This document shows positions 1 to 63,968 of a DNA stretch of 63,968 bases, in pieces. A model generated the notes under the pieces. It was not told the origin of the DNA. It saw only the letters and a program-made list of their open reading frames with translations, and made no database searches. Both the position numbers and the translations under genes were made by a program. The first letter of the stretch is position 1, and each line of letters begins with the position of its first letter. Origin of the DNA: Octopus bimaculoides (Eukaryota); NCBI RefSeq assembly GCF_001194135.2, contig NC_068984.1, positions 5,686,530-5,750,497 of the forward strand. The letters are read 5' to 3'.

Positions 1-34
<34 letters not shown>

Positions 35-35
35 G
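1..35. repeat. (TA)n microsatellite
   Basis: Direct reading. Similar (TA)n/(CA)n/(CT)n tracts recur, e.g. 11711-11755, 14216-14250, 15615-15670, 19065-19096, 27731-27771, 46545-46594. Confidence 0.95.
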
Positions 36-1033
36 CTAGATATATTATATATAACTAGCTTCATGTCTGAAATAAACGTCCTGTCCTATATAACGGCTTT
101 TGCTTATTACGATCTTTTGTTGTAACAATGTTTCTAATTATGTTATTTAGTCACTCTTAAAAATCTTGTTTTTCATCAAAGAAAATATAATCAACATGCC
201 CTTCATTTTTGTATGCTGTGTTGTGTTCTGGTGGGCACTGGCAACTATTTCTAGCAGGTCAAGTAACCATATAATGTCTTTGTTTGTTGCATATTTCCAG
301 TTGAAAAGGTTTGAGTCCAACCACTTTTAAGCGTTCTTAAAACGACTTTTAACTATGAAAGTAAAAGAAAAATATGTTGGTTTCCGAACGTGTCAATATA
401 AATGCTCCAGTTTGCCATTCGTTAAGGGAATTGATCATATCTTCCAATCAACACCTGGTCAAAATGTAAGTGTTATTTTGGTGTGAAAATTCAGATAAAA
501 AAATTTTTTTTCTTAGATTCTAATTAGTTCAAATTGGTGAATTGATTCGCATTTGAGAGCAACACAACTGTAAACAACGACATCAAAGATCAATAATTCT
601 GTACTGATTAACCTCAAGCCTTTATTCTTAAACCGTCAAACTGTCTCAACATATTTGTTCATTATTTCTTGAAAAGCCGAGCTGAGGAGCGTTAAGTATT
701 AAGCTTTCAGTCCTTCATCTCAATGAGTGTCATGTTAATTTTCTCCTGTTTTTCGTTGTGTGTGTATTTACTTCTCTGCTCACAGCTGTCTCTGACGGGG
801 ACAACACAATCTCCGTTATTCTCCAACCATTTTTAATCCTTTATTTTCGTTTTACAGGATTGTTGACCTAAACAAAAGTTCGTACGGATCATTCTGTCAC
901 TATTGATCCATTTTAAACAAACAATCCCAACCCCATAAGCTACACCACATCCATTGAATAATGGAATGGCAATCAACATTTGAAAAGGAAAGGAGCTTCT
1001 ATGTGGACACATGATCTGCTAGAAATAACAAGC

Positions 1034-1089
1034 CATAATTCACATTCCGAAAGATCATAATTCACATTCCGAAAGATCATAATCCACAC
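1034..1089. repeat. 22-bp tandem duplication (CATAATTCACATTCCGAAAGAT, 2 copies plus a partial)
   Basis: Exact copies at 1034-1055 and 1056-1077, partial third copy. Confidence 0.9.
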
Positions 1090-1093
1090 CTGC

Positions 1094-1436
1094 AACCATA
1101 TGGTTTCAGGTTCATTCCCAGTGCGTAGCACCTTACACAATTGTCTTCTACCATAGCCCCGGGCGGACTTATGCCTTATGAGAGAATTTGGCAGATGGAA
1201 ACTGTGTGGAAGCCCATCTTATACGTATGTGTGTCTGAGTTTGTCACCACTACACCGCATGACGCCGGTGTTGGTTTGTTACCTTCCTGTAAACTGGTGG
1301 TTTGGCAAAAGGGACCGATAGAGTAAGTGCCAGACTAAGGATAAGTATCGGAGTCGATTCCATTTATTTAATTACACCCCACAAGCGGTGCTCTAGCATG
1401 GCCGGAGCCCAATTACTAAAATAAGTAAAAGATAAA
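1094..1436 (+). mobile_element. tRNA-derived SINE, family A, degenerate
   Basis: Shares head (GGTTCA..CCCA.TGCGT.GCACCTT), GCCGGTGTTGGTTTGTT core and GCATGGCC..AAGTAAAAGA tail with better copies such as 37207-37598. Confidence 0.75.
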
Positions 1437-1639
1437 TGACAACATAATGCTATAGCCGTCGAAGCAGATGGGTTGGTCGCGGCTGGAATGGGCTTGATTA
1501 TAGGGTTATTCTATCTGGAGCTAAACAGCAGCACCATAAGTAAAACCAATATATATCAAGAGTAGTATGTTTTTGTCAGGTTCTTTTATTCCTCAATAAC
1601 AGGAACCATTCTATAGAATGTAAATCTAGAGCGTATACT

Positions 1640-1925
1640 ACAGAGCTACATACTACCACATTAACTACGTCTATACACAACTACACTCACTGAATTTTAC
1701 ACTACTGCACTCTACAACATTAACTTTCGCACACTATAGTGACTCCACTTTTACACTGCTACATTGACTACTTCATTGACTACACTTACACATTACTGCA
1801 TTGGCTCTACTCACTACTGCAATCATTACACTTAATCCCTACTGCATTCACTAAACTTATATACACTTCTCTTGACTACACTTAAACTGTACTGTCTTTC
1901 CTACACTTATACACTGCTACAATCT
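1640..1925. repeat. Degenerate ACTAC/ACTAC AC-type simple repeat
   Basis: G-poor tract of repeated actac/actgc/tacac words. Confidence 0.75.
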
Positions 1926-2765
1926 ATTTGGAACCAAACACGATTCTACCCAGTCACTCAATGGCTAGAATTTCTATCAAAATCTTTTTCCAGTAAATTT
2001 TGTTGTTTTAAAATAAAGGAATAATTCAATCACAAATCTTTGAAAACGATAACGAATAGTCACGGCTGGAGAATCTTTTTATTACTGATCTGTACTTGGC
2101 TAGCTGTTACCTACTGGTAAGTAACATTAGCTACTGCATATTACGATAAATCAAATATACTGTATTGTTTTTATTTCGGGATGGTCATTTTATTTCTTGA
2201 TTTATTTTTTGCTAAATAAACACTCGCATTATATATTTTTTCCTTCATTTGTTTATTACTAGTCTTTTTTATTTTATGTGCGTTGCCCGGAAATCTTTCG
2301 TCACACATCTGTGACCTCTTCAGCGACACTTTTAGTTTCCATGTGTGTGCTTGCTCCACTTACTCCATTCTGTTTTACCTGACAGTGGACATAAAATAAA
2401 TAAGACCAGTTATACACGAGTGAAGAAAAATATATAGTTCGTGAGTTTATTTGGCAAAGAAAAAAAAAAAAAGATAAATAAATTTACCAACCCGAAATAC
2501 AACAATATCTGTCTCAACACACGATTTCACATCAGGAATCTTTCAAAATGAATAAACATAACAAATATACTGTAATATGCTAGAGCTATGATAATTCCTA
2601 ATTTCAATGTTTAAAGTCACGGATTCAATACCTCACAAAACTGGATTCTATATTGAGGCAGTGGAATGGAATAACTGGTACTGTGATTAGCTTAAATGAA
2701 ACACAGTAGCATTATTTTACATTATTTACATTTGACGGATATTTGTCCACATCTTGTTTGTTGTT

Positions 2766-2811
2766 AGCACAACGTTTCGCTTGATCTACCCTCCAGCCTT
2801 CGTCAGGTGTC
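2766..2811 (-). ncRNA. Degenerate minimal type I hammerhead ribozyme motif
   Basis: Minus strand GACAC-CTGACGA-A-GGCTG..CAAGC-GAAA-CGTT-GTGCT; mismatches in stems I and II. Confidence 0.5.
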
Positions 2812-3085
2812 TTGGGGAAATTTCGAACCTGGGTTCTCATTCCTAAGGTATTTTTCGATGTTCTTATTAATATTATTATTATCCAGGTCACTGCCTGGAA
2901 TCAAACTCGGAATCGTGGGGTTAGTAACCCGCGCTCTTAACCACTACGCCATATGCCCGTGGGCATAGTGGTTAAGAGCGCGGGCTACTAACCCCAAGAT
3001 TCCGAGTTCAATTCTAGGCAGTGATCTGAATAATAATATCGAAAAATACGTTAGGAATGAGAACCTATGTTCGAAATCACCCCAA

Positions 3086-3131
3086 AACACCTGACGAAGG
3101 CTATAGGGTATATCAACCGAAACGTTGTGAT
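3086..3131 (+). ncRNA. Degenerate minimal type I hammerhead ribozyme motif
   Basis: AACAC-CTGACGA-A-GGCTA..CAACC-GAAA-CGTT-GTGAT; core intact, stems mutated. Confidence 0.5.
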
Positions 3132-5869
3132 AACAAAAAAAAATGAGGACAAATATCCATCAAATGTAAATAATGTACATAATTCCTCATCTCTTAAATA
3201 TAGAACAGTAGCATTTATTCATCCAAATATACCTTGATGGATATAAAAACAGGTACCCCAATACTATTTAATATTAGCTCAAATAGTTATACATTTTCTT
3301 TAACGATACGTGTTCTTATAGCCGTACAATTGGTTATAAGGAATTCTTGGGTTTTATCCTGAGCTAAATACGATAGTCAGAGGAAGACGGACCTACAGCG
3401 TGAAACCGACGTTCTCTTGGTATAATTTGAATCATTCATCCTTTCCTAAATGTATTCAAAACAAAAACGAAACTTTCGTCTCATTTAAGTCCTTCCCTGA
3501 AATATGGAGCGCTTTTCTCTAATGTAGAAGAAAATGTTTTAGTTTTTCTTTTCTAACGAGATCGATAAGACTAGTAATTGCTAATTAATGAAATCGATCT
3601 CCGATTGATGATGCTCACCAAAGCTAAAATACTTGGTCTTTTGTCGGGTCTGAAATAACTTCGTACGCCATTTATTTCTGGAGAACAGAATAGAATCAAA
3701 TAATCTCCTGGGGATTATATGTGAACAGGCTTTCGATTTCTGAGTGAAAAAAAAAACCTTCCGTTTTTCTTACGCAAGAACAACGAATAACACTGATGGG
3801 ACGGAAGAGTTTCGGTCAACAAATCGGTGATTTTTAAGCTACAACTTCTTCAGCCATTTCATCCGTACTCAAGACATCACGCAACGATCTGCTGCACTTA
3901 GATATACGTATATAGTACACAGCAAAATGCTCCAGGGTTGTAGGCAGTGGGAGCAATATATCACTCTAATTAAATGACGTGTGTTTTCTCATATTGCAAT
4001 GCTTAGTTTAAAGACTTCTGATGAGCATCGGCCATGATAGAAATTTTGCCAAATAACTCTTGTTGTTGTTGTTGTTATTTTTGCTCGAAATTTTTGTTTC
4101 ATTATTTTCTGTCTTATTTACATTTTCTTTTCATCCTTCCCCTCTGCTATGACTGCTTTCTCATGAATATGATACACCCTACTTCTTGTACAATCTCTCC
4201 GCCTCCAGTCAACATATATGGAGATTAACTACTACTACTACTACTACTACCACCACTACCGTCATGACCATATCCATAATTATCGTCTCCTATTTATCGC
4301 CATGGTGTTCTCTGTATCGCTGCTTCTACTAATCATTAAAATGCCGCTAATGCTCTCATTAAGAGAAGTCCCGGTGTCAAGGTTTATGGTGTAGTGATGA
4401 CGTGCAAAATCAAGTGAAGAACAACAAGCTTCCAGAACTGCCACTCACATAGGAACAACCAATGATCGACACTGTCAACTTTTATCATTCAATGATTTAC
4501 TCAACTTTTACGATTCTTGAAAAATACAATTTTAACAAGATTAATGTCATGAACACCGCTAATATATTCCCGTTTATTCCGAATTTTACACGTTTTCTAT
4601 AAAACGAACAGGTTTAAATAATGCAAGATGTAATTACCTTTTATTCTGAGTTCGTGACCAACAAACAGAAATCTATGTGTTTGTTTATTTGTGTGTATGT
4701 GTGAATGTGTATTTATATATGTGTATAAAGTGTCTGTACTTTAAAAGTGCGTGTTTCTTGTCTTGTGTGTGTATAACTGCGTATAGAACTGTTAAATCTA
4801 ATATATAACTCTGTGTTCTGTCTGATATGTTACTATGGGCGTGTTTAAATTAATGTCTGGTATGTTACTGTGGGCGTGTACATGTTATGTCTAGTATATA
4901 ACTGTCGAATCCGAAAAACGAGCTGGTCAAGGATGGAACGTACTTGATTGTCTGCTTGATCAGATCTGACCTGGGGTTATACATGTCAAACCTGATCTAA
5001 GCTTTATTTAGATTACATTTAGATATACCGGGAGATAAATGTAGTTTTGTTTGAAAGCAGGGTTTCTATGCAATATAAATCATAGGTGTTTTCCCTTTTT
5101 ATTTTATCAGATAGTCTATACAGCGAGAATGCTTAAAATAGATTTTGGCAACGACTAGTGTATAACTTGTTTGGGAATGAATTTCATGGAAAGATTGATA
5201 TCATCTCATGCTGTGGTTTTACTTAGTCCAAAAGACAATTCAGTTAACATTTATCGCCGACAGAGAGAAATATTTCCTCAGGATTTTCAGGATAAATATT
5301 TGCTACTGGTTCGTTTTGATAGGAAAACCTCTGACAGCGAAGACAATTAATTTACCTTACGTAAAGTTCAGTTTCCAGAAACGCAAATGCTCTCAGCCCC
5401 CGCACACATATACAAACACACACGCACACATTCTCACTCTCTTTCTCTCTCTCTCTCTCTCTCGCTCTCTCGCTCTCTCAACTCGATGTACGTTACTGAA
5501 ACGAATTGAAATAGCCATCTATGTATCATACTTAAAGCATATGCTTCGTTCACAAGCATAATGTAGGTTTTGTTTGAGAGATAATCTTTTCCTAGTTAAG
5601 CTATGTTAAAAACACTGTATAGCTAAGCGAGCCAAACATCGCTCCATCCTTGACCCGTGAGAACACCCGACACGTTGCTATTTCTTTGGGACTTGTCAAT
5701 GATGTGTACACGCTGGTCACATGATTTGACGTAATCTCTCGTTTCCGATGTGCTGACAGCTGAAATATACTGGACAATGGAGAGAGTAAAAGGGTCCCAG
5801 TTGATTCGGTCAACGGAACACGCTGCTCGTGAAATTTATATGAAAGAGGTTGAGTACTTCACAGACACA

Positions 5870-6070
5870 TGTTCCCTTAATGTAGTTCAGCGAGATACAG
5901 TGTGACAAAGCTGGCCTTTTGAAACACAGATTCAACTTACTTTTGCCAGGTGAGTAGACTGGGGCACAATGAAATAAAGTGTCGTGTTTAAGAAACCAGT
6001 GCACTGCCGGAAATTGAACTCACAAACTAACAATTGTGAGCCGAACACACTAAACCACGTGCCTCCTCAG
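5870..6070 (-). mobile_element. tRNA-derived SINE, family D, partial
   Basis: Reverse complement matches 17395-17710 and 43430-43745 (GATACAGTGTGACAAAGCTGGCC block; tRNA-like head near 6010-6065). Confidence 0.6.
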
Positions 6071-6699
6071 CTAATCCTATGTAGATACAAATTCTTATCT
6101 GAATGAGAAACCTGGATAGTTTCATAGGGTGGAAACTGTTGTTTCTCTTCAACTTGATCTGCGTTCGGTGACTTTATGAGGGTGGATGTTCAGAGGTTGG
6201 TTACATTTAAATAATGCCTTTCCATCCAATGCTGCAGGAAAACTGATGATGATATTCCTGTTTCCATGTCTGATAATTGTTCTTCCAAGATCTTCTAGTC
6301 ATCGTCTTTGAAGTTTAACTGTTTCTAATGATCTTACATGGAATTATTAGATTTATTACTAAACCAGCTTCTGTGAATGTTCCTTTTCTATATTAATCTC
6401 CTCGTTATCTACTCACTGACTGTATTCTTCATTTTTTTATACATCTCTTATACGTTCCTCTTTATGGTATATTGTTAATACTTTCCTCTGTCTCTCTACT
6501 GGAATTCTTAGTGATTTTACTCACGATGGGAATATCCTGGTTTCGATTCTCTGACCGGGGGTACGTTACGTTCTTGAGCAACAAAACACTTTATTTTACG
6601 TTGCTTTGTGCTCACTTTGACATGTGGTGATGTCGATTTGATGAAGGGAGTGATCTAATGTACATCACAAACATTTAATCATAATAAACAAATCTTTTG

Positions 6700-7560
6700 C
6701 GAAGGGTGTTCAGCCAGAAAATGTCTTATAAAACTCACCAGTCTTTCTTTTGTTGATCGAGTGCACAAGTGCGTTTCTAGCAATGTCGGTTCTGTTTTGG
6801 GCAGCTATTTCTCGAACCCTTGTTTCATGGAACATATTGCTTGTCTGTTCCATAATAACACCCTTAGTCGTTACTCTACTATATATTCTTCCTCCTCTTT
6901 TAACAATTTGAACCCTAACCCCCCACGGGAACTGAATGCATCGTCCTAAGCTCCTAGTGGGTTTCACTGGAAACTTTTAATTTTAGAATGTATGCTGAAA
7001 GACAAATTCCTAGCCATACTCATCATACTTTAAGGAATATAGCAAGGTCTTGGTGCTGTTGAATTCTGGGGTAGGAGACGGATACTCTTCCCCTTAAGCA
7101 TCGGCGTATCTTTGAGAGTCCTGGATGCTAAAATGTGCCACTCGTTTCAGTTACAAGCAATTCCAATTGCTTCGAAGATACTAACCATATTTTCGCAGAA
7201 ACATCAAATTCATCTTCCTTTGATTTGTGGTTTGTATATTTTTATGTAATAAGTTCCATCGCTTGATCTTAGATTTCGAAGTTTGGCACTGGGTCTTTGA
7301 GAGATCTCTGATTAAATCGTTGCGTTGTTTTTGCTAGGAGTGATATGGCTTTCTATTCTTTCGTTCTACTTCTGAAATTACAATTTGTACCTACAAAAGA
7401 TTTCATTTGTTCCGCCTTGTTGCTTTCTTCTGGAGCCTACATCCTTCTCTCCCTGGCCGAGTGCGGATGGGATTCAGGCGGTGTTGCGCTAGTACGATCA
7501 ATGATAGAAGGTTCGTGTATATCAGAGCAAATGCATATTTACCACTTCAACGTCAGGAAG
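6700..7560 (-). mobile_element. Possible decayed N-terminal/ORF1-like region of a non-LTR retrotransposon
   Basis: Broken reading frames with protein-like composition (..SRVTTKGVIMEQ..RNALVHSINKRK..), but no diagnostic catalytic motif seen. Confidence 0.25.
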
Positions 7561-8399
7561 CAGCGATTTCTTGAGTGATCAATGCATTTTCACCCAGTTC
7601 TTGGTTCAGTAAATTTCATGGCTCTTTTTTGCCCACTCTGCCATAATGTAAAAGAGTAAAGTAAAACTGTTATTAACAGAAATTCGAGAGTAAATGAAAA
7701 AAAGAAAGTAGTATCCAATACATTGAAATGATTTTTATATATTCTTAATAATATATTTTAATAATATATCTTAATAGATCTTAATAATTATATATTCTTT
7801 GACTTAGTTCCACATTATTTAAAGTCTCGTAGGCGCGTAGGACAGACACAATATATTCCATCAGACGCTTAGAGCAAAGAAGTACATTTTATCCGTGACA
7901 ATAATGTGCGAGAATCACAGAACGCATTTAATGTCTGATATACTTTTGCATGAACTGAATATTTTTGTATGACGCGGAAGATTTTAAATAATTCCTAAAA
8001 TTTCATTCTCCAAGCAAGTTGGCCAGCCTACCCTCCAGTGCTTTCCATTTTTGCACAGTTGTTCAAGGTTAATCGATTCGCACGGAATGACACTCGTCAG
8101 TTTCGCACACTCTATTGGATTTTCCTACAAAATACTTTCTTTTGCTGGAGTTAATAAATCGACCGTAAATATAGCAGCTTCCTCTTCATAAGCTCTCTGG
8201 TAAATGAATGTAAACCGACTAATTTACGCTGTTATAACTAAAATGAGTTGCTGAACTTAACGTCCGGTTATTACTGGTATTGTTTTTGCCTTCATGTCTG
8301 ATCTCTTTATTACGGTTTCGAAATCCTACAAGGAAATGAGATAAAACAACCAAATTGCAGAATTGCTTGTCTTTTTTGCAAGTTCCTCCCGTGTATGGT

Positions 8400-8495
8400 T
8401 GTTACTCAGAATGGATGGTGATATCTATCACTGTGCAGATATTTTCTTTTAAGTCCTTGATTATGATGTCTGGACGGTTTCTTTCATCTCTTCTC
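8400..8495 (-). mobile_element. Restriction-like endonuclease (RLE) fragment of an R4/Dong/NeSL-type LINE
   Basis: Minus strand translates NRPDIIIKDLKENICTVIDITIH, matching the RPD..D core of RLE domains. Confidence 0.65.
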
Positions 8496-8689
8496 CAGTT
8501 TGTACATGCTCTCAGGTGATTTTAGCAAGGTCTTCCACCTTTTAACTTCCTTCAGTTTCAACCGTCATGAAAAGCTTCAAGACTTATTGAATAACACTGA
8601 CATAATTGTACATCATCATCATCAACGCTTTGACCTTAATATCTTGAGTCCTAGCACTCATAAGGACAGTTGCTCAGTTTCCATGACCC

Positions 8690-8890
8690 ATAAGTGACGA
8701 AAAACACAATACTCTCCCTGGATGAGATGCTAGACCACCGCAGGGTCACTCATTTACAACTGAGTGGACAGGAGATCGTGAAAGGGTTTTCCTAAAGGAC
8801 ACAATGAACTGCCGCGTCCTGGATTTGAACCTACGTTCTTGTAATTGTGACTGCAACACCCTAACCACTAAGCCACTCACCTTCATGTAT
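8690..8890 (-). mobile_element. tRNA-derived SINE (family D-related)
   Basis: Minus-strand head GGCTTAGTGGTTAGGG..GGTTCAAATCC carrying A and B boxes. Confidence 0.65.
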
Positions 8891-11534
8891 ATCCGGATTA
8901 AGAAATTTGTGGGTCATATTTAGTCGTTCATCGACCGGCCTATGTGTCATGGATCTGCTGAACCCCTTCTCAGCCGAGGCTACAGAAAGACCACAAGATG
9001 TCTCACGGATAAAGGTCAGAAACCCTGTAAAACAAGTATCCATGAAATAGAGGCCAACCTCCAGAACTGACTATTCTGATATGGAAAACTTAATTTCCAT
9101 AGTTGGAACTTACTAGTTTCTTTATAGTTTGAAAGGGAAACGACTACAGAGAATATATTAATTTTAAACATCAAACAAATTTGAAAATCAATTAAATTGG
9201 AGATATGTCAAAACTTCTAAATAAAAACGAAGCTCTAAAACCAGGAAACCAAATCTATTTATGTATTTTCAAGAATGGACTCACTAAAATTCTACCCGAC
9301 ATTCTAGCAGAACAAATTGTTTCTGCAGGTTCTTCACCAGAACTCTTTAACGAAATATTCTGACAAGATCGAAATATATTGTTGATAACTTCAACAACAG
9401 AAATAGATTTAACGCTAACAACAATAATATTGCCAGATTTCACATTAACATTTGAATAATGGACATCAATGGAAAATAAATCAATCCCAGAAGACTAACA
9501 TCATCTTCTTCATTCAATCCCAGCTCTCTACCTCCCTTTCTGTCTCTCTTCTCTCTCTCATACATATATATGCGTATATATATAATATTTATCTCAATTC
9601 TCATTTGTCTCTATCTTTACCAATTCTATTTATAAATAATACGTGCACACATACATACATATCCAAATTTCTATATATTCGTAAATACATAAGCTTACGA
9701 AATATGCGCGTGTATATACAACTATATATTTGTATTCATAGGTATACACATACATGCCAAACTGCACACATAAACGTCAACACTCATACACGTATGCATA
9801 TGTGTGTATGCATATCTATCTATCTATGCAAATATATATATAAAATACACCTATGTTTATGAGCTAGATTAATTGTAATTACATGTAAGTAGTAGTTGTA
9901 GTAGTGTTTTTATCGATCGATTGATAAATGTTTATAAGCAAGGAAATCTGTCAAAATAAACACAAACCAAGCGATTTTACACACATTTATACACACTCAC
10001 ATGCACTCAAAACTGTTGAAGTATCACTCGTTTATCTCTCTGAAATAATTGCCATTAAATCTTTCTAGATGGTGCGCTAGCATGGCCTTATTCGAGCGGA
10101 CATATACTTATATATACATACATACACTTAGATACAAATTTGTATTTGCATTCTACCATCCACTCACGCACGCAATGATATCTGTAATTTTTTGACAGTC
10201 TTTGACAAATACCCAATCATTTGTTGGGGCAATGTTCACCTTATGGTAATCTTCCATGATAATAGATATAACTGAACAGCAACGAGCTTCATCAGCTGGT
10301 GTAAATGAACACTGCTCTCCTGGTGAAACTTTGCTATCGCTAACAGTCGGTAACGAGGGATAGAAAATAAAACAAAGTCCATGGAAAAAAAAAAATATTT
10401 TATATCAAAAAACAGAAAGCAACTCCCGATTGCCCTACTCGGAAATCACTTGGAAAGCTTAACATGCTTTACCAACAAAAGATTAGATTAATATGGGAAC
10501 TAAACGCATATATACCTCACATGTCACGTCTTATATAATCTAATTTTATATATAGAAAAAAAAAAAGGATATTTGCCCTACCTAATTTGCATAATCAAAA
10601 TCATTTCCAACTACTTTGCAAAAGGTGAAAATCTTTGTCAACCATCAAGCAGACTGCTGGAGGATATTGATGAAGTTTAATAGACAGAAACATGTTCGAA
10701 ATTTTCTGTTTGCGTCATACATATATAGACACATCTGATATTTCCCTAGAAATGTAAATTAACTTCCAGACATTAATTTTTTATGATTCTTTCCCTGCCT
10801 CTAAACGTTGCCGCTTGGATTGTATCTTCCTCTAACTAAGCGTGAATTTTAATTAAATTTACTATTTTTTGTGTGCATTCTATTCAAAACTGAACATATG
10901 TATCTAAATTTAAACCATTGGTCCATTTATGTTTTATTGTGCAATCGTGTGTGTGTGTCTGTGTGTGCAGGCGTGTGAGTAAGGTGTTCTCTATGTTTAC
11001 CAATATCGAAGTAGATTGAAGATTTTATAGAAATGTGACGTTGGTATATTTCTCTGATGATTAACACTTCCTGAACTATATTAGATCGATTCTGCAAATG
11101 TGATGAAGATTTAGAACATTATTCGATTTTCAATGCCAATAAAATGATAAAAGAAAAATAATTTTCTTGGAGGTCAGTACTGAGATCACAATCTAAACAT
11201 ATCTTCAAATAAGGGTGGATTTTTTAAGGGTCAGACAGAGGGGAAATGATAATTAATTTCGAGCTGTCAGCATAGTAACATCATATTATAATAAGAAGTG
11301 TTAGAGCTTAATGATTATTAAGACGGAGAAATGCTGGCTTTTGCTTTATGAACAAATACATAGAAATAAAAATAACTTCAGCGCAGCCGAATCAATAAGG
11401 TGCTGGCCTTCTAAGGCGTAGTGTCGAAGGTTCGTGTATTATCACTGCAGTATTATTATGTCTGTTGCTAAATATTTCACCCGCAAGAGTCCAGTTCGTA
11501 GCGTGAAACAGTGAATCAAAATCTGGATATTATT

Positions 11535-11706
11535 TCTTTAAGAAGTTTGCTTCCCGACCATATTCTTTCCGGTTCAGTTCCGCTGCGTGGAGACTGGGAC
11601 ATATTCTTTATACTATATCATCGGATCGACCAAAGACGTGTGACTGGATTTGGTAGACGGAAACTGAAAGAAGCCCACCACCTGTGTGGTTTTTGGTATA
11701 TATGCT

Positions 11707-11758
<52 letters not shown>

Positions 11759-12250
11759 TGTATGAATGTGAACTTGTTTGATCGTGTGTTTGTGCTCTTG
11801 TCTTGACATCGCGTGATAGTTGTAAACGAGTATCACTCTCAGAAGCGGGGTCGTTCGTTTCTAATATTCTGCAGAAGCATGTCTGGCCACAGCGAAGCCT
11901 GTGGTTGCTGATGACAGGCTGTGTGTCAGACAGAGGTATGGTGGTATGATTAAGAAGCTCGTTTCACAACTACGTGGCTTTGAGCTCGGTCCCCATTTGC
12001 GGTACCTTGGGCTACTATAGCCCCGCGTTGACGGGAGCTATGTAGACGTTTGCATGCGTTTGTCCTCTCTAGAAACTCTTGATAACTAATGTTGGTTTGT
12101 TTCCATCCTTATAAGCTAATGTTTCGGCACAAAGCACGATAGAATTAGCACCAGACTTGAAAATAACCGGAGTCGATATCTTAGACTATCGCGTTTACGG
12201 AATTGCTCCAGCTTGGCTGCAGTCATAAGCATGGAACAAAAGATAAAAGA
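11535..12250 (+). mobile_element. Two adjacent degenerate SINE copies sharing the family A head (about 11535-11900 and 11932-12250)
   Basis: GGATTTGGTAGACGGAAACTGAAAGAAGCCC block followed by (TA)n; second copy ends CTCCAGCTTGGCTGCAGTC..AAGATAAAAGA. Confidence 0.7.
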
Positions 12251-12435
12251 TTTCTTGGAAACAATTAAGTGTTGGTGACATAAAATCTGTCCAGCCGTAG
12301 AAAATTTATCTCGTAACTCTGTCCGACCAATGCAAGCATCGACGTTAAAGCGATGATGGTGATATAGTATGAAATATGAAAGAGTCAGTGGTAGATGTTC
12401 AAAGGACCAATCGCTAGGAAACAGCATTTGCAATG

Positions 12436-12481
12436 GTGAGTGACAATATGCGTGCCTGTGAGTGACAATATGCGTGCCTGT
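12436..12481. repeat. 22-bp tandem duplication (GTGAGTGACAATATGCGTGCCT x2)
   Basis: Exact adjacent copies. Confidence 0.9.
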
Positions 12482-13357
12482 ACAATTCGGACGGAAGAAA
12501 CGCCACACTCCATTTTTGATTGATGCACTGTATTATTGCTAATTTTCTTATGAAGAAGCAGATTTGTCGCCAGAATATCTTCTCTCTCTCTCTCACATAC
12601 ATACATTGTGTTTGTGTATTAACTGCAAAGAGATACCGAGTTGTACATTAGCAGAGCTGTGCAAACTTCAGATCCTATTAATGGTTGAGAAATTTGTCCA
12701 ACATACACTCACGTTGATCTCGCAATGAATTAAACATTTCCTGACTGGTGTTCTACTAACCCAATATATTACGGTTCCACCACCATCACGCAGCCGCCTC
12801 CATTTTAAACTCCACAAATACATGAATAAGTGCACTAAACCAAAACGAAACAAATCAAAAACAATTTCAAGCCAACAGTTGAGATTCTTTTCAAACATAC
12901 AAGTCTGTATTTGACAAGTTCATGTCATTATCATTTAGAAAAATCTAAAGACTTATATTTAGTATAAATGGAACTAAAATCCGCTACATTTGTTGCCTTA
13001 AGGCAGTTATTATCAGCTCTTCAAGCAACTGACGACGTGAAGTACCACATTTAACAATGTCCAGCCACCTAACTTGCCTCTCACAATAATCAACAAATTA
13101 ACAGTTAAGACTTTATTCGGTTTGACTTTTTACACTCAATTACGGTTCAATTTTCTTATGTTATTTTCTTCCTTTTTGTTTTTAACTTTTTGCAAATACA
13201 TAAAGAAAATAATAAGAGTGAAAGTAGCCCAATGTAGGTTTCATTTCTGATGGAACTCACTACAGGCAAGATGGCTAAATGTATGAGATTTTGTGGGGGT
13301 TTTACGCCATGCTGGGAGTTGAGAGATGTGAACGTCTTTTACCCTTTTACTCTTTTC

Positions 13358-13706
13358 AGTCATTTCACTGTGGCCATGCCGGAGCACCGCCTTTTGTCGA
13401 GCCAATCGACCCGAGGACTTATTCTTTGTGAGTCTAGTACTTATTCTATCGGTCTCTCTTGCCGAACTGCTAGATTACGTGGACGTAACCACACCAGCAT
13501 CGGTTGTCAAGCGATGTTGGGGGGGGGGACAAAAACAGACACATATACATATATACGACGGGCTTCTTTCACTTTCTGTCTACCAAATCCACTCACAAGG
13601 CTTTGGTCGGCCCGAGGCTATAGTGGAAGACACTTGCCCAAGGTGCCACGCAGTGGGACTGAACCCGGAACCATGCGGTTCGTAAGCAAGCTACTTCCCA
13701 CACAGT
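13358..13706 (-). mobile_element. SINE family A, near full length
   Basis: Reverse complement colinear with 37207-37598. Confidence 0.9.
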
Positions 13707-14211
13707 CAAGTTTTTTTTTTTTAAGCTAAAGGATCTGTGTTCTCCTTCCTTTAAACTTTCTACTAATAAAAACCTTGATTTTTGTGTGTTGGACTTATAT
13801 TCTCCATTGCCACCATCCGGGCTGTTGTCGCCAATAGGTTCCAAATGGAATGGAAATGCTGTCCTCGATTCGTAAAACTCCCAAAACCTCAACCGCGTAC
13901 TAGAGAAACTTAACTTGGCAATTTAAACAAATGATGATACACACCTACAGTAATAACTGGACAACAATAACAAGAAGATGCTAACAAAGAAATTTAGAAT
14001 AGTTTATTGCCTTCCTATCGATGTTGATCAATCATTGCAGTAAAATGTGGGACTGAAATATTGTTCTCATGATTACATTCTCTTGTTTTTCACTTTTTAT
14101 ACACAATTATTGTTTTGTTTGTTTTTCCTTTTGCCATTGTGTTTGTTTCTTGTAATTATTATGATTATAGTTATTTCGCTGACAAACGAGTACAACATCT
14201 TATGACCTTCG

Positions 14212-14252
<41 letters not shown>

Positions 14253-16029
14253 TTACGAATGGGAAAAGCTTTCTTTTCAAACATTTGTATAGAAAATACG
14301 GCTGCTCGAATTTTGTCATTTCGTTATATCTATTACATAGCTCTTTATAAAAGAGCTCAAGTAAGTATATCGATACAGACAACCGAAACTGCCAAGCTTT
14401 CTGTTCACTATCTATCACAACCGCCTCAAATCTCACAACCATTTCTTACTCTTTTTCTCTCCGAAGACAATAAGTGTGAGAGAGAAAATTCTGACAGACG
14501 AGTAGGGTTGTCTATCTGCACCACGCCTGATGTAAGTATGCTTTTACAGGATCGATAAACTTGCTGTAATTAAGACAAATTTCCCTCAAATAATACTCTG
14601 ACTTCATAAAGGAAATATTAGACAATGCTATTTTTGACGTAGAAAGCATTGGGATAGTCACGGTTAGCTCGTCTTTTGTCACAGAACTGTTATATCAGGT
14701 CCAATCAAACTTATTTCGAGTTAACGAATGAAGACCATAACGCAGTTGACCCACATGCTAAAATTAGCTACTAAATTTCGCTCAAATCACACCCTGCCAA
14801 CATAAATCAGGAAAAGACACATGAACAATGTAAGGCCCTAAACCTATACCTTGATGTGGTGAAAAACCTTCTTTCCTGAGGTCGGTGCTGTCGAGATCCT
14901 CGTGTTCCCAGTAAGGTCACCTGCGACAACAAAGTAATTGTACTCCATCTCCTATATTCCGAAGAGTCAAAACTTCTAAATAAAAACGAAATATTAATGG
15001 TTGAGCTTTAGTCTGTACGTCTTTGAGGATTTTTCTGTGATGTATTTAAATTTATATATAAAATGTAATGCTTGCCAAATCCGGTAATCTTCTGCTGTTC
15101 TCGTTTCTGTTTAGCCCTAGGTCAGGCCTAATGCAACAGCCCTAAGTTCAAATGCATTCCAGTCGCGACCATTCCTTCTGTTATACATACCGTATATTTC
15201 TTTATCGAATGGATTTTGTTTTATAAGACACGTCAGTGTGACTTATGAGAGATTTGGCTACTATTTCTAGCAATTGTGTTACCCCGCTGTTGTCTTTTGT
15301 AATACTGTTTCTATATTGTATTTAACTAGGTCCATTTATTACACACCACTCCGTGTCTCCTTTTATATTTCACAACACATTCTCATGATGATTGATTTTT
15401 ATGTGTAAGTTACCCATTATTTATATCGCCGATTCCATGTATCATTTTAGTTTTCGTTATTGTATTTGTTTGTCAATATTCTTCATCGGATGTCATATAT
15501 TGAAGCAGACATCTTCGTACTTTGCGAGGTCAACTCTGGCAATAAAATCCACGAGTAGATTGAACCGGCAAAATCATTCGCCATCCAACTGTTTTCTGTC
15601 CTGTCCCCCCACCTCTCTCTCTCTCTCACTCTCTCTCTCTCTCTCACTCTCACTCTCTCTCTCTCTCTCTCAGACCACGATTGTTTCGCGAAAGACAGAC
15701 TAATCAATCAATAATTAATTAATTAATTACAACCAGTCCATGCCTTTTTATTGGTATAATAATCCTGCTACACAATAAAAATTATACTTAGTTAATTTCT
15801 CCAGCAGTCTGAGATATGCAATTTAGACTTAACACAGTTGATCTGAGAAGTCTAATTGCTAAAGAATGTGCAATTACTTGGAGAAAAAGCTCATAGGTTA
15901 ATTAATCATCATCACAAAAGTTGGATATAAACTAAATTCTTTATATGTAAACGTATCGGCTCTTGACGAGAAAATATATTAAAAACGTGTTAATTGCATA
16001 ATCAGAATCTATCAGAGGATGAAAAACAA

Positions 16030-16370
16030 TGGCGCAGGCATGGCTGTCTGGTTTAAGAAGTTGATTTTGCAAACACGGGGTATCTAGTTCAATCCCACTT
16101 CGCGGCACTTTTCGCAAATGTCTTTCACTATAACCTTGGACCGACCAATGCGCTGTGAATGAAGATCGTAGAGGGAAACTGTAAAAACGTGTGTGTGTGT
16201 GTGTGTAAAACGTATGCATGTCCTTGTTTGTGTGTGTGTGTTTATCTCATGCCTACCGCTTAGCAATCGGTGTTCCTTTGTTTGCGTCTCTAGGGGGTCG
16301 ATTTGTTCGACTAGAAACTTTCAAGGTGGTGCCCAGCCTTGGCTACAGTCCAAAACTAAATAAAACATTA
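16030..16370 (+). mobile_element. SINE family A, degenerate
   Basis: Head GGCGCAGGCATGGCTGT..GTTCAATCCC, internal (TG)n, tail GGTGGTGCCCAGCCTTGGC. Confidence 0.75.
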
Positions 16371-17394
16371 AGTAAAATATATTTAAAATCGATAAACTAT
16401 AGTTACCAACACTGCAACGTTAATCGGTAATCTCTGTTCCGATGCTGGTTTTTATCCATTATTTTCATTGTCCAATCTAACAAGTCCCACTGTCAAAATA
16501 TTATCTGCCACTAAAACAGTGTTTCATTGGTTTTCTTTCCATGATTGATCGACTGAGTGCCTGCTTTAGTAATTCAGAAACCACTCAAGGTAAGATTCAC
16601 AAGGAAACGCAATGTTTTTTAGTTTTGTTTTTGTTTTTTTTTCTCTCGAAATAAATGAAATATATAAGAAATGAAGAAGTAAAGACATTTTTATTTTCAA
16701 GATTTTGCTATTGTTTCGTCATACCGTATGAGTGTTAAGTAGAAATATATCTCAATTTTCCATGTCATACGGCGTGCAACTATAATTAGAGAAAGCAGGT
16801 AATGCTATAGGAATACGTCCCAAACAATTACTTTCAGATATTGGTAGCTAAAATAATAATGATAACATAATAGTAATAATAATAAACGTTCTTTCCTACC
16901 TACATTTTGCGTAACGCTAATGGAAGTCAGTCAGATAGAAGTGAGTAAGCAGTAATGGGAATGAAGGTGCTGGTGGTGAGTTTGGTGTTGCTGAATGAAA
17001 AAAGATATAGAAGTGTGTGTGTGTGTGGGGGTGAGAGAGAGGGGGGATTTAAACACGAGGAGGAAAGGAGCTAATAAAAATATGACAACATAGCAAAGTG
17101 TGTGACGTCAGTGAATTTTATTCATCTCATTTTCTGATTTTAACCCCTCCTCTTTCTCTCTGTTTAATTGAAGTCTTTTCAAAATTTTATCTTAGCATGT
17201 AAAATAATTATTTTACAACATGAACGAGACCGTGCTAATTTCTTCTGTATACCTGTATGTATATATATTTATGTAATTAAGTATTATGTAAGCGCGCCTG
17301 TGTTAAATATAAATACATATATAAACACTACACGCATGGTAGTGTGTAGATGTAAGGTCATACTTGTAGTTATAATAATATATAATTGTATTTG

Positions 17395-17710
17395 TGGAGG
17401 CTCAATGGTCCATTGGTTAGGTCGTAGGGTTGCGGTTTCGATTCCCAGACGAGGCGTTGTGAGTGTTTATTGAGCGAAAACACCTAAAGCTCCACGAGGC
17501 TCTGGCAGGGTGCGGTGGCGATCCCTGCTGTATTCTTTCACCACAACATTCTCTCACTCTTTCTTCCTGTTCCTGTTGTACCTGTATTTCAAAGGGGCCA
17601 GCCTTATCACACTCTGTGTCACATTGAATCTCCCCGAGAACTAAGTTAAGGGTACACATGACTGTGGAGTGTTCAGCCACTTGCACGTTAATTTCTCGAG
17701 CAGGCTGTGC
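17395..17710 (+). mobile_element. SINE family D
   Basis: B box GGTTTCGATTCCC; body TTCAAAGGGGCCAGCCTTATCACACTCTGTGTCAC..GTTAAGGGTACAC shared with 43430-43745. Confidence 0.75.
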
Positions 17711-17949
17711 CACGATATTAGTATTTATTTCTTACAGGAAGGTGGCCATGCTGGAGCCTTTAAGGGTTAAGTAAAGCTTTCGAATCCGAGTAGCTATTTT
17801 AAAATTTCGTTCTTATTTAATGACTGTGTATCAATGGAGGAACTGCAGTTGCAAATGGCTGACACACTCATCACCTCCTCATACACACGCACAATGATGG
17901 GCTTCCATATATTCTCTCCCCACCAAATTTCTCTCAAGACATCAACGAA

Positions 17950-18545
17950 GTGATTTCGGGCTCTCATTCACTGCGTGGCACCTTAGGCAAGCCTTGTACT
18001 AGGGCCTTCTACAAACTCCTATGAACGAATTTGGCAGGTGGAAACTGTGGAAAGCTGTCATTAAATCTATGGCTCCACGCACACGCACACACACACACAC
18101 ACACACGTACGTGTGTATATATATATATGAAAGAGAGATCCTACCATGTATGTGTGTATGTATATATATATATATATATGAAAGAGAGATCCTACCATGT
18201 ATGTATGTATGTATGTATGTCTATATATATATATATATATATGAAAGAGAGATCCTACCANNNNNNNNNNGTATATATATATATATATATGAAAGAGAGA
18301 TCCTACCATGTATGTATGTATGTATGTATGTATATATATATATATATATATATGAAAGAGAGATCCTACCATGTATGTCTTTGTGTATCACATCCCCATC
18401 GCTTGACCAACCGGTGTTGATTTGTTTCCATAAGTGAGCGGTTCAGCAAATGGCACCAATAGAATACGTAAGATGCTTCCTAAAAACAAAACCAAACCAA
18501 ACCAAAGCACGTAGAACACTGCTCTCTGTTTGTTCGACTAAAAGC
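17950..18545 (+). mobile_element. SINE family A with an expanded internal minisatellite; spans a 10-N gap (18261-18270)
   Basis: Family A 5' and 3' halves separated by five copies of (TA)n-GAAAGAGAGATCCTACCA-(TGTA)n at about 18110-18380. Confidence 0.75.
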
Positions 18546-18656
18546 GTTGAAGACGGTGGCCGAGCAAGGCTGCAGGTCAAAGACTGGAAGAAGCGGAAGA
18601 GAAAAGGTAAACAATAACGATTTAATGGTCTTCTATTAACTTCCAACATCTTACAG

Positions 18657-18757
18657 GTTTCTAAATATTCGTGGAATTTGCGCGGCTGCTGCTGGTATTG
18701 ATGCATATAATACATACGTTGGGACGCAGTCTCTGTCAGGCGTTTGTAATTATAACG
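18657..18757 (+). CDS. Candidate isolated internal exon (FLNIRGICAAAAGIDAYNTYVGTQSLSGVCNYN), product unknown
   Basis: cttacag acceptor, G|gttagt donor, 101 bp open in one frame. No partner exon or family recognised. Confidence 0.25.
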
Positions 18758-19059
18758 GTTAGTAGTATAAATGTATTCACATACATAGGTACAGAACAAT
18801 ACAATTTCTGTCGTATATTGGTGGTTATAACAGTTACTGGGAATATATTACAATCATCCACGTACAGGTAGATAACAATACAATTCCTATCGAATGTTAG
18901 TTGTGACAAAATACATTTACAACACGCAGATACAAAGCAATGTAATTTCTTTCATGTATTCGCTGTTAGAAATGTTAATAGTGACGAAGTCTATCCATAC
19001 ATACATAGATGCATAAGACAATGTATTCAGTGTTTATAATCGCAGTGACAACATACAAT

Positions 19060-19098
<39 letters not shown>

Positions 19099-19234
19099 AG
19101 AAACCAAATGCTGTTTGCTATTGGTGGTTATTAAGGTAGTCGTACAATGACATTCAAATACTGAATATTTTGCCAGCATTCCTATACGATGTGTTTAACA
19201 TTGTATCAAATATTCCTTGTCATTCTTGGTATAA

Positions 19235-19632
19235 GCAGGAGTGGCTGTGTGGTAAGTAGCTTGCTTACCAGCCACATGGACTTGGGTTCAGTCCCATTAC
19301 GTGGCACCTTGGGCAAGAGTCTTCGACTATAGCCTCGAGCCAACCAAAGCCTTGAGAGTGGATTTGGTAGACGGAAACTGAAAGAAGACCATCGTATATA
19401 TATATATATATATGTAATGTGTTTGTGTGTCTGTTTGTCCCCCCAAAATCGCTTGACAAGCGATGCTGGTGTGTTTACGTCCTCGTAACTTAGCGGTTTG
19501 GCAAGAGACCGATAGAATAAGTACTAGGCTTACAAAGAATAAGCTCTGGGGTAGATTTGCTCGACTAAAGACGGTGCTCCAGCATGGCCGCAGTCAAATG
19601 ACAGAAACAATTAAAACAATAAAAGAATAAGC
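19235..19632 (+). mobile_element. SINE family A, near full length
   Basis: GCAGGAGTGGCTGTGTGGTAAGTAGC head through CTCCAGCATGGCCGCAGTC tail. Confidence 0.9.
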
Positions 19633-21084
19633 AATTGACACAGTATTAAAACAAAATCATCATCGTTTTATTATACTAAATATCGATAAACCATTACAAG
19701 GCATGATACTGTGGAGTGTCTGATGTAAGATCTCTTCATAGCTTTGCATAAAAAGAAAAAAACACGGCATATATCGGTACGTGAAGAAGAAACGCATGTT
19801 ACCTTTTGTTGGGGCCTGTCAATGCCGTACATTGGATTGTTACCTGCTTACAAGAAAGTAATGCTTCGATATATAGGACACACTGAATAAACCATCACTG
19901 ATATTGCAGAAGCTTGCCGAGCTGTAGAAAAACTCGGTATATACAGCTGAAGCAACATGGAATCAAAATCGCGAAACCTGTGGAAATGTCTGAGATAACA
20001 TCTCTTCGTAGGTTGTTGTGTTAAAAATCAATATGTATATCGAAGCGCAAATTTTAACCCAGTGGCAATCATGTGCACCACAATGACAAGGCTCAACAAA
20101 GGTAAAACGCGCTTGCCATTCTCTTGACTCACTGCAGCGACTACGCTGTGCTTGATTCCATATTTATTGTTTTAATACAAGTGTGTGAACAGATTTTATC
20201 TCAGACAATTCAAAAGCTTTATATTTTCTAACACTGTGTATACCTTTAGTATTGTAGACATATGGCAGTGTGTTAATCTGTGACAGAAAATAATTCTACT
20301 CATCGGATTATATTCACTGTCATCTTGCTTTAATAAGCATAGGCATTCGTGTATGTACGTACCTACTTAGGCGTGCACACACAACTTTCCAAGCTCTTAA
20401 GATTTATGACACCAAGCACCTTTTTGTACGCGCACACAATGCTGGAGGTGAACTATAGTTGTACAGACAATATCGTTATTCCGGTCTCAAATATCAACAA
20501 TGAGACAAAGCCAACACAATATAAGGAGATTTGTACCTCTGCATTTTCGCAGTTGTACATCACCACTTCTTGTATCTCAACGGTTTAAGCCTCAGTCACT
20601 TATTTCTCGATAAATAATTCATATATGCACGGCGGTGTATCAGCATGGCCGCAGCTCTAAGCTGAAACAATAAAAAAAAAAAAAAAAAGAAAGGAAATAT
20701 TTTTATTTGATGTTATAGAATTGTAGACAGAAACAATATCAGTCTTAGAGCAAACACATTTAAAAGCAGGACACACATCTATTTTCATGCTGGTTTATGA
20801 TACGTTAGAAATAACCTCATCGTTTAAGTATACTTTGATTGATACATAGATACGCACACGCACATACACACGCTGTGGCTTGGGTAAAAACATATGGAAG
20901 CATTAAGAAAAACTGCTTAGCTCGTGAAAATGATGTACCATACGTGAACTGTCACAAAAATCCCAACTCTGCTCACAAGAGAAATTTAGAAGCTTATCAA
21001 ATGATTCCCTACAATTAAACCGGAAGACTGAACTTGTCTCATATTGTTGGCATAAGGATCGTGACAAATACGAAAGGATAACTC

Positions 21085-21280
21085 TGTGTGTGTGTGTCTC
21101 GCACTAACGCTTTACAATCGGTGTTGGTGTATGTCCCCGTAACTTAGCTGCTCGTCTATGAAGATCAATAGAATAAGTATTAGGCTTTTAAAAAATGACT
21201 GGAGTCGAGTCATTCGATTAAAGATTTTTTCAAGGCGTTGCCCCAGTATGAGCGCAGACTAATGACCGAAACAAGTAGAC
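21085..21280 (+). mobile_element. SINE family A, 3' half
   Basis: GTCCCCGTAACTTAGC..GATAGAATAAGTA..GGAGTCGA block. Confidence 0.7.
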
Positions 21281-22869
21281 GATAAGAGATATATATTTGC
21301 GTGCGCACTCGCGCAGAGGGTGAGACAGATGTGGATTCTTGCTTAGATGTTTCCTCACTTTCACATTCTAGCGTTGATGCTAGCGATTCCGGAATCCTCC
21401 ATGCACAGTTCCTACAATAAAACAAAGCATTTGAAGTCCACGTACTTTGCAAAATTGGGATGTGTCAAATGGTTAAACTATTCCAGTAGACTTTGGTTAA
21501 TTTTTTTTGTTTTGTTCTTTCTATTTTGTGTCCTTATCCGGCCTTTCAGAACTCTGTCTCGGTTTATCTTATGTTCTCCTCTTAGAGTCGTTCGGCATCG
21601 TTGTTGGATTTCAAATGGCTGAAGAGGTTATTACATATGGGTTGGAATTGGATATCTTCTCACTTGATGTTTCACAATAGACCGAATCCTTCTCACCGAA
21701 GAAGTTTCTCTTCCTAAGAAACAGGCTCTTTCTCGTGAGAGCTGACCACTTCAACGAAAAATGGTACCTCCACAAGAAATGAACCATCTACTCACGTTTT
21801 TAGTGCTTTTTCCGAATGTTATCCATTTTCTGCAGACCCTCTTCGATCCTCGCCTAGTCTCCATCATCAAAAGTAGATCACGAACGATCCCTACTCTGAG
21901 ATTCCATACAGTTTCCTAATCCTACATTTCACTTTGAACAAATAAGCACTTTCTTCCATAGGAAACATTTTACCAACTTTGGAATCGAACACGTAACCAC
22001 GTCACTACAAAGAGAAATTAACAAAACAACCATACATGTACCCATTAGAGAGTAAGAAATGATTAGACAGAGATTTGATTGTTATTTCTAGCAAATATTG
22101 CGACCAAAGGGCTGGAGTCGGTAAGTTCAGAGCAGGTTCACGTTTACATTTAGTTTCTACATCACAAAGGCAGCAATTTATTCCAAAACTCCATTATTAT
22201 TATGTTGTTCCCTTTACGTTATTTACTTCGAAGCAGATAAAATCTCGTCTTGTATCAGAAACATTAACAAATACTTGTTTTGTTTGTTTGTAGTTTGTGT
22301 CGTCATCTTTGTTGTTGTTGTTGTTGTTGTTGTTGTTATTAGTTACATGGAAATGTTTTTGTTGTTAGGTGTTACAGTCAGTTCCTGTTTAAGAGGAGTA
22401 GCTGTATGTTTGATCAGACACAGTTCAAACCGAAACGGTACAACCTTATAGCCTGGCTTATGACCAATTACCGCACAGATTCTTGCCGTTAAGTATTTGA
22501 ATATCACTCAGACATATTCGGAACTGGATGGAATGTACTAATTGTCAATAATGGTTAGCTATGTGAGGTTCAAAATGTGAAATAATACAGCTTATATGTT
22601 AGGACGGCAACAGATCATGTCTACATGACAGTTAACATACTTTGTAGAGTTACAATCAAAAGTGTATCTAATTTGCTTTCTAGCCGTATGAATAAGTGTT
22701 AACACGTCATTCCTCTCACTCGTCGAGCTTAAAACTCAACACTGATTAGTTCTACTGATAGCAGCCTTGTTTGCTTGTAAATCTACTTCACAAACTAAAC
22801 ACCTCGACATCTCTCTCCCCCTCTGTGCATGTGCGTGTGTGTGTGCGCACGCAAATATATATCTCTTAT

Positions 22870-23240
22870 CTTCAACTTGTTTCGGTCATTAGTCTACGGC
22901 CATGCTGGGGCATCGCCTTCATAAAAAAATCTTTAATCGAATGACTCGACTTCAGTAATTAATTTTTAAAGCTTGATAGTTATTTGATTGGTCTTATTTG
23001 CCGAGCAGCTAAATCATGGGGACATACACCAACACCGGTTGTATGGCAGCAGTGCGAAACACACGCACACACGCGCGCGATTGACTTCAAACAGTTTCCT
23101 TTCCGTCTACCAAATCTACTCACAAGGCTTTAGTCAGCGGTCCGAGGCTATAGAAGACATTTGCCCAAAGTGCCACACAGTGGCACTGAGCCATATTTTT
23201 TGGAAGCCGGCTTCTTACCGCATAACCATGTCTGCAGCAA
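22870..23240 (-). mobile_element. SINE family A, degenerate
   Basis: GGCCATGCTGGGGCATCGCC..TTTCCGTCTACCAAATCTACTCACAAGGCTTT. Confidence 0.75.
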
Positions 23241-23559
23241 TACGTATTAAAATGTGGACGGCAAAGATTCAATCATTCGATCAATTACAATAACATCTTT
23301 TTTTTTCAATTAATGTCTAAGATGCTGAGTATTTAATAGTCACAGCATCCATTCACGCAGTCATCCTCTACAATAATTGTAACTACATGTTGAGCTTCTA
23401 AATTACAGATATAGCCTTGAACATATTTACTCGGAGTTTCATGTGGCCAGTGTTCTGGTAACAAGGAACTCTAATGATCAGTCATTTATATATGTGTGTG
23501 TGTGTGTGTGTATTACAGGTGGCCATGTTGGGGCACCGTCGTTAGCTTAAATTCTTGTT

Positions 23560-24810
23560 TATTTCAGACTCATTTCCGGGTTCGTCTTGATGAAGGAGTG
23601 AGTTTGGCTGAGCTGCCCCTCTTTGCGCTTCTAGGAATCATGTGTGTTGGTTAATTTGTTAATTCAGCTTAAGACTTATCTAAATATTGTGAACAAATCT
23701 ACAACTCGTAGATCTCTAAGGTTTTTGGTAAAGACAGGAAAAGCTGTTAACCATTGAAACCTAAGCTGTTATGGCAACTTCTCTCTTGGGAGGAGGGCAT
23801 TGATTTTTTTCAAGTTTCTCCTAGTAGCTCATCTACAGCCCAAAGGTAATCTTCTTACTGTAATGACTCGAGTTTCGATGTTTGTTTAACGCTTAACGGC
23901 GCCCATAATTGGGGAGCAGTATCGAGGTGACAGAGTGCGAATGTCCTCAATGGGACTAACACGGTTTCCTTCTTTCCGTGTTCTGAATGATCTCAGAAAC
24001 CCACAAGTTAGTCATCTGCACATTGTTGCCATCTTCGTGATACGCACACGATACTTCACCATTTATGTAAATTCCCAAGTTACGCACAAACTCTGATCTC
24101 AGGATTGCTATAACCTCTAGTCCTGGGCTTTCTGACTGCAATCCCTTTGTGAGTCTGTAACGGAGTGCTAGAAATTTCTGAGTATTGAACTGCGTGTTTT
24201 CTTCAGCCCAATTAATATTGCCTTTCAGTTATGGTCAAGGTTCTTCATGGCTTGTGATGAATTTGTATCATCAGCGTAGATGATGAGATTGGTTGACTGT
24301 TAACTGATGTCTGAGAGAACAACCGTTAACAGTAGGGTCCCAGTACAGTATCCTAAAGGCCTGCACTCACTGTTCATGTTTCCCCAGAGAGACAGAACCA
24401 TTGGTTGCAAATATCTCATTTTTTTTAAACCTCTGCCAGCCACTGCCCTATTTCTCGAACCACACCCAGTCCCTGCAGTTTGGGATCATCTTCCTGTGAT
24501 TAGCTTTGCCGAAATCATTGGTAAAGTCGAAATACATCACGATCTGCTTTTGAATGATCGGATATCGTTTCTATCCAGTTATGTTGTAGTAGCTGTGTTA
24601 GGCAGTTACTTCCTGGGTGGAAGCCATGCTGCATGTTAGCGAAAAAGCTATTTTCTTCTAGAAACCTGCTTTCTTCTGACAATGCGTTTCTTTGTTTCGT
24701 TTACATGTGAAGTCATATGGATCGGTCTGTAATTTTTAAGCATCTGCTCTCGTTTCTCCTTTATAGATAGGTGCATATTATACCTTCTTTTAACATTTTG
24801 ATAAGGTTGC
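23560..24810 (-). mobile_element. Decayed CR1/L2-type LINE, reverse transcriptase to 3' end
   Basis: Minus frames give NYRPIHMTSH (about 24705-24735), QHGFHPG, DVMYFDF and LIIYADDT (YADD at 24267-24278), with many stops and frameshifts. Confidence 0.85.
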
Positions 24811-24839
24811 CACATGCAAGGGAAACTGTAAATGCAATA

Positions 24840-25075
24840 TTACAGGAAAAAGTGAACATATCTATCTACGTTGGGCACCCTATTTGATGGCATATAAAAC
24901 GTGCATTTTCTCCCCAAAAGAATGCCTTTAAAAGTTACCCCTTGTCTTGTATAAGAAGTTGCTTTAAATATTACGTGCTTTAATACGTTAAACTCTTTCT
25001 CCGCCGAGTATTCGCTGCTAAAATTGGGGTACATGTACCCGTGCTTCTTTCATGCCAAATCTATACGGTAATATA
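24840..25075 (-). mobile_element. Possible pogo/Tc1-type MITE end fragment
   Basis: Minus strand begins TACCGTATAGATTTGGCATG, resembling TACCGTA.. termini; the second terminus was not found. Confidence 0.3.
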
Positions 25076-26129
25076 TTTACACACATGTGTAAAAATCTGC
25101 GTGATTTTCTTTGATTTCTATTTCAAGGAAAAGGTTACATTGTAACAGTTAGGAAGTAAAAGAGGATTTCGACTCTAACATGTAGTTTGTCATCGATACC
25201 ATTGTTATTGATCTCTCCATATCGTAAATCATTTACTGCTCTTTCCTAGATGGAGGGCAACACAATCGACCGAAGCACATAAAATGTAAGTACGTTGATC
25301 AAATAACAAGAGGAGCAGTGGTTAAGGATGTTAATCTATCACTAACACAGGATATAATGTGTGTTAATGTTAGAGTTGTAACATTTAAGTAGATTTGATG
25401 GATTCATGAAGATTTTCAGAGACCACAGGAGTAGGGTTGCAATTTCGAGGTGATTTAGTTATACGAAATAAATTTGGTCTAAACCCAGATAGGGTTTATT
25501 AATTTGATTCGAAAGAGAGAGAAAGAGTCATTGATTCCAGGTTAGCTGCCAATGTAGGAATTGATCATTAATTATTAAATTTTGATCATTCATGTTAATC
25601 ATTAATTTTCGCTAGAAAATTTTCCCTTGGATGAAGTGTAAGATGGCGAAGAATAAAACGAATTCAATTCTTGCTGCTTTTGTTTAGAGCCAAATCAATC
25701 CCCGATCAAATAACTCATCGATAGTATTTCATCATTGACACTCCACGAGTCTTTTTTTTTACATCAACATCCAAACCGTCCAATATATCTTAATGTATTT
25801 AAGGAGACAAATTGTGGCTTTACTTTATGACTGTTATTTCTAGCATGTTTTTGAACGCGTATAGACCACCCTGTGATATGTTACCGTTCCCGGTAATGCG
25901 ATGATACGTCTCAATATTGAGTAATGATTCTTAATACCGATCAACACCCGTATCTCAGGTACCCGGAGAACAGTCTTTCAAAATATTCATCTCCTAAACG
26001 TCAGCTTGCTAGTTTCTTTCTTTCTTGCTCACTTTTCTTTCTCTTATTTAACTCTTTTTTTCCTGATCTTTTCCCCTTTCATTTATTCTTTCTTATGAAC
26101 GCTAATATTAATATTACCATTAAGGAAGC

Positions 26130-26540
26130 CGGCTGAGAGAATGGTTAGCACACCGAGCTAACGTCCATCTTTACGTTCTGAGTTTAAATTCCGCTGGGGT
26201 CAACTTTGCCTTTCATCTTTTTCGGAGTCCATAAACTAAGCATGTTTCGAGTTCGGGAAGTAGGATTGATGTAATCAACTCAAACATTTCCCCAACTGGT
26301 TGTCTTTGCATCACAATTTCAAATTATTATTATTATTGGCGAGCTGGCAGAATCGTTTGCTAGCATGGCAAAACGCTTAGCGGCATTTCGTCTGTCTTTA
26401 TGCTCTGAGTTCAACTCCGCTGCGGTCGACTTTGCTTTTCATCCTTTCGGAGGTCGATATAATCGACTCATCTCCTTCCCACCAAAAATGGCCGCCCTGT
26501 TGCAAAATTTGAAACCATTATTATTATTATTATTATTATT
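26130..26540 (+). mobile_element. Two tandem SINE family B copies, each ending in (TTA)n
   Basis: GGCGAGCTGGCAGAATCGTT..GAGTTCAA.TCCGC..GACTTTGCCTTTCATC; copies at about 26130-26335 and 26338-26540. Confidence 0.85.
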
Positions 26541-27212
26541 AAGATTTCTTGCCAATACAGAAAGAGCCGGTTTCTAACCAAGATCCAAGGCTCCTTCATT
26601 GGAATTTCAATATCAGCAACAGTATTTTTCTATGTATGTATGCAGATTTGTATGTTTTGCTTTATTTATGTATTCTAATGCATATCTAGACATGCTCATA
26701 TATATTTAAATGATAAACCTCTAGAAAGTTTTAATGATTTTTGCAGTGTCAGTGATAGACTGGATCTGTATTCTTCGAATTAGATTTCTCCATACGTATG
26801 TATGCATGTATGTATGTATGTATATGTGCAGATTTGTATATTTTGTTCTATGTATGTATACTAATGCATATAGCTGCCTATCTAGACATGCTCATGTGTA
26901 TTTAAATAGTAAACTTCTGGGAAGTTTTACAGTTCCAGGTATGGATTGGATCTGTAGTCTTCGAATTAGGTTTCTCAAAACCAGAAGGGAGGAAGCTGAT
27001 TTCTCTAGATTGGTATTTAAGCAGTGTCTTACATATCCCAGTGCCCCAATAATTACATGTATAAACCTGAACTTGTAATCTAGATAGAGTAACTGTAGAT
27101 TTCTCAATAGTTCAGCATAGGTATTCTCTCTTTCACTGCTCTTCAGCTTATTCACACAACTGTGCCACAGTTTCTCTTTTCTATCCCAAATCATTATATC
27201 AGGTTTGTTGAC
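26541..27212 (-). mobile_element. 3' end of an R4/Dong-type RLE LINE, 5'-truncated, with a tandemly duplicated C-terminus/3' UTR
   Basis: KPDIMIWDR..ENTYAELLRNLQLLY..FIHVIIGALGYV..RRLQIQSI (track ORF 26892-27194); second copy RRIQIQSITDT near 26710-26790; abuts (TAA)n on its own strand. Confidence 0.75.
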
Positions 27213-27232
27213 AATATCTCTTCTATATAAGG

Positions 27233-27445
27233 CAGCAAGCTGACAGAAACGTTTGCACGCTGATCAATTATTTAGCAGCATTTTGTCCGTCTTTATGTTC
27301 TGAGTTCAAATTCTGCCGAGATCGACTATGCCTTTCATCTTTTCAGGGTCGATAATAACAGTACCAGTCAAGTACTAGGGCTTATGTAATCACATTGCTC
27401 TCTACCCCGAACTTCCTGGACTCGTGGCAACATTTGAAATCAATA
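27233..27445 (+). mobile_element. SINE family B
   Basis: GGCAGCAAGCTGACAGAA..CTGAGTTCAAATTC..GCCTTTCATC. Confidence 0.8.
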
Positions 27446-27726
27446 TCTCTATCTATTTCTATGACAATATCTCTCTCTATATCATCTTTCGCTCTTTCCA
27501 TGTATCTGTTTCCCTATATTGTATCCATCGATCTTTCTCTGTGTCAAGCTAGCTCTGTTTAGATCTCTATTTGGCTAACCAGCTTTGCATTCCTGTCTAT
27601 CTATATCTATCTGTACTGCTTGCTTTCCGTCTCTAGCACTCTAACTCAGCATCTACCTACCTATCTTTTAGTCTGTCTGTTACACACACACACACGTGTA
27701 TGTAATGTATGTACACATACACGCAT

Positions 27727-27776
<50 letters not shown>

Positions 27777-28529
27777 CATCAGCTCTGAGTATAAATTAGG
27801 ATATTATTGGAATCTATGTACTGAAAATAGAAATTTATGAATGGATTCAATATAAATCTTATGTTTGACAGGAATCGATAATGTCAAAGCACTAAAGTAA
27901 ATCTCTCGAAAATCTATTGCAATCGGTGATAAATATGCTAAAGTAAAATTGTTTCTGTATGTGATTGTTGCTGAGGGGAAACTGTCTGAATTTGTAAGAT
28001 ATTACCTACCTATTAGTACCGCCATCTTGATTTCAATAACATCCTGTTTTTCTACTGCACCACCATATTAATCTCGCTGTTCTTGAGATGTGCTCTACTC
28101 TTGACGTGTAGGAAGTAGTGTGCTTTCGAGTGTAACACAAAATTTCAGTCCTGTATGGCTTACTTTTTGGTGTAGTTGCGTTTTTTTTCTGTTAAAGAAG
28201 TGTTTCGTCTCCCCCACCACTTTCGTACAAATGCGACTGTTCTTTTTTTTTCGTTTTTTTTTTCAACCAACCATCTGAGGGAGATCGCTCAGTTTTCTTT
28301 TGGGCGTGGGAGATTTTGTAACTGGGGAAAGATAGGGAGTTAATTTCTGGCGCCATTGCTTGAAAATAAACAGACTTTGTTAAAGCCACTAAAGGCCCAA
28401 GGAGTGACTGAATGACGGATTGTCTAGCAATAATCCTTTCTGATGTAGGCGCAAGCGCTGACATTTTGGGGAAGGTATAAGTCAGTAACATCGACTCTTG
28501 TGCTTGAGTGGTCCCCGAAAGAACGAAAA

Positions 28530-28610
28530 GCAATGTTGTCTTTGGCGGAATTTGAACTCAGAACGTGAAGGTGGATGAAAAGCTGTTAAGCATTACGCCC
28601 GGTGTGCTAG
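28530..28610 (-). mobile_element. SINE family B head fragment
   Basis: GGCGGAATTTGAACTCAGAACG is the reverse complement of the family B B-box region. Confidence 0.65.
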
Positions 28611-28696
28611 TCTTGTTTGCTGTTTACCAAATATTCTGCCAGGTTTCTTATTTCACTATTGATCCACTCTAGTATCCTAATCAGCCCAAAGCGGTA

Positions 28697-29385
28697 ATGA
28701 GCTGGCAGAATCGGTAGCACGCTGGACGAAATGCTAAGTGATATTTCGCCCGTCGCTCCGATCTGAGTTCAAATTCCACCGAGCGAGGTTGACTTTGTCT
28801 TTCACCCTTTGGAGATCGATAAATTAAGCACCAGTTGAGTACTGGGATCGATCTAATAGACTGGCCCCTTCCCCACAAATTTCAGATCTTGTGCTAATAG
28901 TAGAAAGGATTATTATTATTATTGTTGCCGTTGTTAAAGTGGTAAGCTGGCAGAATCGTTAGCATGGCGAGCAAAATGCTTAGAACGTAGCGATGGGCGA
29001 ATTACTGCTGAGTTCAAAATCCGCCGAGGTTGACTTAGCCATTCATCCTTTCGGAGTCGATAAATCAATTACCGGTCGTCGATGTAATCAACTAGTCCCC
29101 CTCCTCCAAAATTCTAGGCCTTGTGCCTAGAGTAGAAAGGATTATTATTATTATTATTAAGATGATGAGCTAGGAGAATCCTTTACTTAGTGGCATTTCG
29201 TCCGTCTTTACGTTCCGAGTCCAAATTCCGTTGAGGGGTCGACTTTGCCTTCCATCCTTTTCCGGTCAATAAGATAAGTGCCAGTTGTTTACTAGGAGTC
29301 GATGTAATCGGTTTAATCCCTCCGCTAAAATTGGTGGCCTTGTACCAAAATTTGAAGCCAGTATTATTATTGTTATCATTATTAA
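28697..29385 (+). mobile_element. Three head-to-tail SINE family B copies
   Basis: Copies at about 28697-28925, 28943-29160 and 29165-29385, each ending in an ATT-rich tail. Confidence 0.85.
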
Positions 29386-29476
29386 TCCTTATCTTTCACA
29401 TTATAAAGTTATTGTAGGCTATATTAGTTAGGACGGATGTCATTAGTGTGTGAGTGTATATATATATGTATATATT

Positions 29477-29661
29477 TTGTTTCAGTCATTGGACTGCAGT
29501 CATGCTTGAGCACCGCCTTCAGCCCAGCAAATCGACTCCAGGACTTATTCTTTGTAAGCGTAACGGTCACTTTTGCCGAACCGCTAAGTTACGGGGACGT
29601 AAACACACCAACATCAGTTGTCAAGCAATGGTGGTGGGGGGACAAACAGACACACAAACAT

Positions 29662-29694
<33 letters not shown>

Positions 29695-29850
29695 GGACGG
29701 ACTTCTTTCAGTTTCCGTCTATCATATTCACTCACAGAGGATTTGGTCGGCCTGAGGTTATAGTAGAAGACACTTGGCCAAGGTGCCACGCACTGGGACT
29801 GAACCCGGAACCATGTGGTTGGTAAGCAAGCTACTTACCACACAGCCACT
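29477..29850 (-). mobile_element. SINE family A, near full length
   Basis: Reverse complement colinear with 19235-19632. Confidence 0.9.
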
Positions 29851-30354
29851 AATATCATTTACTCCGAATACTACCGTGGGGACAATGATCTGCGTATACA
29901 GATTTAAGTTATATATCTTATACAGAATGTAAAAACACAGTGGACACTACATCGGACATAGCAATAAATTGGAATTCTTGGAATGATTTACTGATATCGA
30001 CATATTGATATTATATTATCTAGTCTATAATCAAACTGTCAGCCATTTCTCAATCTTAAGTACGAAATATGAAAATCTAACTTTCACGAATTGCAAAATT
30101 GGTGTGCACTTTATGCTAAACTATCAACACCCACCGAAGTAGGATCAATTCCTGGCACCAAACCGTTTACATCGCCAACCTCTTTGGATAAGGCATGAAC
30201 GCTGCCACAATTGTTGTAAAACCTCCTAGAGAGAAGTGAACAGATCACAAGTAGATCGATGACTACGGTCACGATAGATCATCTGATCACCTTCGATTAA
30301 CTCAGGCGATGTCGTATAAATAATTGTATTCTCTACTTCTGTATGTTTTATCTT

Positions 30355-30640
30355 TTATTTATTTCCATCATTCAACTGCGGCCATACAGGGACACCGACT
30401 TGAAGGGATTTTAGTCGAAGAAAGTGCCCCCAGTACTTATTTGAGCCTGGTACTATCAGTCTTTTTTATCGAAATACTAGGCCACTGGAAGTAAACAAAC
30501 CAACATCAGTTGCCAAGCAGTTGGAAGACACACACATTTAAGTACGTGCGCGCGTACGCACTCACACGAGGCTATGTTATGAAACACTTGCCCAAGGGGT
30601 GGCTGGGAAGCAAAGTTCTTACCACACAACCATAAAGTAC
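30355..30640 (-). mobile_element. SINE family A, degenerate
   Basis: CTGCGGCCATACAGGGACACCG..AAGCAAAGTTCTTACCACAC. Confidence 0.65.
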
Positions 30641-31147
30641 TATTACAGAAGTACATTTGAGGCAGATGGAGAGATTTTTGCCAAACGATTAAATACAAGT
30701 TGAACAAATATGATGCTACCAGCGTTCGAGTGTTTCATCTTTTCTCAAGAAATTTAGTTGAAAACTTTATCTAAAACAAAATAGCCAAAGAAATTGCAAA
30801 TAGATTATTCTCCTACAATTAAAGGGAGAAATAAGTCGCTTAAACATTAGAGGCGTCTGATGTTCTAGAAATTTTGTAACTTATTGCCTCACTAATTACA
30901 GTATTTGAGTGTTCAATCAATATAAAATCGCAAATGACAAATTAATGAGTGTTTGACAACGTCAAGAATATGGCAACAGCCTCATCAGCGAACTCAAACC
31001 CAAAATCAGTATGACTTCTTTTTAGATAAAGATTTATAAAGAGCAGATATCATTTCCGATGCAGAAGACGTATTACCTGACGTATACATAAATAGGTCAG
31101 TTGATAGTGGAACAAATAGCTAAAGAGGTAGAAAAGTTGATTACAAA

Positions 31148-32560
31148 AATTTGCAATGTACACGGATATGTTGGGTTTTATTTCTTGCCTTTCTGAGTTC
31201 TTCGAGTGACTTTTTAGAAGAATCACTCTTGTATTGCATCAGAGCTGCGCACTTTGCTTCGATAACTGGTTCGAACTCAGAGCCCAGCACTGAACCAATC
31301 TGGGTTTTGCCTTTCACTCATGCCGAAAGTATCTATTGATGTGGTATACAAAGCTTCCCGGATATAATTCCACCTACTTTCAGCAGAGGAGGATGAGCAG
31401 CTACTGAGGGCAACCTTGATAGAAACAGCAAAAAATTTTAGCAGTGTAGGGTCCGAGGTTCTGGTAGTGTTAATACGTGGTCTGCCAATTTTCTTGGAGT
31501 GATGGACTATTTTAGGCAGAATCCTCACCCTGCTTATTATTAGTGAATGATCTCTGTCACAATCCACACTATGGTAACTACGGGTCAATTGGACAATTCA
31601 GAAAGGATCTTCGTGTGATGATGAGATCCGACTGATGCCAGTGGTGAGATATTGGATGTCTCCAAGATGCCTTGTGGGATGGTATGTTGGCAAAGAGTAT
31701 GTTGATGATGCACAGGTTATGGTATGTGCAAAATCAAGCAGTCTCTGACCATTGTCATTCATGTTGCCAATGCCAAAATGTCCAACACAAATGGGCCGCG
31801 AGTCATGGTCAGATCCCACGCGAGCGTTAAAATCTCCTAGAAGGGTAGATGTTTCCGCTGGATGGTATGCTTCTGGTGACAGTTGAGATCTTTGTAGAAC
31901 TGGTCCTTGGTCTCCTCTGCGCTGTAGAGAGTAGGAGCATAGATGCTCAGTAGATGTACTGAGTCAAAAGAGCTCAAGACGCGCAGAGAGAGGGTACGCT
32001 CAGTGCCTCCTGATGGTGGTTCTATTGAGGAAAGTAATGAGTTTCTCACTGCAAAGCCAACACTATGCTGACGAGGTTCCTCTGGGTCTCTTCCCTGCCA
32101 AAAGAAGGTCAAATCCTGTTCTTAGAGTTTGCTGTTTGAGGGGGTCCTGTCTCCTGCAGTTCAGCAATGTCTATGTTGATCCTCTTTAGTTCGCAATCAA
32201 TAACGGCCGTCTTTCTTGTGTCTTCAACCCTGGTGGTTTCTGATCTTTTGATTGTTTGCCTGGTGCAGAGGTTGCAGGCCGTTTTTCAAGTCAAACTCTT
32301 AGCTTCAAACAGCCAATGAAGCAGGCGGCTTGTGGCGGGTCAGTACCTTATTAACCAGAGGCTGCCCAACTTGAGGTGGGCAGTAACTAACCAGTGGCAC
32401 ACAAGGGTCCCTCCCACCTTCAGAGGTAACCCGTAGCGCCCATATCCTACGCCAGTCAGAATGGACTTATCACTCGTGACTGCTACCTCCAAAGTTTTTC
32501 TGCCACTTTTTACAGCAGCACTGAAGTGTCCTCTCCAGTTTTGCACTAATAATACTAAGA
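31148..32560 (-). mobile_element. RTE-clade LINE 5' portion (5' UTR plus apurinic-like endonuclease domain), frameshifted, RT missing
   Basis: TFFWQG..HSVGFAVRNSL..ERTLSLR..SIYAPTL..KDQFY, FNARVGSD..GHFGIGNMNDNGQRLL, RSYHSVDCDRDHSLI..NPDWF (track ORFs 31837-32112, 31598-31819, 31277-31588). Confidence 0.85.
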
Positions 32561-32675
32561 ATAGTGGTAACGGCACCGTTATACAGGAAGAAAACTAGAG
32601 GACGATACGCTAAGTGGAACTCTAAATTAAACAGTAGCACTCGTGCATCTAACCCTACACACGAGATATATATAT

Positions 32676-32780
32676 ACGCGCAGGCGTGGCTGTATGGGGC
32701 ATCATAAGAAGATTACTTCCCAGCCTCATGGTTCCGGGTTCAGTCCCACGGAAACTGAAAGAATATGTGCGTGTGTGTGA

Positions 32781-32828
<48 letters not shown>

Positions 32829-33030
32829 ATTTTTGTGTGTTGTACCCCTATCACCGCTTGACAACCGGTGTTGGAGGATTTAAGTCTCCGTAACTTAGCG
32901 ATTCGGCTAAAAGTGTCCAATAGAATACGTACCAGGCTTCAAATCAATCCCGGGGTCGATTTGAATGACTAAAACCGTTCAAGGCGGTGCTCCTGTATGG
33001 CCTCAGTCAACTGACAGAAACAAAAGATAC
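32676..33030 (+). mobile_element. SINE family A with internal deletion
   Basis: CATGGTTCCGGGTTCAGTCCC head, internal (TA)n(TG)n, family tail. Confidence 0.8.
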
Positions 33031-34504
33031 ATACACGCTATATATATAATGTGTTTGTGTGTATAAATGAGATAGGGAGCGAGTATGTTGTCTGCGTATG
33101 CATGTCAGTCGGATAGGCAAGCAGGCGGACAGATAGACAAGAGAATATGTGGATATAAATTGGAAGATAATTAATGAGAGATGCTAGAAAATACAATGGC
33201 ACGACAAGGAAGAATAACTAATGGGTAATTTACCGAGAAAAGCAAGACTGTTAGCAACTGGAAGTCTCCCACCATTGATAAACTATTAATGAAATTACCG
33301 CAGAGAGGCTAGAATCAATACTTCACGTGTTACTGAAGGGAAAACGATATTTATTCGAAGAAATAAAAATACCAGCTACCCACAAAATTATAAACACACA
33401 ATTTGTTTATGACTAATAAATAGTAGCCAACATGGTTAACGTGAAAGAGTTTTGTCTGTTCTATTGTATGTAATGGAGAGATAAGGGAGTATGATTAGTT
33501 CTACATATACAATGAGTAAAACATTTGCTCAATTATTGAGATAAATTTAATGGGAGTTTGGCATGTAAGGACGACAACTCCAGAGATATTTCGGTACCGT
33601 TATATCTCCTCAGACAAGTATAATCTTCACAGTGATCGCCAAGCTTGTGACGAAATTCGGACAAAAAGAAAAAAACCGTTTAGTTACTGCGATCATAGAG
33701 TAATTATAAAAAATTGCAAATAATATTGTAGCCGTCATAGGAAGAATTTACAGACTTCGACAGACGCAAAGTACTTGAACGCTGTAAATAGCAGCATGTA
33801 AATATTGAGTTAAAGGAAACCTTTCGTATACAAAATGTTAACAAGGCCTCCTACACAACACAGCTTGTGCACACATTAGAATATATCATAATGGTGTGGA
33901 TTATTATTTTAGTATGATCTTAGAACTGACAGAACACATCTCTAGATATATTTCACGAGTTATTAATCGCATCAGAAAAGTACAGAAGCTTAATATTTAA
34001 CCACAAAAATCTTCCCTAATGTGTACGTGTTACCAGAAAAATCTTCTCTGGAGATTACATGTCCTCTTATAGTGGTCTCTCTTTATTTTTAATTCTACTA
34101 ATGCATACATTCCAACAAACTGCTAGTAGTTATAAATATGCTATGGACAAGACAATAAATCATCTCCTCTAAATAATTTAAACGTCTCTGTAAAAGATAA
34201 CCAGTTGGGAACCTACTAAAAGCTGTTTGGTAGATTCAGTAACGATATAAAAATATAAGAGATGGAAAAAGAAGGAAATGACTTAACACGTAGGAAATGA
34301 AGATTGATTTAGGCGGTAAAATTAGGAAAAAAAATAGCATCACCCATACATGTATTTGATAGTGGACAAAGCACATAAGATACATGTCCATACTAAAGAG
34401 ATAATTTTAAAAAAGTGTATTATAGAGGCGTCCAACAAAAAGCTGAAATAAAAAAAAGAACAAAATAATGTAAAAAGTAAGATTGTAATTATTACAATTT
34501 ATTT

Positions 34505-34680
34505 TTTTATTTCAAATTTTGGCACAAGGCCAGCAATTTCGGGAGAGGGCCAAATCAATCAGATTCATCCCACGGCTCAACTGGTGCTTATTTTAAAGAC
34601 CCCGAAAGAATGAAAGACAAATTCAACGCCGTCAGCATTTGGACACAGAATGTAAAATCGAAATAAATGCCGCTAAACAT
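34505..34680 (-). mobile_element. SINE family B, degenerate
   Basis: GGCACAAGGCCAGCAATTTCGGG..CCCCGAAAGAATGAAAG. Confidence 0.7.
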
Positions 34681-36009
34681 GTACTTAATTAGTTCCCACA
34701 TTAAGTTTTAGTGTTGTGAAATGGAGATTAAGTAAACAGGAGAACCTCTGTTGGAAATTATGAGGATTGACCCGTGTCTCAATAATTCTTACTGTGCACA
34801 CAGAGCAGCGATAATCTAAATCGTAACAAATCTAGTCATTCTTAATATGTTCTGGCAGGTTCAAATATGAACGTCCAATCACTTTTGTTTTTCATCGATT
34901 TACCGGTGTTAGGGAACTTTGAGACACCGTGGTGTTTTGATCTCCATGTCTGTCTCCTGAGTCAAAGCTAAACCACCAAACCGATGAATTTCTTGAGACC
35001 ACGTTCTTTGCTTGTTGGAATCAACAAAACAAATTGTTTATTGATATCTGCCGAACTGGGAAAAAGAAAAAAAATTATGCGGTGCATGCAGAATATGAAG
35101 TATCCAAACGGTAACATATCTACTCATTCTTAATGTTCTGGCAGGTTCAAACGTGAACATGCTAATCGCTGTTGTTTTCAGTCATCGGAAAGCACCTAAA
35201 TTCTCAAATTGATTCAGATATGAAATCCTAAAACACATTTAACTAAGGTTGGTGACAAAGAGATAACTTTACTAACGGAGATAGATTAGTTTAATATGAA
35301 ACGGAAAAGCAAAATAGACACGTCGTTATGTATGACAATAAAAATGATTGAAAAGAATGTTGAAAAAGGAATATTGCTAAAAAAAAATTATATTTGCAAG
35401 ATGACACACACTGACAATACTCAAAGCCGAAATAACTTTAAAATATATTTATTATACATATATACCAGTAATTACTTGTGCGCTGGGTAGAATAAAACAA
35501 AAATGTGACCCCTTCCATTTCCTTACCAATTATTACACATTGCAGGAAAATCAAATCAGTTAATTCGAGCCTAGTACAAGAACAGTTTTTATTTTATTGA
35601 CGCTAGAATGATACAAGATAACGATGAAGATGATCTCACTGGACTTAAAAGTCTTTATATTTCAAATATTAAACAAAATATATTTAATCCAGGGCTGAAC
35701 TGCTTTTTGTCGTCTGCCTAGTCATCAACTACCCACCGTCTCCGATTATAACCATTTTTAGATTTTCCTTACAAAAGAAGGGGGTCGGGAGGGAGAAGTC
35801 GATCCGAAACCAGACAACTCTGCGGAATATTTCCTACGGACGGATTTTCCTTTAAGTTATCGAGGAAACAGGTGATGGATGAAAGTACTTTTGTTTACTC
35901 CCAGATAAACGCCAGCATATTGATGAACAAAGGTTATCCGGGCATGACAATCCAGTCCCTTCTATATAGCAGGGGCTATGTCCTCCATTATATTCTGATT
36001 TATGTAAGT

Positions 36010-36390
36010 AGGTGCAGTCATCGCTGTCTGGTTAAGAAGTTTATCTGATAACCACGTGGTTTCGGGTTCAGTTCCTCTGCGTAGCATATTGAGCAAGTGT
36101 CTTTTACAGTAGCCACGGGACGATCAATGCTTTGTGGTAAAGAGGAAACTGCGTGAAAGCCCGGTGTGTGTGTGCGAGCACGCGTGTGCCTTCGTTTCTG
36201 CGTTTTTTCCTCCTCTTAATATCCAATATTTTTCTCCGTTCCTGTAACATAGTGGTTCGGCAAAACACCAGATAGAATTAGTACCAGAGTTTAAAAATAA
36301 GTAATGGAGTGTATTTGTTTGACGATACCCCTTCTTCAATGTGGTGCTCCAGCATGGCTGCACTCCAGTCACTGAAATAAGTGAAGGAAT
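36010..36390 (+). mobile_element. SINE family A
   Basis: GGTTTCGGGTTCAGTTCC head; GGTGCTCCAGCATGGCTGCA tail. Confidence 0.75.
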
Positions 36391-37206
36391 TTATGTCAGT
36401 CGTCAGGGTGTGATTGTCAGGAAATTTAGCTGCTGTTTCTTCCGATTTAAATCACAACGTAGAGGTTCCTTTCTGGAGTGAAGTTAAGCATGGCCGTGGA
36501 TATTCCTATCAACGACATATTCTTTATCTTCTAGTTGCTTGTGGAAACTAGGATCGTATTCATCGATCTGGATTTGGTTGGCTGGTTGTTTATTTTTATT
36601 TTCAAGCATGCAATTACCAAAGCTTTGGAAGATTTCTGCTGCGTAGAGCAAATCCGTCCAGTGTGTGGGCGTTCTCAGACAGTATATTATAAAGAATTGC
36701 AACCAAACAAGAATTACCAATCCTTCAGGCAAGTCTTCTAATATTTGTGTCATCAATCGATCAATCACCGAGTTTCTCTTTTTTTTTTTATTTTCTTCGG
36801 AAATAAGACGGTTCTCCTGAAACATCAACTCGAAATACAAATCAATAATTGACAAAATATCGATGTATTGTGGCCAAATAAACCTGTGCACACATTGACA
36901 CATCTACATAGGTGTCTCCGTTTGCTTACTCAAATGCTAAATATATAAATATATATATATATATAGACGCTGACACACTCGTGCAGGTGCGTGTATAAAT
37001 AAAGTGTGCATATATGTGTGAGGATGTCTGTGTGTTTATACATCTATGCACTAATTAGATATTATCACCTTTCCTATTGTACTCCGTCTTGAAAATTCAT
37101 ATACACACGCACGCTTGTGCAGATCATATTTTCATAAAATATATTTTCTTTCTTTTGTCCATGATAAATTTCTCATGAATTTTTCTTTTTGTCTATATAC
37201 ATAGGT

Positions 37207-37598
37207 GCAGGAGTGGCTGTGTGGTAAGTAGCTTGCTTACCAACCACATGGTTCCGGGTTCAATCCCACTGCGTGGCACCTTGGGCAAGTGTCTTCTACT
37301 GTAGCCTCGGGCCGACCAAAGCCTTGTGAGTGGATTTGGTAGACGGAAACTGAAAGAAGCCCATCGCATATATGTATATGTATATATATGTGTTTTTGTG
37401 TGTCTGTGTTTGTCACCCCCAACATCGCTTGACAACCGATACTGGTGTGTTTACGTCCCCGTAACTTAATGGTTCGGCAAAAGGAGACCGATAGAATAAG
37501 TACTAGGCTTCCAAAGAATAAGTCCTGGGGTCGATTTGCTCGACTAAAAGGCGGTGCTCCAGCATGGCCACAGTCAAATGACTGAAACAAGTTAAACA
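37207..37598 (+). mobile_element. SINE family A, best-preserved copy (used as reference)
   Basis: tRNA-like head with B box GGTTCAATCCC, internal (TA)/(TG) tract, conserved 3' body. Confidence 0.92.
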
Positions 37599-39144
37599 GT
37601 ATACGTAAATACGTGTGTGTGTGTGTGTGTGTATAGAGAACTAACAGTACTTAATATAAACAGATTATATGTATATATATCGAATTCTTGAGGCATATAC
37701 ACTGATGGTGATCCAGCATGGCCACAGTCTTTGGGCTGAAGTGCATAAAAGAATATGTATGCGGCTCATGCCTCAAGAATTCGATCGAAGTCCATGCCAC
37801 TTATTTAGAGGAAGAAATCTAAATATGTGATAATAATGAAAAGGAATCGAGTAAAGATTTATTTGTAAATGTTATCAACAAAATAACAAAATCTAAATGC
37901 CTAAGTTATGAAATTAACAGTAAAAAATTGCAGCTTGGCCTTTCGCATTTAATAATTCCATTTAAAGATGGTTTATCTGTTGGTATTGGCATCTTTTTTA
38001 AAATCTCAACTGACAGGTCTGTTTGCTTATTATTGCTGTTGGTGTCTTCCTTTCAATGTAAGATTCTGATATTTAATCAAGTTTCCGTCAGTAGAAGCGA
38101 CACTAACGGCAATCCATGACTTAAAGCCGACTTATGTCAAGGCTAAAATAAACGAACATATGATGCCCACTGCTGTACCGGACGCCTCTGAGGTGTTAGT
38201 CATATTAAAACCAATAGGCTTGTAGCAGTCTTTTCTCAGTCACCAAATTCTGGCGAGTAAAATCATTTTGCCGTAGAAAACGTAGATTATGTGTCAAGGA
38301 GAGGTTGACAGGAAATTGGCGCCATTTCCCTATAAGAATGCGATTTACTTGAGCAACTGATCAAAAATACGTGATTTATACGTTTAATATAAAAATTAAA
38401 GTGAAACTCAAAATATCACGTTATTGATTAAAACTCGTGCCGTTTCGTTACGAAATCGTGTCTCGTTTTATACCGCTTAATACAAACGCAGATGGTACTA
38501 TAACCTGATGCTTGTAGTGTTACATCGCAGACTAACTTCTCCGAATCCCTCACATACACCTGTCTCACGTGAGTTGTAACTGACTTGTTTTATTCGGATA
38601 CTAAATCTTCTGTATTAGCTATTAAACTCTTTGTTTATGGATGTCACATGCGTCAGAAGTTAAACCCATTATACTATCTTCCAGAACCACACCAAAACAT
38701 CAGAGCTAAACGTCCCTGTGGCCACACAAAAGCTGATTCTAAGAGTTAGTTACCTTCCTTATATATATTCCATTGACTGCCAGTCTAGTTGAATGTTCGA
38801 CCACGGGTGACGCTGTATGTACCGTGTATTTGTATACATCATTTACTCTGCGCTTGTTAGTGACGATACTAAAATTATGCGTGACTCAGCTTATTTCGTT
38901 CAAAGTTCCCCTTAGCTATGGCTACTACACTAAATGATACTATCAAGCGTAATCACAGATCCATTTTTCTTTTAAGTTTCGAACAGTTCACAGTACTTTA
39001 GACGCATGGCAGGTTCATAATTAGTAGGTTAGGGGTGTGTTGGTAACTTACTATTGCGTGACCTTGTGGTCCGGCAAAACAGTTAATCCGTCAAGGCTTT
39101 GCAACCAACTATACCGGAGGGTCTTGTACAAGTGTATCCAATGT

Positions 39145-39560
39145 TGGTGCAGGCATGGCTGTGTGGTAAGAAGTTTGCTTCCCAACCACATATTTCAAGC
39201 TAAATTCGACTGCGTGGCACCTTCTACTATAACCCCGGGCCGACCAAAGCCTTGTCAGTGGATTTCGCAGCCGGAAACTGAAAGAAGTCCTTTATGTGTA
39301 TCTCTGCGAATATTTTTGTCCACCTCCATCAGTGCACTCCTAAACTTTTAAAGTCTTTGAAATATGTTTTAACGTTGACAACCAGTGTTGGTAGGTTTAC
39401 GTTCCCGTAACCAAGTCGTTCGGCAAAAGAGGCCGATGGAATAAATACCAGGCTTAAAACACAAAAATTACACAGAATCGATTCGTTCGACTAAAAATTC
39501 TTCAAGGTGGTGCTGCTGCATGACTGCAGTCTAATGATAGAAACAAATAAAAGATAACAG
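39145..39560 (+). mobile_element. SINE family A carrying an approximately 44-bp foreign insertion
   Basis: Colinear with the reference except 39331-39374 (see findings). Confidence 0.8.
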
Positions 39561-39837
39561 TTAGTCCTGAAGTTTGCAACTTTTAAAGTTTTCAGTTAAA
39601 TTCATAAATTACATTGGTCTTCGTTTGTTCCTTTGTTGACATGTTTGTGTTATGTTGCTGATAAAAAGGTTTTGGTGTATTCCTAATATATTATAGGGTT
39701 TTGATTAACAGTTCGTTAACTTTTCCTACATTTGATTCGAATGTATTTTATCGAATGTATTTTCTCATATACTCGTATTTTCGACTGTTTTCTGCTATAA
39801 CTCAGTCTACTCGACTGTTGGAATAAAGCAATCAATA

Positions 39838-40170
39838 GACGCAGGCGCGCTTGTATGATACATGGTTCAGGGTTCACTACATCGCATCTGACCAAGTGTC
39901 TTCTAGTATAGCCTCGGTCCGACCAAAGCCCCGTGAATGGCTTTGGTAGTCGGAAAATGAAAGAAGCCCGTCGTACATATCCGTGCGTCTTTGTGTCTCT
40001 GTGTTTATACCCCCATTATCACTTGACAAGTGGTGCTGGTACGTTTACGACCCCGTAACTTAGCGGTTTTAGCTAAGTACAGGGGTCGATTCGTTTGCCT
40101 AAAAATTCTTCAAAGCGATGACCCAGAATGGCTGCAGTCTAATAACTGAGACAAGTGAAAGAATAAAAAA
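39838..40170 (+). mobile_element. SINE family A
   Basis: ATAGCCTCGGTCCGACCAAAGCC..CCCCGTAACTTAGCGG..GGCTGCAGTC. Confidence 0.8.
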
Positions 40171-40574
40171 TAGACCTCGATTAAGGACGAATTTCTTTTT
40201 TTCTTGATGTACCGATTGCGATTGTGGACGAGAATAGAAACGTCTTTCTGAGAAGTGATTTTACCACCGTCATCTTATTGTGTGAGCAGTCACAGTCCGC
40301 ATGTAGGTGTAAGCATTTGATTGTCTGGTATATATTGATGCGGTGTACCTGTTATATAAAACCTAAGTACACATCATTTGTAGTTATACAAAGAATTATT
40401 TTATTAAGCAAAACAAATTAGTGAGGATGCTCAGCACAAATGGAAAAATCTAAAGCTTGCAGCTGTTAATTAGTAGAAGCGGGAAAACAATCAGCAAAGA
40501 ACTTGCAAAATTGAGTAAAATGGACGGTAGATATTTCATTCCTATTCCATTAAATGTGGTTTCTCTTTCTCTCT

Positions 40575-40614
<40 letters not shown>

Positions 40615-41149
40615 TGCAGCTAATTGGTAGCTCCAAGCTTGGTACTTTTTCATTGTTATTGGGCACTCACTCTAATATATCTGCATATTAAAATAACTCT
40701 TGTTAAAACGTTCTCTAACATACATTTTCATTCCCTTTTACGGGCTGTTCCTTAATCTGTATTAGTTTGTTTTCAACTATATGCATTTGTATTAATACTA
40801 TAAAAGTATATCTAAGAATATACAAGTTAATTTCTTTGTTTATCAAAACAATTTTCGCGCTTTATATTAATTGCGATCAACTGTAAATGAGAAGAGGAGA
40901 TAACATGGGGAACAAAGAAATTTCTTTGAAACTGAAATGCCATGAAGGAAAACCCGCTGATTGACTGGAAAGAGGAACTGTGGACACACCGTTTTGTCTT
41001 CAGCGGCCGTCATCTTTCTTCAGATGAACAAAATTTCAATAAATCAAGAGAATGTATTGTTTTATGTTGTTTAATACACATCTCGATGTCTTTACTAGAC
41101 ATAGTCATGCCATATGCCACAGAAGTAGCATCTCTTATTCGGTCTCATT

Positions 41150-41700
41150 CATGTATAGGCGGGAGTGTGTGGACTAGAGAGAGAAGGAGGAGTAGTGATG
41201 GAGAAAGAAGGAGACTTGAGCGACATTGAGAGAGAGAGTTAGATAAAGAAAGGGTGGGGAAAGAAAAGGGAGAGAGGGTAGATGAGAGAGGTGAAGCGTA
41301 CATTTGTGAACTCGTTTGAGTTCGAGTACGGTCTTGTTGCATGTCTAGTGTGTTATGCTGTGTTGTGAGTGTTGTTGGATGTGTTGCTGGATGTGTTGCG
41401 TTGTGAGTGTTGTTGGATGTGTTGCGTTGTGAGGGTCGTTTCGGTTGTTGTGCACGTGAGTGTGCTTGCCTGCGTGTGTATGTGCGTTCTTTCGAGGTGT
41501 ACAGGTGGTGTGTTAACATTTGTGTGACGTGAGGAGGCTTTGTGTGTGAGCGCTTGTGTGCTAAGTGAGTGTCAAGTGTGGAAGAGTTGTTTTATGGGGG
41601 ATTGTACATGTGGGGGTATTGGGTGTGTTTACATCAGTGTGTGAGCACAGATGGGTGTGGGGCTTCTTACGCAGGAGATAAATTAGCACAAAGTTAGTGC
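41150..41700. repeat. GA-rich then GT-rich low-complexity tract with a GTGAGTGTTGTTGGATGTGTTGC minisatellite
   Basis: Direct reading; strong G over C skew on the plus strand. Confidence 0.7.
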
Positions 41701-42509
41701 ACTGGGAAAGTTCAAATTCTTACAAATCCAATGATTTAAGCGGAATTAATTACTTCACAAACAAATGAATTGGTCAGCGGTACAGATTTTCAAACAAATT
41801 ACGTTTGCTTATGTGCTTTTCAGCAATATTACCTTATTTTGTCTACACTAATAACGGCATGATAGTATCTGTAATTCACAGGATTCTTCGAAACAGCTGT
41901 AAAGAGTGATTTTATCGGGTAAGATTTTAATACAACACATGTGAATATATTCTATACCCATATAATTGTTAATCTATTACCTTAATTTATGCGTACTAGA
42001 AAGAGAAAGAAGTCCAATCTTTCCGACGATGTGAGTTCCAGTTCTTCTCTTTATTAATATCGCATAAGTCACGGAATAATTCCTCAGATACGTGTTCCAC
42101 TACAACAAAAACAGGGAACATAAACATGATACAGTGTGACCCTTTAGCTCCTCAAAGTTTAGGTTTCTATCAGGATATGGTAAGGGAAAGAAAGAGAAAA
42201 TGCACTTGCTCAAGATGGAATTAAGTGTGCTCTTAGCCAGAGCCCCTTGATTGCAAAGTGGATTTCAGCATTCAGCTATGTTTGCATCCACACGCACACG
42301 CTGGCGTGTGTATGAGTGTGTGACACTATATATTAATGAGTGTGTGGTGGGGCGAAAATAGGAGTACAGCTGCTTAATATGAATGGAATGTTCTTTTCAT
42401 ATTTCTATTTCTTTTAGAATTCGACGATCCTATGTTGTTTTTAACTAATTCTTTCCATAATAAGAAAATTATTCTTAATTTCATATATTTATCAAATGGT
42501 TGGAAATGT

Positions 42510-42740
42510 GTCCAACGATGAATGAAAGTGGATCATCAGAGAGTACCGGGAAAACAGAGAATGTTGAAAAGGTTAGATAGAAATAGACTGAAGAATTTCA
42601 AAGACCAGCTCCATCACGATTAACAGTTTATAGAATACTTGACAAATTTGAGCAGACTGGTTTCATCTGCAATGCACAGGAAAATGGTCTACCGGTCAGT
42701 GTTACCACTGAGAAAAATAAAATAATGTCCCCAAAAATAA
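42510..42740 (+). mobile_element. Tc1/mariner-type transposase N-terminal helix-turn-helix remnant (DUF4817-like)
   Basis: Translates KWIIREY..ENVEKVR*K*TEEFQRPAPSRLTVYRILDKFEQTG, with stops and a frameshift. Confidence 0.6.
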
Positions 42741-43429
42741 AAAAAAAGGGGGCTTCCAGCGAACTAGGCATCTCCAGCTGATCTCTTAGTCAACTTATGA
42801 ATCACTTAGGTTTTTAAAAAGAGATAGAGAAATTAACATTACATTCCTATTACGCAATTGCATCACTACTTTTGCCCAGGCCTGTATAATACGTATATGC
42901 TTTTTACTTGCTCTGTTGTCACTAGAAGTTGTTTTTTTTACCTCGCAGTGAGACTCTCCGCGGATATTGCTGCAGACTAATGACGGATACCAGTTCAAAA
43001 ATACAATGATAATAATAATAATATATTCAGTAGATCGTGGTTAATTAAAACGCATATTAATTTATCGCTTTGACTCGTCAAATATTAAACTCAAACTAAT
43101 GTTTTGTTCATTAACGCAAATATTAATTGAATTCTGTTTGCAGTTGAGTATGTATGTGTGTGTGGGTGTGTCTTTATGTCTGTCTGGCTGTGTGTGATGG
43201 CAACGGAATATGTATGAGCGGGTGTGCGATTGTTAGTAAATATGTGTGTGTGGGAGGTCTTATTGAACGGAGCGGTTTTCATGATCTTCCCAAGCCCTGC
43301 GAGACCTGGAAGATCGACTCTGAACATCAATGTTCAGCAGTTAGCGTGACGTGTCTAGGTTTGTTCTTAGACACACGTCACACTAACTGCTGCACAAATG
43401 TATGGTGTGTGGAAGTTGAGGATGGATCA

Positions 43430-43745
43430 GCGAAAGCGTGTGGCTTAGCGATTAAGATATTTGTTTCAAAAGCGTTAGATCGCGAGTTCAATTTCAGGCA
43501 CCGCTTTGTGTTCTTGGGCCAAACACTTTATTTCACATTACTCCGGTTCATTCGGCTGACAAATATGAATTGTATTTGTAATTCAAAGAAGCAAACTCTG
43601 TCACACTGTGTGCCACGTTGAATCTCTCCAAGTATTACATGAAGGGTACGCATGTCTGTGGAGAGCTCAACCAACTGTACGCTAATTTCATGAGCAGGTT
43701 ATCCTGTTAATCGGATCAATTGGAACCCGCGTCGTTATAACCTAC
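43430..43745 (+). mobile_element. SINE family D
   Basis: GTGGCTTAGCGATTAAG..GAGTTCAATTTC head; body shared with 17395-17710. Confidence 0.75.
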
Positions 43746-44224
43746 AGTGCCGGTTTTAAAGGATGGATCAAGATTAGCATGGACATAATTGAGGGTGTGT
43801 GGGCGGGTCTACGCGTGGACTCTTTAAAACTAATTGCACATTCTTTACAATAACGTCGCTTCACTATGCAGTTACTTATGTGTTTCTACAAACATTACTT
43901 TTTTTTTTTATTTTCCCCCTTTTTCCCCCAAATGATTGCAATATCATTTAATGTTTTATCATCTTCAAATATTTTTAATAAACTCATATTAGTTTTGCTA
44001 ATTGTCATACCTCCATTAACTCATCGTTATTTCGAAAAGTTCTGTGGAGTTTGTTTCACTAATGAGGACACAATAAAATCGAAACTTGGCCAGAAATGTC
44101 TCTTTTAATATCCGGAATAAACAGAGTAATATTTATCATTGAGCTTGGGGTTTGGTTCACAGCAATATTATGAAACATATTAATAACTAACCCAAATAAA
44201 ACACATACATAGCATAACTATTAT

Positions 44225-44412
44225 ATAATAATAACTTCGAAAAATACTTTAGGAATGAGAACCCAAGTTCAAAATTTCCCCCAAGACACCTGATGAAGGC
44301 TGGAGGGTATATCAGCCGAAACGTTGTGTTAACAACAAACAAGATGAGGACAAATATCCGTCAAATGTAAAATAATGTACATAACTCCTCATCTCTTAAA
44401 TATAGAACTGTA
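44225..44412 (+). mobile_element. Headless copy of the hammerhead-bearing element
   Basis: Near-identical to 3030-3208, from CGAAAAATAC.TTAGGAATGAGAACC to CTCTTAAATATAGAAC. Confidence 0.85.
44285..44330 (+). ncRNA. Minimal type I hammerhead ribozyme (Penelope-like-element style), predicted cleavage after GUU at 44325
   Basis: Stem I GACAC/GTGTT; core CTGATGA (44290-44296) plus an extra A; stem II GGCTG/CAGCC with a 10-nt loop; GAAA; palindromic AACGTT stem III. Confidence 0.7.
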
Positions 44413-44416
44413 TTAT

Positions 44417-44493
44417 CAAACGATGCCTCAAGTGACAATTCCTGGCCACCAAACGATTCCTCAAGTGATAGTTCCTGGCCCTCAAACGATTCC
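44417..44493. repeat. 33-bp tandem repeat, about 2.3 copies
   Basis: CAAACGAT(G/T)CCTCAAGTGA(C/T)A(A/G)TTCCTGGCC units at 44417, 44450, 44483. Confidence 0.85.
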
Positions 44494-45387
44494 ATGTAGC
44501 ACTACAATGTGTTTTCTTTTTATATCGTTTCTTTCTGTGCTTGTTAACAAATAAGTCGAAGAGAAACATAGAACGGTGAGAATAAGACTTTCAACCGGTT
44601 GCCATGCAAACCTACCCCTCATTATTAGCTTCATTATCAATAGGGTGAAACCTTATTTATGCATAATAACCAGCATCGATTTGTTTATATCTCCGTAGAA
44701 TAAGAACTTGGTTCGAGTGTTTGATTAAAACTCTTACAAGACACTCCAGCTAGGCCGTAGTCCGATAGCAAACATGTAAAAGCAAAAAACACATGCATAT
44801 ACACACGTATATACATGTAGACACACACACAAATATATATATATATATATATATACTCACCAAACAGTTAGCATTGTTTAGAATATTATGTAAAACACTT
44901 CTCTCTATGAACAATTCTCCTATCATCATCATCATCATAACTATCAATGGTGAACGCCATCATCACTATGAAGACATTGGTGTTGCCAATCTGTGTGTTA
45001 TGGCAGTCAGAATGTTTGACTCCTTTCACTTGTCCTGATATGTAAAACAGTATCGATATCCGACATTATGGAAATATCTGTGGAAAGTCTTATTAGCAGC
45101 TTTATGAAGCAGTTACAGAATGACTGAGACAAAATCTGCCAAAATATAATCCATTTCACAGTTAAACAATTTCAGCGAAAGACATCTCTCGTTGTCCAGA
45201 ACGTGACTCACACAGATAAGTTTATATTACAGCCCCTGTCGTATTAGTCAAGTTAAAACGGACGTCCAAAAGTCAGCAGAGAGAGAGAGAGAGAGAGGTA
45301 GATAGGTAAATAATATAAATTGACTACTGACGTCAAGACCGCACTCGTCACAACTACCACACGCACATGTGTATGTATATATATATA

Positions 45388-45763
45388 CTGTAGTACCTCG
45401 CAGTACGAGTGCCCCATTATACGAGTAATTTGCTTTACTAGCCGAGACTCGTGCAAATTTTTGTCTTGAAGTACGATCAGAAATCCGCAGTACGAGCATA
45501 CAAATCGTCCCACCTTTAAGGTAATTCAGTTAATAAAACCATTTTACATATTTCTTTTGCATTTCCTTTTTTATAATTGTCATTTTACTTGTAACTACAC
45601 ATTTTCTGTTTTACAACCCATAAAAAATTATCGTTGAGTGGTTTTGGCGGTCTGGAACGGATTAATTATATTTTAGTTAATTTCAATGGAGAAATTTTAT
45701 TTGTAAAACGAGTGAAGCATAAGATGAGCTCGGTCATGGAACTGTAATACTGAGGTATTACTG
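45388..45763. mobile_element. pogo/Tigger-type MITE
   Basis: Imperfect terminal inverted repeats CTGTAGTACCTC / GAGGTATTACTG flanked by TA on both sides; no coding capacity. Confidence 0.7.
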
Positions 45764-46194
45764 TATATAAATATATATACACGCGCGCACACACACACAC
45801 TATTCTCTTGTTGGTAGAATCATTAAAAGAATTACTCCATCCAACGAAGAATACATATTTTTTAATAAACAGATCTAAATATGAGCTGTTATAAGTTTCA
45901 TGTCTCATTTCGATAAAATAATTCGAGAACGAAGCGGAGTGACTGATGTGATCGTAGAATATCAAACGCATGAGTTCTGTTGGGTCAGACATGTCAGAAG
46001 GTTCTCGGTCAACAGCTGGCGCCGTGCAGGGGCCGAGTGATACCCAAGAGATCGGAAAAGACCACGACTATGGGAAGGTAATTTATTTAAGCAATTTGGG
46101 TCAAAATGGAAAAGAATGAAGCAATCAAAACAGAACCGGAAGCGCGTCGTGACAAGTGGGGTATAACGGCATCTGCTGATCACATAGACTCCAG

Positions 46195-46280
46195 ATTTCA
46201 ACTGGTATTTCGTTTTATCGATTTTGAAAGGATGAAAGGCTAAGTTGACCTCAGCAGAATTTGAACTCAGAACGTATACA
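46195..46280 (-). mobile_element. SINE family B fragment
   Basis: GGATGAAAGGCTAAGTTGACCTCAGCAGAATTTGAACTCAGAACG. Confidence 0.75.
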
Positions 46281-46339
46281 TAACTACATTGTTTCTTTCT
46301 GAGTAATCTCACGCACACAAACATTTGTGTATATATATA

Positions 46340-46535
46340 TATGAGAGAATATACAAATAATAACAACAGACGAGGACAGGTGGTGTAAATAACAAAAGTA
46401 TATATTAGTATGACGCTCGGGAATACGGAAAGTCTTTGACGTTTCGAGCTACGCTCTTCAACAGAAAGAATACGGAGACAAGGAGAAAAACACGGAGAAA
46501 AAAAATTGAATAGTGTTCAGTCAACGGTCAATCAT
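46340..46535 (-). mobile_element. Penelope-like terminal-repeat-type fragment of a second family
   Basis: Contains a hammerhead-like fold at 46433-46469; unrelated in sequence to the 44225 family. Confidence 0.5.
46433..46469 (-). ncRNA. Hammerhead-like motif with core variant CUGUUGA
   Basis: Minus strand TCTTT-CTGTTGA-A-GAGC-GTA-GCTC-GAAA-CGTC-AAAGA: stems I and II pair perfectly, GUC cleavage triplet, A6 replaced by U. Confidence 0.5.
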
Positions 46536-46542
46536 AATAATG

Positions 46543-46595
<53 letters not shown>

Positions 46596-48370
46596 TACCA
46601 AGATCGATGTTGCATTTCATTTCATCATTTCGGGCTCCATAAAATAAATGCAAATTGAGCCCTGGGGCCAATATAACCGGTTAGCCCTTCCCCTCAAATT
46701 TCAGGCGTTGTACGTTTCGTAAAAATGAAAGTTTCTGTTGAAAATTACTGCCACTTCTTCAATTAAGTTTGAAAATAAGGAAAATAACTTCATTAAGGTT
46801 GTGTGTGGAATATAAAATTGGCATAAAATTTTGATGGAATATTTTAATTTATATCATTTAAAAACAGAACGTTTGTTTCGTAGAGCCAAGGCTGGTCTGA
46901 AGAAGGTTAATATAAAAAGAATTAAAAATTGAAACAATTTCTCAGTTTGAATTCCGTCACATATTGCGCTATCAATTGTAAATATGTCGAGTTGTGTTGT
47001 ACTTCAAATCCTCAAATGATGTTTGGAGACTTCCTTGGTGGAAAGTATCAATGAAAAGCTATTATTTCTTTCAGCAAAACAATTCGATGATTCCTGTTAG
47101 TTATCCTTGTTCAATCTATTTTTTTCCTTCTCCTCAATGACAGATTTTCTTTGCAAAGATGTAAAACTGGCATTTATTATTATTTAGTTTCTACTTGTTT
47201 CAACTATTGGATTGCGACCATACAGGCAATCAGTAAAGGACCCTACACACACACACACACACACACACACAGTGAGAGAGAAATTTCCTAAAATAGAGGC
47301 AGTGGATGATAGAATAGTTATGGAAAGAGTTATGCAAAAGAGCAATTTGTTTAATTTAATTTCATTTTAATTTATTAAATATTTATCATCTGAAAATTAA
47401 TTTTCACTATGGTATTTTGTATTAATCTCATAAATTTTGGTAAAAGTTAAATTTTATTTACTGTATATACGCCATAATTCTTGATTTTACACACAGTGGC
47501 AAAAGAATATTAGCAAAGACATCGGTCATCTGTCTGCGATAGAGCAACAAAAGTTAGCACAAGCAAAACTATAGCTAGTACTGTTTCACCTTTGTATACA
47601 TTTGTGTATATATATACCGGTATTTTAATCCCTTCCAAGTGCGTATTTTAATTTAATATCAGCCTGGCTAATTTTCCCACCAATCAGTAAAAGTTTTGTT
47701 TACATATTCTACACATGGAACAAAGATGCTCGTTTAGAACACCCTGGTTATTCGTCTCTCCGGAGACTAAATTATCGTAATCCTCTAGCGTTCTCATCGA
47801 AGCCCTGAGTTTCTTTTTAACACCCAAGTCTCTTTGGGCGGTTTTGCTAAGACCAAAAGTATTTCAACTAGCGCTGTTCCATTCTTTTATACACACCAGT
47901 TTGTGTATATGCGTGTGTGTGTGTCACAGGCAGACAAAAACATACAAAAAACGAAACGATATCACAAACGGACGGTTGAATCGCTCATTAATTGTCTATT
48001 GGAAACTATTACAATTTCAGTATCAGTACAGTCTTGTTTATTTCTCTGGTACCTACAGATTATTAACGTTTCTAAATTAAAGAAAATTGAGTATAAAGGC
48101 TTGGTACGGGAAGTAGTACAAGAAGTAAGCAAAATATATATATAAAAAAAAAGATTGTCTCATCAAATCACTTTATATAAAGACAATTTGTGAGAAAGAG
48201 AAGTTACAAGACGAAATAGTGAAATGAAAATCTGTACTCTTAACAGAAAATATACAATACAAAGAAACAAGTAGATAACATATATGGTTTTCGATCTTGA
48301 TAAATAAAGTGTCACATGGAAAATCCACACCTACACTTATTGATAAACGTATATGTGAGTGTTGAGTCAC

Positions 48371-48496
48371 CTTGTGCCCTTTTGTGCCTTCAATTCTACT
48401 TAGACTAGTAAAGGTACCATCGTAACCTAAAGCAAGTGTAGGCCAATTTTCGCTAGTATTTCCAGAAGGAGATGAGAATAAAGCAGCCAATACAAA
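48371..48496 (-). CDS. Candidate phase 0-0 exon (FVLAALFSSPSGNTSENWPTLALGYDGTFTSLSRIEGTKGHK), product unknown
   Basis: tacag acceptor, AAG|gtgact donor, 126 bp; only one frame open. Confidence 0.25.
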
Positions 48497-49273
48497 CTGT
48501 ATGTGCGTATATATAGTGATATCAATAACGCAGCAACACTGACAATATAGACAAGTTGAAAGTGTAATAACATTAGAGTAAAAGTACATTGTTGCATGAT
48601 TAAACATGTTGCTGCTTCCTGTCCTAAGAAATCACCATCATGCATATATATATATATATATATACCGACTGTTATAAATTCATAGGATTGTGGCATTTGT
48701 GTGTTTGTATGTGTTTGTGTGTATTCAATCGAGACAGTTCTTAATAGCAGTCTCGATCTTAATGAAGCGGAACTGTGCCATCGTGAATATATCAGCTTTT
48801 CTTTGGCTCAATGGAGCTCTTTTACTCCGCCTCACAACTTGTATACACTTTGCTTTTCACCTAAATTACACAAATGTAATGGCTCTATTGATGATTATAG
48901 GATCTAACCAAACTCTTGCTCAGTTTCATACACTTTGCTTAAATTATTCCTAGGAGAACAGCTTTGGTGATCCGAAATGTTGTACTCTGTGAGAAAATTT
49001 AAATTGTATTTCGATAGTCTCGCTCGTTCTATAAAATCAATGCAGCAGAAACCTAGTGTTAATTCTCTCTTCGTACAACATTGTCCAATTTTTAATATTC
49101 AATTGATCCAAGCAACGCTGTTACTCTAATCCGTCATCAGAATCATGTTGAGTGAAAGTTTATACAGAACTGATCTATTTCGACTCCAAGAAAATCTCAT
49201 TTTTTTTCTTGTCGTTTCGTCTCTCGTTTCATGACGATATAGTCGCTCCTAGAACCGGTCACAAACGTCATAT

Positions 49274-49311
<38 letters not shown>

Positions 49312-51199
49312 CACATCCACAACTGAAGCAGAAGACCTGATCGTGACGCCATTTTTATATTGAAGGATATAATTTAATTTTCAGAATAATGTGAATAATT
49401 TAGGATCTATCAAACTCGACAATTGTCTATGTAGCATGGTTTTCTATTAAATTCTTCTCCCATATTAATTTAGAATTAATCATAGATTTTCAAACACGTT
49501 TATCTAATATATTTCTCATACCATGGAGATTTTAATTCAATGCACATTTGCCTTTCCACAAGATATTGGATTCACTTGGAAGCTTCTTTAATTAAGAATT
49601 GTAAAGGACGCTGGAATAGTTGAAAACGGTTATTTCCCTTACTATTTTAGAGTGGTGTTTACTTACATGTTCTTAGGTTGTTCGCAATGAGAGATAAGAC
49701 GTGAATGCATATAGACAATGACAACAGTGAAGTTTGTGTTTCCAAATATTTTATTAACCTCCATCGTTATATTTAGAAACGTACATTCAATATATTAATG
49801 GATCAATGTTTAATGAACATAAGGGCTGGTAATTTTCTGTATATAACTTGCTGGGTAATATAATAAAAGGAATGCAAGGAAATTAATCACTGCTTTATAA
49901 TCAATATGTGTTACTGGGCAATGCAAACATAGGTTAGGATTTTTGTTGACTCTCACGTAATTATGTTGCTTAAAATGGAGAGGGTGAGTGAGAAACTTGT
50001 TGAGACAAACGACACTGATTCCCACTGACGCTTGCGTTGTTCTAGTTATGTTAGATTATATCATCTTATTATATCTGTTAGCCATCCTTCTAGAATTTTC
50101 GGCCAAACTGTTTGGCGGGAAAATTTATCAGCCATAGCAAGTCGGACAGTGCTGATTGGTCGAGACATGAAGGTAGTTGTTAGTACCGTTTACGGTGAAA
50201 CTTTTCCTTTCATAGAAATATATTAGTTCGTGGTAACATTTGAGAACTATGGTTCAAATTTCAACGGGAAGCAGTGTCTCAGTACAGTACCATCTGCTGC
50301 AGGTAGAACATATTGTTGTTCTTACAAAACGTTTGTCCACTGAAAATGTATTTCTATTCAAACATTCTCTTCCACTTAAGTTATAGCATTTAACTGGTTC
50401 TCACAGTTAGAATATAAGCTGTATCTGCATAATAAATTTACTTTTCAAATAATAAACATTTAATAGTGAGAGTAAGTACTGAATTGTTCCCAGCATGCCT
50501 AGGAACATGACGTCACAACGCTCCCATGAAAGGCAACTCCAGTCACTTAAATGAGCGATACCTTACGTTCAGGTTTTATTCTGAAATCTTTGAATGAAAA
50601 TGTTCACTAAAGTTAAAAGTTCTATAGTAAGCATTGAATCGTTCCCGACATGCTTCGCAAAATTACGTCACAGCACTTCCATGAAAGACGACTCTATCAC
50701 TTTAATGTGTGGCTGTTGTTACACCCAGCATTTCTTTTTTCGCTATATCTTCCACTTAAATGTTTCCAAATGGCATTCATTTTTGATTTATTGCATTCTT
50801 TTTATGTTGCACTCTCAAACTTTTAAAGTCTTTGAAATATGTTTTAACGTTAGGATCACAGTTACATTGAAAGTAATGGTTGTAGCTTTGCTGTGAGTGT
50901 ATTTTATGTGTTGCTTTAATTTTGCTTTCCTGCAGGCTCAATAGTTATGTGATAGTTCTCCTTTTATTTGCGCCTGAGACAGCTCTTGACATTGTTCAAG
51001 GATATATGTTGAATAATATCAACAATATACAAGGTACGATGAAAGGGGTGATATAAGTAGACATAAACGATTTTTGAAGCTAACATGGAAGCATAAATCT
51101 CAGAGAACAGAAACTGCCTAAAAGGGATGCAACATTGTAAACATTGATGCCCTAAAGGCAAAAGGTTTAAAAGCATGTTAGGCAATTCTTTTATCTTTT

Positions 51200-51545
51200 A
51201 CTTGCTTCAGTCATTAGAATGCGGTCATGCTGGAGCACCAACTTGAATTTTTAGTCGACCGAATCGTTCCTAATACAAGGATTGTTCTTCTATCGGGCTC
51301 TTTGGCTGAACCGCTAAGTTACGGGGGTCATAAACACCGGTAGTCAAGCGATGGTGACAGGAACAAAGACACAGACATATATATATACAATGGGATTCTT
51401 TCAGTTTCCATCTACAATATCTACTCACGAGACTTTGGTCGCCCCGAGGATATAGAACACATTTGCCCAAGATCCCACACAGAGGGGCTGAGCCTGGAAC
51501 CATATAGTTGGAAAACTAACTTCTTATTACACAGTCACACCTAGA
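51200..51545 (-). mobile_element. SINE family A
   Basis: GCGGTCATGCTGGAGCACC..CTTTCAGTTTCCATCTAC..CTGAGCCTGGAACC. Confidence 0.8.
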
Positions 51546-51834
51546 GTAATATAGGTCGACTGATGCCGTATTTTAAACTAACACAGAAGCAGAAAGCTTT
51601 GTTCTTATAGGAAAATTCGCAGAACAGAACTCTCTAAGAAGAATGGAACATTCCAAACAGTAATGACTTGGGAAAAAGAGATATACGTAATTAGTTTTTT
51701 CTTTAATTAATTCTAATCCGGTAATCCTAATATGGTTTGGAATTACAACAATATCCAAGATATACCGTTGAAGACATTTTTATTTAAATACACACACACA
51801 AAACTCATCTCTCTCTCTCTCTGATATATATATA

Positions 51835-52042
51835 TATATGTTTGTGTGTCTGTGTTTGCCCCCGCCACCATCGTTTGTCAACCGATGCTGGTGTGTTCAC
51901 GTCCCCATATCTTAGCGGTTCGGCAAAAGAGACCGATAGAATAAGTACTAGCTTTACAAAAAATAAAAGTCCTGGGGTCGATTTGTTCGATTTAAGGCGG
52001 AGCTCCAGTCAAATGACAAACAAATAAAAGGATAAAAGAATA
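51835..52042 (+). mobile_element. SINE family A, 3' half
   Basis: GTCAACCGATGCTGGTGTGTTCACGTCCCC..GGGGTCGATTTG. Confidence 0.85.
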
Positions 52043-52218
52043 TATTGTCCTCTTATCCCGACTCTCTCTCTCTCTCTCTCTCTCTGTCCCTCTATTTTTC
52101 CTTCTCTGTATCTGTCTCATTCTCACACTGTGTGTGTGTGTGTGTATGTGTGTTTATGTATGCGATTTATAGTTTAGACTGAGTGATTCGAAGATTGAAT
52201 GATAGTTATTGATACATA

Positions 52219-52532
52219 NNNNNNNNNNNNNNNNNNNNNNNNNNNNNNNNNNNNNNNNNNNNNNNNNNNNNNNNNNNNNNNNNNNNNNNNNNNNNNNNNN
52301 NNNNNNNNNNNNNNNNNNNNNNNNNNNNNNNNNNNNNNNNNNNNNNNNNNNNNNNNNNNNNNNNNNNNNNNNNNNNNNNNNNNNNNNNNNNNNNNNNNNN
52401 NNNNNNNNNNNNNNNNNNNNNNNNNNNNNNNNNNNNNNNNNNNNNNNNNNNNNNNNNNNNNNNNNNNNNNNNNNNNNNNNNNNNNNNNNNNNNNNNNNNN
52501 NNNNNNNNNNNNNNNNNNNNNNNNNNNNNNNN
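52219..52532. other. Assembly gap (314 N); smaller gaps at 18261-18270, 56500-56509, 59179-59194
   Basis: N runs. Confidence 0.99.
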
Positions 52533-52760
52533 ATATATATATATATACACTTATATATATATATATATACACTTATATATATATATATACACTTATATAT
52601 ATATATATACACTTATATATATATATACACTTATATATATATATACACTTATATATATATATATATATATATATACACTTATATATATATATATACACTT
52701 ATATATATATATATACACACTTATATATTTATATATATACACATACACACACATATATAT
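52533..52760. repeat. (TA)n-CACT minisatellite
   Basis: About eight units of ATATATAT..ATACACTT. Confidence 0.9.
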
Positions 52761-53785
52761 ATCGTAACATTTGACAGAAAGGCGACAGAAGCACTGGGGA
52801 AAATTTGAGAGAGAGGAGAGGCGATAGAAAGGCAACCAGATAGAAGGGAGGAGGGGAGAGAGCGAGAGATTAAGAGAAACATAAGGAGTGGGAGAAATAA
52901 GAAAAAAGCACTTAGATTACATATATCATATTCATAGAATTGGAAAAGTGAAATCATAGGTGATCGATAGATCAATAATAAACCTAAAATAAAAAGAGCA
53001 CAGATAGGAGGTAGGTAGAAATTAGAGCGTGAGTAAGTGTGAGGGAGAGAAAGGGAGTGGTGGTGGGGGTAGAACATGAATAGAAAGATATCGACAAGGC
53101 AAAGAAATGAATGTGTGCGTGTATGCATTTGTGTGTGTGTATATATATATATATATGTGTTTGTGTGTGTGTGTATTTTTATATGTATGTGTGTGCATGT
53201 ATGCGCGTGTGTGTGTGTAGACACACACGTACACGAATTGTAAAGTTCCGCGTATCTTTCCATTTACATAACTCCATTTTATTATTGTACTCAAGTTCTG
53301 CATTTGACGTAATTCTATATTAAGTTCTGCTTCATTGAGCTCTTTTAGAACTAACATTTTCCTCTTCGTATTCTTCTTAATATTATTATTAGAGAAGTTT
53401 CTGGATATTTACTCAAATCGTTTGAAATAGTAGATGCATATCTCTGTCATATCACACCATACCGTCTTAAAAATGAAAGGAAAATTTGGGTAAATTCATC
53501 GAACTTTAAAGGATTGGTGACAACTGTAGCTGATAATCGCAAATGTCACCTGATCAAAGTGGATCTTGAAGTAGATAAAAAAAAAAAACAATAACCTAAT
53601 GTAAGAAATCGCTTTACTAATTTCTAGAATGTCATCCGCGATTTGCGCTGTATATATACATCCTCGTTTGGTACGGGTGTTCAATTCATGAATCATCTCC
53701 ACGCACGTTGTAAATGGAATGCGACAGAGATTCGTTGACACCAAACACGCATTTTACAACAGTAAAACCTTTCACTTTAACGTAC

Positions 53786-53873
53786 TTTCTTGATCCTCTC
53801 TAATTCTTCCTGTAGAGAATCTATTCGTCTGCGTTGTTGCTTGGGATCAGGCACCTTCTTATTTTTCGGTTCA
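53786..53873 (-). CDS. Candidate exon 3 of an unknown minus-strand gene (EPKNKKVPDPKQQRRRIDSLQEELERIKK, coiled-coil-like)
   Basis: ccag acceptor (weak pyrimidine tract), AAA|gtacgt donor; phase 2 to 0, compatible with 54205-54271. Confidence 0.4.
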
Positions 53874-54204
53874 CTGGTTCCATGTTGAAGGTAACAAATG
53901 CATGAACCCGTTTAAAAAATGCGCAGCCTTGCGGTACGATGATGTATACATAAGTGATAGTCGATGCATTCTCGGTTAATTGAACATTAAGGGGTGGACA
54001 CTGGGTTGTGTGTTTGCAGTACAAACGGAATCATCGACAGAATGCTAACCCTTATTCTCACAGATCAATCCGTGATAAGAGTAGCATGGTTCAGAATTGA
54101 GCGTATCCTGTTATCTCGGATCGGTGACGAATAAATTATGGATAAACGAGTCTACATGTATTTCTTCTTAGATGGATTCTTTATTCTATATTATGTGAGT
54201 TTAC

Positions 54205-54271
54205 CTCCAAGGTTGTGTAGAGAAGTTTGATTCGCAATTGCTCGCAGTTCGGGATTCAGTCTTGGCCTTTT
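54205..54271 (-). CDS. Candidate exon 2 (KAKTESRTASNCESNFSTQPW)
   Basis: gtgttag acceptor, GAG|gtaaac donor; phase 1 to 2. Confidence 0.4.
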
Positions 54272-54409
54272 CTAACACAATGTACATTTTACCAAAGCTA
54301 ACTGAGAGATGTCTTTACTTTTTTGAATCTCATGAGAGATATCGTTCTTGGTTCGTATACTTGATCCATTATGTAGTTTAATACACGCGTGATAGTTCGT
54401 TGTCATTAC

Positions 54410-54519
54410 CAAGGGTAGCAGAACTACAAGAACTTGACCCAAGTCTCCAGTCTGAGGATAAATTCTTCTCAGCATTCTCAGTGACGCTGAAAAAGGTCTC
54501 TGATTCTGTACTTCCACTC
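54410..54519 (-). CDS. Candidate exon 1 of the chain (SGSTESETFFSVTENAEKNLSSDWRLGSSSCSSATL)
   Basis: AT-rich intron ending ctttgtcag, TTG|gtaatg donor; phase 2 to 1. No start codon or upstream partner established. Confidence 0.4.
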
Positions 54520-55732
54520 CTGACAAAGCCATAGAATATAATTTTAAAATTTAATAAATAAAAAGGTACTTGCTTGTTTGGCAAGGTTTCGTATTCTGTA
54601 ATAGCATCTTTTTAACAGAAGAAATATAATTCAACTTTTTTCTTAACGATATCCAAGAAGCCATTAAATGATAAAACATAATTTAGACTTGATAGATTTA
54701 AAGTCAACTTGGATGGGAATTAAACTTAGGCCACAAAGGAACGTAGTCTGAATACTACCAGATACCGGGACTTACACTCTTTCCAGTCTATATTCTTATC
54801 AAAAACTACGTCCCAGGAAAAACCCTACCAGCATATTTTTCATTCTTTGAAATAAAGTAAATCCTTGTTTGATATGAAGTTTAATATGTCATTATAAAAG
54901 TCATCGGCGCCAAGACAGTTGGTTTGTTGTCTCGGCAGTTTTAAAGGAAATGATTAGCAAATGTCATTTAAAAATCATTTCAACCATCAACATGGCGTCG
55001 TCATATTTAGCGCAGCGATCAGAAGAAATCTAATCATTTAACAATAAGTAATTGGTGACAAAGACAACACATTATTTTGATGCTTTTTACTTGTTACCCT
55101 CATTGGACGACGGCCATGCTGCGATACCGCTACCACCTTTAAGGAGTCTTCTACAAGAATCCTGAGTTGACCAATGCCTTGCATTTAAATAGTTTCGCTG
55201 GTTCGATGTAATCAATGCAGTGGAAACCATTGTTACTTCTCTCTCCATACATTGTTCCAGCTTCGATATTCAATTGATTTAGTGTTTACATTAATTTTTC
55301 ATCAGAATCATATTGAGTGAAAGTTTATACAGCACCGATCTCTTGTGACTCCAATGAATAAATTTGATAAACAAACTGTGTGGAAGTCCGTTGTGTATGT
55401 TTGTGTGTTCCTCTCCTTATCTGAAAACTGCTGATGGTTTGTTTACGGCCCTGTACCTTAGCAATCCGGCTAAAAGGACGGGTAAGATAAGTAGTAGATT
55501 TAGAAAGATGTTCTGGTGTCGGTTGTTCGACTAAACTTTCAAAGCGATACCCAGTATAGCCACATTCCAATGACAAAGAAATGGAAGACGAAAGATAATT
55601 TATTCATTTATTCAGAGATAATATCTCCACAATGAAGAATACCAACTTACTCGGTTCATAATTGATGTCGGGAGGAAATTGACTGCAGTTAGGTTAAATA
55701 TGTGAGAAAACTTGTTTATTTCTTTATTGGTG

Positions 55733-55930
55733 AGCTGGCAGAATCGTGAGCGCATAGGACAAAATGCTTTTCTTCAGGATCATTACGTTTTAAGTTCAAA
55801 TTCCACCGAGGTCAATTATTACATTTATCTTTTCGAGGATTGAGAAAAATAAGTAGCAGTCAAGTACTGGAGTTGATGTATTCTCTTAATCCCCTCCATT
55901 TAGTATTTCAAGCCTTGTGCCAAAATTAGA
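55733..55930 (+). mobile_element. SINE family B
   Basis: GGTGAGCTGGCAGAATCG..AAGTTCAAATTCCACCGAGGTC. Confidence 0.8.
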
Positions 55931-56576
55931 ACGATTTATACACATTTTCAGCAGTTGCTTCGTAATCATTACTAATATAGAGGAACAGATTCGTATGAAG
56001 GAATTGCACACAAACACAGCGCTGCGTCGAATGACTGCTGTCTCTGACGACGCCACATCGAAGTTTATTTTTCATAAGCCATACATGAATGCCGAAATTC
56101 GCTACAATGTTTCATGCTTTGTTTGTGTTGATTGGTAAGAAGACAATCTTTGTTATTCTTGAAAAGTCGTGATACCTAACACCTTTAAATACCTCATATC
56201 TTTGGTAAGTTTGCATCTTACATTAGCTTCTTGCAGATAGCATACCTTACCGATGTGAATAATTTGTCTAAAGTTTCTATTTTCATGTTCATTGCCACCG
56301 AAACGTTGCACACAAATCTCAAACTATTCTGGTGCCCATCATCAGTGTTCTTTGTGCAGTTTATTATTTTTTTTTTATAATTCTGAGTTAGGAGTTAGCC
56401 TCATTAGATTGGAAACTGTTAGCTGTATTTCGTTCTTGTTTCACACATATTACATCTCTCCACTTCATGTATCTATCTAGATCTTATATATATATATATN
56501 NNNNNNNNNGTGTATATATGTGTTCGTTCTACGAATCTAATAAATCACACGCATATGCGAGACACTCTCTTTCTCC

Positions 56577-56612
<36 letters not shown>

Positions 56613-57459
56613 GATATGTGAACGTAAGTGTATGTAACAGTTTTTTTACTTATTTGTTTATTTGTGTGTGTGTGTGTGTACACATACTCATCTATGCGTT
56701 ATCAGGAATAGAGGGTGCCGCCGAGGAACACTAATTGTTCTCCTCTCTCTTTAGAGTTTATATTTTCTTCAGTCCGTAGTGAATTTATCAGAAACGAAAC
56801 TGCAGCTAAATTTAGCAGTTAGCCATCATGTCTTCGCCTTTTCCAAAATAAAAACATCCCCAAAGCTAATCACGGTTCGACAAACACAGTTATTTCACAT
56901 CAATTGGCCAACAAGCATTCAACATTACTCACAAAGTTTTCCACCAAAATATATCCGAACAGAAAATCCATCTTGTCATAGTCTTTCATAAAATATTAGC
57001 TTGGCTGTAAATATGTTGTTGTTTTTTTTCTTTTATTCTTTAATAATCTTTTCTTTTCTTCACACAAAAGAACATTCCCACAATTGATTTGGACAAAGGA
57101 AACCGTTTTCAATTATAACATACTCTGGGAGCCATGTCTTAAGTTGTTGCTCACCGAGACGTATCCGAAATACTGTGTGTGTGTGTGTAAATCACTTGGG
57201 TGTTGTGAGTACATATCTAACACTGAGGTTTTCAACTTCAAGTGTAAATTCAATCTCTGCTAACTAAATATTGTACATTTATTCATGCGAAATAAATGTA
57301 CTGCTGCAACTTCAATATCGTTTCCTTGAACTTTAGGACACATAAGGCCGGCTACTCAGTTTCCATACCATATAAGCAACCGGGGTCACTACATGGTCCC
57401 CTGAAAGGGACTTCGATTTGCTGCAGAGTTCAAGGTCAGAAGACATCGATCGCACTTGT

Positions 57460-57600
57460 TGACTAGTACTTAATTTTATCGAGCCTGAACGGATGAAAGG
57501 CAAAGTTGACCTTGACGGGATATGAACTCTAAACGTAAAGACCCGAAAGAAATACCACTAAGCGAGCTAACAATTCTGTAAACTCGCCGCCATTAAATAA
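57460..57600 (-). mobile_element. SINE family B fragment
   Basis: GGATGAAAGGCAAAGTTGACC..GAACTCTAAACG. Confidence 0.7.
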
Positions 57601-58836
57601 CGCTATAAAACCCTAAAAATGAAAGGCTCCATTAGATGTGGTTCGAGATAGGTTTTGTCTTAGCTTCATGGAACTTGACCATAAATCTGATTGCTCAGAA
57701 ACATCTTAGATTTAAACAACAGCGACTATATTCACACAAATCTAGCCGTCACTTCGTCTTTCACATGTCTACCGCAAAGTAAATATTTCCCGAAACACTT
57801 GCCCATCCATTATCCCAACTCAGTCATCAATGAACAAAAGAAAAAAAATACAAAACGTTTTAATATGTATGCTACGAAATGATCTAACAATGGTTATTGA
57901 AATCCAATAACATTACAATCTCTAGTAAATTTCTGGACAAGTGTATATACACACGCGGTATATACAGTCAAGTAATATATGTATACATATATATATATAT
58001 ATATAGTCTTTGGTCGCAGTCTAATGCCTGAAACAAATCTTGGGCACTGCTTTGCAGAATTATAGTTGAACGAATCGACCCCAGTGCTCATTTATTTTCT
58101 AGCCTGTTACTTATTCTATTAGTCCTTTTGCCTAAAAGCTAAGTTACGGGGATGTAAACACACCAACACCGGTTGTCTTGCAATGTTGCGGGACAAATAC
58201 TGGTACAAAGTCATACATACATACATATACACAACAAATTAAAATACCTCTTCTCGCCTTGTCACTGTCTCATTCGATCAAGAACGCCAGTAAAGCCACC
58301 TTCTGTCCATATACAACTACATATCTTTACGGAAACAGGGAGCCGTTGCTACTTCTCTGTCACTTGACTTGCTAGAAATGTATCGTTAATCTATTATATA
58401 AATTGAACATGGGCGACCGTTGTATTCTTTCTTGTCTCGCGGTTCACGGTCAAACGGCTGGGTGGATTCGCGTGAAAAATGGCAAACATGTGGAGACGGG
58501 TGCATAGGTTGGAACGCACTTAATATTTTCCCTAACACTCCATAGTCACCAAGAATATCGATTAAAACCTGCGTGTGTGTATCAATGAAGCCATTCATAC
58601 ATACATAATTACTCTCTCTCACTCTCTCTCTGTCAATCACTCACTACAAGAACTGAATGAAAAATTTTAGTTATCTCTCTGGCTTTCTCTCTCTATCTCA
58701 TATACACACACACACACACCATCAACATTACTCTCTCCTGTCTCGCACACCCCATCAAACATATACACACGCACAATTCTTCCGTATCACGCCAACGTCA
58801 AAAGCAGTTCAGTCATAAAACTGTCCATGTCTCTTT

Positions 58837-59536
58837 CCATTTGACGCCCACTTCAAAAGATCCCCTTTCCCCAAAACACATATTTAAAAAATATTTTCAC
58901 TTGTCCGGCCATTGATCGAGAGATAAAACACAAACCACCTCCTGCTGACTGCAAAACTCCAGCCAAAGCCGCAAAAAACAGGCACACATGCACACACGTT
59001 CATTTCATGTATTTCACTTTCTCTATGGACACACGTCCAATACAATGACTCTCACATTTTCGTCTTCAACAGGTATGCATTTATTCTATAATATAAATTG
59101 TTTTCCTACAAGGGTATAACAATTACTTATTCCATACTTCTTCATTTAGCTTTTATCTTCACTTTTCTTAAATTGGAANNNNNNNNNNNNNNNNCCATTT
59201 GACGCCCACTTCAAAAGATCCCCTTTCCCCAAAACACATATTTAAAAAATATTTTCACTTGTCCGGCCATTGATCGAGAGATAAAACACAAACCACCTCC
59301 TGCTGACTGCAAAACTCCAGCCAAAGCCGCAAAAAACAGGCACACATGCACACACGTTCATTTCATGTATTTCACTTTCTCTATGGACACACGTCCAATA
59401 CAATGACTCTCACATTTTCGTCTTCAACAGGTATGCATTTATTCTATAATATAAATTGTTTTCCTACAAGGGTATAACAATTACTTATTCCATACTTCTT
59501 CATTTAGCTTTTATCTTCACTTTTCTTAAATTGGAA
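58837..59536. other. 342-bp exact duplicate on either side of a 16-N gap (probable assembly artefact)
   Basis: 58837-59178 equals 59195-59536; the mirrored right arm has only one copy. Confidence 0.85.
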
Positions 59537-59579
59537 ACGTCTGCTATTCATTCTTACATAAAATTTCCCCGATAATTCT

Positions 59580-62420
59580 GACGATTTCCTGGAAAGTTCC
59601 AAGGTTGAGCTACTTCCAGGATTTCCGAGGATTTCCTGGAAATATCTGAGGAAGGGCTACTTCGTAGAAAGTTAGTAGGATTTCCTGGAAAGTTCCGAGA
59701 ATATCTTGGAAATATTGAGCTACTTCCTGGAAAGTTCCGAGGATTTCATGGAAATATCTGAGAAAGAGCTGCTTCCTGGGAAGTCCCGAGGATGGTACTT
59801 CTTGGAAAGATCCGAGGATTTCCTGGGAAGTTCCGAGGACTTCAATATCTGAGAAATGACCAATTCCTGGAAAGTTCTTAACATGGAACTTCCTGGAAAG
59901 TTCAGAGGATTTCCTGCAAGGGCTGCTTCCTGGAAAGTTCCAAGGATAGTACTTCCTGAAAAGATTCCAGGATTTCATGAGAAGTCCCGATGATTTAATC
60001 GAAGGTCTAATTCCTGGAAAATTCCGAGGATGGTACTTCATGGAAAAATCCGAGGATTTCATGAGAAGATCCAAAGAAGGGTTACTTCCTGGTAAATTCC
60101 AGGATGGAACTTCCTGCAAAGTTCCGAAGATTTCCTCGAATGTTCCGAGGAATTTCTAGAAAAAAACGCCGTGGATGATCTACTTTCTGGAAAGTTCCGA
60201 GGATGGAAATAGCTGGGAAGTTCCGATCATGAAAGTACCTGCAAAATTCCGTGGATTTCCTGGAAGGGCTGGTTCCTGGAAAGTACTGAGGATTTAATAT
60301 CCGAGGAAGAGCTACTTCTTGCAAAGTCCAGAGGATGGAACATCCTGGAAGGTTCCGAGAATTTCTTAGAAAGATCCAAGGATAAAATACATCATGGAAA
60401 CTTCCGAGGATGGTACTTCCGGGAAAGTTCCAAGGATATCATGGAAAGATACAACATTGAGCTACTTCATGGAAACTTCCAAGGATTGTTCTTCCTGGGA
60501 TGTTCCAAGGATTGATCTTCCTGGGATGTTCCAATGATTTCCCGGAAGGACTGCTTCCTGGAAAATATCGAGGTTGGTACTTCCTGGAAATATCCGGATT
60601 TCAATATCAGAGCTATTTACTGGAAATTTCCGTGGATGGTGCTACATGGAAAAATCCGAGGATTTCATGGGAAGTCCCGAGGAAGGGTTACTTCCGGTGA
60701 AGTTCTAAGAATGGAACATCCTGGAAAGTTCCGAGGATTTCCTCAATGATCCGAGGCCGAACTACTTGCTCGGAAATTCCGAGGGTTTTAAAAAGAGATC
60801 CGAGGACAAGGTACTACCTGGGAAGATAAGCTACTTCCTGGAAAGTTCCGAGGATTTCCTGGAAGGGCTGCTTTCTCGAAAGGCTACTTCCTGGGAAGTT
60901 CCAAGGATGGAACTTCCTGGAAAGTTTCGAGGCTGGAACTTCGAACTTCCCAGGAAGTAGTCCTTTCTCGGAAATTGAAAACTGCAGAACTCCCCCACGA
61001 AATCCTCGGATCCTTCCTGGAAATACCATCCTGGGAACTTCCCACGAGGCAGCCCTTCCAGGATATCCTCAGACCTTTCCAGGAAGTAGCTTTTCCTCGG
61101 ATCTTTCCAGGAAATACTGGGGACTTTTCAGGACAAATTCTCTGAATATTCTAGGAAGTAGTTCATCCGCAGCTATTTCGAGAAAATCCTCGGAAATTCT
61201 CTGGAAGTTCCATCCTCGGAACGTCTCATGAAATCATCCAATCTTTCCAGCAAGTACCATCCTCGGAACTTTCCCTAAAGTAGTCCTTCCACGAAATCAT
61301 CGAACTTTCCTTGAAGACCAATCTCCGGAACTTTCCAGGCAGTAGTTCAACCTCGAGTATTTCCACGAAATCCTGGGAACTTTCCAGGAAGTAGCTCTTC
61401 CTAGGATGTTTCCAGAATGTACCAACCTCGATATTTTCCAGGAAGCAGTCCTTCCGGGAAATCCTTGGAACTTCCCAGGAAGATCAATCCTCGAAACTTT
61501 CCATGAAGTAGCTCAACGTCGGATCTTTCCGTGATATCTTCGGAAATTTCCAGGACAAATCCTTGGAACTTTCCCGGAAGTACTATCATCGGAATTTTTT
61601 AGGAAGTATTTAACCCTTGGATCTTTCCAGGAAATTCTCGGAACCTTCCAGGAAGTTCCATCCTCTGGACCTTGCAAGCTCTTCCTCGGATATTAAATAC
61701 TCGAAACTTTCCAGGAATCGGCCCTTCCAGGAAATCCACGGAATTATCCAGGCTGTTCCATGATCGGAACTTCCCAGGTATTTCTATCCTCGGAACTTTC
61801 CAGGAAGTAGCCCATTCTCGGAAATTGATTTCCTCTGAACTTTCCAGGAAGTAGCCCTTCATCGGATTTTGAATTCCTCGGAACTTCCCAGGCAAACCTC
61901 GGAATTTTCCAGGAGGACAAATCCTTAGCACTTTCCAGGGAGTAGCTCATCCACGGATTTTCTTCCAGGAATTCCTCGAAACATTGGAGGAAATCTTCGG
62001 AACTTTCCAGGGAGTTCCATCCTGGAATTTACCAGGAAGTAACCCACCCTCGAGACTTCCCATGAAATCCTGGAATCTTTTCAGGAAGCAGTCCTTCCAG
62101 GAAATCCTCGGGACTTTCCAGGAAGTTCTTTGTTCGGAACCTTCATCAGATATTGAAATCATCGGAACTTCCCAGGAAATCCTCGGGACTTTCCAGGGAG
62201 TTCCATCCTGGAATTTACCAGGAAGTTCCATCCTGGAATTTACCAGGAAGTAACCCACCCTCGGGACTTCCCATGAAATCCTGGAATCTTTTCAGGAAGT
62301 ACTATCATTGGAACTTTCCAGGAAGTAGCTCAATATTTCCAGGATAACCTCGGAACTTTCCAGGAAATCCTACCTTTCTACGAAGTGGCCCTTCCTCGGA
62401 TATTTCCAGGAAATCCTCAA
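59580..62420. repeat. Degenerate satellite array of 21-28 bp units with core TTCCTGGAAAGTTCC; orientation flips near 60941
   Basis: Left half reads ..ACTTCCTGGAAAGTTCCGAGGA..; right half reads its reverse complement ..TCCTCGGAACTTTCCAGGAAGT.. Confidence 0.92.
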
Positions 62421-63632
62421 AATTATCGGGGAAATTTTATGTAAGAATTAATAGCAGACGTTTCCAAGTTAAGAAATGTGAAGATAAAAGCTAAATGAAG
62501 AAGTATAGAATAAATAATTGTTATACATTGTAGGAAAACAATTTATATTATAGAATAGATACATACATGTTGAAGACGAAAATGTGAGAGCCATTGTATT
62601 GGATGTGTGTCCATAGAGAAAGTGAAATACATGAAGTGTGCATGTTTTTTGCGGCTTTGGCCGGAGTTTTGCAGTCAGCAGGAGGTGGTTTGTGTTTTAT
62701 CTCTCGATCAATGGCCGGACAAGTGAAAATATTTTTAAAATGTGTTTTGGGGAAAGGGGACCTTTTGAAGTGGTCGTCAAATGAAAAGACATGGACAGTT
62801 TTATGACTGAACTGCTTTTGACGTTGGCGTGAGACGGAAGAATTGTTGTGCGTGTGTGTGTGTGTTTGATGGGGGTGCGAGACAGGAGAGAGTAATGTTG
62901 ATGGTGTGTGTGTGTGTATATGAGATAGAGAGAGAGAAAGCCAGAGAGAGATAACTAAAATTTTGCATTCAGTTTTTGTAGTGAGTGATTGACAGAATAA
63001 CCGAGAGAGAGTAATTATATATGTATGAATAGCTTCAGTGATACACACTCATATACACACACGCAGGTTTTAATCGATTTTCTTGGTGACTATGGAGTGT
63101 TATGAAAAATATTAAGTGCGTTCCAATCTATGCACCCGTCTCCACATGTTTGCCATTTTTCACGCGAATCCACCCAGCCGTTTGACCGTGAACCGCGAGA
63201 CAAGAAAGAATACAACGGTCGCCCATGTTCAATTTATATAATAGGTTAACGATACATTTCTAGCAAGTCAAGTGACAGAGAAGTAGCAACGGCTCCCTGT
63301 TTCCGTAAAGATATGTAGTTGTATATGGACAGAAGGTGGCTTTACTGGCGTTCTTGATCGAATGAGACAAGGCGAGAAGAGGTATTTTAATTTGTTGTGT
63401 ATATGTATGTATATATGACTTTGTACCAGTATTTGTCCCGCAAGATTGCAAGACAACCGGTGTTGGTGTGTTTACATCCTCGTAACTTAGCTTTTAGGCA
63501 AAAGGACTAATAGAATAAGTAACAGGCTAGAAAATAAATGAGCACTGGGGTCAATTCGTTCAACTATAATTCTGCAAAGCAGTGCCCATGATTTGTTTCA
63601 GGCATTAGACTGCGACCAAAGACTCTCTCTCC

Positions 63633-63667
<35 letters not shown>

Positions 63668-63968
63668 ACTTGACTGTATATACCGCGTGTGTATATACAC
63701 TTGTCCAGAAATTTACTGGAGATTGTAATGTTATTGGATTTCCATAACCATCGTTAGATCATTTCGTAGCATACATATTAAAACGTTTTGTATTTTTTTT
63801 CTTTTGTTCATTGATGACTGAGTTGGGATAATGGATGTGCAAGTGTTTCGGGAAATATTTACTTTGCGGTAGACATGTGAAAGACGAAGTGACGGCTAGA
63901 TTTGAGTGAATATAGTCGCTGTTGTTTAAATCTAAGATGTTTCTGAGCAATCAGATTTATGGTCAAGT

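Follow-up and report, generated by a model that had tools for sequence, protein, structure and literature searches.

A 5.9-kb palindrome in the genome of Octopus bimaculoides, probably an inverted duplication turning within a minisatellite

How does a palindrome of several kilobases, with arms that meet inside a tandem repeat, come to lie in an octopus chromosome? The question is raised by the last part of a 63,968-nucleotide stretch of Octopus bimaculoides DNA (GCF_001194135.2, NC_068984.1, positions 5,686,530 to 5,750,497), which we analysed as a whole and call the window. A preliminary description of this DNA offered two alternatives, a large foldback-like element or an inverted duplication nucleated at the satellite. 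The second fits all the measurements reported here and the first found no support. Judging from sequence comparisons, the palindrome is probably the product of one inverted segmental duplication of ordinary non-coding octopus DNA, with its axis inside a pre-existing minisatellite of 21-26 bp units.

Results

Existence and extent of the palindrome

Comparison of the window with itself by blastn aligned 57673-59178 with 63968-62462 in inverted orientation (92.7% identity over 1539 columns, 2161 bits, E = 0). The arms are colinear in that orientation from the window edge to the axis and include gapless complementary blocks of 334, 317 and 289 nt at 96%, 98% and 93% identity, while the longest inverted repeats in the rest of the window are SINE pairs of at most 180 nt. 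This match, together with a single switch of strand in the array, bears out the giant palindrome of the preliminary description, although its size has to be revised: the span is 6296 bp as assembled and 5938 bp (about 5.94 kb) once 358 bp of gap and assembly duplicate are removed, in place of the 6.3 kb or more first proposed. Likewise, the non-array DNA inside the window comes to 1547 bp in the left arm and 1550 bp in the right; the earlier figure of about 1.9 kb after removal of the duplicate thus holds before removal, and 1.55 kb per arm remains after it. The right arm ends with the window at 63968, so that the lengths of palindrome and arms are lower bounds, and position 57673 simply mirrors the window's final base and is no biological boundary. 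Because the right arm is cut there, the outer ends, together with any TIR tips or TSD, fall outside the window. The features are listed in Table 1.

Table 1. Features of the palindrome, in window coordinates.
Feature	Position	Strand	Basis or remark
Left arm, outer non-array part	57673-59178	+	Pairs with 63968-62462; substitution identity 96.7%
SINE fragment, left arm	58052-58231	-	Relatives within the window; adjoins a (TA)n run at about 57960-58006
Assembly gap, 16 N	59179-59194	.	Really a negative gap (overlap); flanks identical over 342 bp
Artefactual second copy of 58837-59178	59195-59536	+	100% identity over 342 bp; abuts both gap edges
Left arm, final non-array bases	59537-59577	+	Aligned to about 62459-62419 in the right arm
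Minisatellite, left half, forward units of about 21-26 bp, e.g. GGATTTCCTGGAAAGTTCCGA	59578-60901	+	TRF periods; strand-specific k-mers
Inner stem, left side, CTACTTCCTGGGAAGTTC	60884-60901	+	18-nt exact inverted repeat with 60943-60960
Asymmetric centre (loop or spacer), 41 nt, about 1.6 forward units	60902-60942	.	Flanked by 18-nt stems
Minisatellite, right half, reversed units	60943-62418	-	Strand-specific k-mers; alignment to left half
Right arm, non-array part, cut by window end	62419-63968	-	Carries the mirrored SINE fragment at 63398-63566

The assembly gap

The gap in the left arm is an unmerged contig overlap, and removing it with its duplicate takes out the 358 bp subtracted above. 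The right arm holds a single counterpart of the 342-bp stretch, at about 62462-62783, which is 90.6% identical to 59195-59536. The centre of the palindrome lies 1.75 kb from the nearest N and was rightly described as free of gaps, the N run of Table 1 being the only one in the region. A true tandem duplication at the gap was also considered and rejected, as the copies are 100% identical and abut the N run precisely, and the stretch is present once in the right arm. A duplicate of 39 nt flanks another gap of the window, at 18261.

The minisatellite and the centre

Tandem repeats with TRF periods of 20-26, 42-44, 75 and 98 make up the inner part of the palindrome, and their orientation flips once, at about 60942: 16 plus-strand occurrences of the motif CCGAGGA lie within 59625-60848, and 11 of its complement follow within 61003-62393. 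Inside the array, the block 60160-60600 is matched in reverse by 61830-61400, with coordinate sums of 121990-121999, and the outer arms share this diagonal after the 358-bp correction (121641 + 358), which shows that the array was copied along with its flank. A duplication of about 190-210 bp (61988-62088 and 62174-62299, copies 95-96% identical) is found in the right half only.

The spacer, earlier described as essentially absent, is indeed short, but the centre is a 41-nt asymmetric loop held between exact 18-nt stems; in other registers the asymmetry reaches about 70 nt, with an alternative centre of about 71 nt (60933-61003). The repeat unit is rich in short dyads, and TTCCNGGAA appears 36 times in the array and not once in the other 57 kb of the window. 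One strand of a half-array folds on its own with z = -4.67, and the longest exact inverted match inside one half-array is 11-12 nt. As for microhomology at the turn, two registers fit within this dyad-rich unit; that of the original junction is beyond reconstruction because the units are repetitive and about 15% diverged, and the inner 350 bp or so on each side have no clear register.

Content of the arms

The arms consist of ordinary non-coding host sequence, comprising a SINE fragment, microsatellites and unique DNA, and the SINE fragment and microsatellites of the preliminary description were both found again. The SINE fragment is mirrored in the right arm and has six relatives elsewhere in the window at 74-86% identity (37373-37546, 19434-19567, 29566-29630, 51879-51988, 32860-32938 and 39377-39505). 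The two copies of the fragment are about 97-98% identical between the arms, against 74-86% to these relatives, which indicates that the SINE insertion predates the duplication and that the arms are ordinary genomic DNA.

Divergence between the arms

The outer arms had been said to differ by a few substitutions per 100 bp plus small indels, in agreement with the 3.3% substitutions and 16 small indels counted in the non-array part (K2P 0.034). The array halves differ by about 15% and 42 indels, many of them unit-sized (K2P about 0.16); the array is therefore 4-5 times more diverged than the flanks, yet it stays in register with the outer arms. No gradient of divergence toward the axis was seen, the contrast being one of array against non-array. 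The differences are spread evenly and include transitions, transversions and indels in microsatellite length, a mixture expected from time and not from an assembler. A divergence of 3.4% between the arms is 3 to 40 times the published heterozygosity of octopuses, 0.08-1.1% (PMC9795677, PMC6472339). O. vulgaris and O. bimaculoides differ by about 8% (PMC6472339); set against this figure, the arm K2P of 0.034 would predict that flank and array are still single-copy in the sister species. The longest tract identical between the arms, 130 bp, does not significantly exceed the 109 bp expected on average under the null (P = 0.19), and the variance in spacing gave P = 0.07; with differences so evenly distributed, the suggestion that arm-to-arm conversion maintains the palindrome is left unsupported. 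An ADAR footprint, or RNA-mediated origin, was rejected as there is no strand-biased excess of A>G: non-array DNA shows five A>G, five G>A, five T>C and ten C>T changes between the arms.

Searches for copies and homologues

Neither arm nor satellite has a further copy in the other 57 kb of the window, a scope that is tiny relative to a gigabase genome. Protein searches at E <= 0.001 returned no homologue, either for an array ORF or for arm and array ORFs joined into 661 aa; no Pfam domain was detected in the arm, array or other ORFs, and the window as a whole had no Rfam or tRNA match. LINE sequences in the window point by homology to an octopus close to O. bimaculoides. There was no record of the exact ORF products in other assemblies. 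A 22-mer of the satellite met two lone chance matches in metagenomes, in bacterial-looking coding contigs with no array, and the satellite core had no match in the full text of the literature searched, where 'foldback' with 'cephalopod' likewise found no paper. Within the window, a second palindrome, older and small, with an 11-nt loop, lies at 2693-3202; such events therefore recur within the same 64 kb.

Predicted RNA structure

The potential for kilobases of dsRNA attributed to this locus is true in silico, where the central 1451 nt fold as one hairpin of -804.5 kcal/mol. If transcribed, the locus would be predicted to form hairpin RNA with stems of at least 3 kb.

Discussion

The interpretation as an inverted duplication is supported because the turn lies within a dyad-rich unit, the array sits on the diagonal of the arms and the arms are ordinary DNA. 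The starting locus would have been a flank, with its old SINE fragment and microsatellites, followed by the minisatellite, and a break or a stalled fork may have occurred within the array. The exposed or nascent 3' strand could then have folded back on a short dyad of the unit (TTCC-N-GGAA, GGAAGTTCC) and been extended along its own complement or, alternatively, switched to the sister or the lagging template. In this way the array and no less than 1.55 kb of flank would have been copied in reverse, and only a loop some tens of nucleotides long would have stayed single-copy at the centre. Later and independent decay of the arms would account for the K2P of 0.034 in unique DNA and for the value of about 0.16, with unit-sized indels, in the array; this decay and the asymmetric centre of 41 nt would together abolish the long perfect symmetry that would otherwise cause instability. 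The fold-back or template-switch step is what we infer from these remains, as is the neutrality of the locus. A single event fits the contrast between array and flanks only if exchange within the array makes it mutate faster, or if the flanks underwent one round of homogenisation once the palindrome had formed. No function is indicated for the palindrome, and mobility is likewise not supported.

An assembly artefact, in which two alleles or paralogues of flank plus array were joined head to head within the array, or a longer spacer or array was collapsed, would seem the natural objection in a repeat-rich region where, 1.75 kb from the centre, the assembler demonstrably left a 342-bp overlap unmerged, and in a window with a 39-nt duplicate flanking the gap at 18261. 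Two alleles would also give colinear arrays, and the palindrome reaches the window edge. However, the 3.3% substitutions and 16 indels in unique DNA, with 15% in the array, rule out a fold-back chimera at the level of reads, and the excess of arm divergence over octopus heterozygosity, as well as the position of the centre in contiguous sequence, argue against an artefact. Since exact inverted matches within a half-array do not exceed 12 nt, a k-mer graph with any usual k would need reads with a true head-to-head junction to produce the turn, and the contig that bears the centre (59195 onward) has 383 bp of left flank of its own that differ from its right arm (90.6% identity over the 342-bp block). 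From the sequence evidence, an artefact is an unlikely source of the palindrome. We regard as quite unlikely that the locus is a non-autonomous DNA transposon of the foldback (FB-like) type, with the arms as very long TIRs made of outer flanking and inner tandem-repeat domains and a middle that is almost absent. The geometry does fit that scheme, in which TIRs combine a flanking domain with internal tandem repeats around a variable middle and there is no coding sequence (Tetris, PMC4079207; Galileo), and the lack of Pfam domains in arm and array ORFs is as for non-autonomous FB copies. On the other hand, arm and satellite recur nowhere in the other 57 kb of the window, a test of low power against a gigabase genome, and the protein, metagenome and text searches, which hardly sample an octopus genome, were all empty, with no related transposase, which non-autonomous copies would also lack. 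Moreover, the putative flanking domain, 1.55 kb long or longer, exceeds the maximum of 866 bp in Tetris (PMC4079207) and contains a decayed SINE fragment and several microsatellites, so resembling host DNA.

The palindrome could also be older, with an age given by the divergence of about 15% in its array, and have outer arms kept alike by arm-to-arm conversion as in sex-chromosome palindromes, which could imply selection, for instance as a source of hpRNA and endo-siRNA or as an ADAR substrate. That the outer arms are 4-5 times more alike than the array (K2P 0.034 against 0.16) would follow from such a history; the predicted transcript is one long hairpin, hpRNA loci are inverted duplications (PMC10317233), and hyper-editing in octopus is very strong and tied to dsRNA potential (PMC5625713). 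Yet the long identical tracts that conversion would leave are absent (both tests above), the arms have no detectable homology to genes and no strand-biased A>G between them, and a faster turnover of tandem repeats is a simpler account of the contrast between array and flanks. We therefore hold this history to be highly improbable. It is very unlikely, too, that we are dealing with a copy of an octopus foldback-type mobile element or with an hpRNA-type locus, neither class being described for cephalopods in the literature searched; if so, the locus would provide at least 3 kb of dsRNA for ADAR or the RNAi machinery, and a transposase or transcription factor might bind to the TTCCNGGAA-rich array, whose 2.8 kb contain 36 GAS/STAT-like sites.

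A large inverted duplication is a known kind of structural mutation, and the palindrome alone raises no new question. If the inverted duplication is real, it would preserve, as a clean fossil, a duplication made by fold-back or template switching in the germline of a cephalopod, with the dyad-rich minisatellite that nucleated it still recognisable, and its decay would illustrate how a palindrome becomes tolerable once its centre is asymmetric and its inner array has diverged. O. bimaculoides is reported to have an exceptionally high share of loci able to form long dsRNA, as well as hyper-editing (PMC5625713). This palindrome and the one at 2693-3202 are candidates for what lies behind both, and as a candidate source of dsRNA the locus lends itself to study with RNA-seq and editing maps. 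Two matters of assembly quality also come to light here, a 342-bp unmerged overlap that was entered as a gap and a palindrome that may be cut short in assemblies from short reads.

Like hpRNA loci and the substrates of ADAR hyper-editing (PMC10317233, PMC5625713), this locus is an inverted duplication that would give near-perfect intramolecular dsRNA if transcribed; unlike hpRNA loci, it has non-genic arms with no match to a target gene (no Pfam domain and no homologues in our searches). With the foldback transposons, such as Drosophila FB, Galileo and Tetris (PMC4079207, PMC3573991), it shares long inverted arms with outer unique and inner tandem-repeat domains, an almost absent middle and the lack of coding capacity; it differs in that its outer domain, which carries a SINE fragment and microsatellites, resembles host DNA, and in that no further copy lies elsewhere in the window. 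The TSDs of Tetris measure 8-10 bp (PMC4079207). In human constitutional inverted duplications formed by fold-back, a short single-copy spacer is bordered by inverted homology (PMC3907307), and palindromic amplification and replication template exchange are related models cited in the same work. The octopus palindrome is small by comparison, with arms of at least 3 kb, and appears to be interstitial; its spacer of 41 nt contrasts with the median of 3.4 kb for the human cases (PMC3907307) and, unlike a de novo rearrangement, it is 3-15% diverged, which points to an event long past in the germline and now fixed in the assembly. The resemblance lies in the architecture: as in the human fold-back duplications (PMC3907307), colinear inverted copies of chromosomal DNA face each other across a short axis spacer with short inverted homology at its edges, and the event would have been nucleated where short inverted repeats exist.

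Results

When the last 7 kb were compared with the window by blastn, positions 57673-59178 paired in inverted orientation with 63968-62462 (1539 alignment columns at 92.7% identity; 2161 bits, E = 0), and a repeat search returned gapless inverted arms of 334, 317 and 289 nt that are 96%, 98% and 93% complementary; inverted repeats in the remaining 57.6 kb reach at most 180 nt, and all but one are SINE pairs. The arms enclose a tandem array (TRF periods 20-26, 42-44, 75 and 98) whose units switch strand exactly once, as seen with the k-mer CCGAGGA and three further strand-specific k-mers. The arm pairing and this single switch confirm the palindrome proposed in the preliminary description. Its centre is free of gaps, the only N run of the region lying at 59179-59194.

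That run marks two contig ends that overlap but were left unmerged, with no sequence missing, because the 342 bp on either side of it are 100% identical and stop exactly at its edges, and because the right arm has a single counterpart, in sequence that continues through both its ends. The left arm is therefore continuous once 358 bp (59179-59536) are dropped. The assembly seems prone to small unmerged overlaps, since short repeats also flank the gaps at 18261-18270 and 56500-56509. After correction the palindrome measures 5938 bp within the window, against 6296 bp uncorrected and the at least 6.3 kb first proposed, and the earlier figure of about 1.9 kb of non-array DNA per arm, given as the value without the duplicate, proves to be the one that includes it. 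Position 57673 is the mirror of the last base of the window and no biological boundary; the outermost 150 bp of the arms are 98.7% identical, and the palindrome almost certainly extends beyond the window.

Features of the palindrome and of the remainder of the window (window positions)
Feature	Position	Remarks
Non-array DNA, left arm	57673-59178 + 59537-59577	1547 bp
Non-array DNA, right arm	62419-63968	1550 bp
342-bp block, two copies	58837-59178; 59195-59536	before and after the N run
Right-arm counterpart of block	~62462-62783	90.6% identical, 13 mismatches, 19 gap columns
CCGAGGA, + strand	59625-60848	16 occurrences
CCGAGGA, complement	61003-62393	11 occurrences
Innermost exact inverted repeat	60884-60901 / 60943-60960	18 nt, CTACTTCCTGGGAAGTTC
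Duplication, right half-array	61988-62088 and 62174-62299	~190-210 bp, 95-96% identical, one extra 25-bp unit
Its left-half counterpart	60007-60166	single, 83-85% identical
Arm SINE fragment	58052-58231; mirror 63398-63566	~180 bp
Interspersed-repeat fragment	57459-57562	relatives 27289-27371, 29186-29279, 46201-46276, 26168-26217 (76-82%)
SINE family copies, both orientations	13335-13708, 19235-19626, 37207-37650, 29428-29822, 11521-11702	75-91% pairwise
Small palindrome	2693-3202, centre about 2956	arms ~250 bp, 82% identical (blastn); inner 77-nt arms 90% complementary, 11-nt loop
Single copy of its outer part	44214-44377	90% identical, non-palindromic
LINE 5' part	31141-32537 (-)	decayed, frameshifted, endonuclease region
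Further assembly gap	18261-18270	10 N; 39-nt repeated stretch on its flanks
Further assembly gap	52219-52532	314 N; adjoins long (TA)n / 20-22 bp AT-rich array at 52533-52762
Further assembly gap	56500-56509	10 N; 15-nt repeat on its flanks

Fifty-nucleotide windows at 60160-60600 find their best right-half match at coordinate sums of 121990-121999, with 4 to 9 matches more than the second-best. These sums lie on the diagonal of the outer arms (121641 + 358 = 121999); array and flank were therefore copied as one piece. The register is ambiguous in the inner ~350 bp on either side of the centre. The innermost exact inverted repeat encloses a loop of 41 nt, and an alternative register from gapped local alignment leaves ~71 nt unpaired, so that in either register only some tens of satellite nucleotides make up the asymmetric centre and "essentially no spacer" is a fair description. 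The private duplication of the right half-array is younger than the palindrome.

The repeat unit consists of short dyads. The 2.8-kb array (59578-62418) contains 36 copies of one of them, TTCCNGGAA, which corresponds to the GAS/STAT-type consensus and is absent from the other 57 kb of the window, and TTCNNNGAA reaches 19.8 per kb in the array versus 0.47 per kb elsewhere; both enrichments may be a mere by-product of a dyad-symmetric repeat. Folded as single-stranded DNA, a 303-nt piece of one half-array has a predicted energy of -54.6 kcal/mol (z = -4.67 against shuffles).

Global alignment of the corrected left arm to the reverse complement of the right arm gave, in non-array DNA, 1448 matches, 25 transitions and 25 transversions (96.7% substitution identity, K2P 0.034), with 16 indel events (65 columns) nearly all within (TA)n, (CA)n, (CT)n or (GT)n runs and, in the array, 1035 matches, 90 transitions and 86 transversions (85.5%, K2P about 0.16), with 42 indel events (455 columns), many of them unit-sized (18-26 bp). 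The arms are thus unequal and no exact fold-back, as had been described. Divergence is four to five times as high in the array as in the flanks, either because exchange of unit variants within each arm inflates the apparent substitutions or because an older event was followed by a single homogenisation of the flanks; the data favour neither. The alignment shows no divergence gradient towards the axis, and the longest identical tract between the arms (130 bp, null mean 109, P = 0.19) lends no support to the suggestion of ongoing arm-to-arm conversion.

The SINE fragment and microsatellites reported in the arms are indeed there, and the SINE, which seems to resemble the abundant octopus SINE, is their sole interspersed repeat. 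It inserted and decayed long before the duplication, since its two arm copies are about 97-98% identical, compared with 74-86% for its six relatives elsewhere in the window, and the arms look like ordinary host DNA. Searching the other 57 kb at E <= 1e-3 gave no relative of the satellite or of the remaining arm sequence, arm and array ORFs contain no Pfam domain, and Rfam and tRNA scans of the entire window (GC 37.5%) gave no match. Just outside the mirrored part lies another repeat fragment, any mirror of which would fall past the window end. Translated ORFs of the SINE family carry the motif GLNPEPCGW, which may correspond to a tRNA-like head, and neighbouring inverted pairs (e.g., 13529-13708 / 19242-19415) could form ~180-bp dsRNA if co-transcribed. 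The small palindrome, also near-spacerless, has near its centre sequence that resembles such a head; the alternatives are a repeat duplicated head to head and a palindromic MITE-like element that has a solo half. The best protein relatives of the LINE endonuclease fragment (31141-32112, minus strand) are O. bimaculoides 'craniofacial development protein 2-like' (64% identity, E = 1e-97), and 31170-32537 matches the O. bimaculoides locus encoding this protein (GCA_001194135.2, CM046602.1:82659795-82680706) with 90% DNA identity over 1.38 kb; the separate ORF pieces of the LINE had no Pfam match. These similarities place the window in an octopus that is O. bimaculoides itself or closely related to it.

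Discussion

The palindrome most likely arose as an inverted segmental duplication whose point of nucleation was a dyad-rich minisatellite. A read-level fold-back chimera is ruled out, as it would have made identical arms. The serious form of artefact is two haplotypes joined head to head, and the proven assembler error in the same region and the collapsibility of arrays call for some caution. However, the arms show 3.3% substitutions in addition to indels, against genome-wide heterozygosities of 0.08% for O. bimaculoides and, for other octopods, 0.95-1.1% (PMC9795677; PMC6472339), and the differences, microsatellite length changes and evenly spread substitutions, look like evolutionary decay. 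In the centre-bearing contig (59195 onward) there are also 383 bp of left flank that differ from the right arm of the same contig. Because the longest exact self-reverse-complement match in one half-array is 11-12 nt, a k-mer graph would need true head-to-head reads to turn round. Overall, we regard an artefact as unlikely. A foldback transposon, the other origin initially suggested beside a duplication nucleated at the satellite, is a less favoured candidate that could still account for the structure: the layout here matches the scheme published for such elements, with a flanking domain followed by a tandem-repeat domain and a small middle (PMC4079207), and the ends of the palindrome, with any target-site duplication, fall outside the window. 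Nevertheless, an outer domain of at least 1.55 kb laden with SINE and microsatellites points to host DNA. The other 57 kb of the window contain no further copies, a copy-number test of almost no power. Exact look-up of ORF products, protein searches with array and arm ORFs and literature text searches gave no match, and a metagenome scan with a 22-mer gave two chance matches only, in bacterial-type coding contigs; these results say little because the collections do not sample cephalopod non-coding DNA.

An inverted duplication could have begun with a break or stalled fork within the array, followed by fold-back priming or template switch at a dyad of the repeat unit and by reverse copying of array and flank. 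Given the dyad-rich unit and the folding of half-array DNA, resected or lagging-strand array DNA would offer many sites at which a 3' end could fold back onto its own strand. In a series of human inverted duplications, all sequenced junctions had a short spacer, present in one copy and flanked by inverted (micro)homology, and the authors of that series state that 4-6 bp are enough in yeast (PMC3907307). The palindrome as it stands today has a comparable layout, with colinear arms, a loop of 41 nt and inverted repeats bordering that loop, and it is this layout, together with the dyad-rich array, that leads us to propose a fold-back or template-switch event. As O. vulgaris and O. bimaculoides differ by ~8% in aligned regions (PMC6472339), more than twice the flank K2P, the duplication would, at equal rates, be younger than their split and expected to be absent from the sister species. 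Little perfect symmetry is left, the longest exact inter-arm matches being 45 nt in the array (copies ~840 nt apart) and 130 nt in the flanks (~4.9 kb apart), so that persistence of the palindrome is consistent with the rule that distance and divergence between inverted repeats lower their instability (PMC10164571).

As RNA, the central 1451 nt are predicted to fold into a single hairpin (-804.5 kcal/mol). Very strong hyper-editing has been reported for O. bimaculoides, together with an exceptionally large share of loci that can form long dsRNA (PMC5625713); comparison of the arms reveals no A>G strand bias. The palindrome adds one more case to a familiar kind of structure, and its interest stays modest as long as neither mobility nor dsRNA production emerges from long reads, copy counts across the genome or RNA data. 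Hairpin RNA loci are inverted duplications (PMC10317233), an architecture that the palindrome shares with them.
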